Positions 1 through 64,000 of a stretch of 64,000 bases of DNA are shown in pieces. How positions within the stretch are numbered: position 1 is the stretch's first letter; the number at the start of each line of letters is the position of its first letter. The DNA is from Patescibacteria group bacterium. GTDB taxonomy: Bacteria; Patescibacteriota; Patescibacteriia; Patescibacteriales; UBA12465. Both the position numbers and the translations under genes were made by a program. Where the stretch lies: NCBI GenBank assembly GCA_041664445.1, contig JBAYKT010000004.1, positions 9,976 through 73,975 of the forward strand. The letters are read 5' to 3'. A model generated the notes under the pieces. It made no database searches. It was not told where the DNA came from and saw only the letters and a list, made by a program, of their open reading frames with translations.

Positions 1-348
1 AATTTGATAAGTTTTGGTTTTGCCGTCTTTTTCAATCGTTACCTTGTTTCCTAATTGGACAGTACCATCATTTTGAATTTTAATGATTTCCGCGCGTCCT
101 AATAATTTTTCTAAATCCAGAATACGCTCGTTTAGTCCGCGCAGGCGGCCTTTGGCGACTTGATAGCCGACGTTTTCCGAGAAATCGCCCATCAGCGCTA
201 GACGCTTAACTTCTTCGGCTTCGCGCGGGCGTTTAACGCGCTTCCAAAAATCGAGCTTTTTTACAAGTTCTTGATATTTATCGGCGGTCATCGCCGGGTC
301 GATTTTTTTATCTAGGCGAGGGTCGCCTTTTCTGATGGGGACACGCAT
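1..348 (-). CDS. greA: Transcription elongation factor GreA, N-terminal ~116 aa (C-terminus lies beyond the left edge)
   Basis: Absent from the ORF track because it runs off the window. The reverse complement from ATG (346-348) reads MRVPIRKGDPRLDKKIDPAMTADKYQELVKKLDFWKRVKRPREAEEVKRLALMGDFSENVGYQVAKGRLRGLNERILDLEKLLGRAEII... This matches the GreA coiled-coil pattern (GD.SEN..Y...K.......RI..LE..L). Confidence 0.85.
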   Translation of the reverse strand, partial: MRVPIRKGDPRLDKKIDPAMTADKYQELVKKLDFWKRVKRPREAEEVKRLALMGDFSENVGYQVAKGRLRGLNERILDLEKLLGRAEIIKIQNDGTVQLGNKVTIEKDGKTKTYQI

Positions 349-419
349 ATATTAAAAGTTTATAATTTTATCATAAGCTAAAGTCAGTCTTTTAGCAATT
401 AAGTCTTTAGGCAAAACTA

Positions 420-442
420 AAGCCCGATTTTTGGTCGGGCTT
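420..442 (-). terminator. Hairpin terminator downstream of the 461..1489 gene
   Basis: AAGCCCGA-tttttgg-TCGGGCTT stem-loop. On the minus strand it is followed by the T-rich tract TTTAGTTTTG. Confidence 0.5.
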
Positions 443-460
443 ATTTTAAAAGTCGTTTTT

Positions 461-1489
461 TTATTTTTTAAAATTTATTACCTCCGCTTCTAGCAAGAGG
501 AGCAGAGAAGAGGCCTCTTCATATTCCTGTTGATATTTTTTCAATATCTCTTGAGGTAGTTCTTTGGAGGCGAGATTAAGAATTCTTTGATCTCCGATTG
601 TACAGGAAACAATGAAAAGCCAAGGGTATTCTTCGGAACCGCACTCCAAGAGATCTAGGAGATTAAAAGTTTTTTTCAAATCTTTTAAATCAAGATAGCC
701 GATTGGTCGGCCGGCGGCTTGGGCTTTCAAAAAATATTGATTGCCAGTCTTTAATAATTCTTTGACTTTTTTCATCTCTTCATCCGCTTCCACAAAATCG
801 ATAACCAATTGGTCAATTTCGGCGTCGCGAATACCGGACCAAATTTCGTTAGCAGCCATAGCTAGGGTATTAAAATAGTTTTGAGCTCCTTTTTCGAAAC
901 CGTTGTTGTCAATTATGCAAGCTGCTGCTAAAGAGGCTAAGTAACGGGCCGCTAAACGATTGCGGGCGTTTTCCGCCACAAATTCTTTAGCCGCTTCTCG
1001 CCAATCTTCCTGAACAACAATACCGATGTCCTTAAGGATTTCTAAGCACCGGCGCTCCCCATCAATTATTATTTTTTCTGAGTTTTCACTTCTCAGATAA
1101 GCTAGGGCGCCTGGGCTCCAATTTTCCGGAGCGCTGGTCCATAATTCAATGTCTTGCCGATGTCGGTCAAGGAAAGAAATTAAATTAATGTTGTCTTCAG
1201 GGCAGGTCGGGCAAATATTCAAGAGATAAATTTTTTCGGTAGAAGATAGTTCTTGATAGACTTTGGGAACTTCATCGGTTCCGTTTTCTTCGTCCAACAG
1301 GGCAACCTCTTCGATTAAATTTTCTGCGTAATTAAAGATATTCTTTTTGAGAATATTTTCATTACAGTCTATTTCCCAAGGCGTGGCGGCGATTAAAGAA
1401 ATCAGGTGTTTTTCTGATAATGACCTCATAATAGCGGCAATTGAGAAAATTAATTCCGGATAGCTGGGGTTAAAATAGATTTTAATCAT
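461..1489 (-). CDS. Hypothetical protein, unassigned family (paralogue A of 40966..41841)
   Basis: Long uninterrupted 342-aa ORF with its own terminator. No motif I can assign. Collinear similarity to the 291-aa ORF at 40966..41841 (PELIF..A..IM N-terminus and later blocks). Confidence 0.75.
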   Translation of the reverse strand: MIKIYFNPSYPELIFSIAAIMRSLSEKHLISLIAATPWEIDCNENILKKNIFNYAENLIEEVALLDEENGTDEVPKVYQELSSTEKIYLLNICPTCPEDNINLISFLDRHRQDIELWTSAPENWSPGALAYLRSENSEKIIIDGERRCLEILKDIGIVVQEDWREAAKEFVAENARNRLAARYLASLAAACIIDNNGFEKGAQNYFNTLAMAANEIWSGIRDAEIDQLVIDFVEADEEMKKVKELLKTGNQYFLKAQAAGRPIGYLDLKDLKKTFNLLDLLECGSEEYPWLFIVSCTIGDQRILNLASKELPQEILKKYQQEYEEASSLLLLLEAEVINFKK

Positions 1490-1627
1490 GGCGTATAGTT
1501 TTAAATTGTTAATGTTACGACTTGTTAACTGATTGTCATTTTCAGTTTCCCCTTAATTTACAATTTTCTTTGAAAAAAGTCAAATATTAGCCTGTAATCA
1601 AGGCGGATGTTGGAAAGAGACTTTTCT

Positions 1628-1636
1628 TGGTATAAT
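1628..1636 (+). promoter_or_regulatory. Extended -10 promoter element (TGgTATAAT) upstream of the ECF sigma gene
   Basis: TG at 1628-1629, TATAAT at 1631-1636, about 80 nt upstream of ATG 1717. The -35 is weak (TTGGAA). Confidence 0.4.
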
Positions 1637-1716
1637 GAAATTAAGGTCAATTTCTTTATTATTTGAAGAAAAATAGTTTTTCTCCGTATTAATAAAAAAG
1701 GCCAGTTTAGAGATTT

Positions 1717-2298
1717 ATGATAGAAAACATCGATTTTGAACAAAAAACCGACGAAGAGCTAGTTGTTATTGTTCTGGAAAACCAGAGTGTTTTTTCATAT
1801 TTAGTTAGCCGTTATAAAGATAAGTTGCTGCGATATATCAGGCGCCTATCCAGTGTTGGCTTAGAAGAGGCCGAGGATATGCTGCAGAATATTTTTATTA
1901 AAGTGTATCTTAATCTTAACGATTTTGACGATAGCTTAAAATTTTCTTCCTGGATTTATCGAATTGCCCATAATGAAGTGATAGATAATTACCGCAAGCG
2001 TAAAGCCCGGCCGCAGCTTTTAGATATTGATATTAAAGATAGCCAGATTAGCGAATTAGCCGGAGATACTAATCTATTAGAAGAATTGGCGCGGCAAGAA
2101 TTAAAACAAGAAATTAGCGCTGCTATTTCTCGGATTGATGTTAAATATCAAGAAATGATTATTTTAAAATATTTGGAAGAAAAAGATTATCAAGAAATAT
2201 CTGATATTATTAAAAAGCCCTTAGGCACTGTGGCCTCTAGAATGAATAAGGCGAAAGCGGAACTAAAGAAAGTTTTAAACGCCAATCATAAACTTTAA
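1717..2298 (+). CDS. ECF-type RNA polymerase sigma factor (sigma-70 regions 2 and 4)
   Basis: Region 2 motif FSSWIYRIAHNEVIDNYRKRK. Region 4 HTH YQEISDIIKKPLGTVASRMNKAKAELKK. The 193-aa size is typical of group IV sigmas. Confidence 0.85.
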   Translation: MIENIDFEQKTDEELVVIVLENQSVFSYLVSRYKDKLLRYIRRLSSVGLEEAEDMLQNIFIKVYLNLNDFDDSLKFSSWIYRIAHNEVIDNYRKRKARPQLLDIDIKDSQISELAGDTNLLEELARQELKQEISAAISRIDVKYQEMIILKYLEEKDYQEISDIIKKPLGTVASRMNKAKAELKKVLNANHKL

Positions 2299-2302
2299 AT
2301 AT

Positions 2303-3085
2303 ATGGAGAACAAAACATTCAATAAAGAAATCCTGGAAAAATTGCAGGAATTAAAAATCAAGCCGCGGGCGCGTTGGCATTTTTTGTTGAAAAATTACGC
2401 TATCTGGATTTCCGGTATCTTGGCGCTTTTAGTTGGCGCCGCTTCGGTCTCGGTAATTATTTATCTTTCTAGTTATAACGATTTCGGTATTAGGCAAGAT
2501 ATCAATAAAAGTTTGGGAGAAATGTTATTACTGACTCTGCCTTACTTTTGGCTAATATTTTTAGGTCTCTTTGTTTTTATTGTTTATTATAATTTAAAAC
2601 ATACCAAGACTGGTTATCGTTATTCTATTGGTTTTATTGTCGCCGTGGCCGTTATTGCCAGTGTTTTCTTGGGGGGCATATTTTACGCAGCCGGTGTTGG
2701 AAAAGAATTAGACGAAATTTTAGGCAGAAATGCGCCTTTATATGGCGAAATGATTAATCCCCGAGTTGATTTTTGGTCTAATCCAGAAGAAGGGCGCTTA
2801 ATCGGCATAATCATTGCGCAAGCTGGTGATGAAGACTTTGTATTAATTGATAAAGATCAGCATGAGTGGCTTGTTAAAATTAAAGATGATGATTTTGCCG
2901 CCCTGCCTTTGGTCGGCGGCCCCCTAAGGCTTATTGGTGAGAAAAAATCTGATGATGTTTTCGAGGTATTTAAAATTTTGCCGATGATGCCGGGGCATGG
3001 ATTTTTTAAGAGGATGAATGGTGGTCCTCATCCCCCAGTTCCGGGAGCTCCGCGCATGATGGAGCAAATAGAAATTAATTTTTAA
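2303..3085 (+). CDS. Polytopic membrane protein co-transcribed with the ECF sigma (possible anti-sigma/sensor)
   Basis: 4-nt gap after the sigma gene. About 30 cytoplasmic residues, then 3-4 hydrophobic helices (YAIWISGILALLVGAASVSVIIYL, LLLTLPYFWLIFLGLFVFIVYY, IGFIVAVAVIASVFLGGIFYAAGV), then a ~130-aa external domain with a His/Met/Pro-rich tail. No zf-HC2 motif seen. Confidence 0.45.
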   Translation: MENKTFNKEILEKLQELKIKPRARWHFLLKNYAIWISGILALLVGAASVSVIIYLSSYNDFGIRQDINKSLGEMLLLTLPYFWLIFLGLFVFIVYYNLKHTKTGYRYSIGFIVAVAVIASVFLGGIFYAAGVGKELDEILGRNAPLYGEMINPRVDFWSNPEEGRLIGIIIAQAGDEDFVLIDKDQHEWLVKIKDDDFAALPLVGGPLRLIGEKKSDDVFEVFKILPMMPGHGFFKRMNGGPHPPVPGAPRMMEQIEINF

Positions 3086-3218
3086 AATGAAGAAATTTAT
3101 TTTAAAGGCGTATTAAATAGCAGAGAGGAAAGTTAAGATCTTAACACTCGGCTAATTAATAATTTAAACGTTTTCAGTTTTCTGTAGGGGAAAGCGGAAC
3201 GTTAATCAATCTAAAAAT

Positions 3219-3722
3219 ATGAAAAAAGATAGCTTATTAAAAGGAGCAGCCGTATTCGGTGCTTTAGCATTAATGGCTGGCGGTATGCTGGCGGCCGATG
3301 CCGCCGTTAATAGTTCGCTTACTAATTCCAACAACAGTAATATTAATTCCGATTCCGATTGGGAAGGCCGCGGTAATCGTGGTGCCGGCAATATGACCGG
3401 TTTAACTGATGAGGAAAAAACAGCCAAGATTGCTGAAAGAGAAGCCAACAGAACTGCTAATCAAGCTGCCATGGAAACTAGACGCACCGCTGTTGAAGCG
3501 GCTCTTAGCGCCGGTGACTATGACGCTTGGGTGGCAGCTGAAGGCAGTAATAATCCAATAGTAACCAAGGTTACTAAAGATAATTTTGCCCAGTTTGTTC
3601 AAGCTCATAATTTAATGGAACAAGCGCGAACGATTTTAAGTGGTATTGGTTTAGATGAGAACGCTGGCCATGGAATGGGAATGGGCATGGGTTTAGGCGG
3701 CGGACGCATGATGAATAAATAA
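3219..3722 (+). CDS. Secreted helical protein with Met/Gly-rich C-terminal tail (Spy/ZraP-like by composition)
   Basis: Signal-peptide-like N-terminus MKKDSLLKGAAVFGALALMAGGMLAADA. Helical middle containing LTDEEK. C-terminus GHGMGMGMGLGGGRMMNK. Confidence 0.6.
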   Translation: MKKDSLLKGAAVFGALALMAGGMLAADAAVNSSLTNSNNSNINSDSDWEGRGNRGAGNMTGLTDEEKTAKIAEREANRTANQAAMETRRTAVEAALSAGDYDAWVAAEGSNNPIVTKVTKDNFAQFVQAHNLMEQARTILSGIGLDENAGHGMGMGMGLGGGRMMNK

Positions 3723-3763
3723 AAGTTTAATTAAGTTTTGGGAATAGAGGGGATAAGCGGCAA

Positions 3764-3803
3764 AACACTCGCTCCGGCATAGGGAGCGGGTGTTTTATTT
3801 TTA
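3764..3803 (+). terminator. Rho-independent terminator after 3219..3722
   Basis: 12-bp stem AACACTCGCTCC / GGAGCGGGTGTT (one G-U pair), 7-nt loop, followed by TTTTATTTTT. Confidence 0.65.
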
Positions 3804-3886
3804 AAAAAGAAGCGCCTATGTTAAAATTAAAGGACAGTTTAGGTAAGCGTAATATGCCTAGCTGATAATTTTTTAATTTTGTAATA

Positions 3887-6523
3887 ATGGATAACTCTTT
3901 ATTTTATCAATTGAGCGTAGCCGCTGCTTTTAAAAAATTAGCGACTAAACAATCCGGTTTAGAGACATCGGAAGTCGAGAGCCGCTTAAAGACCCATGGT
4001 TTAAATAAACTGCCGCGTAAAAAAGCTTTGACTGGCCTAAGCCTGTTTTTGGGACAATTTAAAAATCCTTTAGTTTTTATTCTATTTGCCGCTTTAGCGA
4101 TTAGTTTTTTTGCGGGCCATAAAAGCGATTCTTTGATCATCTTTATTGTAATCATGGTCACTAATACGGTGGGATTTTTGCAAGAGTGGAAGGCTAATAA
4201 TGCCTTAGAGAAGCTGGGGCAAGCCGTAACGCATAAAGTAAGAGTTTGGCGCGATAATCAATTATCGATTATTAAAAGAGAATTTTTGGTTCCCGGAGAT
4301 ATTATTGAAATTGCGGCCGGCGACGTTATTCCGGCTGATGCTCGAATTTTTGAGGCCAAAGATCTTAAAGTTAATGAGGCCGCTTTAACCGGCGAATCAC
4401 TGGCGGTTGATAAATCAATTAGAGAATTGAAGACGGAAATCAGTTTGGCCGATAGGAAAAACATGGTTTATCAGGGAACAATTGTCGCCGATGGTTTTGG
4501 TAAAGCGCTCGTTACCGCTACCGGCCAAAATACCGAAATTGGCCAAATTGCGAAGTTAATTAAGGAAACTAGCGAGGGACTGACGCCGCTGCAAAAACAA
4601 ATAAATAATTTCGGCATTAAATTGGGTTTATTTTTAATTGCCGCTAATGTCGTTATTTTTTTAATTGGTATTTTAAGCGGTCGTGATATTTTTGAAATGT
4701 TTATGGTTTCGGTAGTAATTGTGGTCTCGGCTGTTCCTGAAGGGCTGATTCCAGCAATGGCTATTATTTTAGCGATTGGCATGCAGCACCTCGCCAAAAA
4801 ACAAGGCTTAGTCAGGCGCGCAATTGCCGCCGAAACCTTGGGTTCGGTTTCCGTTATTTGCGCTGATAAAACCGGAACCCTGACTCAGGGAGAAATGTTA
4901 GTCGACCGATTCATTGGTGCTAATGGTTTAGAAAAATTAGGCAAAGAAACTTTAGCTTTAAAAATTTCTGTGCTCTGCAATGACGGCTTGATAGAAAATC
5001 CCGGAGACGATTTATCAAAATTGAAAATTTCTGGAAACCCGACCGATAAAGCCCTGTTATTAGCCGGAGCCGGTCTTGGTTTATATCGTCAAGAATTGGA
5101 AAAGATAAATCCGCGTTTAGATGAAATATTATTTTCTTCAACTTCCAAGCTGATGGCCACTTTGAATAAATCGGCAGACGGCCAAGAAATAGTTTATATT
5201 AAGGGAGCCCCCGAAAAATTATTGGCCCAAGCTTCTAAAATTTACGTTGATGGTAAAGAAAAGAAGCTTTCCGCTAAAGATAAAAAAATACAAGCTGATA
5301 AAATTGCCGAGTTTACCGACACCGGCGCGCGGGTGATTGCCTTGGCTTATAAAAATAAAATAACTGGCACCCCCGGTCATTTAGAAGCTGCTGATTTAGA
5401 AGATTTAACTTTAGTGGGTTTCTTTTCACTTCGCGATCAGGTGCGAAGCGATGTTAAACAGGCTATTCAATCTTGCCGCGAGGCGGGGATTAGAGTGGTA
5501 ATAATTACCGGCGACAACGCGCGGACAGCAACCGCCATTGTCAAGGAAATTGGTCTGGAAATTAATAGCCATAATGTGGTTGACGGTGATGAGCTTGATA
5601 AGATGACGGACGACCAGCTGAAAAAACGTATCAGTGATATTCGGCTTTATGCTCGCGTTAGCCCGCATCATAAATTAAGAATCGTTAACGCTTTCCAGGA
5701 AATCGGCAAGACAGTAGCGATGACCGGCGATGGCATTAATGATTCTCCGGCGCTCAAGAAAGCGGATATTGGCGTAGCCATCGGTAGTGGCACGGATGTT
5801 GCCAAGGAAGCAGCCGATTTAGTGCTGCTAGATAATAGTTTTATGACGATTGTGGCCGCCGTTAAACAGGGGCGAATTACCTTTTTAAATATTAGAAAAG
5901 TTATTCTTTATTTATTCACTGATTGTTTTCAGGAGATGATTATTATCGGCGTTTCGGTAATTTTAGGCTGGCCATTGCCGATTTTGCCGGTTCAAGTTCT
6001 TTGGATTAAATTAATTGAAGACCCCTTGCCGGCTGCCAGTTTAGCTTTTGATGTTTCTGACGACAACGTGATGCACGAGCAGCCGCGCCATCGCGAGCAG
6101 CCGTTGCTTACTCCGGCTTTGCAAAAAATAATTGCTTTTTATGCCATTGTGATGGATTGTTTTGCGCTGGCAATTTTTTATTATTATTTTAAAGTTGTAG
6201 GAGATATCGTTTTGGCTCGTAGTGTGATGTTTGCCACTCTTGGCATGAGCACCATGTTTTATATCTATGCCGTCCGAGGTTTAAATACTTCAATTTTTAA
6301 GACCAAGCATTTCTCCAATAAGTTTTTAGTAGGCGCTACTTTTTTGGGAGTGGCGCTTATTGCCGTTTCCGTTTATTTGCCGGTTCTTAATCGCTTGTTA
6401 AATACTGTACCCTTAAGAATCAATGATTGGGCAATCATTTTAGTTTATGGCATTTTAACCATGTTTGTTTTTGAGCTTGGCAAATATATTTCCGGTTATC
6501 GCCGGGAAGTCAAAAAATTGTAA
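3887..6523 (+). CDS. Cation-transporting P-type ATPase, P2 (Ca2+-ATPase-like) type
   Basis: DKTGTLT phosphorylation site, TGDGINDSPALKKADIGVA hinge, TGES actuator motif (LTGESLAV). TM4 motif is PEGL, not CPC, and there is no N-terminal HMA domain. Confidence 0.9.
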   Translation: MDNSLFYQLSVAAAFKKLATKQSGLETSEVESRLKTHGLNKLPRKKALTGLSLFLGQFKNPLVFILFAALAISFFAGHKSDSLIIFIVIMVTNTVGFLQEWKANNALEKLGQAVTHKVRVWRDNQLSIIKREFLVPGDIIEIAAGDVIPADARIFEAKDLKVNEAALTGESLAVDKSIRELKTEISLADRKNMVYQGTIVADGFGKALVTATGQNTEIGQIAKLIKETSEGLTPLQKQINNFGIKLGLFLIAANVVIFLIGILSGRDIFEMFMVSVVIVVSAVPEGLIPAMAIILAIGMQHLAKKQGLVRRAIAAETLGSVSVICADKTGTLTQGEMLVDRFIGANGLEKLGKETLALKISVLCNDGLIENPGDDLSKLKISGNPTDKALLLAGAGLGLYRQELEKINPRLDEILFSSTSKLMATLNKSADGQEIVYIKGAPEKLLAQASKIYVDGKEKKLSAKDKKIQADKIAEFTDTGARVIALAYKNKITGTPGHLEAADLEDLTLVGFFSLRDQVRSDVKQAIQSCREAGIRVVIITGDNARTATAIVKEIGLEINSHNVVDGDELDKMTDDQLKKRISDIRLYARVSPHHKLRIVNAFQEIGKTVAMTGDGINDSPALKKADIGVAIGSGTDVAKEAADLVLLDNSFMTIVAAVKQGRITFLNIRKVILYLFTDCFQEMIIIGVSVILGWPLPILPVQVLWIKLIEDPLPAASLAFDVSDDNVMHEQPRHREQPLLTPALQKIIAFYAIVMDCFALAIFYYYFKVVGDIVLARSVMFATLGMSTMFYIYAVRGLNTSIFKTKHFSNKFLVGATFLGVALIAVSVYLPVLNRLLNTVPLRINDWAIILVYGILTMFVFELGKYISGYRREVKKL

Positions 6524-7918
6524 TTAACGCAATTGGTCTTTATCCTCAACTACTAAGAATTTACCGGTGTACATGCCCATTGAACAAGAGAAGGGGATTT
6601 CGCCGATTTTATCGGGTGTAAATTCTAAGATATTCTCCCCAGGTTTTAATTGTGTTTGAATTTTTAGGGATGGAATTACTAAGGCGCTGGCGCAAGAATA
6701 TGGCGCCTGCGCGTCTATGATAAATTTAACCGGCTGACCTTTAAGAATTGTGAAGTTATTAGGCGAGTAGCCGCGATTGGTTTCTGCCATTCTAATTATG
6801 CGCACTCCATCTTCCTCCTCTATTTTAGAGCTATTAGAATTTGTTTCTTCTTTCGGAGTCGCTAAATTGCTTAGATTAAAGTTGGCAGAAATTTTAAAGA
6901 GGCGGTAGCCGTTAGACAAATTGAAAATTCCGAAAGCAACCACGATTATTCCAGCGATTACAAAGAAGGTGCTGGATTTTTTTTTGCCGCCCAGAACACT
7001 GAGCCCCCCAATTCCTAGAAATCCTGGAGCCGTGCCTAGGGCAAATAGCGCCATAATTAATCCTCCTTGAAGAAAATTTCCGGTTCCCAGGGCGTATATT
7101 TGCATCGCCTGGGTAAATCCACAGGGCAGAAAAAAGGTTAGCGCCCCCAAAACTAAGGGGTCGTTAATTTTTATTATTTTGCCGAATTTTTTCGGCAGCG
7201 AAAAATCGAATTTAGTGAAGCTGGGGAAAATTTCCAGGAGTTTTAAGCCAAGCACTAAAACAACAAAACCGATGATAATAGTTATCAATGAATTAACTAG
7301 CGGCGATAGTTTGAAGGCAGAACCAATGAGTCCTAGGACGCCACCGAGTAGGAAAAAACCGCCCAATCGTCCAAGGTTAAAAAGAATGTGAGGTCGGAAT
7401 TTTTCTCGTCTGGTCGCTTCAGGATGGTTTTGCGCATAATTAGCGGCTAAGCTTAGAACTAAGCCCCCCACTAGTGCTAGACAGGTCGAAACTCCGGCTA
7501 CCAGGCCCACAATAATCGCTAAGGGCCAGGAAAAATCTTGCTCCAATAATCCGCCGAAAGGCAGGGAAGTTGCGCGATTGAGAAGCAGGTAAATAATCGC
7601 CACCGAGGCCATCACGGTAATATAAAAGCTTAAATCTTTTGGCTTATGTTTAGTTTCTGTTAAATCGCAATTTAAATTTTGGTTCTTGTCAGTGTCCGCA
7701 TTATTTTTAATTTTTCCCAAGCCATAGCCGCTTTCTTCTAGGGCTTTTTTAATTTCTTCTATTTTTGGCTTTTCGCCGCTATATTCTATTTCCGCAAATC
7801 CAGTTTTATGATTTACATCAACTTTAGACACTTCCTTAATTTCCCGAAGAGCGTCTTCTGTCAAAATTTCACAGGCTTTGCAATGCAAACCAGAAACGGG
7901 TACGACAAGCTTAGGCAT
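6524..7918 (-). CDS. HMA domain / DsbD_2 (TauE-UreH-like) permease / cupredoxin-like domain fusion protein
   Basis: N-terminal GLHCKAC metal-binding motif. Multi-TM core with GVSTCLALVGG and FFLPCGFTQAM. C-terminal FSCSMGMYTGKFLVVE, typical of Cupredoxin_1-type domains. Confidence 0.8.
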   Translation of the reverse strand: MPKLVVPVSGLHCKACEILTEDALREIKEVSKVDVNHKTGFAEIEYSGEKPKIEEIKKALEESGYGLGKIKNNADTDKNQNLNCDLTETKHKPKDLSFYITVMASVAIIYLLLNRATSLPFGGLLEQDFSWPLAIIVGLVAGVSTCLALVGGLVLSLAANYAQNHPEATRREKFRPHILFNLGRLGGFFLLGGVLGLIGSAFKLSPLVNSLITIIIGFVVLVLGLKLLEIFPSFTKFDFSLPKKFGKIIKINDPLVLGALTFFLPCGFTQAMQIYALGTGNFLQGGLIMALFALGTAPGFLGIGGLSVLGGKKKSSTFFVIAGIIVVAFGIFNLSNGYRLFKISANFNLSNLATPKEETNSNSSKIEEEDGVRIIRMAETNRGYSPNNFTILKGQPVKFIIDAQAPYSCASALVIPSLKIQTQLKPGENILEFTPDKIGEIPFSCSMGMYTGKFLVVEDKDQLR

Positions 7919-7935
7919 ATTTTTATTTTAGCGGC

Positions 7936-8208
7936 TTATTTAGCGGCTAATTTATTAACTTTTAAAATTTCTTCAACCATCTTGGCTTTTAATTTTTCGT
8001 TTTTAGAAGCCATGGCATTTTTAAAGCAAGTATTAAGATGTCCGGCCATGAGCATTTGATGGGCGGATTTCAGGAGACCAATCGCCGCCAAATTTTGCTG
8101 CATAATATCGATGCAATATTCACCGTCGTCAGTCATGGAAATTAATTTGTCCATTAGACTTTTTGCTTTTTTAAAATTAATCATGATGTCTTTTTTGTTC
8201 TCGCTCAT
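7936..8208 (-). CDS. csoR: CsoR-family metal-sensing transcriptional repressor
   Basis: MSENKKDIMINFKKAKSLMDKLISM...YCIDIMQQ...GHLNTCF carries the x-C-H-C ligand pattern of Cu(I)-sensing CsoR. I place the start at ATG 8206-8208 rather than the track start 8283, because a consensus promoter lies inside the longer ORF. Confidence 0.8.
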   Translation of the reverse strand: MSENKKDIMINFKKAKSLMDKLISMTDDGEYCIDIMQQNLAAIGLLKSAHQMLMAGHLNTCFKNAMASKNEKLKAKMVEEILKVNKLAAK

Positions 8209-8227
8209 ATGTTTATTTTGTATTAAT

Positions 8228-8247
8228 CCTAACACCTGGGGTGTAGG
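8228..8247. promoter_or_regulatory. Candidate CsoR operator (GC-rich inverted repeat)
   Basis: CCT(A)ACACC-TGG-GGTGTAGG inverted repeat, 8 nt downstream of the csoR -10 box on the minus strand, so it overlaps the expected transcription start. Confidence 0.45.
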
Positions 8248-8254
8248 TATTAAA

Positions 8255-8283
8255 ATTATACACGCTTGCTTTTGCGCCGTCAA
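8255..8283 (-). promoter_or_regulatory. sigma70-type promoter of csoR and the HMA-permease gene
   Basis: The minus strand reads TTGACG - 17 nt - TATAAT (plus-strand coordinates 8278-8283 and 8255-8260). Confidence 0.65.
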
Positions 8284-8299
8284 ATGCTATATTTAAATT

Positions 8300-9475
8300 A
8301 TGTGGGAAAATATGCCTTTGGCCACTTATTTTCGTCCGCAAAAGCTGGCGGAATTTATTGGCCAAGAAAAAATCATTGGGGCTAATACTTGGCTTTATCA
8401 AGCGATTAAAGAAGACCGAGTGCCTTCGCTTATCTTTTGGGGACCGCCTGGAAGCGGCAAAACGACCCTGGCTTTTATTATTGCCAAAGAAACTAAGGCG
8501 GAATTTGTGGAGTTCAGTGCTACGGAAAGCGGGATTAAAGATTTAAAGATTGTCGTTGATCGCGCTAAGAGCAGTCGGCGTTTGGGACAAAAAACTTTTT
8601 TATTTATTGATGAAATCCATCGTTGGAATAAAGCCCAGCAAGATGCGCTTTTACCACAGGTGGAAAACGGGACGATTACGCTTATTGGCGCCACGACTGA
8701 AAATCCCAGCTTTGCTGTTAACGGCGCGCTCCTATCGCGCGTTAAGCTTGTAGTTTTGGAAGCTTTAGAACCCGTTAGTTTGGAAAAAATAATTAAATTG
8801 GCCGCTAAACGTTTAAATATTAAATTAGCTAAAGATATTGCCGGACTGATTGCTCAAATGGCTAACGGTGATGCCCGTAAGGCGCTCGGTATTTTAGAAA
8901 GCGCCTATAAGCATGAAGGAGAAATTACTGCTCAATTAGTTAAAGATATTATTAATAAGCCGGGTTTACTTTATGATAAAAAAGGCGAGGAACATTATAA
9001 TTTGATTTCCGCGCTTCACAAATCAATGCGCGGACATAATGCTGATGCTGCCATTTATTATTTGGCGCGCATGCTGGAAGCCGGTGAAGACCCGCTTTAT
9101 GTAGCGCGACGCTTAATCAGATTTGCTTCGGAAGATATCGGTTTAGCCAATAACAGCGCCTTAATGTTAGCGACCGCCGCTTATGAGGCTTGCCATAAAA
9201 TTGGCTTGCCGGAATGTGCGGTTAATCTGGCCCATTGTGTCGCCTATTTAGCCAAGTCTCCGAAAAGCATCGCTGTCTATGAAGCTTATTTATCCGCCCA
9301 GGCCGAAGTTCAAAAAAGCGGTAATTTGCCGGTGCCGCTTTATCTACGTAATGCACCGACTAAGCTAATGAAAGAATTAGACTACGGTAAAAATTATAAA
9401 TATACTCCGCATCAAGACGATTCCAATCAAGAATATCTGCCGGAAAAAATTAAAGGTAAAAAATTTCTTCCTTAA
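8300..9475 (+). CDS. rarA: Replication-associated recombination protein A (MgsA/RarA AAA+ ATPase)
   Basis: FRPQKLAEFIGQE, Walker A GPPGSGKTTLA, Walker B FLFIDEIHRWNK, C-terminal MgsA domain (HYNLISALHKSMRG..DAAIYYLARML..GEDP). An alternative start is ATG 8312. Confidence 0.9.
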   Translation: MWENMPLATYFRPQKLAEFIGQEKIIGANTWLYQAIKEDRVPSLIFWGPPGSGKTTLAFIIAKETKAEFVEFSATESGIKDLKIVVDRAKSSRRLGQKTFLFIDEIHRWNKAQQDALLPQVENGTITLIGATTENPSFAVNGALLSRVKLVVLEALEPVSLEKIIKLAAKRLNIKLAKDIAGLIAQMANGDARKALGILESAYKHEGEITAQLVKDIINKPGLLYDKKGEEHYNLISALHKSMRGHNADAAIYYLARMLEAGEDPLYVARRLIRFASEDIGLANNSALMLATAAYEACHKIGLPECAVNLAHCVAYLAKSPKSIAVYEAYLSAQAEVQKSGNLPVPLYLRNAPTKLMKELDYGKNYKYTPHQDDSNQEYLPEKIKGKKFLP

Positions 9476-10152
9476 TCCATTTTTTTCAGCGCTAATTTAT
9501 AGCCGCGTCCGGAAAAAGTATGGATAATATTGCGCTCACCGCCTCGGTTTAATTTTCGTCTCAGGCTGGCAATATGTGTTTCAATTGAATTAGAAAAGGG
9601 GTCAGCATTATAATTCCAGACATTTTCTAAAATTTCCCCGCGGGAAACAATTTCGTTTTTACGACGCAAAAGATATTCTAATAGTCCATGTTCGCGCCTG
9701 GTTAGGTAAAGTTCTTTGCCGGCACGTCTAAAACAGCCAATCTTAGAATCCAGCATTAGATTCCCCAGTCTGTTTATCGGTTTTTCAATATATCCCGGTC
9801 TTCGCAAAAGCGCCTCAATCCGCATGATTAGCTCCTCTAATAGAAAGGGCTTGCTGAGATAATCGTCTGCTCCTAAATTAAAAGCATTTTTTTTATCACT
9901 TAGCTCCGCTTTGACGGTCAGCATTATCACCGGTAAATATTTTTTTTCTTGACGGATTTCTTTTAAAACTTCTAGGCCTGACATTTTTGGCAGGGAATTA
10001 TCCAAGATAATCAAATCGTAATTTCCGGTACGGGCCATAAAAGCGCCGCGTTCGCCGTCACTAGCGTCTTCGACCAAGAAAGATTTGGCGCTAAGACTCT
10101 TTTTTAAGAATTGTACAATCCCCGGGTTGTCTTCAATAATTAAGATTTTCAT
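9472..10152 (-). CDS. OmpR-family response regulator (receiver + winged-helix)
   Basis: MKILIIEDN...DLIILDNSLPKMSG...DDYLSKPF receiver domain. C-terminal LTRREHGLLEYLL...HIASLRRKL...RGYKL DNA-binding domain. Confidence 0.9.
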   Translation of the reverse strand: MKILIIEDNPGIVQFLKKSLSAKSFLVEDASDGERGAFMARTGNYDLIILDNSLPKMSGLEVLKEIRQEKKYLPVIMLTVKAELSDKKNAFNLGADDYLSKPFLLEELIMRIEALLRRPGYIEKPINRLGNLMLDSKIGCFRRAGKELYLTRREHGLLEYLLRRKNEIVSRGEILENVWNYNADPFSNSIETHIASLRRKLNRGGERNIIHTFSGRGYKLALKKMD

Positions 10153-10284
10153 ATTTTTATTTTTTAATATTAATTAATTATAACAAAGCGCCGTTAAACC
10201 AAACTTAATTTTTTTATATTTTCCAGATAAAATCATTTTGCTTAAGTATTTGCTTAAAAAACAAGAAAATAGTATCATAAATTT

Positions 10285-11571
10285 ATGGCTAAAATTTTAT
10301 CAAAACAAGAACCTAAGGGAACTCTGGATTGGACTCCGGAAGAATTTGCGATTCGCAAATATATTTTTGATTGTTGGCGTCGAGTTTGTTTACGCTACGG
10401 TTTTGAGGAATATTTAACGCCGATTGTCGAAAGCGCGGAAATATATCGCGCTAAATCTGGAGAAGATGTTGGTGGCAAAGAATTAGTCACCTTTTCCGAT
10501 TTAGGCGGGCGGGAGTTGTCAATTCGTCCGGAAATGACACCCTCGGTGGTACGCATGGTTTCTAAAGTTTATACCGCCAGTCCAAAGCCGCTAAAATATT
10601 TTTCGATTGCCAATTTCATGCGTAATGAAAAACCGCAACGCGGCCGCAATCGAGAATTTTGGCAATTAAATTGCGATATTTTTGGCAGCGCGAAGGCGAG
10701 CGCTGATATTGAAATTTTAACTTTGGCTTTAGATTTGGTTTTAGAATTCAAGCCGCCAAAAAATTCTTTTTCTCTACATTTAAACAGCCGCCAGTTACTC
10801 GATGGCGTTTTAGATTTAGCGGGCGCTTCTAAATTAAAATCTGAAGCTAAAGCGGAAGTGGTTCGGACTTTGGATAAATGGCAAAAATTGTCGGCCTCAG
10901 CCATCCAGGAGCGTTTGCTGGCGGCGGGCTTAAAAGAAGAAGCGATTGCAATTTTAAAAAAGTTTATGTCCGTTCGTGATTTATTGGAATTAGCCAAAGA
11001 ATTGCCGGAACTTAAAAATAATCTTGGTTTTGCGCAAATCCAGGAAGCGATGTCGGCTTTATCCGATTTAGGCTACAGCGCTTTAGTAGAATTTGATCCC
11101 GCAGTTATTCGCGGCTTCGATTATTATGATGGCTTGGTGTTTGAAGTTTTTGATAAGCACCCTGATAATAACCGAGCGATGTTTGGTGGCGGCCGTTATA
11201 ATGGTTTAGCCGAGATTTTTGGTGAGAAAAATTTTCCGGCGATTGGTTTTGCCCCCGGAGATGAAACGGCTCGTTTGTTTTTGGAAAGCTGGGGCATGCT
11301 TAAGGGCAAACAGTTTGATGCTCAGGAAAAATATTATTTTCCCCTTTTAAATCATGATTTATATTTAGAGTCGCAGCAGCTTATTCAAAAATTACGCGCT
11401 GCCGGCAGAAATGTTTTTGCTGGCCTTGAAGAGCAAAAAATCAGCAAGGCTCTAGAATTTGCCAATAAAAAAGGTTTTGCTAAAGTAGTAATTTTTGGCG
11501 AAGATGAGCACAAGAAGCATAAATATAAAATTAAGGATATGAAAACCGGAAAAGAAGAGGTCGTGTCTTGA
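10285..11571 (+). CDS. hisS: Histidine--tRNA ligase
   Basis: Class II motifs: GTLDWTPEE, LSIRPEMTPSVVRM, YFSIANFMRNEKPQRGRNREFWQ, RGFDYYDGLVFEVF, GGGRYNGL, plus a C-terminal anticodon-binding domain. Confidence 0.9.
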   Translation: MAKILSKQEPKGTLDWTPEEFAIRKYIFDCWRRVCLRYGFEEYLTPIVESAEIYRAKSGEDVGGKELVTFSDLGGRELSIRPEMTPSVVRMVSKVYTASPKPLKYFSIANFMRNEKPQRGRNREFWQLNCDIFGSAKASADIEILTLALDLVLEFKPPKNSFSLHLNSRQLLDGVLDLAGASKLKSEAKAEVVRTLDKWQKLSASAIQERLLAAGLKEEAIAILKKFMSVRDLLELAKELPELKNNLGFAQIQEAMSALSDLGYSALVEFDPAVIRGFDYYDGLVFEVFDKHPDNNRAMFGGGRYNGLAEIFGEKNFPAIGFAPGDETARLFLESWGMLKGKQFDAQEKYYFPLLNHDLYLESQQLIQKLRAAGRNVFAGLEEQKISKALEFANKKGFAKVVIFGEDEHKKHKYKIKDMKTGKEEVVS

Positions 11572-11612
11572 CATAAAATGATTATCAATGTATTATAGAG
11601 ACAAGTTTGTCA

Positions 11613-11646
11613 GAAAAGCGCGACTAACGGTCGCGTTTTCTGTTTG
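11613..11646 (+). terminator. Terminator after hisS
   Basis: 10-bp stem AAAGCGCGAC / GTCGCGTTTT with a 5-nt loop, followed by CTGTTTG. Confidence 0.55.
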
Positions 11647-11686
11647 AAAAATCACGGTTAATATTGCTTAAAAAGCATCTAAAATT

Positions 11687-13471
11687 ATGGATATTAGAAA
11701 TATCGCCATTATTGCTCACGTTGATCATGGCAAAACAACTTTAACTGATTCGCTCTTGCGTCAAACCGGGATGGTGACTGATAACAGCACCATGGACAGC
11801 AACTCTATCGAGCAGGAACGAGGAATCACTATTTACGCGAAAAACGCCAGTCTTTTTTATAAGGATTCTAAGATAAATATTGTTGATACTCCGGGGCATG
11901 CCGATTTCAGTTCCGAAGTGGAGCGGGTTTTGCGTTCCATTGACTCAGTACTACTGGTAGTTGACGCGCAAGAGGGTCCGATGCCGCAAACTAAATTCGT
12001 TTTAAAAAAATCTTTAGAGCTCGGCCTAAAGCCAATTGTCGTAATTAATAAAGTCGATAAGCCAGCGGCGCGTCCGACGGAGGTAGCCGAAATGGTTTAT
12101 GAGTTGTTTTTGGATTTAGGCGCTAATGATGAGCAGCTTAATTTTCCGGTAGTTTATACTATTAGTAAGGGCGGCTTGGCCGGACTTAAGGCTGATGAAT
12201 TGGTTGATAATCTTAATCCGCTTTTAGATACTATTTTAGAGCATGTCATTCCAGCTTCTAGTGCCGAAGCTTTAGCTGAACCCTTACTCGCTCAGCCTTT
12301 TAATTTGGCCTATGATAATTTTTTAGGCCGTTGTGCCATCGCCAGAATTTATCAGGGGAAAATTCAGAGCGGCCAGCAAGTAGTGGTTAAGAATTTAGAT
12401 AATAAAGATCGAGCCGGAAAGATTACCAAGCTTTTTACCTTCAAAGGTTTGGCCAGACAAGAATCTGCGGAAGCTTCCGTAGGCGATATTGTTTTAATCG
12501 CCGGCTTGTCGGACATTTATATTGGTGAAACTATTTGTGCGGCTGCCAGTCAAGAACCGTTACCCGCAATTAATATTGATGAACCGACCATTTGTCTCAG
12601 TTTTTTGGTTAATAACTCGCCACTGGCCGGACGTGAAGGTAAGTTTGTCACTAATCGCCAAATTAAAGAACGCCTAGAAAAAGAATTGGAAGTTAACGTC
12701 GGTTTAAAAATTGATTTTTCCGATATGAATTCCTATAAGGTTTATGGTCGCGGCGAACTTCACATTGCTGTTTTGCTGGAAAATATGCGTCGAGAAGGCT
12801 TTGAGCTCCAAGTTTCCCAACCGCAAGTAATTATTAAGGAAGAAGATGGTGTTAAAATGGAGCCTTATGAAGAGGCGAGTATTGATATTCCCGAGAGTTC
12901 TTCTGGAGTAATTATTGAAAAGATGTCTAAGCGTAAAGGCCAATTAACTGATATGAAAACTCATAATGGCCAAACTAGAATTATTTTTGCCATTCCGACT
13001 CGCGGCTTGCTTGGTTATCGTGAAGAGTTTGTGGTTGATACACGCGGCGAAGGAATTTTATGTACTCATTTTTTAGGATTTAGAGCTTGGGCCGGAGAAA
13101 TTGAACGTAGCTCCCGAGGATCAATGGTCTCCATGGTTACCGGTAAAACACTGGCCTATTCTTTGTGGAATTTACAAGAACGCGGAGTTTTATATATTCA
13201 GCCAAATACGGAGGTTTATGAAGGTATGGTCATTGGCAATGTCGCCAAAGGAAATGATATGGCCGTTAATCCAATTAAGGGTAAAAAATTAACCAATGTC
13301 CGCGCTTCTGGAACTGATGAGGCAATTACTTTAACTCCTCCTTGGGAATTAAGCTTGGAACGCGGATTAAGTATTATTAATGATGATGAATATTTGGAAG
13401 TCACCCCTAAAAGCATCCGCATGCGCAAGCAATTCTTGACGGAAGTCGAACGGTCGCGCGCCAAAAGATAA
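11687..13471 (+). CDS. typA: Translational GTPase TypA/BipA
   Basis: [31 protein letters not shown]-motifs. 594-aa length and domain order are typical of BipA. Confidence 0.95.
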
Positions 13472-13491
13472 TTATCAGTAAGCTAAAAAAT

Positions 13492-13523
13492 AAAAACACC
13501 GAGATTTCGGTGTTTTTTGTTTT
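13492..13523. terminator. Bidirectional terminator between convergent typA and rnhB
   Basis: AAAAACACCGA-gatt-TCGGTGTTTTT, with an A-run on one side and a T-run on the other. Confidence 0.7.
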
Positions 13524-13536
13524 ATTAAATTAAGAA

Positions 13537-14157
13537 TTACAGAATATCTTTTATCGGCGCAAAACTGCGGCGATGAATAGGGCAGGGGCCGTATTTAGCA
13601 ATCATGGCTAAATGTTCTTTAGTACCGTAGCCTTTATGTTTGGCAAATAAATATTCCGGATATTCCTTGTCAGCTTCAGTCATTATCCAGTCGCGGCTGA
13701 CTTTGGCGATAATAGAAGCGGCGGCAATTGCCCAAACCTGAGCATCGCCTTTAATAATTGCAGTTTGCGGTTTTGTCAGTTTAGGTATTTTAAAACCGCC
13801 GTCTAGCAAGATATAGTCTGGTTCAATCTTTAGTTTTTTAATCGCCCGGCGCATAGCCAAGAAACTGGCTTGTAAAATATTTATTTTATCAATATCTTCA
13901 TGGCTGACAACCCCAATTTCGACAGCCAACACTTTTTCTCGAATCGCTTTAAAAATAAGTTCGCGTTTTTTGGCGGAAAGTTTTTTGGAATCGGCAACTA
14001 GTTCTAAATCCCCCGGTTCTATTTTGAAATCTGGACCAATAACCACGCAGGCCGCTACTACCGGGCCGGCCAGGGGGCCGCGGCCGGCCTCATCCACACC
14101 GCCAATTAGCTGGTAGCCAAGTTTAAAAAATTTATTTTCTGTTTCTAAGTTTAACAT
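13537..14157 (-). CDS. rnhB: Ribonuclease HII
   Basis: GVDEAGRGPLAGPVVAA, DSKKLS and the GYGT..H C-terminal motifs. Confidence 0.9.
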   Translation of the reverse strand: MLNLETENKFFKLGYQLIGGVDEAGRGPLAGPVVAACVVIGPDFKIEPGDLELVADSKKLSAKKRELIFKAIREKVLAVEIGVVSHEDIDKINILQASFLAMRRAIKKLKIEPDYILLDGGFKIPKLTKPQTAIIKGDAQVWAIAAASIIAKVSRDWIMTEADKEYPEYLFAKHKGYGTKEHLAMIAKYGPCPIHRRSFAPIKDIL

Positions 14158-14196
14158 AAAGAAATTATAACATATACTTGGTATTTTTGCTCATAT

Positions 14197-14266
14197 TTGA
14201 CAAAAAAGCCATTTATATTTATAAGTCGTCTTTACTATTGACATATATTTTTCTTTGTAGTATACT
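14197..14266 (+). promoter_or_regulatory. Two tandem sigma70-type promoters (TTGACA-17-TATAAG and TTGACA-17-TATACT)
   Basis: TTGACA 14197-14202 with TATAAG 14220-14225. TTGACA 14238-14243 with TATACT 14261-14266. Both spacers are exactly 17 nt. Confidence 0.6.
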
Positions 14267-14271
14267 ATCCG

Positions 14272-14465
14272 CAGTGCTTTGTTCATAAGAATGCCAGACG
14301 CCATAGCCTTTCGGGATAAGAAAAGACAAAAAATATGCTTGAAACAAGGCTTCCTGGGTGGGCACACAGACTCATTTGGAACTCAGGTTCCGCGTCGCCG
14401 TTTAAGGTAGGGATGAGCCCTTACTAAGAACTTAAGGGTAGGAGATTAAACTTCTGCCCTTTTTT
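14272..14465 (+). promoter_or_regulatory. Candidate structured leader/attenuator RNA (or independent small RNA)
   Basis: Runs from about 7 nt after the -10 box to a strong intrinsic terminator. Contains hairpin GGAAC-tcag-GTTCC (14378-14391), direct repeat TTAAGGTAGGGA / TTAAGGGTAGGA, mutually exclusive helices CCCTTA(14418-23):TAAGGG(14433-38) versus the terminator, and a 39-codon ORF (14291-14410). Confidence 0.45.
14436..14465 (+). terminator. Intrinsic terminator closing the 14272.. transcript
   Basis: 9-bp stem GGGTAGGAG / CTTCTGCCC (two G-U pairs), loop ATTAAA, then TTTTTT (14460-14465). Confidence 0.7.
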
Positions 14466-14544
14466 ATTGGTCTTGTTTTTTTTCAATTTTCGTGTTAAAG
14501 ATAAAATAGTTCTCAAACAATATTTCTAACTAAAACTTTTAGTC

Positions 14545-15003
14545 ATGGCCGAGAAGCAAGAATGTTCTTATGTGTTCCAGAGCGGGGTATATAAAAATTT
14601 TTCTGTGGAGCAAGTTTTTTTGAAAGACCCAATCCATATCGCCCGACTTTATCAGCGGTCTTTTAAGAATAAGACGGCGATAAAAACTCCTAATCAGCTG
14701 CAACTGGCAGTAGAAAATCTCTTAGAAAAAATTCGGGGAATTGATGTAACCAAGGATTGTCCTTATTGTAAGGCTGCTAAAGTTATGAATTTTTTGCTGC
14801 CGGATTTTGGCACTGTTAATGGCGGTCTATTATGCTGTGATGACTCTGTTTGTCGGGAAGAGCTGAAGTCGGCTCGTAGCGGCGAATTGCATGCCATTAG
14901 CGATTTTATGCTAATGGTCAGCTACATGCGCCGTCCGCAAGCACAAAAAATTGTGGGAATCTTCAAATCAACCCACAAAAACTATCAGGAAGCCTTTGCC
15001 TAA
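14545..15003 (+). CDS. Hypothetical Cys-rich protein (possible zinc ribbon)
   Basis: 152-aa ORF with CPYC ... CCDDSVC cysteine clusters. The N-terminal YVFQSGVYKNFSVEQVFLKDPIHIARLY only loosely recalls DUF3820-type boxes. Followed by its own terminator. Confidence 0.6.
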   Translation: MAEKQECSYVFQSGVYKNFSVEQVFLKDPIHIARLYQRSFKNKTAIKTPNQLQLAVENLLEKIRGIDVTKDCPYCKAAKVMNFLLPDFGTVNGGLLCCDDSVCREELKSARSGELHAISDFMLMVSYMRRPQAQKIVGIFKSTHKNYQEAFA

Positions 15004-15032
15004 TACCTCCTAGGCAACTCCGTCTTCCATCT

Positions 15033-15064
15033 GTCCGCGTTTCCAAAGAATGCGGACTTTTTTT
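15033..15064 (+). terminator. Terminator after 14545..15003
   Basis: GTCCGC - 13-nt loop - GCGGAC followed by TTTTTTT. Confidence 0.65.
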
Positions 15065-15119
15065 GCCTAATGTGTTAAAATTATAAAAGAGAATTAACAA
15101 TTTTGATATTTTTATTAAT

Positions 15120-15647
15120 ATGAAAAAAGAACAATTTTTATTAATTATTGTGGCTATAATTTTAGTTTCCGCTATTGTTTTAAGAGCGGTTCAATTATTT
15201 GATAAGCAAAAAATTGAAGACGAAAACTTAACACCGATTGCTGTTTCCGAGCAAGCGCCTCTTGTTAGTACTACCACAGACAAGACTAATGAGGTTGATA
15301 TTAATATTGCGGAGCCGGTAGCTACCAGCACTGTGCCCGTCGTCTCTATTTTCCAGCCTTTAGCGGCCGCAGTAATTAGTTCTCCCTTAGAAGTTCTTGG
15401 CCAGGCTCCGGGAAATTGGTTTTTTGAAGCCACCTTGCCAGTTAAACTGCTTGCAGCTGATGGCGAAATAATCGTGGCTCATTACGCTGAGGCGCAGAGT
15501 GATTGGATGACCGAAGATTTAGTACCCTTTAAAGCTACTTTAGGATTTACCACCACCGCGACTAGCGGTTATTTAATTATTTCTAAAGACAATCCTTCGG
15601 GGTTGCCGGAAAATGACGCCTCTTTCCAAATCCCGGTTAATTTTTAA
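15120..15647 (+). CDS. Membrane-anchored secreted protein with Gmad2-like immunoglobulin domain
   Basis: N-terminal anchor LLIIVAIILVSAIVL. C-terminal SPLEVLGQAPGNWFFEATLPVKLLAADGEIIV...GYLIISKDNPSG fits the Gmad2 pattern as I remember it. Confidence 0.7.
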   Translation: MKKEQFLLIIVAIILVSAIVLRAVQLFDKQKIEDENLTPIAVSEQAPLVSTTTDKTNEVDINIAEPVATSTVPVVSIFQPLAAAVISSPLEVLGQAPGNWFFEATLPVKLLAADGEIIVAHYAEAQSDWMTEDLVPFKATLGFTTTATSGYLIISKDNPSGLPENDASFQIPVNF

Positions 15648-15650
15648 AAT

Positions 15651-17057
15651 ATGCCAAAAATTTATTTATACAATACTTTAACGCGTCAGAAAGAAATTTT
15701 TAAACCACTAAAAAAAGGAGTTGCTGGTCTTTATACCTGCGGCCCGACTGTTTATAATTTTGCCCATATTGGGAATTTACGCACCTATTTATTTGAGGAT
15801 TTTTTAAAAAGAACCCTGGAATATAATGATTATCGAGTTAAGCATATAATGAACGTGACCGATGTCGGACATTTAACTGGCGATATGGACATGGGCGAAG
15901 ATAAAATGGAAGCAGGTGCCAAGCGAGAAGGTAAGACTGCTTGGGAGATTGCTGATTTTTATGAAGCTGCTTTTAAAAAAGATTTGTCTGTTTTAAATAT
16001 TGCCAGCCCCAGCCAGTATTGCCGAGTGACTGATAATATTCCGGAGCAGATTGCTTTAATAAGTAAGTTAGAAAAAAAAGGCTTTACTTATCAAACTAGC
16101 GATGGCCTTTATTTTGATACCGCTAAGATTAAAAATTATAATAAGTTGAGCCATCTACCGCTCGCGACCTTAAAAGAGGGCGCGCGGGTTGAAAAAAATC
16201 CTGAGAAGAAAAATCCGACTGATTTTGCGCTCTGGAAATTTTCGCCTGCCGGTGCTAAGCGTCAGATGGAATGGAAATCTCCCTGGGGAATAGGTTTCCC
16301 TGGTTGGCATATTGAATGTTCGGCCATTAGCTTGAAGTATTTAAGTAAAAATTTAGATATTCATTGCGGCGGTGCCGATCATATCAATATTCATCATACT
16401 AACGAAATTGCGCAATCTGAAGCGGCAACCGGGAAGAAATTTTTTAATTATTGGCTACACGGCGCGTTCTTGAATATTCATGGTGGTAAAAAAATGGCTA
16501 AGAGCGCTGATAATTTTTTGACCGTTAATAATGCCCTAACCAGGAAAGATTTAAATCCTCTAGCTTATCGTTTTGCCGCTTGCCAAGTCCATTATCGCAA
16601 ACCGATGGAATATAGCGAAGCCGGCCTAAAACAGGCCCAGCAGGGCTTGCAGAAATTATGGGAGCAAGTCGCTTTATTAGGCCCTAAGACCGGAAAAATT
16701 AATGCCGATTTTAAATCTAAATTTTTAGAAGCGATTAATAATGATTTAAATTTACCGAAAGCCTTAGCTGTTTTGGCGGCCGTCCTGAAAGCGAAGCTTA
16801 AACCTGAAGATAAGTTGGCGACTATTTTGGATTTTGATAAAGTTTTAGGTCTAGATTTACAGAAAAAGAGATTAGAGCTTCAAACCGTCAATAAAGCTGA
16901 AGAATATCCGGCAGTCATTGTCCAAAAAGCTGGCTTGCGCGATGAAGCGCGCCGTCAAAAAGATTGGGCGCAGGCCGATAAGTTGCGCCAGGAAATTGAA
17001 AATGCTGGTTATTTAATTGAAGACGCGGTCACCGGCTCGGTACTCAAGAAGAAATAA
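15651..17057 (+). CDS. cysS: Cysteine--tRNA ligase
   Basis: Class I HIGN (FAHIGNLR) and KMSKS-type (KMAKS) motifs. GWHIECS zinc/cysteine-binding region. Confidence 0.95.
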   Translation: MPKIYLYNTLTRQKEIFKPLKKGVAGLYTCGPTVYNFAHIGNLRTYLFEDFLKRTLEYNDYRVKHIMNVTDVGHLTGDMDMGEDKMEAGAKREGKTAWEIADFYEAAFKKDLSVLNIASPSQYCRVTDNIPEQIALISKLEKKGFTYQTSDGLYFDTAKIKNYNKLSHLPLATLKEGARVEKNPEKKNPTDFALWKFSPAGAKRQMEWKSPWGIGFPGWHIECSAISLKYLSKNLDIHCGGADHINIHHTNEIAQSEAATGKKFFNYWLHGAFLNIHGGKKMAKSADNFLTVNNALTRKDLNPLAYRFAACQVHYRKPMEYSEAGLKQAQQGLQKLWEQVALLGPKTGKINADFKSKFLEAINNDLNLPKALAVLAAVLKAKLKPEDKLATILDFDKVLGLDLQKKRLELQTVNKAEEYPAVIVQKAGLRDEARRQKDWAQADKLRQEIENAGYLIEDAVTGSVLKKK

Positions 17058-17058
17058 A

Positions 17059-18057
17059 ATGCCTAAGAAAAACTTTTGGTTAGAACTTAAGAATAAAAAA
17101 CAACCGATTTTAGCCTTGGCGCCAATGGCCGGTTTTACTGATTCTGCTTTTCGGCAAATTTGTAAAAATTTTGGGGCCGATGTTTTGTATAGCGAGATGG
17201 CTTCGGCGACCGCTTTGTACTATAGCGATTATGCTAAAGATAAAGTTAGTCGTCAAAAGATTAAGAATGCGACGCTGGAACTCTTGAAATTTAATCGCCG
17301 ACAAGAAAAATATTATGTGGTCCAGCTTTTCGGCTCTAATCCGGAGCATTTTGCGGTTGCCGCGAAGATTATTACTAAAGAAATAAAACCGGATGGGATT
17401 GATATTAATTTTGGCTGTCCGGTTTCTAAAGTTATAAAACAAGGCGCCGGTTCCGATTTAATGAAAAATTTGCCTCGAGCGCGCGCCGTTATTGAGGCGG
17501 TTTTGAACAATACTGATTTGCCGGTATCTATTAAAATTCGAGCTAAATCAGGGAATGTCGACGCTCGGCAATTTTTAAAAACACTTTCCGATTTGCCACT
17601 GGCAGCCCTCATGATTCATGGGCGCAGCGTTAATCAGGGATTCGCCGGGGAGCCTGATTGTGACCTAATCAAAGAAGCGCGTAAATATTTTTCCGGAGTA
17701 ATTATTGCTAACGGCGGCATCAATGATTTGCGTAGCGCGCAAAAGATAATAAAAGCCAGCCAGGCTGACGGTTTAGGCTTAGCCCGAGGAATATTAGGCC
17801 GCCCCTGGTTATTCCAAGAAATTAAACAGAATCAAGAAATCCAATTATCGGTGGCAGATACTTTAGGATTAATGCTAAAACAGGCACAACTGCAAGAAAA
17901 AATAAAAGGAAGTGGCGCAATTATTGAACTACGCAAACATTTGGTTTGGTATGTTAAGTCTCTTTCTGGGGCTAGTCGCTTGCGTGAGCAATTGGTTAAG
18001 GTAGAAAGCCTTGGCGACTTAAAAAAGATTATTAAAGATTATCAAGCAATTATATGA
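17059..18057 (+). CDS. dus: tRNA-dihydrouridine synthase
   Basis: LALAPMAGFTDSAFRQICK, INFGCP, GGI..DGLGLARG motifs. I use ATG 17059 (1 nt after the cysS stop) rather than the track start 17017, which overlaps cysS. Confidence 0.9.
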   Translation: MPKKNFWLELKNKKQPILALAPMAGFTDSAFRQICKNFGADVLYSEMASATALYYSDYAKDKVSRQKIKNATLELLKFNRRQEKYYVVQLFGSNPEHFAVAAKIITKEIKPDGIDINFGCPVSKVIKQGAGSDLMKNLPRARAVIEAVLNNTDLPVSIKIRAKSGNVDARQFLKTLSDLPLAALMIHGRSVNQGFAGEPDCDLIKEARKYFSGVIIANGGINDLRSAQKIIKASQADGLGLARGILGRPWLFQEIKQNQEIQLSVADTLGLMLKQAQLQEKIKGSGAIIELRKHLVWYVKSLSGASRLREQLVKVESLGDLKKIIKDYQAII

Positions 18058-18434
18058 CCCTTTATATAAATACTGCTTCGCAAGCGGAAACCGTTATTGC
18101 GTTAATTGTTAACAATAAAAAAATTGTTTCCAAAAAGTTTAAGTTTGCTCATCGTCAGGCAGAGAAGTTATTGCCGGCAATCGATAAATTGTTAAAAGCT
18201 AATAAATTTAAACTGGCAAATATCGAGAAAATTATGGTCGCCAGTTACGGCGGTAGTTTTACTTCGCTTCGTATTGGCGTAGTGACGGCGAATGCTCTTG
18301 GCTATGCTTTAAAAGTTCCGGTTATCTCGGAAGAAACGGGGAAGGCGGATAAAGTTTTTGCCGGATATTCATTAATTGAGCCGGTTTATGATTCCGAGCC
18401 AAATATTGGTCAGCCAAAAAAATCTATTTTTTAA
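18054..18434 (+). CDS. tsaB: TsaB-like t6A biosynthesis protein, short form (N-terminal domain only)
   Basis: INTAS...HRQAEKLLPAIDKLL...GGSFTSLRIGVVTANALGYALKVPV matches the TsaB/YeaZ N-terminal half. The start overlaps the dus stop (ATGA). Confidence 0.7.
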   Translation: MTLYINTASQAETVIALIVNNKKIVSKKFKFAHRQAEKLLPAIDKLLKANKFKLANIEKIMVASYGGSFTSLRIGVVTANALGYALKVPVISEETGKADKVFAGYSLIEPVYDSEPNIGQPKKSIF

Positions 18435-18504
18435 GCCTTGACGGCCTGTGCGTTACTTGTTGAAAACTAAGAGCCAGAATTAATATAAAATTTTTATGTT
18501 TTTT

Positions 18505-18533
18505 AGCCACTTGTTGATAAGTGGCTTTTTTTA
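18505..18533 (+). terminator. Terminator after the cysS-dus-tsaB unit
   Basis: AGCCACTT-gttgat-AAGTGGCT followed by TTTTTTT. Confidence 0.7.
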
Positions 18534-18568
18534 TTAGTTTTTCTCTTATTTTAAAGTAAATAAAAGTG

Positions 18569-18597
18569 TTGACCCTAGGGGGCTGGTGGTGTATAAT
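18569..18597 (+). promoter_or_regulatory. Promoter of the mraZ (dcw) operon
   Basis: TTGACC (18569-74), 17 nt, TATAAT (18592-97). Confidence 0.65.
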
Positions 18598-18663
18598 TAA
18601 ACTTGTAAGGCAAATTGTGGGGAATGGAGGTGATTTTATTAAATCTCTTCACCCAGCAAAACG

Positions 18664-19095
18664 ATGTTTATTGGAGAATATAATCACAATTTAGATGACA
18701 AAGGCCGCTTAGCAATCCCTGCTAAGTTTCGTGCTATTTTAAAAAAGGGTGCAGTTGTGACCAAAGGCTTGGACAACTGTCTTTTTTTATATTCCAAGGA
18801 ACAGTTTGAAACTATTGCCAAGAAGTTTGCGGCTTTGCCGCTTAGCCAATCACGCGCGCGCGCTTTTGCTCGCCATATGTTAGCGGGAGCCATGGAAGTA
18901 GATTTTGATAACCAGGGACGCATAACTTTGCCTGAATATTTAAGAAAGTTTTCCGCTTTAAAAAAGAAAACGATTGTCGCTGGACTTTATAATCATTTAG
19001 AAATTTGGGATGAAGGCGCCTGGAATAAATATAAATCTGAATCGGAAAAGAATAGCAATGCGATTGCTGAAGAATTAGGCGATTTGGGAATTTAA
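18664..19095 (+). CDS. mraZ: Transcriptional regulator MraZ
   Basis: MFIGEYNHNLDDKGRLAIPAKFR plus a second DNQGRITLP repeat (two SpoVT/AbrB-like halves). Confidence 0.95.
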   Translation: MFIGEYNHNLDDKGRLAIPAKFRAILKKGAVVTKGLDNCLFLYSKEQFETIAKKFAALPLSQSRARAFARHMLAGAMEVDFDNQGRITLPEYLRKFSALKKKTIVAGLYNHLEIWDEGAWNKYKSESEKNSNAIAEELGDLGI

Positions 19096-19096
19096 T

Positions 19097-19984
19097 ATGC
19101 AATACCAACACATACCGGTAATGCTTGCTGAAGTTCTGGAACTACTTGAACTTAAACCGGGAGGAAGATATTTAGATGGGACTTTGGGCGGAGCCGGATA
19201 TACCTTAGCGATTGCCAAAGAAATCGGACCTAAAGGCCAAGTGTTAAGTACTGATTTAGATATCAATGCAATTAAGAATGCCGAACTTAAAATTAAGGAA
19301 CAAGGATTGAAAAATATTAGTTTAGCTCAGGGTAATTTTAAAAATTTAAAAACGATTGCCACTACGGTTTTCGGCGAAAAAGTTAAGTTTAATGGCATTG
19401 TTTTTGATTTAGGACTTTCCAGTTTTCAACTGGAAGATATTGAACGCGGCTTTTCTTTTAAGGGTGAACGTCCGCTGGATATGTCATTTGGTCCGCAAAT
19501 AGATAATGAAACCGTAAGCATTGTAAATAGATATCCGCTTTTGGAATTAACCAGAATCTTTCGCGAGTACGGGGAAGAGAAAATGGCTTATCAAATTGCT
19601 CAAGCCATTGTCGAAGCGCGCAAGCTTAAAACCATAAATACCACCGCTGAGCTAGTCGCTATCATTGAAGCGCGCATCCCGTTCCGTTTCCGGCGCCGCA
19701 TCCATCCGGCTACCAGAATATTTCAAGCCTTAAGGATGGAAACTAATGAAGAGCTTAAAAATTTAGTTGAAGTTTTGCCACAAGCCCTGGAACTTCTAGA
19801 AAAAAATGGCCGTCTCGTAGTTGTTTCCTTCCATAGCGGCGAAGATCGCATCGTTAAAAGATTTTTAAAAGATAACCCGGCGGTAACCGTTATTACCAAA
19901 AGACCGCTAGTCCCTAGCGACCAAGAAATTGAAACTAACCCGCGCGCCCGGAGCGCCAAGCTGAGAGCGGCGTTCAAAAATTAG
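19097..19984 (+). CDS. rsmH: 16S rRNA (cytosine1402-N4)-methyltransferase RsmH
   Basis: HIPVML.EVLE.L, DGTLGGAGY, DLG.SS.QL, FHS.EDR.VK motifs. Confidence 0.95.
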   Translation: MQYQHIPVMLAEVLELLELKPGGRYLDGTLGGAGYTLAIAKEIGPKGQVLSTDLDINAIKNAELKIKEQGLKNISLAQGNFKNLKTIATTVFGEKVKFNGIVFDLGLSSFQLEDIERGFSFKGERPLDMSFGPQIDNETVSIVNRYPLLELTRIFREYGEEKMAYQIAQAIVEARKLKTINTTAELVAIIEARIPFRFRRRIHPATRIFQALRMETNEELKNLVEVLPQALELLEKNGRLVVVSFHSGEDRIVKRFLKDNPAVTVITKRPLVPSDQEIETNPRARSAKLRAAFKN

Positions 19985-20020
19985 ATAATTTTTAAATTAA
20001 GATATAAAAAAATAAATCCT

Positions 20021-20362
20021 ATGACCAAAATGGTAAACTGCTATAGCGGACAATTAAAACCTCGGCCCGTTAAACATTCTTTGAATCTAAGGATTTTTAA
20101 TTTGTTTATATTTACGTTGATTTTTTCTCTAGGGTTTTGTCATTTACTGAATATCAGCGACCTGACAGTCAAAGGATTCGTTTTGCAAGAATTAAAAATG
20201 CAATCTGCCAGTTTAGCGGCGGAAAAAGTCGATAACGAACAGCAGGTTGATTCTTTACAATCATATTATGCTTTAAACTCTCGAGCTCAAAGTTTAAATA
20301 TGGTTAAGATTAGCGATATTGAATATTTATCAACCGGCAGTCATGTAGTCGCTAAAAAATAA
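20021..20362 (+). CDS. FtsL-like bitopic cell-division protein
   Basis: Conserved position between rsmH and ftsI. Single TM (IFNLFIFTLIFSLGFCHLL) followed by a coiled-coil-like segment. No strong sequence motif. Confidence 0.55.
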   Translation: MTKMVNCYSGQLKPRPVKHSLNLRIFNLFIFTLIFSLGFCHLLNISDLTVKGFVLQELKMQSASLAAEKVDNEQQVDSLQSYYALNSRAQSLNMVKISDIEYLSTGSHVVAKK

Positions 20363-20395
20363 GAAGTCGGCGGTTAAGGCAGATAAGTTTCTTTT

Positions 20396-22351
20396 ATGTG
20401 GCGAGACACAAAGCACAAAAACCGTTCGAGTATCGCGGTAAATAATAATCGTTTACGTCTTGTCGTGGCGGTTATTTTTTTATTGATCGGATCTCTCGTC
20501 TATAAATTATATAGCGTGCAAATCGGCCAGTTCGATATGTACACAGCGATGGCTTCATCGCAGCATCAGATTTATAGTAAGTTGGTTCCGGAAAGAGGCA
20601 AGATATTTTTTGGCGAGCGATCGCAGAACGGCAGCGAAAAGCTTTACCCGTTGGCTACCAATAAGGAGTTTGCGGAGGTTTTTATCGTTCCGTCAGCCGT
20701 CGTTAACCCGGCGGTGATGGCTGAAAAACTGTATAACTTTTTTGATAAACCAAAATTAGAAGCCGAACTTAGGGCTAAGCAGGCAACAGCCACGGAAATT
20801 GTTATTGCCACTTCTACTAAAGAAGAAATTATTGCTAAATATTTAAAGAAGACAGATAAACCCGGTGACCCCTATGAGCCTCTAGTTAGCAAGCTTGATG
20901 GTGAGGAATTAATAAAACTATATTCTTATTTTTCTGGAGATGCCAATTCCACTTCTTCCGCCCCTACGGTTAAGTCGGAGGAGCTAGAATTAAAACTCGG
21001 ACAACTAGTTTATAAGAATGATGAAACTAAGGAATTTAGCATTCCTGGTTTAGGTTTTGATTTGCAGCCCTATCGCTTTTATCCAGAAAAAGAAATTGCT
21101 TCTCAGCTTTTGGGTTTTGTGACTTATAACGACGGCGAAGGGCAGGGCAAGTATGGCTTGGAAGAGTTTTTCAATGAAGAATTATTTGGGGAATACGGCT
21201 CTCTAAAAACCGAAAAGGGCGGTGCTGGCAGCGTGATGATTGTTAACGATCGTGAGTATATTAAACCAGAAGCGGGTAGCGATATTATTTTAACTATTGA
21301 TCGCAACATAGAATCCATGGCTTGCCAGAAATTGAAGGAGGCGGTAGAAAAGCACGGCGCCAGCGGCGGCTCGGTGATTGTGATGAATCCCCAGACCGGC
21401 GCGATTATTGCGATGTGTTCCGCCCCCGATTTTAATCCTAATGATTATAAGAACGTTAAGGACATTTCCCATTATAATAACCCCGCTATTTTTTATCAGT
21501 ATGAGCCAGGTTCAGTTTTTAAAACGGTAACAATGGCAATTGCTATTGATCAAGGGAAGGTTTCGCCATCCACTACGTATAATGATAAGGGCCAGATAAT
21601 GATTGATGGTTGGCCCAAACCGATTAAAAATTCTGACTTTTCTACTCACGGACCGCATGGGGTAGTTGACATGACTTCCGTTTTGGATAATTCTCTTAAT
21701 ACTGGAGCTATTTTTGCCATGACTCAAGTTGGCCCTAAAGTATTTGCCGATTATGTAAAAAAATTCGGTTTTGGCGAGAAAACGGGGGTTGAATTGGGTT
21801 CGGAGAGTTCCGGAAATATTGCTAATCTGTTAACTAATAAGATTCGTAATATTGACGCCGCGACCGCTTCTTTTGGACAGGGATTAGCCGTTACTCCTTT
21901 ACAGATGTTGATGCCTTATCAAGCCATTGCTAATAAGGGGATGATGATGAAGCCTTATATTGTAAAAAGTATTATCAAGGCCAACGGAATTACTGAAAAT
22001 ACCACCCCTAAGCAATCCGGCCGGATAATTTCCGAAAAAACCGCGGCGACTGTTTCAGCGATGTTAGTTAATGTGGTTGAACAAGGACATTCCAAAAAGG
22101 CGGCTATTGAAGGCTATTATATTGGCGCTAAAACTGGAACTGCTCAAGTCGCAACGATTGGCGGCTACAGTGCTAACGATTATATCCATACTTTTATTGG
22201 TATTGCGCCGATTGAAGACCCCGTCTTTGTGATGTTAACTAAAATTGATCATCCGAAAGATGTCCAATTTGCCGAAGGCTCTGCTGTGCCGTTGTGGCGC
22301 GATATTGCTGACTTTATTTTAAATTATTACGCCGTCCCTAAGACTAGATAA
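20396..22351 (+). CDS. ftsI: Penicillin-binding protein 2/FtsI-type transpeptidase
   Basis: N-terminal TM anchor. Transpeptidase motifs SVFK (GSVFKTVT), SLN (NSLNTG) and KTGT (GAKTGTAQ). Confidence 0.9.
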   Translation: MWRDTKHKNRSSIAVNNNRLRLVVAVIFLLIGSLVYKLYSVQIGQFDMYTAMASSQHQIYSKLVPERGKIFFGERSQNGSEKLYPLATNKEFAEVFIVPSAVVNPAVMAEKLYNFFDKPKLEAELRAKQATATEIVIATSTKEEIIAKYLKKTDKPGDPYEPLVSKLDGEELIKLYSYFSGDANSTSSAPTVKSEELELKLGQLVYKNDETKEFSIPGLGFDLQPYRFYPEKEIASQLLGFVTYNDGEGQGKYGLEEFFNEELFGEYGSLKTEKGGAGSVMIVNDREYIKPEAGSDIILTIDRNIESMACQKLKEAVEKHGASGGSVIVMNPQTGAIIAMCSAPDFNPNDYKNVKDISHYNNPAIFYQYEPGSVFKTVTMAIAIDQGKVSPSTTYNDKGQIMIDGWPKPIKNSDFSTHGPHGVVDMTSVLDNSLNTGAIFAMTQVGPKVFADYVKKFGFGEKTGVELGSESSGNIANLLTNKIRNIDAATASFGQGLAVTPLQMLMPYQAIANKGMMMKPYIVKSIIKANGITENTTPKQSGRIISEKTAATVSAMLVNVVEQGHSKKAAIEGYYIGAKTGTAQVATIGGYSANDYIHTFIGIAPIEDPVFVMLTKIDHPKDVQFAEGSAVPLWRDIADFILNYYAVPKTR

Positions 22352-22356
22352 TAATT

Positions 22357-23643
22357 ATGAACAGGATTTTAAGATTAAAATTAAAGATCGCCGCCAAGCT
22401 TCTGCTTAAGAAATATCAGCCGAAGATTATTGGTATTACCGGTTCTATCGGCAAAAGCAGCACTAAGGAAGCTGTTTTTCATCTTTTAAACAAGAAATTC
22501 AAAGTCCGAGCCGGCCTTAAAAATTATAATAATGAAATTGGCGTCCCTCTAACTATTATTGGCGCGGAATCTCCGGGAACAAGTTTTATCGGTTGGTTGT
22601 TAATTTTTCAAAAGATTTTCCAACTGCTTATTTTTAAAGATAAAAATTATCCTGAGGTTTTAATTTTAGAAATGGGAGTTGATCGTCCCGGCGATATGGA
22701 GTATTTAACATCAATTGTTAAAGTTGATGTAGCGGTTGTCACGGCAGTTAGCTATTCTCACTTGGAATATTTTGGCAGTTTGCAGAATATCAAAAAAGAA
22801 AAGCAGGTGTTGATAGAAAAACTGGATAAGCAGGGGCTGGCAATTTTAAATTATGACAGCGAAGCGGTTAAAGAAATGGCCTCGGTTTCACGGGCGAAGA
22901 TTTTAAGTTACGGTCTTAGAAATAGCGCTAATCTGCAGGCACAAGATATTAATTATAATTTTACCCGTGATTCCTATGAACTGTCGGGAATTCATTTTAA
23001 GCTTAATGATGAGGGGTCAATCGTTCCGGTTTTTTTGAAGAATGTCATGTCGGAGCCGGCAATTTATGCCGCTTTGGCTGCTGCCGCCGTTGGCTTATAT
23101 TTTAAAATGAATTTGGTAGAAATCGCCGCCGCTCTAGGAGATTTTAGTTTACCATCAGGGAGAATGAATTTGCTCCCGGGAATCAAGCATTCATTTATAA
23201 TTGATGATACTTATAATTCTTCTCCGGAAGCCGCTATTTCGGCCGTTAATATTTTAGGTAAAATTAATATTGACGCCGCCGCGCATAAATATGCGGTTTT
23301 AGGCGATATGTTGGAGATTGGCTCTTATACCGAAGAAGGTCATCAATTGGTCGGCCAAAAAGTTTGCCAGGAAAAAATTGATTTTTTGGTAGCGGTCGGT
23401 GAACGCGCGCGCGACTTTATTAGAGGCGCTAAAGATGCTGGTTGCGGTGATGAACATCTTTTCTATTTTGATAAGGCGGAGGAGGCTGGCCATTTCTTGC
23501 AGAATCGGGTTAGAGAAGGCGATGTTATGCTAATTAAAGGATCTCAAGGAATGCGGATGGAAAAAATTGTTAAAGAATTAATGGCTGAACCAGAAAAGGC
23601 GGCTAAACTAATAGTCCGCCAAGGGAAAGAATGGGATTTATAA
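22357..23643 (+). CDS. murF: UDP-MurNAc-tripeptide--D-alanyl-D-alanine ligase MurF
   Basis: GITGSIGKSSTKE P-loop and the MurF-diagnostic NYNNEIGVPLT box, with a Mur ligase C-terminal domain. Confidence 0.85.
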   Translation: MNRILRLKLKIAAKLLLKKYQPKIIGITGSIGKSSTKEAVFHLLNKKFKVRAGLKNYNNEIGVPLTIIGAESPGTSFIGWLLIFQKIFQLLIFKDKNYPEVLILEMGVDRPGDMEYLTSIVKVDVAVVTAVSYSHLEYFGSLQNIKKEKQVLIEKLDKQGLAILNYDSEAVKEMASVSRAKILSYGLRNSANLQAQDINYNFTRDSYELSGIHFKLNDEGSIVPVFLKNVMSEPAIYAALAAAAVGLYFKMNLVEIAAALGDFSLPSGRMNLLPGIKHSFIIDDTYNSSPEAAISAVNILGKINIDAAAHKYAVLGDMLEIGSYTEEGHQLVGQKVCQEKIDFLVAVGERARDFIRGAKDAGCGDEHLFYFDKAEEAGHFLQNRVREGDVMLIKGSQGMRMEKIVKELMAEPEKAAKLIVRQGKEWDL

Positions 23644-23650
23644 AATAAAT

Positions 23651-24511
23651 ATGAAAATAATAATTTTGGGAGGACTAGGGAACCTCGGTTCACAATTAGC
23701 GCAAACTTTAGAGCGTGATCACGAGTTATTGGTATTCGATCGCGCCGATTTTGATGTTCTTGATGCGCCCGCCCTGCTAAATGTTATTCAGGATGTCAGG
23801 CCGGAAGTTTTGATAAATTGTGTGGCCTATAATGCAGTTGATAATTGTGAAGACAAAAAATTATACGAAACAGCGCTAGCCCTTAATTGTGAATTGCCGG
23901 CCCGATTAGCGCAATTGGCCTTACAATTTAATTTTCTCTTAATCCATTATTCCACCGACTATGTTTTTAGTGGCCTGGAGACTAAAAAAGAATTTTCGGA
24001 AAATGATACGCCTAACCCGCTAAACAAATATGGCGAAAGTAAATTTTTAGGCGAACAAGAAATAATTAAGCAGGCAACTAGCGGACTAAAATATTATTTA
24101 ATTAGAACTTCCAAGTTGTTTGGGCCTCAAGGCAGCAGTCCGCAAGCTAAACCCAGCTTTTTTGACATTATGTTCAAATTATCGCAAGATAAGAAGGAAT
24201 TAACCGTGGTTAACGAGGAACTTAGCTGCTTTACCTATACGCCTGATTTAGCGGCCGCCACGGCACGTTTAATCTCTTCTAAGGCTGTTTATGGTATTTA
24301 TCATCTAGTTAACGAAGGGGCGGTGACTTGGTACGACGGGGCTTTGGAGCTATTTCAATTGTTAAAACAAAAAGTTACCATTCGGCCGATTAGAAGCGAA
24401 GATTTAACTCGACCGGCTAGGCGTCCCAAGTTTTCCGTTTTACAAAACAATAAAGTAAAAAAATTGCGTTCCTATCAAGAGGCGCTTCGAGAATACTTAA
24501 ATAATTTATAA
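23651..24511 (+). CDS. rmlD: dTDP-4-dehydrorhamnose reductase
   Basis: GGLGNLG Rossmann start, STDYVFSG, YGESKFLGE catalytic YxxxK region. Confidence 0.85.
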   Translation: MKIIILGGLGNLGSQLAQTLERDHELLVFDRADFDVLDAPALLNVIQDVRPEVLINCVAYNAVDNCEDKKLYETALALNCELPARLAQLALQFNFLLIHYSTDYVFSGLETKKEFSENDTPNPLNKYGESKFLGEQEIIKQATSGLKYYLIRTSKLFGPQGSSPQAKPSFFDIMFKLSQDKKELTVVNEELSCFTYTPDLAAATARLISSKAVYGIYHLVNEGAVTWYDGALELFQLLKQKVTIRPIRSEDLTRPARRPKFSVLQNNKVKKLRSYQEALREYLNNL

Positions 24512-24515
24512 ATAT

Positions 24516-25241
24516 ATGAGAGGGATAATTTTATCAGGCGGTAGCGGTACTAGGTTGCGTCCGCTCACCAAGATAACCAGCAAGCAATTATTGCCGATTT
24601 ATAATCGACCGATGATTTATTATCCGCTTAATACTTTAATTCAAGCTGGTATCAAAGAAATTCTAATTATTGTTTCTCCGGAACGAGCTGGGGATTATCT
24701 AAATTTGCTTGGTTCCGGCAAAGAATTCGGTGTTAAGTTTACTTATGAAATTCAAGATAAGCCGGAAGGTTTAGCCCAGGCTTTTATTATCGGTCAGAAT
24801 TTTATTGACAAAGAAAGCGTCGCGATGATTTTGGGCGATAATATTTTTGAAGATGATTTTTCTGAAGATATTAAGAATTTTAAAGGCGGGGCTAAAGTCT
24901 TTGCTAAAGAAGTTCCGGACCCGGAGAGATTCGGCGTCGTTAAGTTTGGTGCGGATATGAAAGCGGAAAAAATTGTGGAAAAGCCACAAGAATTTTTAAG
25001 CAATTATGCGGTTACCGGGCTTTATGTTTATGACAATCGAATTGTGGAGGTTGCTAAGAATATTAAACCGAGCGCGCGTGGAGAATTGGAAATCACCGAT
25101 GTCAATAATTGGTATTTGGAAAAAGGCGAGCTGGAAGTCGCCATGGTGGATGGCGAATGGTTGGATGCTGGGACATTTGAGAGCCTTCTTAAAGCCCAAA
25201 ATTTTGCTAAAGAAAAACTGGACGGCAAAATGTTGATATAA
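24516..25241 (+). CDS. rmlA: Glucose-1-phosphate thymidylyltransferase (short form)
   Basis: GIILSGGSGTRLRPLT..SKQLLPIYN.PMIYYPL, typical of RmlA/RfbA-type nucleotidyltransferases. At 241 aa it could have a different sugar specificity. Confidence 0.75.
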   Translation: MRGIILSGGSGTRLRPLTKITSKQLLPIYNRPMIYYPLNTLIQAGIKEILIIVSPERAGDYLNLLGSGKEFGVKFTYEIQDKPEGLAQAFIIGQNFIDKESVAMILGDNIFEDDFSEDIKNFKGGAKVFAKEVPDPERFGVVKFGADMKAEKIVEKPQEFLSNYAVTGLYVYDNRIVEVAKNIKPSARGELEITDVNNWYLEKGELEVAMVDGEWLDAGTFESLLKAQNFAKEKLDGKMLI

Positions 25242-25246
25242 AAAAA

Positions 25247-25280
25247 GTGGGATTGAAGAGCCAATCCCACATTTTCTTTG
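25247..25280. terminator. Bidirectional terminator between rmlA and 25307..25639
   Basis: Perfect 9-bp stem GTGGGATTG / CAATCCCAC with a 6-nt loop, A-run upstream and ATTTTCTTTGTTTTT downstream. Confidence 0.7.
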
Positions 25281-25306
25281 TTTTTAAAAGTTTGTTTTGT
25301 TTGGTT

Positions 25307-25639
25307 TTAGCCGAAGATGGCGACAGCAATTTTTGATTTCGGATGAATAATTTTACCCGGACTTTCTACAACTGTGCCGTTGAGACTGAAAGAGGGGAAA
25401 ACCCGATACTCGCTGTCAAATTCGACAACATTTACAGCCACTTTAGTGAGCTTCAGATTGGTTTCCAGGAAGTTAGTGACTCCCTGAGCAACTTTTTCTT
25501 TACTTTTGCCATTAATACTTGGCAAGTGGCCACGAATGGCGTCCATCACTTGTGCGGCTGCATTATCCGCAATTTCGTCTGCTAAAACCTTCATCATACC
25601 ATTTGCGGTATGAACATTTAAACCTTTTGCTTTGTTCAT
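25307..25639 (-). CDS. Hypothetical 110-aa protein
   Basis: Isolated minus-strand ORF with its own terminator and an AT-rich upstream region. No motif recognised. Confidence 0.55.
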   Translation of the reverse strand: MNKAKGLNVHTANGMMKVLADEIADNAAAQVMDAIRGHLPSINGKSKEKVAQGVTNFLETNLKLTKVAVNVVEFDSEYRVFPSFSLNGTVVESPGKIIHPKSKIAVAIFG

Positions 25640-25737
25640 GATAACTTTTTTTAAAAAAATTTTGAAAAAGAACTTAACTAATAAAGTAAAATACTTTATT
25701 AATCTATAATATACTATTTCTTCATTTTTGTCAATAT

Positions 25738-26694
25738 ATGAAACTTGTGGTTGGATTTATTACTTATAACGATTCTAGCGCCAAATATTTAGGTGATTTT
25801 TTGCCTAGTTTAAGGGCCGCTTTGGCTTTTTTACCGCTTGAAGAAAGGCTAATTTTTGCCTTTGATAATAGTAGTCCAGATAACAATTTTAACCGCTTGT
25901 CGCTGGAATATTTTATTAAAGATAATCCTGAGGAATTAATCAGATTAACTAGAAATAAAAATCTCGGTTTTAGCCGCGCCTATAATTTTATGATTAGGCA
26001 GGCTAAAAAATTGCATGCCGATTATTTTTTAGCCATCAATCCGGACACCATTATGGAGCCAGATACTATTCAAAAATTATTGGCAAAAATCAGTAGCGAC
26101 CCGAAAATAGCCTCAGTCAGCCCGAAAATTTTGCGCTGGGATTTTGTTCGGCAAATCAAGACTAAACAGCTTGATTCTTGTGGTTTAGTGCTAAAATCTG
26201 GCTTAAGCTTTAGAGATTTGGGGCAGGGAGAGCTCGATGAGGGCCAGTATGACACCGCCTCCATTCTGGGGCCATCAGGTGCCGCCGCCCTGTATCGTCT
26301 GAGTGCTTTGGAAAAAATTAAGACTAATCACGACTATTTCGATTCCCGGTTTTTTATGTACAAAGAGGATTGCGATTTAGCTTATCGGCTGGAGAAAGCC
26401 GGTTTCAAATCGCGTTTAGTGGCCGAGGCTTTAGTCTATCATGATCGCACAGTTGGGTCTTTTGGCCAGGGATTTTGGGGGCGTTTTAAGGAAAGGCGCC
26501 AGCTAAGTCGACAGGCAAGAGCCTGGTCTTTTAAGAACCAACACCTTCTTTTTGTCAAACATTTTTGGCAAGAGAATCTGGTCAGCAAACTGCTAATTAT
26601 GTCTCGGATTATTGTTTTGTTTATTTTTTCGCTTATATTAGAACAATTTAACTTAAAAGAATATTTGTCGATTTGGCGCTCTTTCAAGGCTTGA
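25738..26694 (+). CDS. Family 2 glycosyltransferase
   Basis: VGFITYN.., FDNSSPD, LAINPD (DxD-type) and YKEDCDLAYR, typical of GT2 rhamnosyl/glycosyltransferases. C-terminal hydrophobic segment. Confidence 0.8.
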   Translation: MKLVVGFITYNDSSAKYLGDFLPSLRAALAFLPLEERLIFAFDNSSPDNNFNRLSLEYFIKDNPEELIRLTRNKNLGFSRAYNFMIRQAKKLHADYFLAINPDTIMEPDTIQKLLAKISSDPKIASVSPKILRWDFVRQIKTKQLDSCGLVLKSGLSFRDLGQGELDEGQYDTASILGPSGAAALYRLSALEKIKTNHDYFDSRFFMYKEDCDLAYRLEKAGFKSRLVAEALVYHDRTVGSFGQGFWGRFKERRQLSRQARAWSFKNQHLLFVKHFWQENLVSKLLIMSRIIVLFIFSLILEQFNLKEYLSIWRSFKA

Positions 26695-26719
26695 CTAATA
26701 TAAAATAATATGATAAATT
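26691..26719 (+). promoter_or_regulatory. Candidate promoter for 26776..27816 (TTGACT-17-TAAATT with TGn)
   Basis: TTGACT 26691-96 (overlaps the GT2 stop), TGa at 26711-13, TAAATT 26714-19. Confidence 0.4.
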
Positions 26720-26769
26720 AAATAAAGCTTTACTAAGCTGATACTTAAATAAATCTAAAAGCTTTATTT
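26720..26769 (+). promoter_or_regulatory. Perfect 12-bp inverted repeat in the 5' region of the sigma-r4/HARE-HTH gene
   Basis: AAATAAAGCTTT (26720-31) ... AAAGCTTTATTT (26758-69), 26-nt spacer, T-run to 26775, abutting ATG 26776. Could be a weak terminator for the GT2 gene or a 5'-UTR hairpin. Confidence 0.35.
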
Positions 26770-26775
26770 TTTTAT

Positions 26776-27816
26776 ATGGAAAATTTACTCGAAAAGATAA
26801 TTAAAGAAGAAAAATCCGAAGAACTCGGACGTCTAGACGCGATTAATATCGTTAACTCTTTGTTTTCTGAATTATTAGAAAGAGAGAGAGACGTGCTGAC
26901 CAGACGCTTTGGCCTTAAGGGTGATAAAAGCGAGACTTTGGAGAAAATTGGCGGCTTGCATAAACTAACTCGCGAAAGAGTTAGACAAATTGAAGCGGCC
27001 AGTATTCGAAAAATAAAGAAACTGGAGAGCTTAGAGGGTTATATTTCTGATCTTAAACAAGCCGTTCATAAACTGTTAGCTGAACACGGCGGTCTTATTA
27101 GACGTGATTATTTATTAGATATTTTGACGGTCATTGCTTTAGAGCTAAATTCCGAAAAATCAGGTCAGGCTGGCGACGATAAAATTCGTGAATCATATAA
27201 GAATCATTTTAATTTCTTGATTTCTAAGTTGATGGGCGATGATTTAGAACTGGTTAGCAATAATGACCGCTTTACCCCATCATTCAAGTTTAAAAATAAC
27301 GAAGTCACTCATTTGGAAGAATTGGCCGATGATTTATTAAATAAAGTTGACGGCTTAAAGAAAACCCTGAATACCGAGGAATTATTGGAAATTTTGAAGA
27401 AACTAGACGCTTATAATAAGCACCAAGAAAAGCTGCAGGATAAAATTGAAGGCCTAGATATCGAATCTGTCTTTAAGAGTCAAGTTTTCCCTGATAAAGC
27501 CGCTTTAATAAATGGTAATAAGGTTTTATACTCTTTAATGCAGGCCGTTAAGAACTTAGAACAGAATCGATATGGTGAATGGGGAATTGCTGATTGGCAA
27601 GAGATTAAGCCCAAAACCGTTAATGATAAGATTTACTTAATTTTAAAACATGAAGGCAAACCACTCCATTTTACTGAAATCGCCAATAAAATTAATGATA
27701 TAAAATTTGACAAAAAGAAAGCCAATGCCGCCACCGTTCATAACGAATTAATCCTTGATGGGCGCTATGTCCTAATCAGCCGCGGTACCTATGGCCTAAA
27801 GGAATGGCAGAAGTAA
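26776..27816 (+). CDS. Sigma-70 region 4 domain + C-terminal HARE-HTH domain protein
   Basis: N-terminal LLERERDVLTRRFGLKGDKSETLEKIGGLHKLTRERVRQIEAASIRKIKK is a near-canonical sigma70 region 4.2. C-terminal FTEIANKI...VHNELILDGRYVLISRGTYGLKEW resembles the HARE-HTH of the RNAP delta subunit. No region 2 is present. Confidence 0.7.
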   Translation: MENLLEKIIKEEKSEELGRLDAINIVNSLFSELLERERDVLTRRFGLKGDKSETLEKIGGLHKLTRERVRQIEAASIRKIKKLESLEGYISDLKQAVHKLLAEHGGLIRRDYLLDILTVIALELNSEKSGQAGDDKIRESYKNHFNFLISKLMGDDLELVSNNDRFTPSFKFKNNEVTHLEELADDLLNKVDGLKKTLNTEELLEILKKLDAYNKHQEKLQDKIEGLDIESVFKSQVFPDKAALINGNKVLYSLMQAVKNLEQNRYGEWGIADWQEIKPKTVNDKIYLILKHEGKPLHFTEIANKINDIKFDKKKANAATVHNELILDGRYVLISRGTYGLKEWQK

Positions 27817-27842
27817 AATCCCAAAACTAAACACTTTTTATA

Positions 27843-27880
27843 AGAGACCTAATCAAAGCTGATTAGGTTTCTTTTTTTTC
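27843..27880 (+). terminator. Terminator after 26776..27816
   Basis: 13-bp stem AGAGACCTAATCA / TGATTAGGTTTCT, loop AAGC, followed by TTTTTTTT. Confidence 0.75.
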
Positions 27881-27923
27881 TTAAAATATGATAAAATCTT
27901 AGTATCAAAAAGATAAACCGAAT

Positions 27924-29369
27924 ATGGATATCGTTATCAATACTGAGGGTATAGACAGATTTTTAAACCTGCCTCCGGACTTAATGTTTTGGGCTTTTTT
28001 TGCCAATTTCGGCTGGATAATAATTGGCATCTTTTTTATTTATGGAACCCTTCAGGTTTATTTATTATGGATACGTGATAAATGGTCAGAAACTCATAAA
28101 AATGTTCTACTAGCGGTTGATATTCCTAAGGCTAATGAGCAATCGCCAAAAGCGGTAGAGAATATGTTTACTTATTTGGCTGGCGCTCACGGTTCTATTA
28201 ATTTTTTTGAAAAATGGTTTGAAGGGAAGTATCAAAAATCTTTTAGCTATGAAATTGTTAGCTTGGAAGGCTATACGCAATTTTTGATTAGAACGCCAGC
28301 GGAATATAAAAATTTGATTGAGTCCTCGGTTTATTCTCAATATCCGGATGCTGAAATTTCGGTGGTCGATGATTATGTTGATTCTGTCCCGCAGCACTAT
28401 CCCGATGAAGAATATGATGTCTGGGGAACGGAATTTATGCAGGCCGGTCCTTGGGTGTACCCTATAAAAACTTATGAGGAGTTTGAGCATAAAATGGGAC
28501 CGAGCGAAACTCAGTTTAAAGATCCGATGGCTGCTTTAATGGATTTATGCGGTTCTTTGCGCCAGGGCGAGCAGCTTTGGATTCAATTTTTGGTAATTCC
28601 TATCGGTTTTGATTGGGTTAAAGAGGCGGAAAAAGAAATCGATAAAATTTTAGGGCGGAAACCAAAGTCTAAGCCAAGTTTAGCAATGCAGGGCGTTGAG
28701 GCTTTAGGCAACGCCAGTGAAATTTTGTATAGTATTTGGGGGGATGTTGAAACTAGTAAAAAGGAGGAAAAGCAAAAAACCATGATGGATTTGAATCCTT
28801 TGGAGCAGAAGAGAATCGAGGGTGTTCATAAAAAATTATCAAAGTTGTCTTTTGAGGCTAAAATTAGAGTGGTCTATGTCGCTAAAAAAGATGTGATGAA
28901 TAAAGCCAAGGTGGCTAATGGCATGGTTGGTTATATGAAACAATTTGCCGCTTTGGATTTAAATAATTTGAAACCGGATATTAAAAAAACTTTTACTAAA
29001 ACCGTTTATTTTCGCCAAGTGCCTCGTTTGAATTTAAAAAAGAACAAGATTTTTCACGCCTATACTTTGCGTTCCGATGGTCGCGGAATTAGCCCCGGCA
29101 TCTTTAACATTGAGGAACTGGCGACTTTGTGGCACTTTCCGGTGGAGGCTAATGTTAAGGCTTCGTTAGTTCAAAAAGCGCCGGGTCGAAAAGCGGATGC
29201 GCCGTCATCATTACCGCTCGCCTCGGAGCTAACTACCGCTGATGATAGTTTCTTGAAGACCGGAATTTTTTTAGAAAATAGAGAACAGCCGAATACTTAC
29301 TCGGAAAAACCTTCGTCATCCTTGGAAGAGGACGGCTCGACACCCCCGGATAATTTACCTTTTGTTTAA
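27924..29369 (+). CDS. Conserved-looking membrane-anchored hypothetical protein
   Basis: N-terminal TM pair (LMFWAFFANFGWIIIGIFFIYGTLQVYLLWI) followed by a ~400-aa soluble region (LLAVDIPKANEQSPKAVENMF ... ELATLWHFP). No assignable domain. Confidence 0.7.
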   Translation: MDIVINTEGIDRFLNLPPDLMFWAFFANFGWIIIGIFFIYGTLQVYLLWIRDKWSETHKNVLLAVDIPKANEQSPKAVENMFTYLAGAHGSINFFEKWFEGKYQKSFSYEIVSLEGYTQFLIRTPAEYKNLIESSVYSQYPDAEISVVDDYVDSVPQHYPDEEYDVWGTEFMQAGPWVYPIKTYEEFEHKMGPSETQFKDPMAALMDLCGSLRQGEQLWIQFLVIPIGFDWVKEAEKEIDKILGRKPKSKPSLAMQGVEALGNASEILYSIWGDVETSKKEEKQKTMMDLNPLEQKRIEGVHKKLSKLSFEAKIRVVYVAKKDVMNKAKVANGMVGYMKQFAALDLNNLKPDIKKTFTKTVYFRQVPRLNLKKNKIFHAYTLRSDGRGISPGIFNIEELATLWHFPVEANVKASLVQKAPGRKADAPSSLPLASELTTADDSFLKTGIFLENREQPNTYSEKPSSSLEEDGSTPPDNLPFV

Positions 29370-29402
29370 TTAGAGAATTGGCGTTTAATAAATAAAGCAA
29401 AA

Positions 29403-30599
29403 ATGAAAATAGGGATTGATGCTCGCTTCTATGGCCCAGTCGGCAAAGGTTTAGGCCGCTACACCCAAGAAGTAGTTGATAATATAATAATGATAAATGA
29501 AGCCCAAGGAGTCGATTCTCCCGGGGTTTTTGATTTTGTAATATTTTTAAGTCCTGATAATTTTGATGAGTTTATTTCTTCTAGTTCGCGAGTTAAAAAA
29601 GTTTTAATTAATATCCCTTGGTATTCTTGGAGCGAACAACTAAAACTCCCGTTCTATATTTGGCGCGAACATTTAGATTTAATGCATTTTCCTCATTTTA
29701 ATATTCCAATTTTAACGCCGACTAAATTTGTCATGACTCTTCATGACTTGATTTTGACTCATTTCCCGACAGTGCGCGCCACCACCAAAAGCAACTTTGT
29801 TTACTATTGGAAAAATTTAGCTTATCGCTTAGTTACTAAAACGGCGATTAGGAGAGCACAGCGTGTAATTACCGTTTCCGAGTTTACTGAGCGTGATATT
29901 ATTTATAATTTCCCGGAGGCCTCGGGGAAAATAACAGTTACTTACGAGGGAGTAGCTAACTTGAAGCGCGGACGCGATTCTTTGTTTGTTGCTAAATTAG
30001 ATAGCCGGGAAACTTTAGAAAAATATCATTTAGGAAACAATTTTTTGCTTTATGTTGGCAATGCTTATCCACACAAAAATTTGGAAGCCTTAATTAGAAC
30101 TTTTTCGCAGTTGCGCGCCGAGATGTCTGATTTAAAACTAGTTCTAGTTGGCAAGGAAGATTTTTTCTATAGCCGGATACATGATTATGCCAAATCTTTA
30201 AATTTATGGCAGAAGGAAAATATTAACAGTCCGGTAGTTTTTCCTGGCTATGTCCCCGATGCGCAATTAGAAATAATTTATCAAGCGGCCAAAGCTTATA
30301 TTTTTCCTTCTTTGTACGAGGGTTTCGGCTTGCCACCGCTAGAAGCGATGGCTAAAGGCTGTCCGGTCGCCAGTTCTGACCGGGCGAGCTTGCCGGAAAT
30401 TTTGGGAGACGCGGCGGTTTATTTTAATCCCGAGGATGATGACGATATGCTGGCTAAAATCAAACAGATTTTAAATAATCCAGATTTTAGAAATGAACTC
30501 ATTACTCGCGGTTTGAATAAAGTTAAAAATTATAGCTGGTGGGAATGCGCGCGTGAAACCTTCGCCGTTTATGAACAATCCTTAAAAGATAAAAAATGA
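29403..30599 (+). CDS. Family 4 (GT-B, GT1-clan) glycosyltransferase
   Basis: C-terminal EGFGLPPLEAMAKGCPV motif and overall GT4 layout. Confidence 0.85.
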   Translation: MKIGIDARFYGPVGKGLGRYTQEVVDNIIMINEAQGVDSPGVFDFVIFLSPDNFDEFISSSSRVKKVLINIPWYSWSEQLKLPFYIWREHLDLMHFPHFNIPILTPTKFVMTLHDLILTHFPTVRATTKSNFVYYWKNLAYRLVTKTAIRRAQRVITVSEFTERDIIYNFPEASGKITVTYEGVANLKRGRDSLFVAKLDSRETLEKYHLGNNFLLYVGNAYPHKNLEALIRTFSQLRAEMSDLKLVLVGKEDFFYSRIHDYAKSLNLWQKENINSPVVFPGYVPDAQLEIIYQAAKAYIFPSLYEGFGLPPLEAMAKGCPVASSDRASLPEILGDAAVYFNPEDDDDMLAKIKQILNNPDFRNELITRGLNKVKNYSWWECARETFAVYEQSLKDKK

Positions 30600-33124
30600 T
30601 TAACGAAACTAATAAAAATAAGCGAGTAGAAATGGAAAGAGCCCGATACTCTAGTTTTGTTGTAGATTTGCGACAGTCTTTAAACTCGGCAGCTAAGCCT
30701 AGCGTCTCCGAGAGTCATAAATTTGAATTTAAAAAACCAAAATTCTCTTTAGCTCATAAATTTAAAGGGCCAAAATTATCTCTTCGAGTTAATCTGCCGG
30801 CCATCCCTAGAATACATTTACATTTTCGCTCCCCGAGAAGTAATTTTTTTAGCTCCCATCATAATTTAAAGAAAAGTTTGTTTCGTATTTTTAAAACTCA
30901 GCGTCGCAGCGCTAATAATCTTTGGCGGGCGGCAGTTGTGGAGCAGCATCGTATTCTTGGCGCCCGGTTTAGATTTAACGGCCAAGAACGTTTAGCGGTT
31001 GCGGAAAACAAAGTTGTTTGGTACCGATCAATTTTATCCTTTGTTTTAGTTTTGATTTTTATAATTATTCCGATTAAACTTTTAGCCTATTTTGAAATTT
31101 TAGATTTTAAAAATTTAGAAACCAAAGTTTTAAGCAGTTCCAAAATGGCTTTTAATAATTTGGTGTCCGCCGCTAATTCAGTTTCAACCATGAATTTTCA
31201 GGAGGCGAGCACGGAATTTTCTCAAGCCGGAAATGGGTTTTTGCAGGCCCAAGAAGATTTAAGCGTTATTAGCGATTCTTTATTATTCTTAGCTTCTTTG
31301 TCTGGAGATCCAAAAATGAAATTAGCGGCTGAGAGTAAGCGATTTTTAGCGGCCGGAGCGCTTAGTTCTTCTTTGGGGAAAAATCTGGTGCTGGCGACCG
31401 ATAGTTTATTTAATCAACAATCAGATAATTTTTTAGGGGCTTTGGATGGTTTTGTTAAATATGGACGCTTGGCAGTGAACGATGCCAATGATTTAGATAA
31501 GATAATCAGTAAGATAAATCCTGATAATTTACCGGAAGAATATCGGGCAAAATTTTTAACTCTAGCCAGTCAAACTAAAAGTTTAAGTACTAATTTGGAT
31601 AATTTTGTTTCCGCCGCCGATAAAATGCGCGAAGTTTTTGGCTTAAGTAAAGATAAACGGTATTTACTTATTTTCCAAAATAATTCCGAGTTAAGAGCTT
31701 CCGGCGGATTTTTAGGAAGTTATGCGCTTTTGGATATGAGCGGCGGCAAGATTAAGAATTTAGAAGTGCCTGGTGGCGGTTCTTACGACACTGAAGGCGG
31801 GATGAGCGTTAAAGTTAAGGCGCCGCGCCCGCTATGGTTAGTCAATCCTCTCTGGCATTTTTGGGATGCTAATTGGTGGCCAAATTGGGTTAGAACTTCG
31901 CAAAATTTGATGTGGTTTTATGAGAAAAGCGGCGGTCCGACGGTTGACGGCGTTATTGGTATTACGCCGACAGTCGTTGAAAGACTTTTAGAGATTACCG
32001 GTCCAATTGATTTAACTGAAGATTATGGCCTAGTGATTGACAGCAACAATTTTTGGGAAACCGTTCAAACGGTAGTCGAGCATAAAAATTTAGAAAAAAC
32101 TAATCCGGGAGCTACGGCTGATTTTAAAGAGGCTAGCGGATTTAAGGAATCTACTACCACAATTGATTTTTCCGTGCCTCTAGAGCAGGGATTAGATAAG
32201 AACGTTGATAATAAGCCTAAAAAAATTATTGGTGATTTGATGGCTAAGATTTTGGAGACTCTGCCGCAAAAATTAAATCGCGATAGTTTGGTTAAAATAA
32301 TTTCTGCCTTTGAAGATAGTTTAGCGGAGAAGCAAATAATGTTTTATTTTACCGATCCGGCTTTAGAGTCGGAAGTGAGTGCGCGCAATTATGGCGGTGA
32401 AATAAAAAATGCCCCGCGTGATTATTTGTTAGTGGTCAATACTAATATTGCCGGCCAGAAGTCTGACCGAAAAATAATTGAAAAGATTGAGCAGTTATCG
32501 CAAGTTAGTTCGGATGGAAAAATTATCAATCAAGTTAAAATTATTAGAGCTCATTCCGGGCAAAAAAATGAAATTTTGACCGGCGTAAGAAATGTAAATT
32601 GGCTGCGAGTTTATGTACCCGCGGGCAGTCGCTTATTATCCGCTTCCGGGTTTCAAGTTCCTGATGCCGCCTATTTTGAAGAGCCGGATAGTTCTTGGGA
32701 AAGCAGCGAATTACTAGCCAATGAAGAAGCGGCTGTCACCGATCCCGTTAGCGGCGCTAAAATATATCAAGAAGACGGGAAAACTGTTTTTGCCGGCTGG
32801 GTAATGGTTGATCCTGGACAAACAGTGGAAATAAATTTAAGTTATGAGCTGCCATTTAATTTTTTTGAAGCCACTACTGATAATGGTTTTTTAAGCAGAT
32901 TAAACAATTTGTTAAACCCGGATTCTAAAAATTTATGGTCGTATTCGCTGCTAGTCCAAAAACAACCGGGAGCCGCCGCTAGCCAGTTCCATGGCCGTTT
33001 GGATATCGCCGAGCCGGTAGAAATTTTTTGGAAGCATCCGGATAATTTATCCTGGTCTAATGGTTGGGAAATTTTCGATGAAATAAGCGCCGATAAATAT
33101 TTTTCCGTGTTATTAAAAAAATAA
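30596..33124 (+). CDS. DUF4012-like membrane-anchored extracytoplasmic protein
   Basis: Basic N-terminal tail, one TM (ILSFVLVLIFIIIPIKLLAYF), and LIFQNNSELRASGGFLGSYALL, which matches my memory of the DUF4012 NN.E.R..GG..G box. The start overlaps the GT4 stop (ATGA). Confidence 0.75.
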   Translation: MINETNKNKRVEMERARYSSFVVDLRQSLNSAAKPSVSESHKFEFKKPKFSLAHKFKGPKLSLRVNLPAIPRIHLHFRSPRSNFFSSHHNLKKSLFRIFKTQRRSANNLWRAAVVEQHRILGARFRFNGQERLAVAENKVVWYRSILSFVLVLIFIIIPIKLLAYFEILDFKNLETKVLSSSKMAFNNLVSAANSVSTMNFQEASTEFSQAGNGFLQAQEDLSVISDSLLFLASLSGDPKMKLAAESKRFLAAGALSSSLGKNLVLATDSLFNQQSDNFLGALDGFVKYGRLAVNDANDLDKIISKINPDNLPEEYRAKFLTLASQTKSLSTNLDNFVSAADKMREVFGLSKDKRYLLIFQNNSELRASGGFLGSYALLDMSGGKIKNLEVPGGGSYDTEGGMSVKVKAPRPLWLVNPLWHFWDANWWPNWVRTSQNLMWFYEKSGGPTVDGVIGITPTVVERLLEITGPIDLTEDYGLVIDSNNFWETVQTVVEHKNLEKTNPGATADFKEASGFKESTTTIDFSVPLEQGLDKNVDNKPKKIIGDLMAKILETLPQKLNRDSLVKIISAFEDSLAEKQIMFYFTDPALESEVSARNYGGEIKNAPRDYLLVVNTNIAGQKSDRKIIEKIEQLSQVSSDGKIINQVKIIRAHSGQKNEILTGVRNVNWLRVYVPAGSRLLSASGFQVPDAAYFEEPDSSWESSELLANEEAAVTDPVSGAKIYQEDGKTVFAGWVMVDPGQTVEINLSYELPFNFFEATTDNGFLSRLNNLLNPDSKNLWSYSLLVQKQPGAAASQFHGRLDIAEPVEIFWKHPDNLSWSNGWEIFDEISADKYFSVLLKK

Positions 33125-33134
33125 AATAATATAT

Positions 33135-35135
33135 ATGGCCAGTGGTAAAAAAGTTAAAAAAATAATTAGAATTGATAAGGAAGAGAATTCCGGTTTGTCG
33201 GCTTTTGTTGAGCGCCCGGTTCCCACTGAAAACGAAGTGGAAAATTTTGAACGCGTAGTCGGGCAAGAAATCAGGCATCAAGAAATCGATTCTAAGTTGA
33301 CGGAAATTTATAGCGATAAAAAGGGGGCGCTAATCAATGTCAAAAAGATGACCGTCAAACGCCAGCAAATTTTTATGATTAAAATCCTTAAACAGCTATT
33401 TACCGTTGTTCTCTTGGCTCTCGCCGCTTATTTTTCTTATTTTTATTTTTTTAATCGCGGCAACGATATGAGCGGCTTGGAATTTTCTATTGTTGCTCCG
33501 GATAATATCAAAGCGGGTGAAGAATTTTCTTATCAAATAAAATATGATAATCCGACCAAATTTCCGCTAGCCAATATTCGTCTGGAACTTCAATATCCGG
33601 ATAATTTTATTTTTTCTTCCGCCTCCTTAACTCCTAGCAGTGGTAATTATGGTTTTAGTTTGCCTGATTTAGCTTCCGGAGCCAGTGGCTCTTTATTGGT
33701 AAGCGGCAAGATGATTTCTCCGGCCGATTCGGTTAATGTAATTTCCGGACGCCTGACTTATATTCCGTCTAATTTTTCTAGTGAATTTAAAAAAGAGAGC
33801 TCGGCGGCTACGGTCGTTAGCGGTATTGGTTTTCAAGTCGGAGTCGAAGCTTCTAATACGGCTTTTTTGGGGCAAAATAATGAAATAAATATTTCTTTTT
33901 TTCAAGTTGATGATAATCAGCTTGGAGATTTCAATATTAAATTTATACTGCCGGGAGACGGGGTAACTAGTTTTAATGATGTTAATCAGAGCGCAACCTC
34001 TTCCGCTATTGCTTCCACTAGTTCAAGCACTAGATTGCAAATCGTCGGCGAGGGAGCTAATACCTGGTTGGTCTCAGGGTTAAGCGTAGAAAACTCCAAT
34101 CAGAAACTAGCTTTTAATTATTTGTTTAAGAATCAGCCCGATAAAACTGATATAGTAATTAGATTAGAGAAGAAATTGGCTGACGGGCAAACCTATGTTT
34201 TTTGGGAAAAAACACTTAGCCCGGAAATTGTAAAAAGTGATTTGAATTTGACTCTATTTTTAAATGGTTCTAAAAATAACGGTGCGGCCAGTTTTGGTGA
34301 TACTTTAAATTATACCTTAAACTACAGTAATAAAGGCGCTAATAGTTTTAAAGACGCGGTAATTATGGCTGTGGTTGACGGTTATTTTTTAGATTTGTCC
34401 TCAATTCACGCGGATAAAAATGGCGAAACCCAAAATGGCAAAATAGTCTGGACTAAACAGGCATTGCCGGCACTGGCAGAAATTAAGCCTGGCGACGAAG
34501 GTGAAATAAATTTTTCTGTTAAGTTAAAAAATTATCAGGAAAGCGACTTCGGTAATAAATTGGAAATTTCCGCTTACTCGCAGTATGGAATTGATAATAA
34601 AAACGCGGCCGAGAACAATAAAAGCAATATCATTGTCACTAAGCTTAATAGTGATTTAGTTTTAGCCGAACAAGTCCGCTATTTTGACGATGATAATGCT
34701 CCGGTTGGTTCTGGACCTCTGCCACCAAAAGTGGGGGAGAAGAGCAGTTTTAAAGTTTATTGGACTGTTAAAAATAATTTGCACGAACTGAGCGCGACCA
34801 GTGTTATTCTGAATTTACCGGCCCAGGTTTCTTGGGATAATTCAGTGAGCGCCGGAGTCGGAAACTTATACTATGATAGTTCGCGCCATGCAGTCGTTTG
34901 GGATATCGGCCGCTTGCCGGTTTCTGTTTATCAAGTTGACGCTTCCTTTTCAATTTCGGTAATACCAAACTCGGCCGATCAAGATAAGATTTTAATCCTT
35001 TCTCCGGGCTCGGTTATTACCGCGCTTGATAACGAAACACAATCTACCATTACTAAAAAAACCAGCGCTAAAACTACCAAGTTGGAGGATGACGATATTG
35101 CTGGTTTAAATAATTCTGGTCGGGTATCTCAATAA
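33135..35135 (+). CDS. Membrane-anchored surface protein with repeated DUF11/CARDB-like beta domains
   Basis: Cytoplasmic N-terminus, TM (LFTVVLLALAAYFSYFYFF), then repeated blocks such as AGEEFSYQIKYDNPTKFPLANIRLELQYP and FGDTLNYTLNYSNKGANSFKDAVIMAVV. Confidence 0.65.
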   Translation: MASGKKVKKIIRIDKEENSGLSAFVERPVPTENEVENFERVVGQEIRHQEIDSKLTEIYSDKKGALINVKKMTVKRQQIFMIKILKQLFTVVLLALAAYFSYFYFFNRGNDMSGLEFSIVAPDNIKAGEEFSYQIKYDNPTKFPLANIRLELQYPDNFIFSSASLTPSSGNYGFSLPDLASGASGSLLVSGKMISPADSVNVISGRLTYIPSNFSSEFKKESSAATVVSGIGFQVGVEASNTAFLGQNNEINISFFQVDDNQLGDFNIKFILPGDGVTSFNDVNQSATSSAIASTSSSTRLQIVGEGANTWLVSGLSVENSNQKLAFNYLFKNQPDKTDIVIRLEKKLADGQTYVFWEKTLSPEIVKSDLNLTLFLNGSKNNGAASFGDTLNYTLNYSNKGANSFKDAVIMAVVDGYFLDLSSIHADKNGETQNGKIVWTKQALPALAEIKPGDEGEINFSVKLKNYQESDFGNKLEISAYSQYGIDNKNAAENNKSNIIVTKLNSDLVLAEQVRYFDDDNAPVGSGPLPPKVGEKSSFKVYWTVKNNLHELSATSVILNLPAQVSWDNSVSAGVGNLYYDSSRHAVVWDIGRLPVSVYQVDASFSISVIPNSADQDKILILSPGSVITALDNETQSTITKKTSAKTTKLEDDDIAGLNNSGRVSQ

Positions 35136-35157
35136 TATCAGCATTTAAGTTAATCTA

Positions 35158-36267
35158 ATGTTCAAATTAATTAAGACTAAGAAAAACGGTTTACGCCAAG
35201 GAGAAATTAAAATTCCTCATGGGCTTTTAAAGACGCCGTTTTATATGCCGGATGCCACGCGCGGTTTTGTTAAATTAACTGACAATCATGACCTAATTAG
35301 AACCGACACCCGCGCCTTAGTTGTTAATACTTTTCATCTTTATCTTCAGCCGGGATTAAAAACTATTAAAAAGGCGGGCGGAATCCATAAATTTATGAAT
35401 TGGGACGGCCCGCTGTTATCTGACTCCGGCGGGTTTCAAGTTTTTTCCTTGATTCATAAAAATAGCCACATGGGGAAGATTAAAGACGAAGGCGTAACTT
35501 TTAAATCACCGCTTGACGGTTCTTGGCATGAGCTTACTCCGGAAAAATCAATTCAAATTCAATTTGAGCTGGGGGTAGATATGATGGTTTGCTTGGACGA
35601 TTGTCCGCCCAATGAATTCGCGCGCGCCGATTTAGAGATTGCGGTTGAACGCACTTTGCGCTGGGCAAAAAGATGCCGCCAGGAGTATGATAAGCAATTA
35701 AAAAAACGCCGACTCCCCGAGACTAAAAGACCATTGTTGTTTGCGGTCATCCAAGGCGGAGCCGAAATTGATTTGCGTGCCTATTGCGCCGCCGAATTGG
35801 TAAAAATTGGTTTTGACGGTTACGGTTTTGGCGCGCGACCGATTGATAAACAGGGAAATTTTTTAGAAGCTGTTTTGCGCCAAACAGCCACCTTTATTCC
35901 TAAAACGGCGATTAGATTCGCTTTGGGAATTGGTACGCCGGAGGATATTAAGCGCTGCGCGCTGATGGGTTGGGATATTTTTGATTGTGTTATTCCGACT
36001 CGCGAGGGCCGTCACGGACGTTTGTTTTTAGAAGTTAAGAGCGTAAAAAATAATTTAAAATATCAAACCATTAATATTAGTAACGCTAAATTTGCCGGAG
36101 ATTTTAGCTCAATTAATAAAAATAGCGCATTACCGGAACTGCGCAGTCATTCGCGCGCTTATTTGCACCATCTCTTTCGTTTAAAGGAACCTTTGGGACA
36201 AAAACTGGCCAGTTTGAATAATTTAGAGTTTTATCAGAAATTATTGAAAAATCTTGATAAAATTTAA
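35158..36267 (+). CDS. tgt: Queuine tRNA-ribosyltransferase (tRNA-guanine transglycosylase)
   Basis: TPFYMPDAT, LLSDSGGFQVFSL, LFAVIQGG, and the zinc site region CVIPTREGRHG. Confidence 0.9.
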   Translation: MFKLIKTKKNGLRQGEIKIPHGLLKTPFYMPDATRGFVKLTDNHDLIRTDTRALVVNTFHLYLQPGLKTIKKAGGIHKFMNWDGPLLSDSGGFQVFSLIHKNSHMGKIKDEGVTFKSPLDGSWHELTPEKSIQIQFELGVDMMVCLDDCPPNEFARADLEIAVERTLRWAKRCRQEYDKQLKKRRLPETKRPLLFAVIQGGAEIDLRAYCAAELVKIGFDGYGFGARPIDKQGNFLEAVLRQTATFIPKTAIRFALGIGTPEDIKRCALMGWDIFDCVIPTREGRHGRLFLEVKSVKNNLKYQTINISNAKFAGDFSSINKNSALPELRSHSRAYLHHLFRLKEPLGQKLASLNNLEFYQKLLKNLDKI

Positions 36268-36311
36268 GTTTTACTCTATACTGCTAGGCGTAAATATTAA
36301 TTTAATTTTTT

Positions 36312-37337
36312 ATGAATACGAAGGTTATTGCCACTATCGGGCCTAAAAGTGAGGCTCCAGAAAAACTACTCGCGCTTTTAAAAGCGGGGGTTGATATTGT
36401 TCGGGTCAATTTTTCCCACGCCAACTATGAACAGTATCTTAAAATAAGAAAATTGGTTTTAGATTTTAATAAAACCAGCGACCATAAAGTTTCTGTTTTA
36501 CTGGATCTTCAAGGACCAAGAATTAGAGTTGGAAAGATGCCGGAAGGCGGAATAATCTTGAATGACGGTCGGGTTTATAATTTTACCTTTTCCAAAGATG
36601 TTCATAAAATCGGTAGCGTTATTCCAATTGATAATCAAGATTTATATTTAGATATTAAAAAAAACCAACCGCTATTCTTGTGTAACGGCGAAATCGAATT
36701 GATTGTTACCGGCGTTAAAAATAAAGTTATTAGCGCTAAAGTTATTCATGGCGGATTACTTACGTCCCATAAAGGAATTAACGTTCCTGATACCAATATG
36801 CGCAAAGGCGGTTTAACGCCCAAGGATATTAAAGATTTAAAATTTGGTCTAAAGGCGGGCGTTGAATATTTTGGTTTATCTTTTGTACAGACGGCCGCTG
36901 ATGTTTTTAAATTGCGCAAATTAATCGGCAAGCATAAAGTTGGTATAATTTCTAAGATAGAACGGGGAATTGCCTTAAAGAATATTGACGAAATTATAGT
37001 TGCCTCTAATGTTATCATGATTGCTCGCGGCGATTTGGGAATTGAAACTCCGATTGAGAATTTGCCGATTGTGCAAAAAAATCTTATTAGACACGCCCAT
37101 TGGCATGAAACCCCAGCCATTATTGCTACTCAAGTAATGACCTCAATGATTAAAAGTCCAAGCCCAACGCGCGCGGAAATTAGCGATATCGCTAACGCCG
37201 TTTTAGATGGTGCTGATGTAATTATGCTTTCCGACGAAACCGCCGTTGGCGATTACGGTTTGGAAGCGGTTCGTATTTTACGGAAGGTAATCGACAGGAC
37301 GGAAAAATATATTAATAAAGAGTGTATTAATTTTTAA
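36312..37337 (+). CDS. pyk: Pyruvate kinase, short form lacking the C-terminal domain
   Basis: KVIATIGP, VRVNFSH, LLDLQGPRIR, MIARGDLGIE, MLSDETAVGDYGLEAV. The ORF stops right after the A-domain at 341 aa. Confidence 0.85.
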   Translation: MNTKVIATIGPKSEAPEKLLALLKAGVDIVRVNFSHANYEQYLKIRKLVLDFNKTSDHKVSVLLDLQGPRIRVGKMPEGGIILNDGRVYNFTFSKDVHKIGSVIPIDNQDLYLDIKKNQPLFLCNGEIELIVTGVKNKVISAKVIHGGLLTSHKGINVPDTNMRKGGLTPKDIKDLKFGLKAGVEYFGLSFVQTAADVFKLRKLIGKHKVGIISKIERGIALKNIDEIIVASNVIMIARGDLGIETPIENLPIVQKNLIRHAHWHETPAIIATQVMTSMIKSPSPTRAEISDIANAVLDGADVIMLSDETAVGDYGLEAVRILRKVIDRTEKYINKECINF

Positions 37338-37346
37338 TTTTTGGAT

Positions 37347-38639
37347 ATGAAAATAACAGCTATTAGCGCCTTGGAAATTTTAGACTCCCGAGGTAATCCT
37401 ACAGTGTCCGCTAAAGTAATTTTAGATAATGGCGCCAGCGGCCAAGCTATGGTTCCAAGTGGCGCTTCCACGGGCTCCTATGAGGCCGTAGAGTTGCGTG
37501 ACGGCGATAAGTCTCAATATCATGGCCAGGGAGTTTCAAATGCTATCAGAAATATCACCGAAAAAATCGCTCCAGCTCTTATCGGTTGTGATGCCGAAGA
37601 TCAACAAAAAATCGACGAAACGATGATTGCTCTTGATGGCACGGAAAATAAAGCTGTTTTAGGGGCTAATGCTATTTTGGCCGTTTCTTTGGCGGCAGCC
37701 CGGGCAGCAGCGGCCGGATTAAAGCAACCGCTTTATCAATATCTTTCTAAATTCAATCCAGATTTTTCAGGGAAATACTTTTTACCAATGCCCATGATGA
37801 ACGTTTTAAACGGCGGCAAGCACGCTGATTGGGCGACTGACATTCAAGAATATATGATTTTGCCGATTGGTGCCAAAAATATGGCTACAGCCGTGAGAAT
37901 GTGTGCCGAAATTTATCAATCTTTAAAAAAAGTTTTGAAAGCTAAAAATTATAGCATCAGCGTCGGCGATGAGGGGGGATTTGCCCCGGCCGTCAGCAGT
38001 AATGCCGAAGCCTTTGAACTTTTAAAGATGGCTACTGAACAATCTGGTTATAAATTAGGGGTAGATATTATTTTTGGGATTGATGCTGCGGCTACGGAAT
38101 TTTATGCTGACGGTAAATATAACCTAAAAAAAGAGAATCGTGTTTTAAATAGCGCGGAATTGGCTGATTTTTACGGCAAATTAATGGCCGAGTATCCAAT
38201 TTATTCCTTAGAAGATATTTTTGCCGAAGATGATTGGGATGGTTTTCAAAATTTCTTGAGAGATAATCCTAATCGACAGCTAGTTGGCGATGATTTATAT
38301 GTAACGAACGTTAAACGCTTGGAGAAGGGGATTGCCAATAAGAGTTCTAATTCTATCTTAATAAAACTTAATCAAATTGGAACTTTATCGGAAACGGTGG
38401 CCGCCATCTTGCTGGCTCGTAAAAATAAGCTGACCGCCGTTATTTCACATCGCAGTGGCGAAACTGAAGACGCTTTTATTGCTGATTTAGCGGCTGCCAT
38501 GGGAACCGGACAAATTAAAACCGGCGCTCCGGCTCGAGCCGAGAGAACCGCTAAGTACAATCGTTTAATGGAAATAGAAAATGATTTAGGCGCGAATTCT
38601 GAATTTTCTCGATTTCCATTTTTAGCCACCAATAATTAA
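37347..38639 (+). CDS. eno: Enolase
   Basis: MKITAISALEILDSRGNPTV, SGASTGSYEAVELRD, ILIKLNQIGTLSET, SHRSGETED. I use ATG 37347. The track start 37341 is a TTG two codons upstream. Confidence 0.95.
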   Translation: MKITAISALEILDSRGNPTVSAKVILDNGASGQAMVPSGASTGSYEAVELRDGDKSQYHGQGVSNAIRNITEKIAPALIGCDAEDQQKIDETMIALDGTENKAVLGANAILAVSLAAARAAAAGLKQPLYQYLSKFNPDFSGKYFLPMPMMNVLNGGKHADWATDIQEYMILPIGAKNMATAVRMCAEIYQSLKKVLKAKNYSISVGDEGGFAPAVSSNAEAFELLKMATEQSGYKLGVDIIFGIDAAATEFYADGKYNLKKENRVLNSAELADFYGKLMAEYPIYSLEDIFAEDDWDGFQNFLRDNPNRQLVGDDLYVTNVKRLEKGIANKSSNSILIKLNQIGTLSETVAAILLARKNKLTAVISHRSGETEDAFIADLAAAMGTGQIKTGAPARAERTAKYNRLMEIENDLGANSEFSRFPFLATNN

Positions 38640-38645
38640 TCAAGC

Positions 38646-38672
38646 GCGGCGCCTTAAACCGGCGCCGCTTTA
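38646..38672 (+). terminator. GC-rich hairpin after eno
   Basis: GCGGCGCC-ttaaacc-GGCGCCGC followed only by TTT, so the T-tract is weak. Confidence 0.45.
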
Positions 38673-38678
38673 AACTAT

Positions 38679-39788
38679 ATGATGCAGTTAATCTTTTTTG
38701 CTGTTTCCGCCTTAGTCTTACTGTTCGGCCATTTTTTGGTTTGGCTGGCCGTAGTTAAATTTTTTGGTTTGACGGCCATGAGCGCTAAAATAACAGCCGC
38801 TGTTATAATTGCCTTTTTGTTTCTGTCTGCCATCGCCGCCTCCTATCTGATTCATAAGTGGGATAATTTGGCGACTCGTTGGTATTATATGATTGCCGGT
38901 TTTTGGATTGGGGTTCTAGTTAATTTTTTCCTGAGCTTGCTATTGGTTTTAATTATAAAAATGTTAGGAATTTGGTTTGGTTTCAGCCTGTCTCCCGCGG
39001 TTTACAAATCAATTCTAATAATCGGAACTTTTCTTATTTCTGCTTATGGATTATATGGCGCTTTTATTCCTCGGATTAAAGATTATGAAGTCAGAATCAA
39101 AGATTTACCCTTAGCTTGGCAAGGAAAAACGGTGGTGCAGATTTCTGATATCCATCTCGGTCCGGTTTATCGGAAGCATTTTTTTTCACGAACGATTGAT
39201 AAAATTAACACTTTAAATCCCGAGGCGGTTTTTATCACCGGCGATTTATTTGACGGCATGGAATCTGATTTTTCTTGGATGAATACTCCATTTGCTAAAT
39301 TAAAAGCGCCCAAAGGAGTTTATTATTCTTTCGGTAATCATGATTTGTATTTAGGCTTTGATCGGGTTAAAGATTTATTGAAGAATAGTCCGGTGGAAAT
39401 TTTGGACAATCGTCGTGTTTTAGTCGACGGCCTGCAAATTATCGGCATCAATTATTCTTTTGATAGAAGCTTTGATTTATATAAAACTATTCTTGACCAA
39501 TCCGGTTACACCGAAGCACAGCCAAGCATTTTACTGTTCCACGAGCCTAAGAGAATCGATGCCGCTAGCCAGGCGGGAATAGATTTGCAGCTTTCCGGCC
39601 ATACTCATCGCGGACAGCTGTTTCCTTTTAATACTCTAGCTAATTTAGCCTACAAGGGGTATGGTTATGGCCTATCTAAGCTTGGGACCTTCAATCTGAT
39701 TGTTAACGGCGGTTTAGGCACCTGGGGACCACCAATGCGCACCACTAGCCAATCAGAAATAGTTAGAATTAAGTTATTGCCATTATAA
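38679..39788 (+). CDS. Membrane-anchored metallophosphoesterase (calcineurin-like)
   Basis: Four N-terminal TM helices, then ISDIHLG, ITGDLFDG, GNHD and GHTHRGQ motifs. Confidence 0.8.
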   Translation: MMQLIFFAVSALVLLFGHFLVWLAVVKFFGLTAMSAKITAAVIIAFLFLSAIAASYLIHKWDNLATRWYYMIAGFWIGVLVNFFLSLLLVLIIKMLGIWFGFSLSPAVYKSILIIGTFLISAYGLYGAFIPRIKDYEVRIKDLPLAWQGKTVVQISDIHLGPVYRKHFFSRTIDKINTLNPEAVFITGDLFDGMESDFSWMNTPFAKLKAPKGVYYSFGNHDLYLGFDRVKDLLKNSPVEILDNRRVLVDGLQIIGINYSFDRSFDLYKTILDQSGYTEAQPSILLFHEPKRIDAASQAGIDLQLSGHTHRGQLFPFNTLANLAYKGYGYGLSKLGTFNLIVNGGLGTWGPPMRTTSQSEIVRIKLLPL

Positions 39789-39807
39789 TTAATTTAAGCA
39801 TTTTAAG

Positions 39808-40890
39808 ATGAAAATAAAAAATTTATCGCAAGTTCTTGAGGGCCAGCCAAAATATCGTTATGCCCAAATCAATAAATTTCTTTTTCAGGATTATATTTCT
39901 GATTGGGACGAGGCTTCCAGCTTGCCCAAGAAATTACGCGAAGAATTAAGCGCCGCTTGCCCCTTAGAAATAAAAGCGGAAGTTTTTGCCGCTGAAGGCC
40001 GTCAAAAAACTCAACGCGCCTTAGTTTATTTGGAAGATGGCGAAAGTGTGGAGACGGTTTTAATCAGACAAAAGGCCGATAAAAATAAAGACGCTGATTA
40101 TGATAAGAGCGAAGATCAGGCGGATAAGAGGGAATATCGCAATACTGTTTGCGTCTCTAGCCAAATTGGCTGTCCTTTGGGCTGTACATTTTGCGCTACC
40201 GGTCAATTAGGATTTTTACGAAATTTGTCGTCCGCGGAAATTGTCGAACAAGTAGTTTTCTGGCAGCGATTACTAAAGGCGGAGAACGTTCAGGAGAAAG
40301 TTGATAATATTGTTTTTATGGGCATGGGTGAACCGTTTTTAAATTATCCGGAATTTATTAAAGCCGTAAAATTCCTTAATAATCCGGAAACTTTAAATAT
40401 TGGTGCGCGGAGAATGTCGGTTTCCACTGCCGGTTTAACTGAGGGCATTAAAAAATTAGCGGGAGAAAAATTACAAATTAATTTAGCGATTTCCTTGCAC
40501 GCGGCGACTGACAGCCTCCGCCAAAAATTAATGCCGATTGCTAAAAAATATGCGCTTACCGACATCTTTAAAAGCGTTGACGATTATATCAAGAAAACCG
40601 GGCGACGAGTGATGTTTGAGTATTTAATGATTAAAGGTATTAATGATAGTCAGAAAGATGCTGAAAATTTGGCGCTTTTAATGCATAAGCCTCTATATTT
40701 ATTGAATTTAATTCCTTATAATGACACCGGTCGCTTTCAGACTTCAAGCCGGGAGACGATTAATGATTTTAAAAATATTTTGGAAAAGGCGGGCGTCTCG
40801 GTAACTGTGCGCTTGAGTTTTGGTTCGGACATTGCTGCCGCTTGCGGGCAATTGCATAAAAAAAATTCGGCTGTCAAAGGCCGACGCTAA
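39808..40890 (+). CDS. rlmN: 23S rRNA/tRNA (adenine-C2)-methyltransferase RlmN (radical SAM)
   Basis: CVSSQIGCPLGCTFCATG radical-SAM cluster, GMGEPF, C-terminal AACGQL. Confidence 0.9.
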   Translation: MKIKNLSQVLEGQPKYRYAQINKFLFQDYISDWDEASSLPKKLREELSAACPLEIKAEVFAAEGRQKTQRALVYLEDGESVETVLIRQKADKNKDADYDKSEDQADKREYRNTVCVSSQIGCPLGCTFCATGQLGFLRNLSSAEIVEQVVFWQRLLKAENVQEKVDNIVFMGMGEPFLNYPEFIKAVKFLNNPETLNIGARRMSVSTAGLTEGIKKLAGEKLQINLAISLHAATDSLRQKLMPIAKKYALTDIFKSVDDYIKKTGRRVMFEYLMIKGINDSQKDAENLALLMHKPLYLLNLIPYNDTGRFQTSSRETINDFKNILEKAGVSVTVRLSFGSDIAAACGQLHKKNSAVKGRR

Positions 40891-40916
40891 TTTTATTTTT
40901 GATAAGCCTTATTTTT

Positions 40917-40946
40917 AAAAACCCGGCTGTGTTCAGTCGGGTTTTT
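40917..40946. terminator. Bidirectional terminator between rlmN and 40966..41841
   Basis: AAAAA-CCCGGCTG-tgtt-CAGTCGGG-TTTTTGTTTT. Confidence 0.65.
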
Positions 40947-40965
40947 GTTTTGAAGTTTTGAAGTT

Positions 40966-41841
40966 TTAAACGTCCATTTTTTTAAAAGCCTTAGCGGCTC
41001 GTTCACGTGATTTTTTTTGGCCGGAAATTTCGGCATAATCTCGGCGGCTAATTATTTCGCCGTTTTTAACGAACAGAAATCGGTAATGACCGGTACAAGA
41101 AAATTCAATCACAAATTTCGGCGCTTTGATAGCCTTAATAACATCTCGGATGTCCAGCAAGAAGGGATTTATTTCCCTAAAGCTAATAACGATTACCCCG
41201 CCAAATTCGCGCTGGCGATAGTTTAATCCCCGAAAGTTAGTTGTGGATAGAATTTTATTTTCCTCTTCCGTGCTCTTAATTAATTCAGGGCGCATTTTAG
41301 CTAGAGCTTCAATTTCAGGGTCATGTTTTTCGGTAACGATTTCCGTAATCATTTTACCTAAAAGTTTTAAGTAGCCGACGGTTTTGCCGACATTAAAATC
41401 AAACGCTTTTTGAACGGCGATTGCTTTTAAAATGCGGGCGGCCTCTAAATCGGCGGTTTCTTCATGGCCAAGTTCAATTAGACCGGCGCGTTTGTACAGA
41501 TATTCTGGAATGCTAATCCGGAGTTTTTTAAGCTCGTGAATATAGCCGGCAGAATCTCTCATGCCTTCAGACGTAAAAATTTTTCCGTCATAGCTCCAGA
41601 GCTTCAGGGTTTTACGCTGAGCGATAAATTCGGCCAGTCGTTTTTTTTCATCTTCGGTTTTTGGTTCTATTTCTAGAACGTAAACTTCTTCGCAACGAAG
41701 ACGATAGTTCATCACATCTTCAAACAGGCAGGGAATAATTTGAGCTCCCTTGGGTGTTTGCAGCATAATCTCGGTAGCCGCGAAAATTAATTCCGGCTTT
41801 TGAGAATTGATAAAAATTAAAACATGATTTGCTTTGTTCAT
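40966..41841 (-). CDS. Hypothetical protein, unassigned family (paralogue B of 461..1489)
   Basis: 291-aa ORF. N-terminus VLIFINSQKPELIFAATEIM and later blocks align collinearly with the 342-aa ORF at 461..1489. Confidence 0.75.
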   Translation of the reverse strand: MNKANHVLIFINSQKPELIFAATEIMLQTPKGAQIIPCLFEDVMNYRLRCEEVYVLEIEPKTEDEKKRLAEFIAQRKTLKLWSYDGKIFTSEGMRDSAGYIHELKKLRISIPEYLYKRAGLIELGHEETADLEAARILKAIAVQKAFDFNVGKTVGYLKLLGKMITEIVTEKHDPEIEALAKMRPELIKSTEEENKILSTTNFRGLNYRQREFGGVIVISFREINPFLLDIRDVIKAIKAPKFVIEFSCTGHYRFLFVKNGEIISRRDYAEISGQKKSRERAAKAFKKMDV

Positions 41842-41916
41842 TTGGTAACTTTTTTTGAGCGTTTTTATTATTTTAAAGTGCGATTCACCCGTAAATAATA
41901 ATATATTTTTAACAAG

Positions 41917-41946
41917 TTGTCAAATATGGTCTCCGGCCTGTATAAT
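41917..41946 (+). promoter_or_regulatory. Candidate promoter for 41967..42536
   Basis: TTGTCA (41917-22), 18 nt, TATAAT (41941-46). Confidence 0.5.
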
Positions 41947-41966
41947 AGAAACAGGCGCTTAATTTT

Positions 41967-42536
41967 ATGATGAAGAAAAATAAAAAAATTATTATTCAGG
42001 GGCAGGAAATAAGCTATTCTTTGCGTTCTTATAAAACATCCCGTCACTTACGTTTGGCTATTAGCGATAATGGAACAGTGTCCGTCACCAAGCCAGTTTT
42101 TGTGAGCGAGAAAACGGTTGGTGATTTTTTAGAAACTAAAGCCGTCTGGATTTTACAGCAATTAGCTAAAAGTGCTGCCAGCGCTCAAAGTTTGTCACCG
42201 GCTCAAGAATTAGCTGATTATCAGCGTTATAAAACGCGGGCGCATAATTTTGTGAGCGATCGTTTGGAGTATTTTAATCGATTCTATGGCTTTAAATATG
42301 GACGGGTAAGTGTTAGGCGGCAAAAGACCAGGTGGGGTAGTTGTTCTCGGGCCGGAAACCTTAATTTTAATTATCGCTTAATTTTTTTGGAACCGGCGGC
42401 GGCCGATTATATTATTGTCCACGAGCTCTGTCATTTGGGGGAATTCAATCATTCGCCAAATTTTTGGTCATTAGTGGCGCAACAAATTCCGGATTACCGC
42501 CAGTTAAAGAAAAAAGTAAAATTTTTTAAAGATTAA
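41967..42536 (+). CDS. YgjP-like (DUF45/SprT-like) metal-dependent hydrolase
   Basis: WGSCS..GNLNFNYRLI and the HELCHLGEFNHSPNFW zinc motif. Confidence 0.8.
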   Translation: MMKKNKKIIIQGQEISYSLRSYKTSRHLRLAISDNGTVSVTKPVFVSEKTVGDFLETKAVWILQQLAKSAASAQSLSPAQELADYQRYKTRAHNFVSDRLEYFNRFYGFKYGRVSVRRQKTRWGSCSRAGNLNFNYRLIFLEPAAADYIIVHELCHLGEFNHSPNFWSLVAQQIPDYRQLKKKVKFFKD

Positions 42537-42568
42537 TTGCCATTTAAGTGGCAAAAAGTTCAAGTTTT

Positions 42569-42577
42569 TGTTATAAT
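42569..42577 (+). promoter_or_regulatory. Extended -10 promoter element upstream of the superoxide dismutase gene
   Basis: TGtTATAAT (TG 42569-70, TATAAT 42572-77), 30 nt upstream of ATG 42608. Confidence 0.45.
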
Positions 42578-42607
42578 ATACAAGCTAATAAACTAATTTT
42601 AAAATAT

Positions 42608-43201
42608 ATGTTTACTTTAAAACCCTTGCCTTTTGCCAAGAATTCTCTAGAGCCGCATATGTCCGAGCAAACTTTAGACTTTCATTACGGCAAACATCAT
42701 CAAGCTTATATTGATAATCTTAATAAGCTGGTCGCCGGGACGGATTTAGAGAATCTTTCTTTAGAAGAAATAGTTGTTAAGACTGCCGGTAAGCCGGAAC
42801 AGGCGGCTATTTTTAATAATGCCGCCCAATCATATAATCATGAATTTTTTTGGAATTGCTTAAGTGCTCAGGCTGAAGATAGAAATATTCCGGCCGCTTT
42901 GTCCAAGATGATTATTGAGGCCTTTGGTTCCTTAGATGGTTTTTATGAGCAATTCAAAGCGGCTGCGCTCGGACAGTTTGGTAGCGGTTGGGCCTGGCTA
43001 GCTAAGGGTGAAAATGGTTTGGAAATTATTAAAACCGCTAACGGTGATAATCCCTTAACTCATAATCTTAAGCCCGTTTTAGGTTTGGATATTTGGGAAC
43101 ATTCTTATTACTTGGATTATCAGAATCGCCGTGGCGATTTCGTGGAAGCCGTTATGAGAAATTTATTTAATTGGAATTTTGCCGCCAAAAACCTGCTTTA
43201 A
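42608..43201 (+). CDS. Fe/Mn superoxide dismutase
   Basis: LPFAKNSLEPHMSEQTLDFHYGKHHQAY, NNAAQ.YNHEFFW, FGSGWAWL, LGLDIWEHSYYLDYQNRR. I use ATG 42608. The track start 42548 is a GTG inside the promoter region. Confidence 0.9.
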   Translation: MFTLKPLPFAKNSLEPHMSEQTLDFHYGKHHQAYIDNLNKLVAGTDLENLSLEEIVVKTAGKPEQAAIFNNAAQSYNHEFFWNCLSAQAEDRNIPAALSKMIIEAFGSLDGFYEQFKAAALGQFGSGWAWLAKGENGLEIIKTANGDNPLTHNLKPVLGLDIWEHSYYLDYQNRRGDFVEAVMRNLFNWNFAAKNLL

Positions 43202-43204
43202 TCT

Positions 43205-43888
43205 ATGTATAAAAATCCCTACATTAAAATACAGCCAAAAACCAAGCGGCCGTACACTGAGATTTTATTAATCCGCCATTGCCATCCTAATTATAAATTA
43301 GAAAAAAAATTGGGCGATAAAAAATTGCCGCTTTCTCCTGACGGCTTAAAACAGCGAAAATATCTGACTGCGCGCCTATTGCGCGCCAATATTGATGTTG
43401 TCTGCTCCAGTGAATTAATCAGAGCCCAGGAAACAGCGGCGGATTTTGTAAAGAAATCTAAAAAGAATCTGCTAATTAATCCGCGGCTTAATGAATTTAA
43501 TTGGGTGGCTTGGTATAAAATAAAATATTTTAACATGACGGAAAAGGAGCGTGAGAAACGCTTAAAACGTCATAAAGTTTTGGATGCTGAATTGGATAAA
43601 ATGCAGACCGCCGCTCGGAGAGCAATGGCTGATATTTTTCATCAGTATAAAGGTAAAAAAATTGCCGTTTTCTGCCATGGCAATTTTATCAAATCAGTTT
43701 TAACCGGAATTTTAAATGCCGATATTATTGGATTTTTATCCTTAGAAATATTCCAATCATCAATTAGCAAAATTATTGTCGATCGCGACGGCTATATAAA
43801 AATAATTTATATCAATGACGTTCATCATTTGCCGTCACCGCCGGATAAAGATGTTTTTCTAACTTTAATTGATCATGAAGAAAAATAA
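43205..43888 (+). CDS. Histidine phosphatase family protein (phosphoglycerate-mutase-like)
   Basis: ILLIRHC (RHG-type motif), SSELIRAQETA, FCHGNFI. Confidence 0.75.
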   Translation: MYKNPYIKIQPKTKRPYTEILLIRHCHPNYKLEKKLGDKKLPLSPDGLKQRKYLTARLLRANIDVVCSSELIRAQETAADFVKKSKKNLLINPRLNEFNWVAWYKIKYFNMTEKEREKRLKRHKVLDAELDKMQTAARRAMADIFHQYKGKKIAVFCHGNFIKSVLTGILNADIIGFLSLEIFQSSISKIIVDRDGYIKIIYINDVHHLPSPPDKDVFLTLIDHEEK

Positions 43889-45215
43889 ATTACAATCATG
43901 GTTGTTAATTTTCGGAGCGTTGTTAATAGCCGCTAATTTTTCTGTTGGTGCCGATGTGGCGGCGGCTACTAATTTAAACGGACGGATTTTGTTGCAAGTT
44001 CAGGATAAGGGCCAGGCTTGGTATGTTGACCCACAAAGCGCTAAACGTTATTATTTGGGGCGTCCGGATGACGCTTGGCGCATAATGCGCGCTTTTGGTC
44101 TAGGAGTTTCTAATAAAGATTTGGCTTATTTTTTAAGCACCAAGGCCCCAGCACGTTTGTCCGGTAGAATTTTGCTCAGAGTTGAAGATAAGGGGCAGGC
44201 TTATTATGTAAATCCGCTCACCCTCAAGCTTAGTTATTTAGGGAGGCCAGTCGACGCTTTCGCGGCCATTAGAAGTTTTGGCTTAGGCATAAGCAATGCC
44301 GATTTAGCAAAGATACCGTTAGGGACTTTAGTTAATGGGGCCGTAGCGGCAGAAACTGTTTCGGCGCCGATAAGCAAGGTTACGGTCAATCGTGCGTTTT
44401 CTTTTAAATATAAAAATACCGAGCAATCATTAGCACTTGCTCTGTTGCCAGATTTATATAAAAATTACAGTGAATCGCCTAAAGTTTATAGTTATCCGGC
44501 AAATAATCCGCCGGCTGATTTGCAGGGCGCTTTTTATGGCATGTTTTTGAAAATGAAAAGCGGCGATACTTCTATTTCGGATATTTCCTATCAGCTTAAA
44601 GCTTTAGCTCTAAAGAATAATTGGTCTAACGATGAATTATTAGAAAGCGCTTTGGCTCTTATTCAATATATCCCTTATGACCAAGCTAAGGCCGATTCGG
44701 ATCTTAACAATCCTTTTTATCCTTACGAAACCCTCTATCTAAATAAAGGCGTTTGTTCAGATAAAACTTTTTTGGCGGTCGCTTTAATAAAAAAATTAGG
44801 TTATGGTACGGCGATTATGGATTTCCCGGACATTAATCATAGCACTATTGGCATCGCTTGCCCGGTAGCCTATTCTGTTTCCGGTTCCGGTTATTGTTAT
44901 GCGGAAACCACTAATTATTTTCCCATCGGCGTTATCCCTAACAGTATAAGCGGCCAAGCTCGTTCCGGGGACTACGGATTCGACACTCTGTTTGATGAAA
45001 AAAAATTAGGCACGATTCAGATAATTCTTAAGAGCCAAGGGAACCTTTATCAAGGGGTAGCGGCGACCAGGCAGAAAGTCGCCGACATTAGCGCTTTGTA
45101 TGACGATATTGTCAGCAGCCGCTCATCCGCGCAAAATGATTATAATAGCATCGTGGTTTATAATGAAAAAGTTAATACTTTCAACCGCCTGTTAACAGAA
45201 TTTTATCAACAGTAG
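43875..45215 (+). CDS. Secreted protein: two ~49-aa tandem repeats + transglutaminase-like Cys-protease core
   Basis: Signal peptide MKKNKLQSWLLIFGALLIAANFSVGA. Duplicated GRILLQVQDKGQAWYV...LGRP.DA...R.FGLG.SN.DLA repeat. C-terminal GVCSDKTFLAVALIKKLGYG...HSTIGIACP...YCYAETT. I use ATG 43875 (the track start 43869 is TTG). Confidence 0.65.
   Translation: MKKNKLQSWLLIFGALLIAANFSVGADVAAATNLNGRILLQVQDKGQAWYVDPQSAKRYYLGRPDDAWRIMRAFGLGVSNKDLAYFLSTKAPARLSGRILLRVEDKGQAYYVNPLTLKLSYLGRPVDAFAAIRSFGLGISNADLAKIPLGTLVNGAVAAETVSAPISKVTVNRAFSFKYKNTEQSLALALLPDLYKNYSESPKVYSYPANNPPADLQGAFYGMFLKMKSGDTSISDISYQLKALALKNNWSNDELLESALALIQYIPYDQAKADSDLNNPFYPYETLYLNKGVCSDKTFLAVALIKKLGYGTAIMDFPDINHSTIGIACPVAYSVSGSGYCYAETTNYFPIGVIPNSISGQARSGDYGFDTLFDEKKLGTIQIILKSQGNLYQGVAATRQKVADISALYDDIVSSRSSAQNDYNSIVVYNEKVNTFNRLLTEFYQQ
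43980..44309 (+). repeat. Intragenic tandem duplication (2 x ~147 nt, period 183 nt)
   Basis: aa 36-84 (GRILLQVQDKGQAWYVDPQSAKRYYLGRPDDAWRIMRAFGLGVSNKDLA) versus aa 97-145 (GRILLRVEDKGQAYYVNPLTLKLSYLGRPVDAFAAIRSFGLGISNADLA). Confidence 0.85.
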
Positions 45216-45217
45216 AT

Positions 45218-45679
45218 ATGATGGATATTATAATTGTCGCCTATGGTAAAATTAAGCAAGAAAATTTTCGGGCCCTGGAAATTGAATATTTAAAAAGACT
45301 ACAACCTTACGCCCGTCTTAAAATTACGGAATTAAAAGCGGAAGCTTTTTCCAAATCCGGCCAAGAAGCAGCCAAAAGGATAGAGGGGGAACGCTTGCAA
45401 AATTATTTGTCTGCTTATAAATCAGAAAATATTTTTTTATTGGCGGAGAGGGGGGAAGAATTTGACTCCGTGGAGTTTTCTAAAAAAATAAACAGCTTGG
45501 CGGGGACTTTAATCTTGGTTATCGGCGGAACTTTGGGATACAGTCCGGAAATTTTTAAAGCCTATAAAAAAATATCTTTGTCTAAGCTCACATTCCCGCA
45601 CGAATTAGCGCGGGTAATATTATTAGAACAATTATATCGGGCGGCCGCCATTGATAATCAAAAAGCTTATCATTACTAA
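45218..45679 (+). CDS. rlmH: 23S rRNA (pseudouridine1915-N3)-methyltransferase RlmH
   Basis: SPOUT-type LVIGGTLGYSPEI...LSLSKLTFPHELARVILLEQLYRA. Confidence 0.9.
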   Translation: MMDIIIVAYGKIKQENFRALEIEYLKRLQPYARLKITELKAEAFSKSGQEAAKRIEGERLQNYLSAYKSENIFLLAERGEEFDSVEFSKKINSLAGTLILVIGGTLGYSPEIFKAYKKISLSKLTFPHELARVILLEQLYRAAAIDNQKAYHY

Positions 45680-45686
45680 ATAATTT

Positions 45687-46418
45687 ATGTTTAATTTTAA
45701 CGATATCGCTCTTAGCCTTGATTCCTTGGCGGATAAGAAGCAAGCTGCTATTTTGCAGCGTTTTTTTAAGACCGGCCCCGGAGAATACGGCGCGGGCGAT
45801 ATTTTTCTGGGCATTAAAGTCCCGGTGCAAAGGGAAGTAGCCAAAAAATATCAAAGTGCGTCCCTAAGCGCCGTCGCTAGACTTTTAAAAAGTAAAATAC
45901 ACGAATATCGCTTAGTCGGTCTTTTGATTCTCATAAAAAAATATGAAGCCGCCGATAGTCAAGCGCTTAAACAAGAAATTTTTGATTTTTACATTGATAA
46001 TTTTTCCGCGATTAATAATTGGGACTTGGTTGATTTGAGCGCTCCTAAAATTGTCGGCGATTTTTTATTTAATTATTATCAGGGAAAAAACAAATCTGCT
46101 TTAAAATTTTTGGAAAATTTAGCCGACTCCCGTAATTTATGGGAAAGGCGCATTGCTATAATTTCTACTTTTTATTTTATTTATCAGGGGCAAACGCGGG
46201 AAACCTTTGTTATCGCCGCTAAACTTTTAAGCGATAAACATGATTTAATTCATAAAGCTGTTGGTTGGATGCTTAGGGAAGCCGGGAAAAGAGTTAGCGA
46301 GCATGAGTTGTTGGAATTTTTAGATACTCATTTGAAAAATATGCCACGCACGGCTTTGCGTTATGCCATTGAACGTTTAGAGGAACCAAAAAGACGCGCT
46401 TATTTAACTAAAACCTAG
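45687..46418 (+). CDS. DNA alkylation repair protein (AlkD/AlkC-like HEAT-repeat glycosylase family)
   Basis: LQRFFKTGPGEYGAGDIFLGIKVPVQREVAKKY, NNWDLVD, WERRIAIIST, VGWMLRE. Confidence 0.8.
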   Translation: MFNFNDIALSLDSLADKKQAAILQRFFKTGPGEYGAGDIFLGIKVPVQREVAKKYQSASLSAVARLLKSKIHEYRLVGLLILIKKYEAADSQALKQEIFDFYIDNFSAINNWDLVDLSAPKIVGDFLFNYYQGKNKSALKFLENLADSRNLWERRIAIISTFYFIYQGQTRETFVIAAKLLSDKHDLIHKAVGWMLREAGKRVSEHELLEFLDTHLKNMPRTALRYAIERLEEPKRRAYLTKT

Positions 46419-46452
46419 TTTTTCCGAACCAAAGCGTCGGTGGCAAGTCATA

Positions 46453-46480
46453 TTGTTGTTTTTTCCGCTTGTGCTATAAT
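46453..46480 (+). promoter_or_regulatory. Candidate promoter with extended -10 (TGcTATAAT) for the SIMPL gene
   Basis: TG 46472-73 and TATAAT 46475-80. The -35 is weak (TTGTTG). Confidence 0.45.
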
Positions 46481-46515
46481 TTTAGTGCCTAATTTAGGCT
46501 TTAATTTATAAATAT

Positions 46516-47301
46516 ATGTCTGAGAACAATTTAAAGGTATCATCTTGGCGCGAGCCAAAGTTCGTTCTAATGTTGGTGGGAATTCTGCTTTTAGCCGGAG
46601 TGGTTGTGGTTTCTATTTTAAGAGACAGAATTGTAAACCAATCTTTACAACAAGTGACCGTTAACGGTCAGGGAAGAGTCGCTTATACTCCTAATTTAGC
46701 CATTGTTACTCTGGGAATGCAGATTGATAAGGCTAAGACGGCGGAAGAGGCGTTGAGTCAATTAAATTCCAAAATGGAAAATATTACCAAAGCGGTTAAG
46801 GCTTTAGGCGTGACCGACAGCGATATTCAAACCCAGAATTATTATTTAAATCCCCAATATGATTACGTGGATAATATTTCTAAAGTTAATGGTTATAATG
46901 CCAATCAGCAATTAGTCGTTAAGATTAGCAATTACGATCAAGACCCTTCTCGTCTTAATAAGGTTATTGCCGCCGCTTCTAAGGCCGGTGCTAACCAAGT
47001 TGCGGGTCTAAGTTTTGATTCATCTAATATTAATGATTTAAAGCAACAAGCTAGAATCGCAGCCATTAAAGACGCTAAAGATAAAAGTGCGGCTCTTGCG
47101 TCCGCGGCCGGGGTGGAGCTTAAAGATATTGTCGGTTGGTGGGAGAATCTTATCCAACCGTCGCCATATGCCGCCGCTTATCCTTATTCATATGATCAGG
47201 GAGGTAAAGGCGGAGCGGCCGGAGGCGCGGCTGACCCTCAAATTGGCTCTGGTAGCCACGAAGTAATCATTGAGGTTGGCGTTAGTTATAACCTTAAGTA
47301 A
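46516..47301 (+). CDS. SIMPL-domain (DUF541) membrane-anchored protein
   Basis: TM anchor, then TPNLAIVTLGMQ...DIQTQNYYLNPQYDY...NGYNANQQLVVKI...QQARIAAIKDAKDKSAALA pattern. Confidence 0.8.
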   Translation: MSENNLKVSSWREPKFVLMLVGILLLAGVVVVSILRDRIVNQSLQQVTVNGQGRVAYTPNLAIVTLGMQIDKAKTAEEALSQLNSKMENITKAVKALGVTDSDIQTQNYYLNPQYDYVDNISKVNGYNANQQLVVKISNYDQDPSRLNKVIAAASKAGANQVAGLSFDSSNINDLKQQARIAAIKDAKDKSAALASAAGVELKDIVGWWENLIQPSPYAAAYPYSYDQGGKGGAAGGAADPQIGSGSHEVIIEVGVSYNLK

Positions 47302-47333
47302 AATTAATAAAATTTATTCATCTCTTTATAAAT

Positions 47334-49802
47334 ATGAACGGTAACGATAGTTCCGATCAAGCTAAATCCTCGTTGATTGCTAAAACAGTTTTGATAGTAA
47401 ATAGTAATTCTGCCAGCGATCCGCTTCATTCTAAAAAACTCTTTGTTCGCAAGGCTAAGAGCCTGGGCGTAAAAATAATTATTTTAAGCACTGAAGCTTC
47501 CACTTTTCAGCCTTATGCCGATTATTGTATAAACGCCAATACCTCTAATTATGCGGAATCTTTAGCCGCCCTGGAAACATTTTTACAGGAAAATCCTCAT
47601 CTTAGATTAGACGGAGTCGCTACTTTTTTAGAAGACGACGTTTTGTTGGTTTCTAAAATAGTAGATCGTTATCATTTAACCGGCACCCCTTTTAAAGTTG
47701 CTAATCGCGTTCGAAACAAGTTTTTATTTAGAGATTTTTGTGCGCATAATAATTTGCCGGTAGTTAAATTCAAGGAATTAAAAAACGCTCGCGACTTGGA
47801 GGAGGTCATCAAAAATTTTTCTTTTCCTTTGGTTGTTAAGCCGGCTTATGGCGCCGGCAGTGCTTTTGTAATGCGTGTTAATGACGAAGAGGAGCTTCGA
47901 GAGAGCTATGAATATATTAAAAAAGAAATGTCGCCCAAGATTGAATCGGCTTTAACGGATGGCTTGGCGGTTTTTGTGGAAGAATATATTGATGGCGACG
48001 AGGTTGATTTAGATATTTTGGTGCAAAATGGGAAAATAAAATTTTGCGCGATTTCTGATAATGGCCAAACTAAAGAACCATTTTTTATTGAAACGACTAG
48101 AATGACGCCCTCCAACTTACCTAATAAAAATCAGGCCCAGCTTTTAAGCATGGCCGATGAAACTTTGGAAAAATTGGGCATTCTTAACGGCTGTATTCAT
48201 TTTGAAGCTAAATCAACGCCGCAAGGCCCCATGCCTCTGGAAATTAATTTACGCCTGGGCGGCGATGAAGTCTATGCTAGCGTTAAGGCCGCTTGGCGCG
48301 TGGATTTAATTGAAAATTATTTAAAAATAGTTTGCGGTCTTTATATTCCTAAATTTGATTTTCCGGCCGGCCCTTATCAATATTTAGTGGCCGAGACTTT
48401 TTCTTCCGATCATTCCGGTATTTTAGTTAATCTGGAAATTGATGATCAATTGAAAAAAATGCCATTTGTCGAAGAGTTTCAGTTTGAGAAAAAAATTGGT
48501 GATTCAGTGATGGCGCCACCATATGGTTATGAATATCTAGGCTGGATTTTAGTTTCCGGACAAAATCCGCTTGATGCTCAAGATAATCTTCGATCCGCGA
48601 TTAAGTTAATCAGTTACGAGGTCGCTAAATTCCACCCCGCTTCGTCTATTGGAAAAACTGCTAGAAAAAATCCATTTTCTATTTCTACGGTTAACCGAGA
48701 GGTTTTGAAGCGCGGTTCTAAAATTGAAAAAATTAGACGCATGGCCGTGGCTAATCAGCGTAATCTGCATATTGGCGTGGCCTGCAATCTTTATGACGAA
48801 AATTCTCAAGACCAAGAAAGTTTGGTAGAAAATGATTTGACAGTTATCGGTAAAGAAATAGAAGTTGCGCTTAAAAGTCGGGGTTATAAAGTTAGTTTTT
48901 TTGATTTTAACGACCTGCCTAAAGTTTTTAACGAACTTAAAAATAGTGATGTTGATTTAGTTTTTAACGTCTGCGAACGTATTAATAATTCTAGTTTGCT
49001 GGAACCGCACGTCGCCTCCATTTTTGATGTTCTTCAAATTCCTTACACTGGCTCCAATCCATTTACCCTGGGTTTATGTATTGATAAAATTCGCGTTAAA
49101 AAACTTTTAAATTATCACAAGATTCCTACGCCGGAATGGGATTATATTTATTCCCTGGATGACGATGTTCGGGAAGACTTGCGCTATCCGTTGATTGTTA
49201 AACCGGCTAATACGGATAATTCTATTGGTATTACCAATGATTCAGTTGTTAGAAATGAAAAAGAGTTGCGTGTTCAATTAGAGAAGGTTATTAAAGAAAT
49301 CGGCCGCCCGGCTTTAATCGAAGAATATATCGATGGCGATGAATATGACGTGCCGGTTATCGGCTGGGATGATGATGATTTGCGCGTTTTACCGCTGACT
49401 CGCTCTATCTTTGACGCGCTTCCGGCCGACAAATGGCATATTTATCCTTTTGAAGCTAAATATAGCGATGATTCGATTTATGACCGTATTATTAGACAGC
49501 GGCCGCCAAAAAATATCAGCAAAAAACTGGAAGCGCTGTTGGGCGAAATCGCTTTGGACACTTATCGGATTTTAGATTGCCATGATTATGGCCGCGTGGA
49601 AATTAGAGTTGATAAAAATAATAATCCTTACGTCTTAGAACTCAATCCTAACCCTTCGCTTAATCAAGACGGTGTTTTTTCTGCTTCCGCCGAGGTTATT
49701 GGTTTAGACTATGCCGACTTTTTAGAAGAAATTATCCGCTTAGCCATTAAGCGTTATAAAGATAACCCGCCTTACTATCACTTACAGCCCAATATTCTTT
49801 AG
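47334..49802 (+). CDS. Fusion of two ATP-grasp ligases (L-amino-acid-ligase-like N-half + D-Ala-D-Ala-ligase-like C-half)
   Basis: N-half: NKFLFRDFC, FPLVVKPAYGAGSAFV, FVEEYIDGDEVDLDILV, LEINLRLGGDEV. C-half (from about nt 48762): LLEPHVASIFDVLQIPYTGSNP, CIDKIRVKKLL, YPLIVKPANTDNSIGI, LIEEYIDGDEYDVPVIG, YVLELNPNPSL. Confidence 0.8.
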   Translation: MNGNDSSDQAKSSLIAKTVLIVNSNSASDPLHSKKLFVRKAKSLGVKIIILSTEASTFQPYADYCINANTSNYAESLAALETFLQENPHLRLDGVATFLEDDVLLVSKIVDRYHLTGTPFKVANRVRNKFLFRDFCAHNNLPVVKFKELKNARDLEEVIKNFSFPLVVKPAYGAGSAFVMRVNDEEELRESYEYIKKEMSPKIESALTDGLAVFVEEYIDGDEVDLDILVQNGKIKFCAISDNGQTKEPFFIETTRMTPSNLPNKNQAQLLSMADETLEKLGILNGCIHFEAKSTPQGPMPLEINLRLGGDEVYASVKAAWRVDLIENYLKIVCGLYIPKFDFPAGPYQYLVAETFSSDHSGILVNLEIDDQLKKMPFVEEFQFEKKIGDSVMAPPYGYEYLGWILVSGQNPLDAQDNLRSAIKLISYEVAKFHPASSIGKTARKNPFSISTVNREVLKRGSKIEKIRRMAVANQRNLHIGVACNLYDENSQDQESLVENDLTVIGKEIEVALKSRGYKVSFFDFNDLPKVFNELKNSDVDLVFNVCERINNSSLLEPHVASIFDVLQIPYTGSNPFTLGLCIDKIRVKKLLNYHKIPTPEWDYIYSLDDDVREDLRYPLIVKPANTDNSIGITNDSVVRNEKELRVQLEKVIKEIGRPALIEEYIDGDEYDVPVIGWDDDDLRVLPLTRSIFDALPADKWHIYPFEAKYSDDSIYDRIIRQRPPKNISKKLEALLGEIALDTYRILDCHDYGRVEIRVDKNNNPYVLELNPNPSLNQDGVFSASAEVIGLDYADFLEEIIRLAIKRYKDNPPYYHLQPNIL

Positions 49803-49804
49803 CT

Positions 49805-50704
49805 ATGATTGAAATTAAATTAATTCAAGATTTGGAGCAGGCTAAAGAAATTTGGAATCGGCTTTCTAAAAACGAAACTCTCTATGACCGCTGGGATGTG
49901 CGTTATTGTTTTTATAAAAATGCGCCGGCGCCGCTTTATTTTTATGTCGCTTATGATGGCGGTGAGCCGGTGGCTTTATTGCCTTTGCAATATAGCGCCA
50001 AAGGAAACTATCTAGAATTTTTAGCCGAGTCGTTTATTGAAGGGAACCATCCTTTTTTTAAGCCGGGCTATGAATATTTATTGCCGGAATTATTTAAAAT
50101 TGATTGGCCGCATCCGGTTCAGATTTTTGATTTAGACGGCGCTGACCAATTTACCGCCGCGCTCCCACTGGAGGATTATGTTTACTATGTCGATGTTTCC
50201 GGGTTCAAAAATTTTGATGATTATTTGCTTTACGCATTTCCTAATGGGCGCAAGCGCTATAATTTTAAAAGATTATTTCCTATCCTAGAAAAAGAACATA
50301 CCTTAGAAATTGTTAAAGATGATTTTAGCGGTTTGGAGGCACTGATGGATTTGAATGTTAAAAATTTTGGAGACGAATCCTATTTGAATACCAAGGTTGA
50401 ACGCCAAGCTTTTTTTGATTTATTGCAATTGCCATTGGATTGGAAAATGATGGCCCTCACGGTTGATGGTCGTAAATTAGCCTATTCGCTCTCGGTAATT
50501 TACAACCAAGTGTATTATTATTTAATTGTCGGCTCGGATATTAGCGAGGTTAAAGATGCCTTTAAATATTTGACCAAGGCTAATATGGAATTAGCCATTA
50601 ACAGTGGCGCTAAGATTTTTGATTGTTCGCTAGGGGATTGTAATTGGAAACAGTATTGGCATTTAAACAAAAAACCTCAATATAAGTTCGAAAAAGGCCT
50701 TTAA
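49805..50704 (+). CDS. CelD/FemAB-like GNAT-fold protein (Acetyltransf_6-like)
   Basis: 2-nt gap after the ATP-grasp fusion. The C-terminal AKIFDCSLGDCNWKQYWHL resembles the fDfG.G...YK..W box of CelD/BioF2-like acyltransferases. Assignment is from memory of the family pattern. Confidence 0.6.
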   Translation: MIEIKLIQDLEQAKEIWNRLSKNETLYDRWDVRYCFYKNAPAPLYFYVAYDGGEPVALLPLQYSAKGNYLEFLAESFIEGNHPFFKPGYEYLLPELFKIDWPHPVQIFDLDGADQFTAALPLEDYVYYVDVSGFKNFDDYLLYAFPNGRKRYNFKRLFPILEKEHTLEIVKDDFSGLEALMDLNVKNFGDESYLNTKVERQAFFDLLQLPLDWKMMALTVDGRKLAYSLSVIYNQVYYYLIVGSDISEVKDAFKYLTKANMELAINSGAKIFDCSLGDCNWKQYWHLNKKPQYKFEKGL

Positions 50705-50706
50705 TC

Positions 50707-50735
50707 TTGACATTTATCCCAAATTAGTATATTTT
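50707..50735 (+). promoter_or_regulatory. Candidate rpsB-tsf promoter
   Basis: TTGACA (50707-12). -10 candidates are TATATT (50728-33, 15-nt spacer) or TATTTT (50730-35, 17-nt spacer). Confidence 0.45.
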
Positions 50736-50756
50736 AGTAGTACGAGAACCTGCTCA

Positions 50757-50845
50757 TTTTTGAGGAGGCATCTTTATTTATTAATCATCACGCCTCTATG
50801 GCTTTCGAGCCATTTTTTCTTCCTCATATTTTGAGGCGAGGAGGC
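50757..50845 (+). promoter_or_regulatory. Structured rpsB 5' leader (duplicated purine box, pyrimidine box, hairpin + T-run)
   Basis: TTTTTGAGGAGGC (50757-69) and TTTTGAGGCGAGGAGGC (50829-45) flank CTTCCTCA (50819-26). Perfect hairpin ATGGCT-ttcg-AGCCAT (50798-50813) followed by TTTTTT. Confidence 0.45.
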
Positions 50846-50865
50846 GGACGTAACAAAGAAAAAAT

Positions 50866-51552
50866 ATGTCAAAGACCCCAAAAATCGAAGACATGCTTAA
50901 AGCGGGCATGCACTTCGGCCATCGCACTAACAGATGGCACCCGAAGATGAAGCAATTCATCTACACTTCTAAAAATGGTATCTACATCATTAATTTGAAG
51001 AAGAGCCAGGAAAAATTAGGAGAAGCTTTGGATTTTATGGAAAAATTAGTGGCCGAAGGTAAAAGCATTTTATTTGTCGGCACCAAGAATCAAGTTGCCG
51101 GTCCTTTACAGAAAATGGCCATTGAAATCAACCAGCCTTATATCGTTGGTAAATGGTTGGGTGGTTACTTAACTAATTTTCTAGTGGTTAAAAAATCCGT
51201 TAAAAAATATTTAGATTTAATGGAAAAGAAAGAATCTGGTAAATTAGAAAAATATACCAAGAAAGAAAGATTAGAATTTGACCGTGAAATTGAAAAATTA
51301 AAAATTCGTGTTGGCGGTTTAACCGCTTTAAATAAACTTCCGGACGCTTTGTTTGTTTGGGATATTAAGGAAGAAGAAACTGCTATCCGCGAAGCTCAAC
51401 AAAAAAATATTCCTATCATTGCTATTTGCGATACCAATGTTAATCCTGATGAAGTTAATTACCCGATTCCGGGAAATGACGATGCCACCAAGACCATTAC
51501 TTTAGTTTTAGCGGCCATCAAGGATTCTTTATCGGGAGTTAAGCAAAAATAA
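50866..51552 (+). CDS. rpsB: 30S ribosomal protein S2
   Basis: MLKAGMHFGHRTNRWHPKM, ILFVGTK, PDALFVWD, AICDTN. Confidence 0.95.
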   Translation: MSKTPKIEDMLKAGMHFGHRTNRWHPKMKQFIYTSKNGIYIINLKKSQEKLGEALDFMEKLVAEGKSILFVGTKNQVAGPLQKMAIEINQPYIVGKWLGGYLTNFLVVKKSVKKYLDLMEKKESGKLEKYTKKERLEFDREIEKLKIRVGGLTALNKLPDALFVWDIKEEETAIREAQQKNIPIIAICDTNVNPDEVNYPIPGNDDATKTITLVLAAIKDSLSGVKQK

Positions 51553-51611
51553 AAAATAATTTTAGGCTTGGCAGCACATCTTGAAGATTGCGCCCAGCCT
51601 TAGCTATCAAT

Positions 51612-52406
51612 ATGGAGTTAATTAAAAAATTAAGAGACATGACCGGTGCGGGCATGGTTGATTGCCAAAAAGCTTTGAAAGAAGCTGACAATAACTTGGA
51701 GAAAGCTGTCGAAATTTTACGCAAGAAAGGAATTTCCAAGGCAGCTAAACGCACTGACCGCGAAGCCAATGAAGGCGTGGTTAAAGTTGCTGTTAATTCC
51801 GATAATACCGAGGGTTATATCGTGGAAATGAATTCCGAGACCGATTTTGTATCTCGTAATGAAAAGTTTCAAGCCTTTGCCGATTCTGTTTTAGAAATTG
51901 TTAAAACTAGCAAGCCTGCTTCTTTAGAGGCTCTTTTAAGCGCTCCTTTTGAAGCCTCCACCGTTTCCGAATCCCTTGACGCTTTAAGTGGCACAGTAGG
52001 CGAGAAGATGGCTATTAAGCGCTTTGAAATCGTTAGTGGCCCAACCGTAGCCGCTTATTCTCATTTAGGCGGTCGAATGGGTATTTTAGTAGTGATCGAC
52101 CAAGCAGAAAAGAAAGATGTCGCTGTTGATGTCGCTATGCAAGTGGCAGCCGCTAATCCTAAATATTTAGTTCCGGCTGAAGTCGGCCAGGAAGAGATGG
52201 ATAAAGAGCGCGCTATTTATAAAGAACAATTACTGAAAGAAGGTAAGCCAGAAGCGATGGTTGATAAGATTTTAGAAGGTAAGATGGGCAAATATTATTC
52301 CGAAGTCTGCTTAATGGAACAAGAATTCATTAAGGACGATAAGAAAAAAGTTAAGGACATCTTGGGCGGCGCCGCCGTGACCAAGTTTGTTCGTTACGCT
52401 CTTTAA
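51612..52406 (+). CDS. tsf: Elongation factor Ts
   Basis: MELIKKLRDMTGAGMVDCQKALKEADNNLEKAVEILRKKG (UBA-like N-terminus). I use ATG 51612. The track start 51588 is an upstream TTG. Confidence 0.95.
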   Translation: MELIKKLRDMTGAGMVDCQKALKEADNNLEKAVEILRKKGISKAAKRTDREANEGVVKVAVNSDNTEGYIVEMNSETDFVSRNEKFQAFADSVLEIVKTSKPASLEALLSAPFEASTVSESLDALSGTVGEKMAIKRFEIVSGPTVAAYSHLGGRMGILVVIDQAEKKDVAVDVAMQVAAANPKYLVPAEVGQEEMDKERAIYKEQLLKEGKPEAMVDKILEGKMGKYYSEVCLMEQEFIKDDKKKVKDILGGAAVTKFVRYAL

Positions 52407-52427
52407 GAGCGCTAAAAAAAGTTGTCC

Positions 52428-53243
52428 ATGCGTATAGTCCAAGTACAATTCGCCCCTTGGGACAAGGTTTATAATTTTTCCGCGGCCGGTTTAGAACTGG
52501 CGGCGGGGGATTATGTTATCGTCGAGACGGAAATGGGGAAGGAAATCGGGAAAATTATTAGTTGCCAAGCCGATAAAAGCGGCGCTGACAAAGAAATAAA
52601 GCCAGTTTTAAGAAAAGCAGATTTTGAAGATATTAGCGGTGCTCAAGATAATGAGCGTAAAGTAAGAGCCTTGGACTTTTGTCGCGAGGCAATTGAGCGT
52701 TTGGAATTACCGATGAAGCTCATAGATGCTCATTTTTCTTTAGATGGCAGCCGTATTAATTTTGCCTTCATTTCTGACGGCCGGGTTGATTTTCGAGAAT
52801 TAGTTAAAGAACTGGCCGCTAGTCTCGGGGCTAATATTCGTTTGACGCAGATTGGTACCCGCGATGAAGCCAAGATTGCCGGTGATTGCGGTCCTTGCGG
52901 CCGCGGACTTTGTTGCCGAGAATTTTTGTGCGAATTTTCTTCTATTACTTCCGAAATGGCGGAAACTCAGCAAGTTGTCCATCGTGGTTCCGAAAGAATA
53001 TCGGGGATGTGCGGGCGCTTGATGTGCTGCTTAGCTTATGAGTATGAAGGTTATAAGGATTTAGCCGGTCAGCTGCCTCCTATTGGCACCAAGGTTAATG
53101 TGGACGGAACGAGAGGGATAGTTTGCGGTCACCACTTATTAAAACAAACAGTTGATGTTCGCATTCCGGCGCAAAAATCTGATGAACGGGACCTGACAAT
53201 TGAAGTTGATATTAATCGTCATAAAAAAAATAAAACCAGATAG
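52428..53243 (+). CDS. PSP1 C-terminal domain protein (YaaT/RicT-like)
   Basis: IVQVQFAPWDKVYNF..GDYVIVETEMGKEIGKI and the Cys-rich GDCGPCGRGLCC.. region. ATG 52428 preferred over TTG 52422. Confidence 0.8.
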   Translation: MRIVQVQFAPWDKVYNFSAAGLELAAGDYVIVETEMGKEIGKIISCQADKSGADKEIKPVLRKADFEDISGAQDNERKVRALDFCREAIERLELPMKLIDAHFSLDGSRINFAFISDGRVDFRELVKELAASLGANIRLTQIGTRDEAKIAGDCGPCGRGLCCREFLCEFSSITSEMAETQQVVHRGSERISGMCGRLMCCLAYEYEGYKDLAGQLPPIGTKVNVDGTRGIVCGHHLLKQTVDVRIPAQKSDERDLTIEVDINRHKKNKTR

Positions 53244-53261
53244 TTTTATCAAATATATCCG

Positions 53262-53292
53262 AAACCGCCTTAAATGGCGGTTTTTTTGTTTT
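53262..53292 (+). terminator. Terminator after the rpsB-tsf-PSP1 unit
   Basis: AAACCGCC-ttaaat-GGCGGTTT followed by TTTTGTTTTTT. Confidence 0.75.
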
Positions 53293-53309
53293 TTAAAATT
53301 TAAAAATTA

Positions 53310-53318
53310 TGATATAAT
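53310..53318 (+). promoter_or_regulatory. Extended -10 promoter element (TGaTATAAT) upstream of gap
   Basis: TG 53310-11, TATAAT 53313-18, 37 nt upstream of ATG 53355. Confidence 0.5.
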
Positions 53319-53354
53319 ATTAAAGCTTAATTTAATAATTCTTTTTTATTATTT

Positions 53355-54368
53355 ATGAAAAAAATGAACGTTGCCATTAATGGCTTTGGGCGCATTGGAC
53401 GCGCCGCTTTTAAGATTATTCTTAATAAATTCCCAAATATGAATGTGGTAGCGGTTAATGACTTAACTGATGCCGCGACTTTAGCTCATTTATTACAAGT
53501 TGACTCTTGTTATGGTCGTTATGGCCAGAAAGTAAGTGCTACTAAAGATGCGATTATTGTTGGTAAGCTTAAAGTCCCAGTTTTAGCCGTTAAAGATCCG
53601 GCGGAACTCCCTTGGAAAGCTCTGAAAGTTGATGTCGTTTTGGAATGTACCGGCCGTTTTCGTTCTAAGGAAGAACTTGGTTTGCATTTAGCTGCCGGCG
53701 CGAAGAAAGTTGTTTTGTCAGCTCCAGCCAAGAAGGGCGGCGTGAAAACTATCGTCCTGGGTGTTAATGAAAATAAAGTTGGTAAATCTGACCATTTAGT
53801 TTCTTGCGCTTCGTGTACCACTAACTGTTTAGCGCCTTCAACGGCGGTTATTAAGAATACTTTTGGTATTAAGAAAGCTTTGATGACCACCGTTCATTCT
53901 TATACAGCTGATCAAAATTTGGTTGATGGCCCACATAAAGATTTGCGTCGGGCGCGCGCAGCTGCGGTTAATATGGTACCAACCACGACCGGGGCGGCGA
54001 TTGCCACCACTGAAACAATTCCATCCTTGAAAGACAAGTTCGATGGCTTAGCTGTTCGCGTTCCCACCCCAGTTGGTTCTTTATGCGACACCGTTTATTT
54101 ACTTGGCAAGAAAACAACCGTAGAAGCAGTTAACGCTGCCTTTAAGAAAGCGGCTAATGGAAAAATGAAGGGTATTTTAGAAGCTTCGAGTGAAGAACTG
54201 GTTTCCACTGACATCATTGGCAATCCCCATAGTTCTATTGTTGATTTATTATCCACCAAGCTTGTTGGTGGCGATTTGTTGAAAGTCATTGCTTGGTATG
54301 ACAACGAATGGGGATATTCTAACCGTTTAGTGGAGCTCGCCGCTTATTTGGGGAAGTTTATTAAATAA
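53355..54368 (+). CDS. gap: Glyceraldehyde-3-phosphate dehydrogenase
   Basis: INGFGRIGR, SCTTNCLAP active site, WYDNEWGYS. Confidence 0.95.
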   Translation: MKKMNVAINGFGRIGRAAFKIILNKFPNMNVVAVNDLTDAATLAHLLQVDSCYGRYGQKVSATKDAIIVGKLKVPVLAVKDPAELPWKALKVDVVLECTGRFRSKEELGLHLAAGAKKVVLSAPAKKGGVKTIVLGVNENKVGKSDHLVSCASCTTNCLAPSTAVIKNTFGIKKALMTTVHSYTADQNLVDGPHKDLRRARAAAVNMVPTTTGAAIATTETIPSLKDKFDGLAVRVPTPVGSLCDTVYLLGKKTTVEAVNAAFKKAANGKMKGILEASSEELVSTDIIGNPHSSIVDLLSTKLVGGDLLKVIAWYDNEWGYSNRLVELAAYLGKFIK

Positions 54369-54395
54369 ATTTGCTTTGCCAATTTAAAAATTAGT

Positions 54396-55424
54396 ATGGC
54401 TAAAACGCTAAATATCTTGCAAAAAATAGAAGCCGCCGGTCTAGTTGGTCGCGGCGGCGCTCGTTATCCAACGGCTAAAAAATGGTCTAGTTTTGCGCAG
54501 TCTTTAAAGAATAGGGAAATCGGTTATATTGTAATTAATGGTGCCGAAGGTGAGCCGGGAATAAAAAAAGATGCTTATTTACTGGCCGAAAAAACTGAAG
54601 CGGTTGTTAATGGCATCTATTTGGCGGATCAATTTTTTGGCGGCAATAAGATAAAAAAGATTTATTTTTTCTTGAAGCACGAGTATCATCGCGATTATTC
54701 TAAAAAGATAAAAGAGATTCTGGATACTAAAAAATATCGCGCTTTATCCAAGAAAATAGAATTTTTTATTAAACCGGAATCCCCGATGTATATTTGCGGC
54801 GAAGAAACGGCGATTATTAATATTATTTCCGGTCGTCGCGCGGAACCGCGTTTAAAGCCGCCTTTTCCAGCGGCTAGTGGCATTCATAATCACCCGACCT
54901 TAGTTAACAATGTAGAAACTTTTTATGACATTAGCTTAGTCGGCGCTGATAATTATGAAGGACATCGTCTTTATACTCTGGGCGGAGCCGTCAAGCATCG
55001 TGGTGTTTTTTCATTGCCGGCAGTTATGAGCGTGCGCGAAGTTTTACAAGCGACTAACAATTATCCGACTTTTGATTTTTTTGTGATGACCGGCGGTGAA
55101 GTTTGCGGCGAATTATTGCGTTCCGACCAATTGCAAGCTCCGGTTGAAGGTTCCGCTTTAGTGATGGTTTTTGATAAACAGAAAACTGATTTAAAAAAAT
55201 TGTTAGCCTATTGGTTGAAATTTTACGAAGCGGAAAGTTGCGGCTTGTGTGCTGCTTGCCGCGAAGGGAGTTATCGTTTTCGGGAACTGAGCCAACAAGC
55301 AAATTATGATCAGCAGCTTTTTATTGATTTGTTGGATAATTTAGAAGATTCCAGTTTCTGTGCGCTCGGCTCTTCCTTGGCACTCACCGTTAAAAGCATG
55401 ATGGAAAATATAAATAAAAAATAA
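54396..55424 (+). CDS. Minimal NuoF/HydB-like NADH-binding flavoprotein subunit
   Basis: GRGGARYPTAKKW (FMN site), INGAEGEPG, YICGEETAIINIISG..EPRLKPPFPA, VNNVETF, ESCGLCAACREG (4Fe-4S). No thioredoxin-like or ferredoxin extensions. Confidence 0.85.
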   Translation: MAKTLNILQKIEAAGLVGRGGARYPTAKKWSSFAQSLKNREIGYIVINGAEGEPGIKKDAYLLAEKTEAVVNGIYLADQFFGGNKIKKIYFFLKHEYHRDYSKKIKEILDTKKYRALSKKIEFFIKPESPMYICGEETAIINIISGRRAEPRLKPPFPAASGIHNHPTLVNNVETFYDISLVGADNYEGHRLYTLGGAVKHRGVFSLPAVMSVREVLQATNNYPTFDFFVMTGGEVCGELLRSDQLQAPVEGSALVMVFDKQKTDLKKLLAYWLKFYEAESCGLCAACREGSYRFRELSQQANYDQQLFIDLLDNLEDSSFCALGSSLALTVKSMMENINKK

Positions 55425-55428
55425 AACT

Positions 55429-56217
55429 ATGGAAAACACAAATGAAAAATCGGCTGTAATTTATAGCAAGCCGAAATTAACCCCCGTTTTTGAAATTTTT
55501 AGAGAGGCGCTTAGTATTTGGTGGAAAAATTTGGATAAAATTTTAAAAATTTATTGGGAAGGAATTAAGCCGACCCTTATTCCTCTCGGAGTAACCGCTG
55601 TCCTTGGTATTTTAGCGGTGGTTATTGATGGACCATTGGGGACTGTTTTTAAGATCACCATGTCTATTTCTGCCGCCGTTACGCTTGTTTTGGCAATTTA
55701 TTTTTGGACTCGCTCTTATGCCGGCATCTTTTTGTTAGTGAAAAAAAACTATAAAGATGAAGCGACAGAAACTTATAAAGAAACTAAAAAATTATTCTGG
55801 CCTTATATTGGCTTGTCTTTGTTAACCGGTTTATTGATTTTATGCTGGATGTTGCTTTTAATAATTCCGGGCATTATTTTTGCCTTTATTTATAGCTTTG
55901 CCGTTTATGCTTTCTTTTTTGAAGATAAAAGAGGGATGAAAGCGGTTCGCCGTAGCCGTGAAATTATCAAAGGTTATTTTTGGGAAGTCATGGGGCGCTT
56001 ATGCTTTTTAGGATTGATTGCTTGGATATTTATGATGATTATTTCTATTCCGAGTGAAATTTATCTTTCGAATCAGCCGCTGGCTCTCGTACCGGAAAAT
56101 AGCGCGGTGGTGCAAGGCTGGAACTTTTTTACCCAAGTCATTAGTTGGCTGGTTGGACCGATTGCTATGTTGTTTACTTATAAAATTTATACGGATTTAA
56201 TAAAAATTAAGAAATAA
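55429..56217 (+). CDS. Polytopic membrane protein, unknown function
   Basis: 5-6 hydrophobic helices. Layout resembles DUF975/GDPD-membrane-domain-type proteins. Tightly packed between the nuoF-like gene and hydA (4- and 11-nt gaps). Confidence 0.6.
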   Translation: MENTNEKSAVIYSKPKLTPVFEIFREALSIWWKNLDKILKIYWEGIKPTLIPLGVTAVLGILAVVIDGPLGTVFKITMSISAAVTLVLAIYFWTRSYAGIFLLVKKNYKDEATETYKETKKLFWPYIGLSLLTGLLILCWMLLLIIPGIIFAFIYSFAVYAFFFEDKRGMKAVRRSREIIKGYFWEVMGRLCFLGLIAWIFMMIISIPSEIYLSNQPLALVPENSAVVQGWNFFTQVISWLVGPIAMLFTYKIYTDLIKIKK

Positions 56218-56228
56218 TTATTTTTTAG

Positions 56229-57935
56229 ATGATTATTAAAATCAATAACAAAAAATACAGTGCTGCCAAGGGCCAAACTATTTTAGATGTTGCCCGTGAA
56301 CATGGTATAAAAATTCCTAGTCTTTGCCATCATCCCGATTTAGACGTGCGGGCGAGTTGCCGTATTTGCGTTGTGGAAATAACCGGACGCCAAAAATTAG
56401 CGACCGCCTGTTCAACCGAGCTTGAAGGGGGGATGGAAATATATACTGATTCCGCGCGCGTACAAAAATCACGCAATCTTAATATTGAATTAATTTTTGC
56501 CTCTCATGTCGAAAAATGTTCAAGCTGCACCCTGCGTTTTAATTGTGATTTATTGGAATTAGCGCGGGAATACGGTATTAAGATTACCCGTTTTCCCGAT
56601 CGTAAAGTAAAGCGTAAAACCTATAAATTTGCTAACGCCGTCGAAATAGACGGAACGCAATGTATTGATTGCGGCAACTGTGTTGAAGCTTGCCATAATC
56701 AAGGTATAGATTTCTTAAAAATTTCCGGTCATGGTCACGAGCAAGAGATTCAGCCAGTAAAAGCTAAAGGCAGTGCTTGTATTTATTGCGGGCAATGCGC
56801 TAATGCTTGTCCGGTCGCGGCCGCGCAAGAACAGGGTGAATGGCAAAATGTGGAAGCGGCTCTAAAAAATAAAAAGAAAATTGTGGTTGCTCAATTCGCA
56901 CCTTCAATTCGTGTTTCTTTGGGGGAAGAATTTGGTTTACCCTATGGTTATAACTGCGCCAAGAAAATTAATACCGCTTTGAAGGAACTTGGCTTTAATT
57001 ATATTTTTGATGTTAATTTTGGGGCAGATATTACGACAATGACCGAAGCGGAAGAATTGATGGCGAGAATAAATGACAAAAAAGCAGTTTTTCCAATGAC
57101 CACGTCCTGTTGTCCAGCTTGGGTGGCTTACGCTGAATTTTATCATCCGGAATTATTGCCGAATTTGACCACGGCGCGTTCACCGCATATTCATAGTGCC
57201 GGGGCGATTAAAAGTTATTTCGCCAAGCAGAAGGGAATTAATCCTAAAAATATTGAAGTTGTTTCCATCGTCCCCTGTACCTCCAAAAAATATGAGGCGG
57301 CGCGGCCGGAATTAACATATAAAGGAAAACCTTTAGTTGATCATGTTTTGACAACCAGAGAATTGGCTTTTATTTTAAAAAAGAATAAGATTGATTTGGC
57401 AAAGTTGCCGGAGAGCGAAGTTGACCCGATATTTAATGATGGTTCGGGCGCGGCGGCCATTTATGGCGCTTCTGGCGGGGTAATGGAATCAGCACTAAGA
57501 ACAGCCGTTTCTCTAGCTTGCGCGCAAAAAAAGACTAAAAATAAATTATGTGCCAGTCGTTTAGAATTCAAGGAAGTTCGAGGATTAAAAGGATTTAAAG
57601 AGGCAACGGTTGATTTGGCCGGTAAAAAAGTGCGGGTCGGTGTGGTCAATGGAATTGCTCATTTTGAAGCCCTCTTGCCTAAACTGCATAAATACCATTA
57701 TATTGAAGTGATGGCTTGTCCTGGCGGTTGTCTTGGCGGTGGCGGCCAACCTTTGCCGACAACTAACGCGATTCGACAAAAGCGCTTGGAAGGTATGTAC
57801 GCGATTGATAAGGGTAAGACCAAGATGAGACGCGCTCATGAAAATCAGCCGATGGTGGAATATTATCAGTGGGTTAAGAATAATAAATTAGCAAGCAAGT
57901 TATTACATACCAAGTTTAAAGCGACGAACAAGTAA
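56229..57935 (+). CDS. hydA: [FeFe]-hydrogenase catalytic subunit
   Basis: N-terminal 2Fe-2S fold (CHHPDLDVRASCRICVVE), two ferredoxin-type CxxCxxCxxxCP motifs, H-cluster signatures TSCCPAW, VPCTSKKYEA and EVMACPGGCLGGGGQP. Confidence 0.9.
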   Translation: MIIKINNKKYSAAKGQTILDVAREHGIKIPSLCHHPDLDVRASCRICVVEITGRQKLATACSTELEGGMEIYTDSARVQKSRNLNIELIFASHVEKCSSCTLRFNCDLLELAREYGIKITRFPDRKVKRKTYKFANAVEIDGTQCIDCGNCVEACHNQGIDFLKISGHGHEQEIQPVKAKGSACIYCGQCANACPVAAAQEQGEWQNVEAALKNKKKIVVAQFAPSIRVSLGEEFGLPYGYNCAKKINTALKELGFNYIFDVNFGADITTMTEAEELMARINDKKAVFPMTTSCCPAWVAYAEFYHPELLPNLTTARSPHIHSAGAIKSYFAKQKGINPKNIEVVSIVPCTSKKYEAARPELTYKGKPLVDHVLTTRELAFILKKNKIDLAKLPESEVDPIFNDGSGAAAIYGASGGVMESALRTAVSLACAQKKTKNKLCASRLEFKEVRGLKGFKEATVDLAGKKVRVGVVNGIAHFEALLPKLHKYHYIEVMACPGGCLGGGGQPLPTTNAIRQKRLEGMYAIDKGKTKMRRAHENQPMVEYYQWVKNNKLASKLLHTKFKATNK

Positions 57936-57937
57936 TT

Positions 57938-59374
57938 ATGAAAATTCCCGAATATGTTGTTAAAACTATCGACGCCCTGAAACAAGGGCGTTTTGAAGCT
58001 TATATCGTAGGCGGTTGCGTACGGGATTTTTTAATGGGGAAGGAGCCCAAGGACTGGGATATTACGACCAATGCTAAGCCGGAAGAAATTTTGAAAATAT
58101 TTGCTGACGCTAAATATGAAAATGATTTCGGGACCGTGCTTTTGCCTATTCGGGAAAAAGAGATAGTGATTGATGTTTTGGAAATAACCACCTATCGCAG
58201 TGAACAAGGATATTCTGACCGGCGTCATCCGGATGAAGTTCGTTTTGAAGAAAAATTGGATAAAGATTTGGAGCGCCGCGATTTTACGATTAACGCGCTC
58301 GCGCTTAATCCGGCGAATCCTGAAGAGGTGGTTGATTATTTTGGCGGACGCAAAGACATTAAGGCCAGAATTATCCGCGCAGTTGGTGAACCATCAGATA
58401 GATTTAAAGAGGACGCCTTGCGAATGTTGCGCGCCGTGCGCTTTAGCGCGCAGTTAGGTTTTGAATTAGAGCCAAAAACTCAGAGAGGAATTTTAAAGTT
58501 AGCCGGGAGTTTGAAGTTTGTTTCTAAAGAAAGAATCAAAGATGAGATGATAAAAATTCTGGCTTCCGATCGTCCTTATGAAGGGATAATGTTGCTTCAT
58601 GACTGTAAGTTGTTGCAATATATTTTGCCGGAACTAGAGCAGGGAGTAGACGTTAAACAGGATAGACACCACATTTATAATGTTTTTAAGCACAACGCCT
58701 TAGCGCTTAAGCATTGCCCGAGTAAAGAATGGCAGGTTAGATTTGCTGCCTTGCTTCATGATGTTGCTAAACCAAAAACTCGAAAGATTATTAATAATGT
58801 TGCAACTTTTTATAATCATGAATACTTAGGCGCAAAAATGACCGATAAAATCATGACGCGTTTAAAATTTTCCAATGATGACCGTTTGCGGGTGGTTAAC
58901 CTAGTCAAAAACCACATGTTTTATTATAATGTAGGAGAGGTGAGCGCCGCCTCGGTCAGACGTTTAATTGTTAAAGTCGGCCGCGAAAATCTTAAAGATT
59001 TAATTGATTTGCGCATCGCCGATAGACTTGGTTCCGGCACGCCTAAAGCGATGCCTTATAAATTGCGCCATTTGCAGTACATGATGGAAAAAGTGCAGAA
59101 TGACCCAATTTCTGTTAAAATGTTAAAAATAAATGGCGATGATTTAATGCAGATTTTGGGAATCGCTCCCGGACCGAAGATTGGCGCGATTTTAGATGTC
59201 TTGCTAAGCGAAGTAATTGAAGACCCGGAATTAAATGAAGCAAAAATACTAATCATGCACGCCCAGGAACTAGATAAATTAAATTTGGAAGAATTACGAG
59301 CTAAAGCTAAAGAAATTATTGAAGAAAAAAGACAGGAAGAAGACCGAGATATTAAAAAACAATATAAAGTTTAA
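57938..59374 (+). CDS. cca: CCA-adding tRNA nucleotidyltransferase with HD domain
   Basis: YIVGGCVRDFLMGKEPKDWDITT, RRDFTINALA, ED.LR.LRAVRF, HD region LLHDVAKP. Confidence 0.9.
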   Translation: MKIPEYVVKTIDALKQGRFEAYIVGGCVRDFLMGKEPKDWDITTNAKPEEILKIFADAKYENDFGTVLLPIREKEIVIDVLEITTYRSEQGYSDRRHPDEVRFEEKLDKDLERRDFTINALALNPANPEEVVDYFGGRKDIKARIIRAVGEPSDRFKEDALRMLRAVRFSAQLGFELEPKTQRGILKLAGSLKFVSKERIKDEMIKILASDRPYEGIMLLHDCKLLQYILPELEQGVDVKQDRHHIYNVFKHNALALKHCPSKEWQVRFAALLHDVAKPKTRKIINNVATFYNHEYLGAKMTDKIMTRLKFSNDDRLRVVNLVKNHMFYYNVGEVSAASVRRLIVKVGRENLKDLIDLRIADRLGSGTPKAMPYKLRHLQYMMEKVQNDPISVKMLKINGDDLMQILGIAPGPKIGAILDVLLSEVIEDPELNEAKILIMHAQELDKLNLEELRAKAKEIIEEKRQEEDRDIKKQYKV

Positions 59375-59388
59375 TAATTAAGTAAAGT

Positions 59389-60123
59389 ATGAAAAAAATT
59401 TTATTTTTTTTGGGGCTAATTATTTTAGCCGCTTCGTTATCGGCTTGCTCGACTAAAACTCAAAAGGCAGAGGAAAATAAGCCGGAGAGTGAAGGCTTGG
59501 AAGCCAATGTTATTAATAATTCAACTAATGATGACGCTGTTGTTTTGAATGAACCCCCGGCTATTAGTCCGGAGACTATCAAAGACCCAGTAGTCACTAA
59601 TCCTATGAGAACTTTAAACAATCACTTAGATTTAGCAGCGGAATATTCCCAGGCGATTATCAAAACCAGCTTAGGTAATATTACCGTTAAATTTTATGGC
59701 AACGATTCGCCGATTACCGTTAATAATTTTATGAACTTGGTACAAAAAGGTTTCTATAATGAAACTAAGTTTCATCGAGTGATTAAAGATTTTATGATTC
59801 AGGGTGGCGATCCAAACAGTAAGAATACCGATACCAGCCTATACGGCACTGGCGGCCCAGGTTATAAGTTTGCCGATGAATTTAATTCTCACAAGCTAGT
59901 TGCCGGTTCTTTGGCCATGGCTAATTCTGGGGCAGATACCAATGGTTCCCAGTTCTTTATTGTTACCGCCGCTGAAACTCCTTGGCTTGACGGCAAGCAT
60001 GTAAATTTTGGAGAGGTTATTAGCGGGATGGATGTTGTTAAGAAGATTGAAGCTTTAGAAACTGGTGAACGTGATATTCCAACCGAAGCGGTAATTATTA
60101 CTTCTGTTGAACTTAAGAAATAG
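59389..60123 (+). CDS. Cyclophilin-type peptidyl-prolyl isomerase, lipoprotein
   Basis: Lipobox [41 protein letters not shown]. Confidence 0.9.
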
Positions 60124-60146
60124 TCAAAATATCTGATATTAAGTAA

Positions 60147-60176
60147 AAAATCGCGGTTTAGAATCGCGGTTTTTTG
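60147..60176 (+). terminator. Terminator after the gap...ppi gene string
   Basis: AAAATCGCG - 9-nt loop - CGCGGTTTT followed by TTG. Confidence 0.55.
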
Positions 60177-60191
60177 TTGTTTTAGTTGTTG

Positions 60192-60220
60192 TTGACTTAA
60201 GTAATAAAAAATGTTATTAT
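60192..60220 (+). promoter_or_regulatory. Promoter of 60270..61124
   Basis: TTGACT (60192-97), 17 nt including TGt, TATTAT (60215-20). Confidence 0.55.
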
Positions 60221-60269
60221 TTTTCGATTTGTTACTTTAACAATTTAAAAACCAAAAATCATATCAATC

Positions 60270-61124
60270 ATGAAAAAAATCATCGTAATTTTTGTATTTT
60301 TAGCTGCCATAAATTTGGCCGCTTTCGCTCAGATTAAGAATTTAGTTGCCACTGATGACAGTTCTTTGGTCGTTAATAATGTCTATGTTGGGCTTCTGAA
60401 TGCCAGCACCTTTGATTCTGATTTGAATGTTGAGCATAGCTATGATTTCCGCATTGGTGGTAATTTAACCTGGCAACTTTCTTCTTGGATGAAGGCTAAA
60501 GCTTTAGTCGTTTACGACCGGGCAAATGGAGAGGATAAGAATATAAATTTTTTCTCTCTCAAGCTTCATTCTCGAAATGAAAAGATGGGTTTAGAGTTTG
60601 GCCGCATGCCGACTCTATCCACGGAAATGATGCCAATCCCGCTTAGTCCCGGAGGACATTTTAGTACTTGGGCTGAAAGCCAAATTATTGGGCCGGCTAT
60701 CGGCGCTAAAACAACTTTCAAAATTAAAGAAAGTTTGTTTGGTTTTGGGATTGCCAGGCGTGGTGATAAACCTGAATACCATTTAAAATTGGAATCTGGA
60801 GTAATCTCTTCTGCCGCTTCTTATAGCACCGCCACCAAGATGTTTGAATCTGTTTTTTCTTTCAAGCCGGATTATGTCTACAGCGTTTCTGTATTTCAAA
60901 ATGTCGGTTCCTCTAATCTTTTAGCTAATTATACTAGTGTGCCTATTGGCCATAATTTGGAAGTCTGTATAGACGCCGGTTATTGTTTTGAAGAGCAAAA
61001 ATTTCGGAAACTGGAATTTGGAGTTATTAAAACTTTTCAAGCTAATTGGCTCAAAGGGCTACTGTATGTTTGCTATACGCAAGAGGATAACAGATTGAAT
61101 GCTTTTTTATTGTTTCATATTTAA
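60270..61124 (+). CDS. Secreted beta-rich protein with outer-membrane-beta-barrel-like sequence pattern
   Basis: Signal peptide MKKIIVIFVFLAAINLAAFA/Q. About 12 segments of strictly alternating hydrophobic/polar residues (YDFRIGGNLTWQL, LFGFGIARR, YVYSVSVFQ, LEVCIDAGYCFE, KLEFGVIKTFQ). Confidence 0.6.
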   Translation: MKKIIVIFVFLAAINLAAFAQIKNLVATDDSSLVVNNVYVGLLNASTFDSDLNVEHSYDFRIGGNLTWQLSSWMKAKALVVYDRANGEDKNINFFSLKLHSRNEKMGLEFGRMPTLSTEMMPIPLSPGGHFSTWAESQIIGPAIGAKTTFKIKESLFGFGIARRGDKPEYHLKLESGVISSAASYSTATKMFESVFSFKPDYVYSVSVFQNVGSSNLLANYTSVPIGHNLEVCIDAGYCFEEQKFRKLEFGVIKTFQANWLKGLLYVCYTQEDNRLNAFLLFHI

Positions 61125-61146
61125 AAATGACGCAATTACAGCTTAT

Positions 61147-61178
61147 AAAACCTCGTTTCCAGGCGGGGTTTTTTATTT
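61147..61178 (+). terminator. Terminator after 60270..61124
   Basis: AAAACCTCG - 8-nt loop - CGGGGTTTT followed by TTTATTT. Confidence 0.65.
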
Positions 61179-61205
61179 GACTTAAAACAATTTTTCTGTT
61201 AATAT
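61177..61205 (+). promoter_or_regulatory. Promoter of guaB-purA
   Basis: TTGACT (61177-82), 17 nt including TGt, TAATAT (61200-05). Confidence 0.55.
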
Positions 61206-61272
61206 TTCCTGAATTATAAAATTCAAATTTTTTAATATTCTTTAACAATTTAATAACTTAAAACCATTGATT

Positions 61273-62808
61273 ATGAATCAGACAGACAAGTTTCAAGCAG
61301 TTAGAAGGTGCGATGATTTTTTCGCAGCTCAGAGACAGCGCTACTTTGCCGTTAGCTTTGATGACGTTAGATTATTTACTGCTTATTCGGAAATTCTTCC
61401 AACGCAGACTAGTTTAAAGTCTAAATTCTCTCGCAATGTTGGGCTCAATATCCCAATCATCAGTTCACCAATGGACACGGTGACGGAATATAAAATGGCT
61501 ATTGCGATTGCCATGGATGGTGGTTTGGGGATAATTCATAGAGGATTAGACCCGGTAACACAGGCCGCCCACGTTGCTAAGGTAAAACATCGCTTAAATG
61601 CCTTTTTACCAGATCCAATCTGCATTAAGCAGAATGATAAGGTGACTGACATTTTGCGAATGAGAGAAATTAAAGATTATGGCTTTTCATCTTTTCCAGT
61701 AATGGATAATGATGGACGAATAATTGGCATTGTAACCAGCAATGATTTCGATTTTTGCCATGATCAAGAAAATTCTTTGATTTCCGACATCATGTCTTCA
61801 CGTCTAATCAGCGCTTTACCAGGAACAAATGTTACCGACGCTTATTCACTGATGCGTAAGCATCACAAAAAAATTCTGCCGATTTTTGATGATGACCGGG
61901 ATCTTAAAGGTATTTATACCTGGACTGATGTTAAAAGGATAATGACCAACAATGCGGAAGGTTATAATCTTGATAAAAATGGCAGTTTATTTGTCGGTGC
62001 CGCTATCGGAGTTTCTCCTGAAGACAGGGAGCGGGCTGAGTTATTGGCGCAGAAAGGAGTTGATGTTTTGGTAATTGATACCGCTCACGGCAATTCGCTG
62101 GGTGTGATAGAGATGCTTAAGTATTTAAAAAAAACTTATCCAAACATCGATGTCGTAGCCGGCAATATTTCCGAAGGAGAGGCCGCTAAAAGATTAGCAG
62201 ATGCTGGTGCCGATGGTTTGCGGATTGGTCAGGGTCCTGGTTCTATTTGTACGACCAGAATCACGGCTGGTATCGGGCATCCTCAGGTTTCGGCAATTTA
62301 CGAATGCGAAAAAGCAATTCGCGGTTCCGGAGTTCCTATTTGTGCTGACGGTGGCATCAGATATTCTGGCGACGTCGCAGTTGCTATGGGCGCGGGAGCT
62401 GACAGTGTCATGCTTGGCAATTTGTTGGCTGGAACCACAGAGTCTCCTGGCGATGTTTTCTTTAAGAATGGCAAAGCGGTAAAGGTTTATCGCGGCATGG
62501 GTTCCTTGGAGGCAATGAAGGAACATAAAACTTCGCGTCAACGTTATGGTCAGATTGAAGGTGGCACCGATAAATTGGTTCCTGAAGGAGTTTCTGGTGA
62601 AGTATTGTTCAAGGGGGAAGTTCATAACGTTCTTCATCAACTGCTCGGCGGCTTGCGTGCTGGGTTAGGCTACTTAGGCGTAAAAGAAGTTAGCTTTTTT
62701 AAAGAAATAGCTGATTTCCATTTAGTCTCTAATTCAGGCATGCAGGAGTCGCATCCGCATGACTTGTTTTCTATGAATGAGGCTCCTAATTATCGGAGCC
62801 CGCGTTAG
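61273..62808 (+). CDS. guaB: IMP dehydrogenase (with CBS pair)
   Basis: SFDDVRL, IPIISSPMDTVTE, GGLGIIH, CBS region, GIGPGSICTTR catalytic loop, GGIRYSGD, YRGMGS. ATG 61273 preferred over TTG 61267. Confidence 0.9.
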   Translation: MNQTDKFQAVRRCDDFFAAQRQRYFAVSFDDVRLFTAYSEILPTQTSLKSKFSRNVGLNIPIISSPMDTVTEYKMAIAIAMDGGLGIIHRGLDPVTQAAHVAKVKHRLNAFLPDPICIKQNDKVTDILRMREIKDYGFSSFPVMDNDGRIIGIVTSNDFDFCHDQENSLISDIMSSRLISALPGTNVTDAYSLMRKHHKKILPIFDDDRDLKGIYTWTDVKRIMTNNAEGYNLDKNGSLFVGAAIGVSPEDRERAELLAQKGVDVLVIDTAHGNSLGVIEMLKYLKKTYPNIDVVAGNISEGEAAKRLADAGADGLRIGQGPGSICTTRITAGIGHPQVSAIYECEKAIRGSGVPICADGGIRYSGDVAVAMGAGADSVMLGNLLAGTTESPGDVFFKNGKAVKVYRGMGSLEAMKEHKTSRQRYGQIEGGTDKLVPEGVSGEVLFKGEVHNVLHQLLGGLRAGLGYLGVKEVSFFKEIADFHLVSNSGMQESHPHDLFSMNEAPNYRSPR

Positions 62809-62834
62809 TCAAAAACCAAAAAAAACTGTAAAAA

Positions 62835-64000
62835 ATGAAAAAAGAATCAATTGAATACCAAATTCAGGAATTTCTCAAAAGTTATTTCGGTTGGGAATTT
62901 TCTCTTAAGAAAAGAGTACTTGCCTTTTTATGTCTCCAGTTCGGAGATTCGGGCAAAGGGAAATTTGCAAATGTATTTGCCAGGTGGGCGAAAGTAATTA
63001 TTCGTCCCAGTGGCGGTGATAACTCTGGACATACCAGTGTGTACAAAGGTAAGGAAGTTGTCACCCATTTAGTTCCTTCAGGAATTTTTTTTCCCGATAA
63101 AATAAATATTATTGGGAGTGACACGGTTGTTAATCCGGAGTCACTTTTGAAAGAAATTTATTATTTAAAGAGCCTGGGTGTTACTTTCCACAATTTCTTT
63201 ATTTCCTTAAGAGCTAATTTAATTTTACCGTCTCATCTTATTCTTGATGGGCTTGGTGAAAATAAAGCAGGAAAAGGAAGAATCGGGACAACGCGTAAAG
63301 GCATTGGTCCTTGTTATGCTGATCACACTGCTCGTCGCGGTTTGGTTATGAACCACCTCTTAAATCCGGAAATTTTTCGGAGTAAATTAAGGGCATTGCT
63401 TAATTATCACGAACAAGTCATTAATGGCATGGGTTGCGGTTATGAAGCCAGGCAAATGTTGGAAAAAATCAATCCCGATTACGTTAATAGCATCGGCGAA
63501 GATGGTTTATTTAATGTTGATAATATTGCGGACGCCTATTTAGCTTTTGCAACGGAATTAGCGGGATTTATCAAAAATACCGATAAAATGATTAGAGGGT
63601 TTTTGGGTAAAGAGAATATTGCTTTGGAGGGCGCTCAAGGGATTATGCTTGATGTCGATTATGGTACTGGTCAATTTGTCACTTCCTCCCATTGTACTCC
63701 GGCAGGTATGGCCAAAGGCGCGGGTTTAAAAGAATCTGATATTGATGCCTCATTTGGCATAATTAAGGGATTCTATATGACCCGGGTTGGTAAAGGGCCA
63801 TTTCCTACAGAGCTTGGAGGAGCTGATTCTGAAATCTGGTGTAATGAAAAAGGATCCAAAGCGAAAGAACTGGAAGAATATGCGGATGCTACAATTTTTG
63901 ATCCAAATCCGTTTATCCAAGGAGTCGCTTTACGGCGTCACGCTCATGAATATGGGGCAAGCACTGGACGCCCACGGAGAATCGGTTGGGCAGATTTGCC
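62835..64000 (+). CDS. purA: Adenylosuccinate synthetase (5' ~389 codons; continues past the right edge)
   Basis: Absent from the ORF track (no stop in the window). From ATG 62835 it translates to ...LQFGDSGKGK..., GGDNSGHT, GTTRKGIGPCYAD, EGAQGIMLDVDYGTGQFVTSS, STGRPRRIGW, which are all PurA signature boxes. Confidence 0.9.
   Translation, partial: MKKESIEYQIQEFLKSYFGWEFSLKKRVLAFLCLQFGDSGKGKFANVFARWAKVIIRPSGGDNSGHTSVYKGKEVVTHLVPSGIFFPDKINIIGSDTVVNPESLLKEIYYLKSLGVTFHNFFISLRANLILPSHLILDGLGENKAGKGRIGTTRKGIGPCYADHTARRGLVMNHLLNPEIFRSKLRALLNYHEQVINGMGCGYEARQMLEKINPDYVNSIGEDGLFNVDNIADAYLAFATELAGFIKNTDKMIRGFLGKENIALEGAQGIMLDVDYGTGQFVTSSHCTPAGMAKGAGLKESDIDASFGIIKGFYMTRVGKGPFPTELGGADSEIWCNEKGSKAKELEEYADATIFDPNPFIQGVALRRHAHEYGASTGRPRRIGWADL

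Follow-up and report, generated by a model that had tools for sequence, protein, structure and literature searches.

A conserved structured RNA, probably a stand-alone small RNA with a candidate start-codon-pairing 5′ end, upstream of an orphan Cys-rich gene in Candidatus Falkowbacteria

The enterobacterial small RNAs RybB, OmrA/B and MicC are trans-encoded, base-pairing sRNAs in which a seed at the 5′ end occludes the start codon of the target mRNA. Two kinds of cis-acting element also bear comparison with the locus described here, namely the SAM-I class, a transcriptional riboswitch with a four-way-junction aptamer, and the attenuators of the trpL, hisL and pheL type, in which a short open reading frame (ORF) that contains a run of one codon precedes alternative hairpins, a terminator and a cognate biosynthetic operon. 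Members of the Patescibacteria (CPR) have tiny genomes, are mostly uncultured and lead episymbiotic lifestyles. To our knowledge, almost no regulatory RNAs have been described for these organisms, and our full-text literature search found no description of a base-pairing sRNA in Patescibacteria/CPR.

The locus lies in a 64-kb stretch of DNA (hereafter, the window) from a Candidatus Falkowbacteria genome (Patescibacteria/CPR; GC about 40%), whose RnhB is 97-98% identical to proteins of JAEHGX010000001 and of the complete genome CP066698. It occupies the following spacer.

13537-14157, minus strand: rnhB, upstream flank of the spacer
14158-14544: spacer between rnhB and the Cys-rich gene, 387 nt
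14545-15003: orphan Cys-rich gene (152 aa), downstream flank of the spacer

The spacer had been described as the largest non-coding stretch in the window and is indeed its longest gap when ORFs of at least 110 aa are counted. Located 3′ of the Cys-rich gene are, in order, a Gmad2-domain gene, cysS (encoding CysRS) and dus (encoding Dus). The window contains no tRNA or tmRNA genes (ARAGORN was used for tmRNA). The original prediction, which was made from the window sequence, had interpreted the spacer as a trp-type attenuator with an independent sRNA as a fallback, and every sequence feature that it listed was found in its place.

Spacers were gathered from relatives via RnhB, homologs of the Cys-rich protein and look-ups of exact proteins. 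A common architecture was found in 10 distinct sequences, comprising the window and loci L003, L004, L005, L022, L023, L025, L026, L027 and L028; among these, L003 and L004 encode an RnhB that is 97-98% identical to that of the window. Three more distant loci (L006, L008 and L030) have a unit of promoter, RNA and terminator at the same position. In every ortholog the RNA is located directly upstream of the Cys-rich gene and on the same strand, and this includes L025, where rnhB is not upstream. The rnhB loci of other Falkowbacteria (L007 and L009-L018) lack both the RNA and an adjoining Cys-rich gene, except for L014, in which a distant Cys-rich homolog follows a short spacer from which the RNA is absent. 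A covariance model (R1) built on helices P1-P5, which are described below, scored all ten of these sequences at 71-120 bits; neither the window nor 31 other loci yielded another copy, and the model missed the diverged versions in L006, L008 and L030. A metagenome scan with the Cys-rich protein yielded four loci only. As judged from the loci compared, the RNA gene is restricted to a narrow sub-clade of Candidatus Falkowbacteria.

The signals that would delimit the transcript, and those that lie between it and the Cys-rich gene, are as follows.

14197-14225, plus strand: upstream promoter-like site TTGACA-17-TATAAG (TTGACA at 14197-14202, TATAAG at 14220-14225)
14238-14266, plus strand: main predicted sRNA promoter TTGACA-17-TATACT (-35 at 14238-14243, -10 at 14261-14266), 11/12 in the scan
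14434-14465, plus strand: intrinsic terminator with an 11-bp stem (14434-14461), a 6-nt loop and T6 (14460-14465)
14468-14507, plus strand: promoter-like region of the Cys-rich gene, TTGTTT-17-TAAAGA by eye
14480-14507, plus strand: alternative from the scan in the same region, TTTTCA-16-TAAAAT, 9/12

The main promoter is the top-scoring promoter-like site within 13500-15200 and, given the position of its -10 element, we infer that transcription would start at ~14273. Across 12 orthologs the element hardly varies, even in its spacer, and there are 11-12 of 12 consensus matches in each ortholog scanned or inspected (by scan, 12/12 in L008 and L030, and 11/12 in L025). Two promoters had originally been proposed. 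Both sequences are present, but the upstream site fails the scan rule that requires a T at position 6 of the -10 element, and close relatives keep its -35 but not its -10 (TATATA, TTTAGG or TATTAG); it is probably not a second sRNA promoter. The proposal of a strong terminator with T6 was borne out, as the scan detected an 11-pair stem at 14434-14461, with arms AAGGGTAGGAG and CTTCTGCCCTT, and T6 behind it. The scan also detected the terminator in L030 and L025, and the RNA of every ortholog that was folded closes with a strong hairpin and then a U tract, the equivalent 3′ hairpin having an energy of about -14 to -17 kcal/mol in folds in which strand 1 (the first of the pairing strands discussed below) was blocked. 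In terms of consensus matches, then, the unit carries a promoter and an intrinsic terminator of its own, both of which are conserved in the orthologs. Further promoter-like sites are located between the terminator and the Cys-rich gene: TTGATA-18-TAAAAT in L008 (scan, 10/12), TTGACT-17-TATTTT with a TG extension in L030 (scan) and, by eye, comparable TTGATT-17-TAnAGA sites in the other orthologs.

The attenuator interpretation was based on two features of the window sequence.

ATG at 14291 to TAG at 14408-14410, plus strand: 39-codon ORF ending in PRRRLR
14418-14423 / 14433-14438, plus strand: competing helix CCCTTA:TAAGGG, -7.7 kcal/mol with strand 1 blocked

According to this explanation, a ribosome stalling at the Arg codons of the leader ORF would select the antiterminator from a set of mutually exclusive 1:2, 2:3 and 3:4 helices. 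The ORF, the Arg run and the arrangement of helices all exist in the window, which, taken alone, resembles trpL-, hisL- and pheL-type attenuators: its short ORF holds a run of identical codons and is accompanied by alternative hairpins and a terminator. Unlike in those systems, however, neither the ORF nor the codon run nor the antiterminator is conserved. Although present in the window, the ORF is truncated or absent in 8/9 orthologs: in L003 and L004 an in-frame TAA closes it after 18 codons, L026 and L022 carry different short ORFs, and L027, L028 and L005 have no equivalent. The Arg run, CGTCGCCGT (CGT CGC CGT) in the window, is replaced by CGTCAAACG or CGTCAAAAAT in L003, L004 and L027 and is confined to the window sequence among the orthologs compared, so that the proposed check on its conservation already fails in the closest relatives, L003 and L004. 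Indeed, no ORF on either strand is conserved among the orthologs (the minus strand was assessed by reading the alignment). Moreover, the 39-codon ORF crosses helices P1-P4, which evolve by compensatory changes, and selection therefore acts at the level of the RNA, rather than that of a protein. Two other reading frames were considered and rejected. A small minus-strand ORF starting from ATGAACAAAGC (14286) varies in frame and length (31 aa in the window and 13-16 aa elsewhere), and an internal ORF, for which an AUG of the P2 loop would serve as the start, shows no conservation.

The proposed 1:2 / 2:3 / 3:4 layout can be drawn in the window, and its 1:2 helix is genuine, as it favors cognate strands (-7.1, versus -4.4 for non-cognate combinations). 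In contrast, the 2:3 antiterminator shows no covariation, with a mean duplex energy of -8.95 kcal/mol for cognate, versus -8.96 kcal/mol for non-cognate, species. Folding the alternative helices, as had been suggested, confirmed that strands 2 and 3 pair at -7.7 kcal/mol in the window when strand 1 is blocked, but the same hairpin is very weak in L003 (-1.8 kcal/mol) and L004 (-3.4 kcal/mol), and the terminator remains the minimum free energy (MFE) fold of the 3′ domain in every ortholog, even with strand 1 blocked. Furthermore, there are no arginine genes among the neighboring genes downstream of the spacer, which encode the orphan Cys-rich protein, the Gmad2-domain protein, CysRS and Dus, and hence no cognate biosynthetic operon. 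The comparative data consequently refute the Arg-codon attenuator, which we regard as exceedingly improbable. A trp-like layout of this kind may look convincing in a single sequence, yet dissolve when it is compared with close relatives.

Comparison of the orthologous spacers, which had been proposed as a check, instead gave strong support to a structured RNA with a fold that differs from the antiterminator scheme. Its helices, all on the plus strand, are listed below.

14297-14301 / 14392-14396, plus strand: P1, invariant pairs apart from one C-G to U-G change
14305-14310 / 14346-14351, plus strand: P2, with a purine-rich loop (14311-14345); 4/6 pairs changed on both sides
14356-14362 / 14371-14377, plus strand: P3, with loop CAnACAGM (14363-14370); 3/9 pairs changed on both sides
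14378-14382 / 14387-14391, plus strand: P4; 5/8 pairs changed on both sides
14400-14431, plus strand: P5 stem-loop, with loop AUGAGC (14413-14418) and extended pairing of 14400-14412 with 14419-14431

Helices P1-P4 form a four-way junction that spans 14297-14396, and P5 is made up of an outer helix (GUUU..GGU / ACU..GAAC) and an inner helix (AGGG/CCUU). For the covariation analysis, nine sequences were segmented by hand and passed through MAFFT with N padding, which preserved all 166 columns of an alignment (A7) that had been fitted by hand to the structure. Changes on both sides were found in 21 of the 44 pairs of P1-P5 (9/16 in P5), and 98.1% of cells were paired (99% in P5), percentages that are inflated because the alignment was fitted to the structure. 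None of 500 shuffled controls attained the observed pairing values, and when the 3′ partners were slid by 1-3 columns, pairing was reduced to 34-56%. We nevertheless consider the fold secure, given the count of double-sided changes and the independent result of RNAalifold, which, on a plain MAFFT alignment, found P2, P3, P4, P5 and the terminator, with compensatory changes at 10 pairs.

Individual helices illustrate the extent of these changes. P3, which reads GGGUGGG/CCCAUUU in the window, becomes GAGCCGG/CCGGUUU in L028, GGGCAG/CUGUUU in L025 and CAUAACGGG/CUCGUUGUG in L022. Likewise, P4 changes from GGAAC/GUUCC in the window to GAAAUC/GAUUUC in L026, UCGAG/UUCGA in L022 and GGGAUUUC/GAAAUUCC in L025. 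The G-U pairs in P3 identify the plus strand as the one that would be transcribed. As P1 is nearly invariant, with a single wobble change, its support comes mainly from thermodynamic folds, and the same four-way junction is present in the single-sequence MFE folds of L026, L028 and L025. Thermodynamics alone are not significant, with an MFE z-score of -1.41 for 14270-14470. The loop sequences are conserved to a high degree: L3 (CAnACAGM), L5 (AUGAGC, identical in 8/9 orthologs) and the purine-rich stretch of the P2 loop are all nearly invariant, and the latter persists in the distant L006, L008 and L030. In L008 and L030, the junction is lost while the conserved 5′ motif (see below) and the terminator are kept. 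We also observed a UUUAAGG...GGAGAU motif that occurs in P5 and is repeated in the 5′ half of the terminator.

The fold does not correspond to a known RNA family. At gathering thresholds, Rfam 15 gave no match in the whole window or in 11 orthologous loci; the search had been proposed earlier, and it found no known RNA class that explains the structure. When the three RNA regions were searched at E up to 10, only weak, terminator-driven chance matches were returned (such as ar15, at 29 bits compared with a gathering score of 40). A highly diverged housekeeping RNA (6S, SRP, RNase P or tmRNA) would have the merit of accounting for the ~190 nt length and the strong promoter, both of which recall 6S RNA. 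However, 6S RNA forms a rod whose ends are paired and whose center opens into a large bubble, whereas the covariation-supported fold consists of a four-way junction and hairpins; no Rfam 6S match was found; ARAGORN detected no tmRNA; and neither the fold nor the searches fit SRP RNA or tmRNA. Together with a distribution limited to a narrow sub-clade, outside of which the rnhB loci of other Falkowbacteria have no such RNA, these findings make a housekeeping RNA very improbable. We also considered a T-box, given the presence of cysS downstream and of a GGGUGG sequence in the RNA. We rejected it because no T-box match was obtained and GGGUGG is the covarying 5′ strand of P3 (GAGCCGG in L028 and GGGCAG in L025).

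Another type of cis-acting leader, either a ligand riboswitch or a protein-controlled attenuator, was given more weight. In such a leader, P1-P4 would sense a signal and set read-through into the operon of the Cys-rich, Gmad2 and cysS genes. This would fit the finding that in all orthologs the RNA precedes the Cys-rich gene and is read in the same direction, even in L025 without rnhB, and the promoter-like sites downstream of the terminator, at 9-10/12, are only moderate. The architecture is also riboswitch-like: as in SAM-I-type riboswitches, a short P1 closes a multi-helix junction, after which come an intrinsic terminator and then a gene on the same strand. Yet, unlike in SAM-I-type riboswitches, no conserved alternative pairing competes with the terminator; a conserved hairpin, P5, follows the junction before the terminator is reached; the start codon lies about 80 nt beyond the terminator, across a stretch that includes the promoter-like sites; there is no Rfam riboswitch or T-box match, even at E up to 10; and the phylogenetic range is very narrow. 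In addition, L008 and L030 have lost the presumptive sensor, the junction, but not the 5′ motif and terminator, and the RNA is missing from L014, which does have a Cys-rich homolog. We therefore believe it unlikely that the RNA is a cis-acting leader.

A further alternative is that the RNA binds or scaffolds a protein, as a sponge or as the partner in an RNP, possibly with the Cys-rich, zinc-finger-like protein itself, in which case the loops and the 5′ motif would be protein contacts and no base-pairing would be involved. The near-invariance of the AUGAGC and CAnACAGM loops, the retention of the purine-rich P2 loop in L006, L008 and L030, the motif repeated in P5 and the terminator, and the tight linkage of the RNA to the Cys-rich gene would all be in keeping with such a role. 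The downstream gene had been called an uncharacterised Cys-rich gene, and so it proved to be: its product has no Pfam, NCBIfam or PDB match, a PADLOC match is weak and sub-threshold (E = 0.027), and the AlphaFold2 model is poor (mean pLDDT of 50). Nothing links the protein to RNA binding, however, and L014 retains the protein without the RNA. Moreover, a protein-binding role would not account for the exact antisense complementarity to two start codons that is described below, and we regard it as a doubtful explanation.

With neither the ORF nor the antiterminator conserved, a supported fold, no Rfam match and transcription-unit signals of its own, a stand-alone structured sRNA is the most likely identity of the RNA, and one that we hold with reasonable confidence. 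The fallback of an independent sRNA is thus the part of the original prediction that agrees with the evidence of a conserved promoter and terminator, a covarying fold and no conserved ORF. Beyond this, we favor, with somewhat less assurance, a trans-acting, base-pairing sRNA encoded by a stand-alone gene at 14273-14465 (plus strand), which would give rise to a structured, non-coding transcript of ~190 nt. The reason for assigning it to the base-pairing class is its extreme 5′ end.

14275-14286, plus strand: conserved 5′ motif UGCUUUGUUCAT (GCUUUGUUCAU in orthologs), proposed seed, from the ortholog comparison

The most conserved element of the RNA is this 5′ end, UGCUUUGUUCAU, and in close relatives GCUUUGUUCAU is situated at the predicted 5′ terminus. 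The 11-mer is exact in most orthologs, including the distant L030; it differs by one base in L026 and L027, has a one-base deletion in L008 (GCUUGUUCAU) and is absent from L006. In L005 and L023, the motif is present as two exact tandem copies and a degenerate third, and it is partly duplicated in L004. In 8/10 orthologs, the motif has a mean predicted unpaired probability of 0.5-0.7, compared with about 0.44 for the whole RNA, and in L022 and L030 it is predicted to be mostly paired (0.2). On paper, the seed could also pair within the RNA, either with the P5 loop (GUUCAU:AUGAGC) or with the P2 loop (UUUGUU:GACAAA), and in both cases the two partners are invariant.

The proposed seed has two candidate target sites in the window, each of which covers a start codon.

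25628-25639, minus strand: candidate target 1, AUGAACAAAGCA on the start codon of the orphan gene at 25307-25639, which encodes 110 aa
41830-41841, minus strand: candidate target 2, AUGAACAAAGCA on the start codon of the orphan gene at 40966-41841, which encodes 291 aa

UGCUUUGUUCAU is perfectly complementary to AUGAACAAAGCA at both of these sites. The 12-nt reverse complement of the motif, ATGAACAAAGCA, has two further copies in 64 kb, versus 0.01 expected from shuffles, and both fall exactly on the start codons of minus-strand orphan genes. The two candidate target genes each have their own TTGACA-17-TATTAT promoter and share an upstream motif (AAAAAAAGUUAYC), and an obvious Shine-Dalgarno sequence is absent from both. 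The P2, L3 and L5 loops, considered as extra seeds, showed no enrichment when compared with 57 translation start regions. The sites are also recognizable in orthologs of both genes, as AUGRACAAAGC or, once, AUGAACAAGGU. Orthologs of target 1 read AUGGACAAAGC and AUGAACAAGGU, with changes that are wobble-compatible, and those of target 2 read AUGAACAAAGCAAAU (two) and AUGGACAAAGCAAAU. In six further target-gene sequences, the site changes solely from A to G or from C to U, so that pairing is kept as G-U. The 291-aa protein begins with M[ND]KAN or M[ND]KAD in 12/12 homologs, with identity as low as 52%, while the residues that follow vary.

There are, however, several reasons for caution. Chance alone would yield mostly wobble-compatible transitions here, because 8/11 positions of the site allow them. 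Gene starts in this genome are A-rich, and unrelated genes share their first 11-mers (ATGAAAAAAAT three times and ATGAAAAAAGA twice). With G-U pairs admitted, 11-nt runs with the seed region also arise in four further translation start regions, and RNAduplex ranks the two candidate target genes only third and fourth. Elsewhere in the window, other 12-mers of the sRNA yielded three single chance matches, none of which coincides with an mRNA start. No compensatory change in both seed and target was seen in the sequences compared, and the variation in the seed is of a kind that makes a compensatory test impossible. Weighing these considerations, we would put the chance that the genes at 25639 and 41841 are real targets of the sRNA at a little below even.

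Assuming that the trans-acting, base-pairing sRNA is real, its mode of action might be as follows. Transcription would begin at the near-consensus sigma-70-type promoter and end at the RNA's own intrinsic terminator, and the transcript would fold into the four-way junction (P1-P4), the P5 hairpin with its AUGAGC loop and the terminator hairpin. In most orthologs, the 5′ tail, UGCUUUGUUCAU, is predicted to stay more open than the remaining RNA and could base-pair with the AUGAACAAAGCA that spans the start codon in two or more mRNAs, including those of the minus-strand genes at 25639 and 41841, thereby blocking or modulating the initiation of translation. The structured body may confer stability, or provide a platform for the binding of a protein or ligand, and the seed might be gated if, for example, its UUUGUU paired with the GACAAA in the P2 loop of the same molecule. 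Expression of the RNA as predicted, its pairing in the cell and the direction of regulation are all extrapolated from sequence.

Such an sRNA would have much in common with RybB, OmrA/B and MicC, in that a non-coding gene that forms a transcription unit by itself, with promoter and Rho-independent terminator, specifies a conserved 5′ segment of ~11-12 nt that is predicted to be mostly unpaired and is complementary to the starts of unlinked mRNAs. It differs from them in having no sequence or structure homology (Rfam was negative), in its host, a member of the Patescibacteria/CPR with no known chaperone, and in a body made up of a conserved four-way junction with near-invariant loops, which goes beyond the typical seed-plus-hairpin sRNA. 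More speculatively, the locus may represent the first base-pairing sRNA regulon to be described in Patescibacteria/CPR, in which a 5′ seed occludes the start codon in two or more orphan genes and the four-way-junction body gates that seed as a sensor or protein-binding module; we offer this as a tentative idea. The RNA is a covariation-backed candidate for a new Rfam family that comes with a testable target prediction and, if the targets prove to be true, it would offer an entry point to post-transcriptional regulation in the Patescibacteria (CPR).

In three more distant relatives (L006, L008, and L030), the sRNA is found at the following positions:

L006, 2622-2815, minus strand: distant sRNA version
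L008, 2740-2895, minus strand: distant sRNA version
L030, 1805-1945: distant sRNA version

All three RNAs lack the four-way junction and retain the terminator together with a hairpin that has a long purine-rich loop. The 5′ motif of the sRNA, its proposed seed, is present in L008 and L030 and missing from L006. In some other relatives the motif is duplicated in tandem:

L005, 2847-2890, minus strand: duplicated 5′ motif
L023, 1700-1740: duplicated 5′ motif
L004, 2850-2885, minus strand: partly duplicated 5′ motif

Both L005 and L023 carry two exact copies and a degenerate third, while in L004 a 19-nt insertion repeats GUUCAUAAAG.

At the rnhB end of the spacer (14158-14175, minus strand), rnhB appears to be leaderless. 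Its extended -10 (TGTTATAAT) ends 6 nt upstream of the ATG, and the block ATTATAGCATAT is kept in every orthologous spacer, including those of the distant L006 and L008.

The family of the Cys-rich protein encoded downstream of the sRNA (14545-15003) is known only from this clade, through 12 cluster representatives in all, and has no match in Pfam, NCBIfam, or PDB. Residues C72, C75, C97, C98, and C103 are invariant and H116 nearly so (alignment A2), a pattern suggestive of a zinc finger.

Features upstream of other genes in the window were as follows:

18570-18663: promoter-like site (TTGACC-17-TATAAT), then a strong Shine-Dalgarno sequence (GGAGGTGAT)
25640-25745, minus strand: upstream region of the 110-aa orphan gene
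25680-25700, minus strand: perfect 9-bp hairpin, AAUAAAGUA-UUU-UACUUUAUU, within the same gene's 5′ UTR
41842-41945, minus strand: upstream region of the 291-aa orphan gene

The Shine-Dalgarno sequence in 18570-18663 lies ~35 nt upstream of the called ATG (18664); the gene may really begin upstream of that ATG, or a small ORF may be located there. The hairpin is unchanged across four orthologs (alignment A5). Although unrelated to each other, the 110-aa and 291-aa genes have an identical start sequence (AUGAACAAAGCAAA), AAAAAAAGUUAYC immediately 5′ of the start, and a TTGACA-17-TATTAT promoter each, with no obvious Shine-Dalgarno sequence at either start. These two orphan genes may be co-regulated.

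Follow-up and report, generated by a model that had tools for sequence, protein, structure and literature searches.

A 346-residue protein encoded in a 64,000-nt stretch of patescibacterial DNA (hereafter the window, meaning that whole stretch) combines domain 4 of a sigma-A-type factor with three predicted winged-helix domains, the last of which is of the HARE-HTH type. The reading we favour, to which we would give a probability of roughly 0.45, is that the protein is a transcription factor which binds DNA sequence-specifically and reads it chiefly through its retained sigma-A-type domain 4. The window and the features to which the argument refers are as follows.

Window: 64,000 nt, contig JBAYKT010000004.1 (GCA_041664445.1), positions 9,976-73,975, forward strand; Patescibacteria group bacterium, UBA12465
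26691..26719, + strand: promoter of the sigma-4/HARE gene (consensus scan; conserved)
26720..26769, + strand: 12-bp perfect inverted repeat with a 26-nt loop, arms 26720-26731 and 26758-26769
26776..27816, + strand: coding sequence for sigma-4 and three winged-helix domains, 346 aa, ATG start
26839..27021, + strand: sigma domain 4 (sigma-4; regions 4.1 and 4.2), aa 22-82 (Pfam PF04545, PDB sequence matches, Foldseek)
27031..27300, + strand: D2, winged-helix-like, aa 86-175 (AF2, hhalign)
27301..27600, + strand: D3, winged-helix-like with a helical insertion, aa 176-275 (AF2, hhalign)
27601..27813, + strand: D4, HARE-HTH winged helix, aa 276-346 (Pfam PF05066, PDB sequence match)
27842..27881, + strand: intrinsic terminator, 14-bp stem, 4-nt loop and T-run (hairpin 27842-27873), -17.6 kcal/mol, z = -5.4
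27889..27897, + strand: extended -10 promoter (TGATAAAAT) of the DUF8128 gene (ext-10 scan; motif conservation)
27924..29369, + strand: DUF8128 (PF26449) family membrane protein, 481 aa (homology to distant downstream genes)

Profile searches with Pfam identified Sigma70_r4 (PF04545) at residues 31-82 (E = 2.8e-10; 40 bits, cut-off 24.1) and HARE-HTH (PF05066) at residues 281-344 (E = 2.6e-7; 31.3 bits, gathering score 25.9), bearing out the two domain assignments of an earlier note made from the sequence alone. The HARE-HTH match recurs in 77 of the 79 full-length relatives scanned. Matches to the NCBIfam models RpoD, RpoS and MzaA are restricted to the region-4 ends of these models, and neither Sigma70_r2 nor Sigma70_r3 was matched in the 346-residue protein or in 79 further family members. 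Since region 2 is missing, a role as a sigma factor is impossible, as had been argued. A search of PDB sequences with sigma-4 returned region 4 of RpoS, SigA and RpoD (best E = 9.5e-11), and Foldseek superimposed it on sigma-4 structures, including 1ku7, sigma-4 on -35 DNA, with an rmsd of 1-3 Å. In Foldseek and HMMER alignments the domain is 31-48% identical to region 4 of group-1 and group-2 sigma factors. With the 346-residue model as query, Foldseek matched sigma-4 and RNA polymerase delta structures and no others.

The approximately 200 residues between these domains had been taken for a helical linker, a description that has to be abandoned: AlphaFold and profile-profile comparison point to two further winged-helix domains. 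The AlphaFold model is compact and confident (pLDDT 93.9, pTM 0.89), and D2 and D3 appear in it as compact alpha/beta domains with pLDDT mostly above 90; the predicted secondary structure of D2 is H-E-H-H-E-E, with pLDDT above 90 outside one loop. Comparisons with hhalign relate D2 to D3 (E = 1.6e-5), D3 to the HARE domain D4 (E = 1.3e-7), and both D2 and D3 to a C-terminal domain of the family, D5 (E = 2.9e-6 and 2.5e-7, respectively). By model and profile, then, D2 and D3 are predicted to be diverged HARE-like winged helices. A Foldseek search of the middle module against the PDB gave nothing significant (best E = 0.8); the weak top matches are tandem winged-helix proteins, which we take as a hint. 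Of the 137 family representatives aligned, 134 carry D5, a basic winged helix of about 60 residues; the window protein, P0121 and P0135 are without it. The window protein stops two residues past the HARE domain, with the terminator coming after the stop codon; D5 has been lost in the Falkowbacteria lineage. The domains differ in charge, sigma-4, D4 and D5 being basic with median pI values of 9.6-9.9 (sigma-4 about 10, D4 9.6) and D2 and D3 acidic. D4 is the most conserved domain (column conservation 0.68) and D2, with a median pI of 5.4, the least.

Residues T65, R66, E67, R68, R70 and Q71 of sigma-4 are either invariant or conserved to at least 90% among the 137 family representatives, whose overall identity is only 29-62%. 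They align with T583, R584, E585, R586, R588 and Q589 of Escherichia coli sigma70, which we take to be its contacts with the -35 element, and the T-R-E-R-x-R-Q motif is conserved in the sigma-4 helix-turn-helix throughout the family. The earlier suggestion of binding to -35-like DNA is thus well motivated by near-invariant contact residues, and we infer from them that the protein may bind such DNA and thereby affect RNA polymerase. Conservation of fold-core residues cannot distinguish a DNA-reading from a protein-binding sigma-4, and the domain could instead be a protein-binding module, for example for the beta-flap.

In one cluster, P0222 (800 aa, five contigs), a nearly full-length RpoD/SigA-type sigma factor is fused in frame to the whole module. 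The fusion ties the module functionally to the sigma/RNA polymerase apparatus, the evidence for it coming from this one cluster. The recognition helix of the P0222 module is altered, reading TRQRIQQ as against TRERVRQ, so that -35-type specificity is not universal in the family; both points count against the favoured reading.

The family is large and Parcubacteria-wide and, as far as names show, confined to Parcubacteria-type Patescibacteria. The 346-residue protein has at least 3178 homologues, of which the best 120 are 337-362 residues long with unchanged architecture. It matches 234 clusters (50% identity) at E < 1e-30 and at least 7538 clusters (90% identity) at E < 1e-10, and full-length matches in the order sigma-4, D2, D3, HARE extend to more than 100 clusters at 50% identity. 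The architecture singled out in the earlier note, sigma-4 ahead of HARE, therefore recurs throughout the Parcubacteria, with additional winged helices. PGAP names the family 'sigma factor-like helix-turn-helix DNA-binding protein'. Among the matches listed in a contig search with the protein, only close Falkowbacteria relatives were found, and an assignment to phages was rejected, nearly all matches on viral contigs being ordinary sigma factors. The dN/dS of the gene, 0.008-0.011, is the lowest among five neighbouring genes, and purifying selection is strongest here. Neither a paralogue nor a full sigma gene was found within the 64-kb window.

The gene has its own promoter, as had been proposed, consisting of a -35 hexamer TTGACT (26691-26696), a 17-nt spacer, an upstream TG (26711-26712) and a -10 hexamer TAAATT (26714-26719). 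Its 25-nt core, TTGACTAATATAAAATAAT(A/G)TGATA, is near-invariant in 13 Falkowbacteria-type loci, in which the spacer is invariant and the flanking intergenic DNA is not conserved; of 20 distant loci, at least 18 have a promoter of the form TTGAC plus TGnTAnnnT ahead of the orthologous gene. Duplicated TTGAC boxes occur upstream of some orthologues, and we rejected them as operators, the 4 of 20 loci concerned being close to the chance rate. The notion that -35 elements are rare in the genome was likewise discarded: TTGAC occurs at 12 intergenic sites, at several of which a good -10 hexamer is present. Promoters with a canonical TTGAC -35 element are thus common in it, and target sites are available.

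The 12-bp inverted repeat exists next to the start codon, as described, its right arm ending 6 nt before the ATG, but it probably lacks function. It is shared only with two 98%-identical loci (L011, exact; L001, 11/12) and is absent from remoter relatives, first-order Markov simulations yield about one such repeat per window by chance, and its RNA fold is no better than that of shuffled sequences (z = -0.68). A role as operator or attenuator thus finds support in neither conservation, chance expectation nor RNA folding. The window contains no match to an Rfam family, and hence no riboswitch in the 5' untranslated region. The terminator is as strong as had been claimed, and its hairpin is retained through compensatory changes in all 13 related loci. 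Beyond it lies the promoter of the DUF8128 gene, which is without a -35 element and whose motif, AAAATATG(A/C/T)TAAAAT, is conserved in related Falkowbacteria-type loci.

On the favoured reading, sigma-4 would recognise a -35-like TTGACA or TTGACT hexamer in the fashion of sigma-A, and the basic winged helix D4, joined by D5 in most relatives, would touch neighbouring DNA; the acidic D2 and D3 would serve as a rigid scaffold or a protein-contact surface. Seated on -35 elements, the protein might either compete with the sigma-A holoenzyme or cooperate with it at promoters that have such an element. Its targets would include its own promoter, which in most Parcubacteria is that of an operon that it heads, followed by DUF8128 and a VirD4-like ATPase. 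The conserved -35-contact residues, the basic sigma-4, D4 and D5, a dN/dS of about 0.01, the consensus -35 and extended -10 promoter kept in nearly all lineages, the P0222 fusion and the compact, confident model all speak for this reading. Against it stands the fact that the sole strongly conserved genomic partner is DUF8128, usually with the ATPase after it, and no RNA polymerase gene.

The window does hold glycan genes around the sigma-4/HARE gene (PBP2, Mur ligase, RmlD, RmlA, GT2, GT1 and DUF4012), an intact GT2 gene lying directly upstream, but this envelope-glycan island, to which the earlier note drew attention, is a Falkowbacteria-specific context; what is conserved next to the gene is DUF8128, after which an orphan VirD4-like ATPase usually comes. 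All Falkowbacteria loci, and approximately 18 of the 19 distant full-length ones, carry DUF8128 directly downstream of the sigma-4/HARE gene. The DUF8128 protein of the window shares 37-39% identity, along its entire length, with those encoded behind distant orthologues of that gene (E = 2e-97 and 3e-114), and the orthologous downstream gene in locus L183 is recorded as PF26449. DUF8128 combines a transmembrane segment at the N-terminus with a predicted cytoplasmic domain that includes a conserved C-terminal PPxNLP peptide; its profile gave no PDB match, and NCBIfam and PADLOC gave none for it.

These observations raise a serious rival, which we consider somewhat unlikely: that the sigma-4/HARE protein is the DNA-recognition adaptor of a membrane DNA-translocase, in which DUF8128 and a soluble VirD4/TraD-like ATPase would constitute a split coupling-protein-type motor, loaded onto specific DNA. 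The ATPase, which follows DUF8128 in at least 11 loci, matches TraD, VirD4, CedD and HerA models, and in locus L030 it is fused to DUF8128 in one 880-residue open reading frame. In several lineages the genes of the sigma-4/HARE operon are separated by gaps of 8-20 nt or overlap, which implies a single operon there. Loss of D5 is not coupled to loss of the adjoining ATPase, P0135 lacking D5 yet possessing DUF8128 and the ATPase. Such an adaptor would be analogous to winged-helix modules or accessory proteins that direct related pumps, namely the gamma domain of FtsK, the Streptomyces TraB winged helix, and TraM, which acts with TraD. Moreover, of 5,713 VirD4 homologues in CPR bacteria the majority are not near virB4 and could have been co-opted for other roles (bioRxiv 10.1101/2025.01.22.634366). 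An adaptor role nevertheless leaves the invariance of exactly the -35-reading residues of sigma-4 unexplained. In Falkowbacteria the sigma-4/HARE gene and DUF8128 are parted by a conserved terminator and a second promoter, and no ATPase gene was found within the 64-kb window; in the P0222 fusion lineage neither DUF8128 nor the ATPase adjoins the gene. SecD and SecF are also conserved upstream, so that the synteny may in part reflect ancestral gene order.

The position of the gene at the head of its operon, behind its own promoter with a perfect TTGAC -35 element in nearly every lineage and a spacer invariant in the 13 Falkowbacteria loci, could also mean that the protein is a local, autoregulated repressor or activator of this operon, using a sigma-4-type helix-turn-helix and having no genome-wide role. 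We regard this as decidedly unlikely. Such proteins seldom evolve more slowly than all their neighbours, as is the case here, and seldom keep invariant recognition helices throughout a superphylum; in addition, the Falkowbacteria gene is transcriptionally separate from DUF8128, whose promoter offers no -35 element.

Likeness to the delta subunit suggests a further role, as an accessory subunit bound to RNA polymerase, with sigma-4 on the beta-flap tip of the core or elongating enzyme and HARE on the beta' shelf or jaw, by which the protein would tether or recycle the polymerase. In the PDB, D4 has its best relatives among the N-terminal domains of delta, the top sequence match being that of Bacillus subtilis (2krc, E = 2.7e-4); the delta model TIGR04567 scores 39.5 bits, slightly below its cut-off of 42, and JGI annotates relatives as delta subunit. 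Genuine sigma factors bind the flap tip through sigma-4, as in the chimeras matched by Foldseek, and the sigma-A fusion would agree with such a location. However, activity in delta is carried by a long, acidic, intrinsically disordered C-terminal region with a net charge of -47 (PMC7749165). The family protein has no such region, and its D4 is basic on balance, unlike the part of delta with which it aligns, which is acidic. A delta-like action is unlikely with the acidic tail missing and the HARE domain basic. A compact protein of 346 residues would, judging from the model, hardly span the flap tip and the beta' jaw, which lie on opposite sides of the polymerase, and we consider this role highly doubtful.

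Finally, that the gene is what is left of a broken full-length sigma gene, or an open reading frame that arose by chance, for which nothing speaks except the missing regions 2 and 3, is refuted by the numerous homologues and clusters, the conserved length and architecture, the low dN/dS, the conserved promoter and terminator, and the intact GT2 gene upstream.

A large part of bacterial diversity is patescibacterial, and the transcription apparatus of these organisms has hardly been studied. Here is a Parcubacteria-wide, very slowly evolving family with a strong promoter, possessing the intact -35-reading head of sigma-A minus the remainder of sigma. If the favoured reading is true and the protein binds to -35 elements, the housekeeping holoenzyme would have in it a general competitor or partner; we know of no such regulatory principle in model bacteria. 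The fixed linkage of the family to DUF8128 and an orphan VirD4-like ATPase also provides a concrete lead, open to testing, on the coupling-protein homologues that number in the thousands in CPR bacteria and are not associated with a type IV secretion system. It is conceivable, if unlikely, that the three proteins form an unrecognised Parcubacteria-specific machine in which a sigma-derived reader of promoter-type DNA directs a membrane-anchored translocase of DNA or another substrate. Such a machine might serve DNA or nucleotide acquisition or chromosome handling in these ultrasmall, auxotrophic bacteria; another possibility is that the motor sequesters the factor and thereby couples transcription to translocation.

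Comparison with sigma-70 factors (RpoD/SigA and RpoS) shows the same fold in domain 4 and the same T-R-E-R-x-R-Q helix-turn-helix that reads the -35 hexamer. The family lacks region 2, responsible for core binding, -10 recognition and melting, as well as region 3, and hence cannot direct initiation; its winged-helix domains come after sigma-4, which in sigma factors ends the protein. With RNA polymerase delta (RpoE of Bacillota; TIGR04567; 2krc, 6zca, 7f75) the family has the HARE-type winged helix in common, but here it is C-terminal, basic and preceded by three domains, whereas the aligned delta segment is N-terminal. In the place of the acidic tail, relatives carry the basic winged helix D5. 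FtsK gamma, TraB and TraM-TraD resemble the family in that helix-turn-helix or winged-helix DNA modules are genetically coupled to a membrane-anchored ATPase of the VirD4/FtsK superfamily; in the family the module is a separate, sigma-4-bearing protein, and the putative interaction is read from gene order.

The combination of a sigma domain with HARE-HTH is itself already known, being annotated in databases and reportedly noted computationally in 2012; a literature search found nothing relevant on HARE-HTH in CPR bacteria, on DUF8128 or on Sigma70_r4 with HARE-HTH. Aravind and Iyer are said to have described in that year bacterial proteins combining HARE-HTH, sigma-factor helix-turn-helices and the helix-hairpin-helix of the RNA polymerase alpha-CTD, and there, as in the Pfam text for PF05066, such proteins are reportedly predicted to be delta-like inhibitors of promoter binding. 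By that definition, the two groups share a sigma-type helix-turn-helix and HARE-HTH in one non-sigma polypeptide. The present family differs in that neither RNA_pol_A_CTD nor a sigma region-3 helix-turn-helix was matched in the 80 sequences scanned, in its tandem array of three to four predicted HARE-like winged helices, in its restriction, judging by names, to Parcubacteria-type Patescibacteria, and in its linkage to DUF8128 and a VirD4-like ATPase.

The 346-residue protein had been described in the earlier note as a chimera of sigma-70 region 4 and a HARE-HTH domain, separated by a helical linker of about 200 residues. Both domain assignments are borne out by Pfam, which places Sigma70_r4 at residues 31–82 (E 2.8e-10, 40 bits against a cut-off of 24.1) and HARE-HTH at residues 281–344 (E 2.6e-7, 31.3 bits against 25.9). 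Matches to the NCBIfam RpoD, RpoS and MzaA models are confined to the last ~60–75 positions of those models, all sequence matches in the PDB are to region 4 of RpoS, SigA or RpoD (best E 9.5e-11), and against TIGR04567, the low-GC delta-subunit model, the score is 39.5 bits, slightly below the cut-off of 42. An AlphaFold2 model calculated from an input alignment of 137 sequences is compact and confident (mean pLDDT 93.9, pTM 0.89) and divides the chain as listed below, with the median pI and column conservation of each domain in brackets.

26776–27816, + strand: sigma-4/HARE gene, ORF of 346 residues
Residues 2–18: N-terminal helix
Residues 22–81: sigma-4 (pI 9.9; 0.53)
Residues 86–172: D2, first helix-strand-helix-helix-strand-strand unit (pI 5.4; 0.32)
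Residues 178–271: D3, second such unit (pI 5.9; 0.35)
Residues 282–341: D4, HARE-HTH (pI 9.6; 0.68)
In relatives: D5, an extra C-terminal winged helix (pI 9.7; 0.53)

The D2–D3 anatomy was reproduced when residues 86–275 were modelled separately (pLDDT 93.2). When the family alignment was cut into domains and the profiles were compared by hhalign, D2, D3, D4 and the D5 of relatives proved to be mutually related (E 1.6e-5 to 1.3e-7, probabilities 79–94%), D2/D4 being the sole pair of these profiles without direct similarity. Foldseek matched the whole model only to sigma-4 structures and delta subunits; the D2–D3 model gave no significant match, the weak best ones being tandem winged-helix proteins. 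On the models and profiles, the supposed linker is made up of two further winged-helix domains and, with the Foldseek results, the protein consists of a sigma-4 unit followed by HARE-like winged helices arranged in tandem. No other sigma-like ORF or paralogue was found within the 64-kb window, and no Rfam family, including tRNAs, rRNA and riboswitches, reached the gathering score anywhere in 1–64000.

A word-indexed search retrieved no fewer than 3178 homologues, the best 120 of which are 71–100% identical and 337–362 residues long; an exhaustive search of 50%-identity representatives gave 234 clusters at E below 1e-30, and a profile search gave at least 7538 clusters (90% identity) at E below 1e-10. 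Source names include Falkowbacteria, Uhrbacteria, Nomurabacteria, Azambacteria, Niyogibacteria, Komeilibacteria, Giovannonibacteria and "Parcubacteria/Patescibacteria group"; among the source names seen, no named member came from Saccharibacteria or Microgenomates. At this gene the window is about 98% identical to the Ca. Falkowbacteria MAG CP066698.1. D5, a basic domain of ~60 residues following the HARE domain, is present in 134 of the 137 aligned sequences and absent from the window protein and the homologues P0121 and P0135, and D2–D3 are longer in the Falkowbacteria form. Sigma70_r2, Sigma70_r3 and RNA_pol_A_CTD were detected in none of 79 other family members scanned. The search of 50%-identity representatives also yielded P0262 (589 residues), with about seven tandem sigma region-4-like units ('FEQIQNSSLTDREKDILFRRYGLNGYEKQT...') and no other recognisable domain.

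The gene is under extreme purifying selection, with dN/dS values of 0.008 and 0.011 against the two closest loci (dS 0.7–1.3), the lowest among five neighbouring genes, where the range is 0.022 to 0.064. These values and the conserved length exclude a fragment of a disrupted sigma gene, the alternative raised in the earlier note. Residues T65, R66, E67, R68, R70 and Q71 of the sigma-4 recognition helix, and T320, H322, N323, E324, L325 ... G335, R336, G337 and Y339 of the HARE third helix and wing, are invariant or at least 90% conserved. In an alignment with E. coli sigma70 residues 547–600, whose numbering agrees with the known positions R584, E585, R588 and Q589, the former correspond to the −35-contacting residues.

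The following elements surround the gene.

26691–26719, + strand: promoter TTGACT-17-TAAATT with upstream TG
27842–27873, + strand: strong terminator hairpin (z = −5.4)
26691, 60192 and 61177: TTGACT-N15-TGnTAnnnT promoters of, respectively, the sigma-4/HARE gene, an unknown ORF (60270–61124) and IMP dehydrogenase (61267–62808)

The promoter and terminator proposed from the sequence both hold. Within 13 loci of the Falkowbacteria type, the 25-nt promoter core with its spacer is all but invariant, while the intergenic DNA around it cannot be aligned, and TTGAC with an extended −10 lies upstream of at least 18 of 20 distant orthologues. The hairpin is maintained by compensatory substitutions in all related loci and is followed by the conserved extended −10 promoter of the next gene. 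The 12-bp inverted repeat described in the earlier note exists, but among related loci it is confined to those 98% identical, about one is expected per window by chance, and its RNA fold is no better than that of shuffles. At 26762–26778 and the orthologous positions in L001–L014, a conserved T-rich tract (TATTTTTTTATATG) precedes the start codon, with no Shine-Dalgarno-like purine run. Promoters in this genome pair a canonical TTGAC −35 element with a TATAAT-like or an extended −10 box, and the window has about 12 intergenic TTGAC sites; TTGACT-N15-TGnTAnnnT occurs in full at the three promoters listed.

As the most economical account we favour, with a probability of roughly 0.45, a sigma-4-mimicking transcription factor that would act at −35-containing promoters, its own included: its basic HTH or winged-helix heads, three or four in number, would bind DNA, and sigma-4 would read a −35-type hexamer. 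This reading draws on the invariance of the residues that read the −35 element, the basic character of sigma-4, D4 and D5, the extreme purifying selection and the strong promoter. To judge from the intergenic TTGAC sites, −35-containing promoters are common in this genome. A regulator purely of its own operon seems improbable.

The envelope-glycan island in which the gene had been placed is present in Falkowbacteria, where the order PBP2, Mur ligase, RmlD, RmlA, GT2, sigma-4/HARE gene, 481-residue membrane protein, GT1, DUF4012 is syntenic in 12 loci. Across distant Parcubacteria, however, the glycan genes are not conserved near the orthologue, and it is the downstream gene that is. A 110-residue ORF between RmlA and GT2 (25307–25639, − strand) has no Pfam match and was detected only in L001 and L011, at 65–76% identity, far below that of its neighbours.

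The 481-residue protein is a DUF8128 (PF26449) homologue that shares 37–39% identity along its entire length with the DUF8128 proteins of Nomurabacteria-type loci. Among distant loci with room for it, DUF8128 lies downstream of the orthologue in about 18 of 19, and in at least 11 loci it is followed by a soluble VirD4/TraD/HerA-like ATPase. On the upstream side, 6 loci have SecD and SecF, and in 3 more SecF alone is visible. Since gaps are 8–20 nt, or genes overlap, in several lineages, the arrangement indicates that the three genes form a putative operon there. In L030 a single 880-residue ORF (7154–9793) combines DUF8128 with the ATPase, which suggests a split coupling-protein-like motor. 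In the window lineage, no VirD4-like ATPase was found within 64 kb. Among 2,918 CPR genomes, only 148 of 5,713 VirD4 homologues lie near virB4, and the authors consider that these homologues may be exapted for other functions (preprint on type IV secretion in CPR bacteria, 10.1101/2025.01.22.634366). A tRNA-like sequence directly upstream of the orthologue's promoter in the distant locus L023 (about 5850–5930) shows that the upstream context is variable and the downstream DUF8128 fixed. DUF8128 is a conserved Parcubacteria family (window 27924–29369; L015, L016, L019–L034, L037, L182, L183) with an N-terminal transmembrane segment, a ~400-residue domain predicted by the positive-inside rule to be cytoplasmic, an 'ELATLWHFP' motif and, conserved at the C-terminus, a 'PPxNLP' peptide.

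The linkage to DUF8128 and the ATPase is too consistent to ignore and supports a rival, which we consider rather unlikely: the protein may be a DNA-recognition adaptor of the DUF8128/ATPase motor. A second fusion, the homologue P0222 (800 residues), points the opposite way: here an RpoD/SigA-type sigma of nearly full length (regions 2, 3 and 4) is fused to the complete sigma-4/winged-helix module, and the protein occurs on 5 contigs from independent samples (coding regions L017 6001–8403 and L018 4214–6616). Its second sigma-4 has a recognition helix altered to TRQRIQQ, and its flanks carry ParB and PNPase, with DUF8128 not adjoining. A transcription factor and a motor adaptor are not mutually exclusive.

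A literature search found no study of the sigma-4/winged-helix family, and database annotation is generic: "sigma factor-like helix-turn-helix DNA-binding protein" (NCBI), "DNA-directed RNA polymerase delta subunit" (JGI) and "HTH HARE-type domain-containing protein" (UniRef). What is new is the anatomy of tandem winged helices, the Parcubacteria-wide spread under very tight constraint, a fourth winged helix lost in a lineage-specific manner, and a conserved operon that includes a split orphan VirD4-like ATPase.

Lacking region 2, the protein cannot be a sigma factor. Aravind and Iyer reportedly noted in 2012 the combination of sigma-type HTH and HARE-HTH, in versions also with alpha-CTD, and are said to have predicted that such proteins are delta-like inhibitors; the combination is also noted in the Pfam PF05066 text. 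We regard an RNAP-bound delta-like subunit as improbable. In delta, the N-terminal domain docks on the beta' shelf/jaw, whereas sigma-4 contacts the flap and the −35 element on the opposite side of RNAP, and a compact protein of 346 residues is unlikely to reach both. Among solved structures, D4 is closest to the delta N-terminal domain of B. subtilis (E 2.7e-4), whose aligned segment is net acidic whereas D4 is net basic. The acidic disordered tail of delta carries its activity and is needed by definition (PMC7749165). Because this tail is absent from the window protein and the HARE charge is opposite, the protein falls outside the definition of delta.

Follow-up and report, generated by a model that had tools for sequence, protein, structure and literature searches.

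General diffusion porins, among them OmpF, OmpC, OmpU, OmpK36 and the porin of Rhodobacter blasticus (PDB 7prn/3prn), carry a Sec signal peptide and form barrels of 16 antiparallel strands. Loop L3 of these porins folds into the lumen as a constriction and faces a basic cluster on the barrel wall. Porin-type β-barrels, together with BamA, are a genomic hallmark of a second membrane. Terrabacteria without the classical Omp85 pathway also make channels for non-classical outer lipid layers, namely mycobacterial MspA and corynebacterial PorA/PorH; these are not known to require BAM and serve as a precedent for BAM-free channels. In Bacteroidota, the 'Q-rule' places a glutamine at position +1 after signal peptidase I cleavage. 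The toga of Thermotoga contains arrays of Ompβ-type β-barrels that support small lipid patches (PMC10160955).

CPR bacteria (Patescibacteria) account for a large part of the diversity of bacteria, and their placement among the lineages that lost an outer membrane feeds reconstructions of the ancestral envelope. They are considered to have no outer membrane (PMC10160955, PMC12102498, PMC11809585): comparative genomics places them among the losers of this structure (PMC10160955), they carry a type IV secretion system of monoderm type (PMC12102498), and a single membrane plus murein has been inferred for the ABY1 type genus (PMC11809585). No account of a porin-like family in CPR was found in the published literature. 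A preliminary description of the stretch of DNA analysed here (64,000 nucleotides, referred to as the window) had proposed an outer-membrane-type barrel protein in a CPR genome that otherwise looks monoderm. Both parts of this proposal held: the predicted structure is a high-confidence 16-stranded barrel, and the source label and the BipA sequence place the host in Patescibacteria.

The features of the locus are listed in Table 1. The barrel gene is a real gene, with best homologues at E = 1e-180 and 155 cluster representatives at E <= 1e-3. It had been described as a self-contained unit with its own promoter and terminator, and both motifs were located. An additional upstream terminator closes the cyclophilin gene, so that the barrel gene stands as a unit of its own. 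Within the AT-rich stretch, promoter-like motifs (5 compared with 3.6±1.9 in shuffles) and terminator-like motifs (3 compared with 1.0±1.1) were not significantly enriched, and the signals are therefore plausible rather than proven. An Rfam scan of the window returned no matches. The cyclophilin lipoprotein was considered as a functional partner, as its adjacency is conserved in relatives, but was rejected because of the terminator between the two genes and is treated as context only.

Table 1 Features of the barrel gene and its flanks (positions within the window)
Feature	Coordinates	Strand	Remarks
Lipoprotein cyclophilin-type peptidyl-prolyl isomerase, upstream neighbour	59389..60123	+	Separate transcription unit
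Upstream intrinsic-terminator-like stem-loop and T-run	60142..60178	+	Consensus scan; closes cyclophilin gene
Sigma-70-like promoter TTGACT-17-TATTAT	60192..60220	+	Consensus match only, 10/12; TG before -10
ORF of barrel protein	60270..61124	+	ATG, 284 codons, TAA; identical to NCBI MFA6416878.1
Sec (signal peptidase I) signal peptide, residues 1-20, AFA/Q cleavage	60270..60329	+	Read from sequence
Mature N-terminal segment, residues 21-32 (QIKNLVATDDSS)	60330..60365	+	Short strand 22-26; conserved Q21, D30-S31
β-strands 1-5, residues 33-113	60366..60608	+	DSSP on AlphaFold2 model
29-residue β5-β6 loop, residues 114-142, at position of porin loop L3	60609..60695	+	Best-conserved segment of the family
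β-strands 6-16, residues 143-283	60696..61118	+	AlphaFold2 model; turns of 2-5 residues
C-terminal motif AFLLFHI	61101..61121	+	Family consensus [GA]-Y-L-F-[IVL]-[HYN]-[LI]-COOH
Downstream intrinsic-terminator-like stem-loop, 11 pairs, and T-run	61147..61172	+	Consensus scan; 23 nt after stop
IMPDH gene downstream of barrel gene	ATG at 61273		

The identical NCBI protein originates from a MAG named 'Patescibacteria group bacterium'. BipA is also encoded in the window, and its named top matches (75-93% identity) are confined to 'Patescibacteria group bacterium' and 'Candidatus Falkowbacteria bacterium'; source label and marker agree in assigning the contig to Patescibacteria. The barrel gene has a GC content of 0.382, compared with 0.401±0.022, and its GC3 is also native. 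The codon-usage comparison with neighbouring genes that the preliminary description called for returned a typical gene (distance 0.85, compared with 0.78±0.17). At 56% identity the gene order (CCA-enzyme, cyclophilin, barrel, IMPDH, PurA) has not changed, and three other MAGs share it. Each locus holds one barrel gene, and no paralogue occurs in the window. Residues of the lumen and the loop are conserved across the family, which indicates purifying selection. The gene is native to, and vertically inherited in, a Falkowbacteria-like (ABY1-type) CPR bacterium. Mis-binning or contamination was also considered and was ruled out by the 150-kb length of the contig, the agreement with BipA and the three other MAGs that share the gene order.

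The family comprises at least 155 clusters at 50% identity. Down to 23% identity, every member that could be placed is from CPR and belongs to Falkowbacteria-like bacteria, Minisyncoccia or a lineage reading UGA as glycine. NCBI names the sources of members at 100%, 56% and 37% identity 'Patescibacteria group bacterium' and that of a member at 26% 'Minisyncoccia bacterium', and a 'Candidatus Falkowbacteria' GTDB representative has a copy at 52%. The scan of GTDB genomes used an alignment of close homologues; distant members were placed by source names and gene contexts, and one of ten distant members looked up bore an organism name. The contig of the most divergent member has in-frame TGA codons in every gene, and these fall on glycine columns of the family, which indicates a code 25 (UGA=Gly) lineage. 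Wherever they can be placed, members span at least three CPR classes, and the family is CPR-only as far as it can be traced; no homologue from a named diderm genome surfaced among the 155 cluster representatives. This number of clusters is small compared with CPR diversity and the distribution is patchy, so the protein is not a universal component of the CPR envelope.

Searches of curated family collections gave little. The barrel protein had no Pfam match, and 67 family members together yielded three weak matches to OMP_b-brl (PF13505; best E = 9e-4), one weak match to OprB and none to Porin_1 or Porin_4. The lone NCBIfam match, to the TDE1717 family (E = 1.1), was confined to the signal peptide, and a family profile compared with all PDB sequences found a single chance match (E = 0.17). 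Membership of the curated porin families (Porin_1, PF00267; Porin_4, PF13609; clan MBB) thus finds no support in sequence matches. By these searches the family is without annotation and is new at the sequence level relative to Pfam, NCBIfam and PDB. Fold, family, native status and CPR host are established computationally and, taken together, are given high confidence.

AlphaFold2, supplied with an alignment of 67 sequences, predicted a closed 16-stranded β-barrel with a short additional N-terminal strand (pLDDT 93.6, pTM 0.84), and the structure prediction suggested in the preliminary description therefore returned a barrel. All five models from this alignment had the same 16 strands by DSSP (pLDDT 90.6-93.6). 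An earlier model built from 11 sequences had the same topology at pLDDT 75.5. The connections between strands, from β1 to β16, measure 5, 2, 2, 5, 29, 2, 2, 2, 4, 5, 2, 2, 4, 2 and 4 residues. In the family, the 29-residue loop carries the motif T-x-x-T-E-x-R-P-x-P-x-[TS]-x-x-G-[QH]-F-E-T-W...I-P-G. Residues 33-283 of the mature chain are all used by a single complete barrel in the model, which leaves no extra soluble domain. Foldseek comparison with the PDB gave strong matches to general porins only (OmpU, OmpF, OmpC and the R. blasticus porin; E of about 3e-8, TM 0.54-0.65), and porins filled the top 50 matches; sequence identity in these structural alignments was 5-13%. A fold search against viral structures returned weak matches to generic OMP barrels only and so gave no link to phage. 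The 8-stranded OMP_b-brl/OmpA-like class (PF13505) does not describe the protein, which has 16 strands in the model and no PF13505 match.

The preliminary description had read about a dozen amphipathic strands from the sequence. Such strands are present, but the model contains 16. All eight of the segments that it quoted occur in the protein and coincide with predicted strands β2, β4, β7, β8, β11, β13, β14 and β15. The proposed alternation of hydrophobic and polar residues was likewise recovered: the mean difference between strand faces was 2.05, compared with 1.48±0.27 after shuffling (z = 2.1; 42 of 2000 shuffles). In the protein itself, one face is 72% hydrophobic and 9% charged and the other 33% and 30%, respectively (z = 2.1); across 67 homologues the corresponding values are 69% and 7%, and 34% and 24%. 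The polar face carries conserved basic (R61, K147, R164 and K247) and acidic (E169, D235 and E249) residues. Barrel geometry and analogy with porins suggest that the hydrophobic face would point outward and that the long loop would lie in the lumen. The protein is thus predicted to have a fold of the general-diffusion-porin type, with a hydrophobic outer and a charged inner face.

Compared with general diffusion porins, the barrel protein shares the 16 antiparallel strands, the Sec signal peptide, the long β5-β6 loop at the L3 position and, as inferred here, the charged lumen and the hydrophobic belt. Its mature chain of 264 residues is near the size of the smallest porins (289 residues for R. 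blasticus). It also differs from them. No sequence similarity to porins was detected by Pfam, NCBIfam or PDB profile searches, only the L3-like loop is long and the others are reduced to 2-5 residues, the C-terminal residue of the family is leucine or isoleucine rather than phenylalanine, and the protein occurs in a phylum regarded as having neither outer membrane nor BAM. The single-chain 16-stranded barrel is also unlike MspA, an octameric goblet with two strands per subunit, and unlike PorA/PorH, which are small helical peptides. CPR are not known to have a mycolic-acid layer. The toga of Thermotoga offers a different likeness, as a largely protein outer sheath of β-barrels with little lipid in which an exported barrel could sit. 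Thermotogae have BamA and SLH-domain tethers, whereas the present analysis turned up neither an SLH nor an Ompα-type partner.

The sequence MKKIIVIFVFLAAINLAAFA, followed by Q, forms the signal peptide with its cleavage site. This confirms the Sec signal peptide ending in AFA/Q that had been described, and the family columns agree: position -1 is A, S or G in 134 of 140 members and position +1 is Q in 133 of 140. AlphaFold2 models residues 2-14 as a helix, after which comes a linker of low confidence. The signal peptide had also been called Bacteroidota-style. The resemblance to Q-rule outer-membrane proteins of that phylum (MKK-hydrophobic-A-x-A/Q) is real, but no Bacteroidota homologue of the barrel was found. 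None of the other secreted proteins encoded in the window starts with Q, and no glutaminyl cyclase gene was seen there. The glutamine is therefore a property of this family and not of the host secretome.

At the C-terminus, the last residue is leucine or isoleucine in 114 of 140 family members and phenylalanine in 3 of 140. Hydrophobic residues occupy alternate positions, and the Gly/Ala stands at -6, not at -5. The classical BAM β-signal, with a terminal aromatic residue (usually Phe) and Gly at -5, is thus not seen in the family (n = 140), and the ending AFLLFHI had rightly been called non-classical.

A genome with Bam or Lpt machinery would, according to the preliminary description, have pointed to an ordinary diderm. 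No genes for Omp85/POTRA, Lpt, Lol, Tol-Pal, TolC, secretin or OmpA-type proteins were found in ~77 kb of the source contig, covering the window and its flanks, nor in ~150 kb comprising eight annotated related loci. An efflux adaptor encoded near the barrel gene is of the Gram-positive YknX type.

The best overall explanation, to which we give an even chance, is that the protein is a native CPR porin-fold channel that acts independently of BAM and sits in a lipid-bearing outer layer of its own cell. The precursor would be exported by Sec and its signal peptide cleaved, after which the mature chain, unaided by a BAM machine, would fold into a layer that bears lipid and lies outside the cytoplasmic membrane, and would work as a passive, water-filled solute channel. 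By analogy with general porins, the channel function is rather probable. The preferred site would be an outer layer or patch of the CPR envelope that contains lipid and has so far escaped recognition, comparable to the setting of porins in the mycomembrane or of the Thermotoga toga; taken singly, this location is put forward tentatively. To our knowledge, electron microscopy has not reported a lipid layer outside the wall of any CPR cell, which counts against it. A true outer membrane normally needs many barrel genes. The single barrel gene per locus likewise counts against an outer layer of the cell's own. BAM-free assembly has some experimental background, as OMPs enter thin, fluid or defect-rich bilayers spontaneously in vitro (PMC13067283).

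In 4 of 4 loci of the distant, Minisyncoccia-type subfamily, a conserved multi-pass membrane protein of ~400 residues is encoded on the strand of the barrel gene, 19-45 bp upstream of it; this partner is absent from the clade of the barrel protein described here. It may represent a novel type of insertase or barrel partner, and its conservation hints at a location in the cell's own envelope.

An unlikely alternative, which takes up the secreted pore-former of the preliminary description, is that the barrel is inserted into the outer (or only) membrane of a host cell at attachment, as a feeding pore or toxin. CPR are episymbionts with minimal biosynthesis (PMC12206443, PMC8080830), and the patchy distribution of the family is typical of accessory host-interaction genes. 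The barrel gene is also present in the code 25 lineage. Cultured members of that group prey on diderm hosts, which would favour such a role. The short turns at both rims would leave no large hydrophilic loop to cross the bilayer and could ease unassisted insertion, and the invariant N-terminal glutamine could cyclise and protect an extracellular protein. Against this, a single-chain 16-stranded barrel has no known precedent as a delivered toxin. The known β-barrel pore-forming toxins (α-haemolysin, aerolysin) resemble it only as secreted pores in the membrane of another cell; they are soluble monomers that oligomerise and contribute one hairpin each, an architecture that the modelled protein, as one complete barrel per chain without a soluble domain, does not share. 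The OMP, still unfolded, would have to get through the wall of the symbiont before inserting into an LPS leaflet from its outer side. In addition, the gene lies among housekeeping genes of stable order and not in secretion or pilus loci, and the distant subfamily pairs it with an integral membrane protein that belongs to the symbiont.

It is improbable that the protein is simply the porin of a conventional, BAM-equipped outer membrane in these lineages. Its fold, signal peptide and alternating-hydrophobic C-terminal strand do resemble those of a BAM substrate, the inspection extended to roughly half of the contig (150 kb) and, elsewhere, to short flanks, and one preprint loosely terms Patescibacteria 'Gram-negative' (10.1101/2024.05.28.596244). 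The lack of outer-membrane machinery genes across the regions inspected, the YknX-type adaptor and the one barrel gene per locus without paralogues all argue against such an envelope. So do the outer-membrane loss (PMC10160955), the monoderm type IV secretion system (PMC12102498) and the single membrane inferred for the ABY1 type genus (PMC11809585).

Slightly less probable still is a gated channel in the symbiont's cytoplasmic membrane that acts with the membrane partner as an uptake device. This is the bilayer nearest to the Sec exit, the multi-pass partner is conserved in the distant subfamily, and a plug could be formed by the N-terminal segment and the conserved internal loop. An open 16-stranded pore would, however, collapse the ion gradients of an energy-transducing membrane, and the clade of the barrel protein lacks the partner gene. 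We also know of no β-barrel channel established in any bacterial cytoplasmic membrane, which counts further against this placement.

A soluble, non-membrane β-fold, such as a binding protein of the lipocalin or jelly-roll type for which the barrel prediction is misleading, is very improbable. The 11-sequence model was only moderate in confidence and no porin family matched in sequence, but every model from 67 sequences has the same 16 strands at high pLDDT, and the top PDB matches are porins throughout. The closed barrel has a hydrophobic face on every strand and by its geometry would be too wide to bury that face, which speaks against the 'novel soluble β-fold' raised in the preliminary description. 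Lateral acquisition, another of its options, in the form of a recent gain of a gene without a role from Bacteroidota or some other diderm, is the least credible reading: the Q-rule-like signal peptide (MKK...AFA/Q) favours it, but composition and codon usage are native, gene order is conserved down to 56% identity, all placeable homologues are from CPR with none from named diderms among the 155 representatives, and the lumen and loop residues indicate purifying selection.

A conserved, vertically inherited and CPR-confined family with a porin fold is not easily squared with the picture of outer-membrane loss. One of three alternatives must hold: an unrecognised outer lipid layer in CPR, a BAM-free porin in a monoderm, or delivery to a host. 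With somewhat less than an even chance, we propose that members of at least three CPR classes produce a minimal porin with 16 strands, which forms a family of their own and is assembled without BAM, and that this marks either an unnoticed outer lipid layer or a host feeding pore. If an unnoticed outer lipid layer were true, the view of the whole CPR as monoderms without outer-membrane biology would need revision; if the feeding pore were true, episymbionts would be acquiring nutrients in a new way. Each alternative bears on how ultra-small, biosynthesis-poor episymbionts are supplied with nutrients and on whether β-barrel insertion needs Omp85. The finding raises the question which membrane would house the porin-like barrel of a supposedly one-membrane bacterium. 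The protein is small, with 264 mature residues and minimal loops, which should make expression, refolding and bilayer experiments easy, and its compactness may also make it interesting as a nanopore scaffold.

The preliminary description had placed the barrel gene correctly, from ATG to TAA. Its product carries the Sec signal peptide then described, with a textbook signal-peptidase-I form (MKK, a hydrophobic core, AFA/Q). The gene had also been called a self-contained unit; a terminator-like hairpin, a promoter-like site and a second terminator-like hairpin match their consensus and fit such a unit, but AT-rich shuffled sequence gives nearly as many signals (promoter-like sites, 5 against 3.6±1.9; terminator-like sites, 3 against 1.0±1.1), so it is not proven.

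AlphaFold2, run with 11 close homologues, predicted an all-β structure at moderate confidence (pLDDT 75.5). With 67 homologues, in an alignment reaching down to about 22% identity, all five models had pLDDT 90.6-93.6, pTM was 0.84 and the topology was identical: a signal helix, a short strand (residues 22-26) and 16 long strands spanning residues 33-283, connected by turns of 2-5 residues save for one 29-residue connection. The eight amphipathic segments quoted in the preliminary description were all found and coincide with predicted strands, within which alternation exceeds that of shuffled sequence (z=2.1, 42/2000 shuffles); only the count, put at about a dozen, fell short of the model. The outer-membrane-type barrel reading held in a Foldseek search of the PDB, where the top matches were exclusively 16-stranded general porins (OmpU, OmpF, OmpC, OmpK36 and the 289-residue R. 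blasticus porin; E ~3e-8, TM 0.54-0.65, identity 5-13%).

Family-wide, 69% of residues on one strand face are hydrophobic and 7% charged; for the opposite face the figures are 34% and 24%. With 16 strands a barrel is too wide for its hydrophobic face to be buried inside, so in the predicted geometry that face must point outward and the charged face line a water-filled lumen. Conserved residues of the polar face are basic (R61, K147, R164, K247) and acidic (E169, D235, E249). The long loop, which occupies the place of constriction loop L3 in general porins, is more conserved than any other part of the family (G111 100%, R121 87%, P122 92%, P124 93%, F131 88%, E132 89%). Computation shows, as a prediction, a porin-fold barrel that is exported, formed by one chain, belted by hydrophobic residues and charged in its lumen, and it shows purifying selection on the lumen and loop residues of the family. 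The window clade has M121 and S132 (60630-60632 and 60663-60665) in place of the family R121 and E132; with both gone, a salt-bridge pair seems to be broken, and the charge of the putative constriction may be altered.

Locations of the barrel gene, its signals and associated features
Feature	Location	Strand	Remarks
Terminator-like hairpin closing the preceding cyclophilin gene	60142-60178		Upstream of barrel gene; consensus match
Promoter-like site, TTGACT-17-TATTAT	60192-60220		TG before -10; consensus match
Barrel open reading frame	60270-61124	+	284 codons, ATG to TAA
Hairpin and T-run	61147-61172		Downstream of barrel gene; consensus match
29-residue connection	residues 114-142		Between β5 and β6; AlphaFold2 model
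Multi-pass membrane protein gene	L009:95-1306	+	Directly upstream of barrel
Multi-pass membrane protein gene	L010:8703-9959	+	Directly upstream of barrel
Multi-pass membrane protein gene	L016:2513-3715	+	Directly upstream of barrel
Multi-pass membrane protein gene	L017:8761-9978	+	Directly upstream of barrel
MacB-type ABC exporter	L014:540-4337		Left flank of window; ATPase, FtsX/MacB permease and 622-aa YknX-type periplasmic adaptor

No Pfam or NCBIfam model matched the barrel protein, and its family profile matched no PDB sequence. A word-indexed sequence search returned 10 relatives; an exhaustive search of 1.84 billion cluster representatives returned 155 at E<=1e-3 and 90 at E<=1e-10, nearly all of 270-300 aa and aligned over their full length. 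Q follows the signal peptide at +1 in 133/140. The family C-terminus, [GA]-Y-L-F-[IVL]-[HYN]-[LI]-COOH, keeps the alternating hydrophobic pattern of the classical β-signal, but its last residue is aliphatic rather than aromatic, as had been remarked for the window protein. The barrel protein has the shape and, by inference, the mode of working of general diffusion porins, but fails sequence membership for every curated porin family, and the defining context of general porins, a diderm outer membrane with the BAM insertion machine, would be contrary to current views of the phylum. It is therefore classed as a new family with a porin fold in an unexpected cellular setting, rather than placed in a known porin family. 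In the full texts searched, no porin-like family was described for the Candidate Phyla Radiation (CPR), and this one will surprise those who specialise in CPR biology or the evolution of the cell envelope.

The window protein is identical to NCBI MFA6416878.1, which comes from a MAG labelled 'Patescibacteria group bacterium' and is encoded on a 150-kb contig. That label also attaches to members at 56% and 37% identity; one at 52% lies in a 'Candidatus Falkowbacteria' genome and one at 26% in a 'Minisyncoccia bacterium'. The most divergent member examined (23%) lies on contig L012, where (1-20933) every called gene has in-frame TGA (3-25 per gene) and ends in TAA. In its barrel gene 4/9 in-frame TGA fall on family columns with Gly first or second commonest and 0/9 on Trp-rich columns, which, at the sequence level, points to genetic code 25 (UGA=Gly). 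This code is used by Gracilibacteria and Absconditabacteria. The database protein from L012, P0143, is translated with UGA=Trp. As an independent check against mis-binning, the window BipA/TypA was compared; its named matches at 75-93% identity were only 'Patescibacteria group bacterium' and 'Candidatus Falkowbacteria bacterium', several on contigs of 0.6-0.98 Mb, as expected for ~1 Mb genomes. Computation shows the barrel gene to be native to a Falkowbacteria-like CPR bacterium, and the original claim of such a barrel in a monoderm-looking CPR genome is supported. No family member could be placed outside CPR; since most are nameless, the family is CPR wherever traceable, and restriction to CPR is not proven.

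All loci of the distant, Minisyncoccia-type subfamily (4/4) carry, 19-45 bp upstream of the barrel gene and on its strand, a gene for a multi-pass membrane protein of ~400 aa. The four proteins are homologous, share 32-44% identity and match no Pfam family; no homologue was seen in the window, in its flanks or in loci of the Falkowbacteria type. The pair looks like a conserved two-gene operon, and suggests that the symbiont itself anchors such a complex. In the window and its 56%-identity relatives, the gene directly upstream, beyond a terminator, encodes a cyclophilin peptidyl-prolyl isomerase of lipoprotein type (LSAC lipobox), which has a low-complexity linker of ~70 residues (59389-60123, +). 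Extracytoplasmic prolyl isomerases assist folding of outer-membrane proteins in diderms. Two unrelated lineages of CPR have a class-I SAM methyltransferase gene immediately downstream of the barrel (L007:10963-11706 and L012:11055-11681), and L011 and L012 have a TrmB-family regulator upstream; both may be recurrent neighbours.

We infer that the barrel protein would let solutes pass passively, as a channel in a layer that resembles a bilayer and lies outside the cytoplasmic membrane. As its site, an outer layer or patch that contains lipid, belongs to the symbiont's own envelope and would so far have escaped recognition is slightly preferred, though tentatively, because the gene behaves as a stable member of a housekeeping neighbourhood, because a membrane protein gene precedes it throughout the Minisyncoccia-type loci, and because non-BAM porins are known in Terrabacteria with unusual outer layers. 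The protein would reach this layer without BAM, and the near-absence of loops on both rims would ease unassisted insertion; outer-membrane proteins insert spontaneously in vitro into thin, fluid or defect-rich bilayers (PMC13067283). Delivery into a host membrane as a feeding pore or toxin, the main rival, would fit the patchy family distribution and an episymbiotic lifestyle, but is rather doubtful and, for a complete barrel made of one chain, lacks a mechanistic precedent.

A cryptic conventional outer membrane is unlikely. A Pfam scan of essentially all window ORFs of at least 100 aa and of called genes 8.3 kb and 5 kb past the window ends, a minority of the ~1 Mb genome, found no Omp85/POTRA, Lpt, Lol, Tol-Pal, TolC, secretin or OmpA-type genes, and eight annotated related loci (~150 kb) held no such machinery. 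The content recovered comprised glycolysis, an FeFe-hydrogenase cluster, the dcw cluster, tRNA synthetases, dTDP-rhamnose genes, glycosyltransferases and large surface proteins. No TolC-like partner was found near the MacB-type exporter, whose YknX-type adaptor is the Gram-positive form, found in monoderm Firmicutes. CPR are treated as lacking an outer membrane (PMC10160955, PMC12102498, 10.64898/2026.03.03.709456), and a single membrane with murein has been inferred for Patescibacterium, the ABY1 type genus, filed by NCBI under Falkowbacteria (PMC11809585). That the porin-type barrel is a gated channel of the cytoplasmic membrane is improbable. The novel soluble β-fold once offered as an option is highly improbable, as is a lipocalin or jelly-roll, given the 16-strand model, the porin matches and the polarity of the strand faces. 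Least credible is the recent form of the lateral acquisition also offered: GC (0.382 against 0.401±0.022 for the window), GC3 (0.351 against 0.374±0.018) and codon-usage distance (0.85 against 0.78±0.17, the check proposed earlier), all of them ordinary for the window, the gene order CCA-adding enzyme, cyclophilin lipoprotein, barrel, IMPDH and adenylosuccinate synthase kept in relatives with a 56%-identical barrel, and a single copy per locus, with no paralogue in the window, leave it unsupported.

Elsewhere in the window, 54396-57935 (+) encodes in succession a NuoF-like flavoprotein, a membrane protein of 262 aa (multi-pass, of no firm family) and an FeFe-hydrogenase large subunit, a cluster kept in relatives L001 and L003. 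At 47334-50704 (+), an 822-aa protein with two ATP-grasp modules (an L-amino-acid-ligase domain and a D-Ala-D-Ala-ligase-like C-terminal part) precedes a 299-aa Acetyltransf_6 (FemAB-like) protein; the pair may form an unusual peptidoglycan side-chain or peptide-ligase system. A glycosyltransferase followed by an 842-aa DUF4012 protein and a 666-aa DUF11/DUF7619 surface-repeat protein (29403-35135, +) looks like a cell-surface cluster, adjoining dTDP-rhamnose genes at 23651-25241. Two unannotated cytoplasmic-looking proteins (461-1489 and 40966-41841, both -) can be aligned collinearly, with weak similarity, over their N-terminal ~120 residues, which include a common PELIF..A..IM motif (pairwise E=0.002), and may be distant paralogues.
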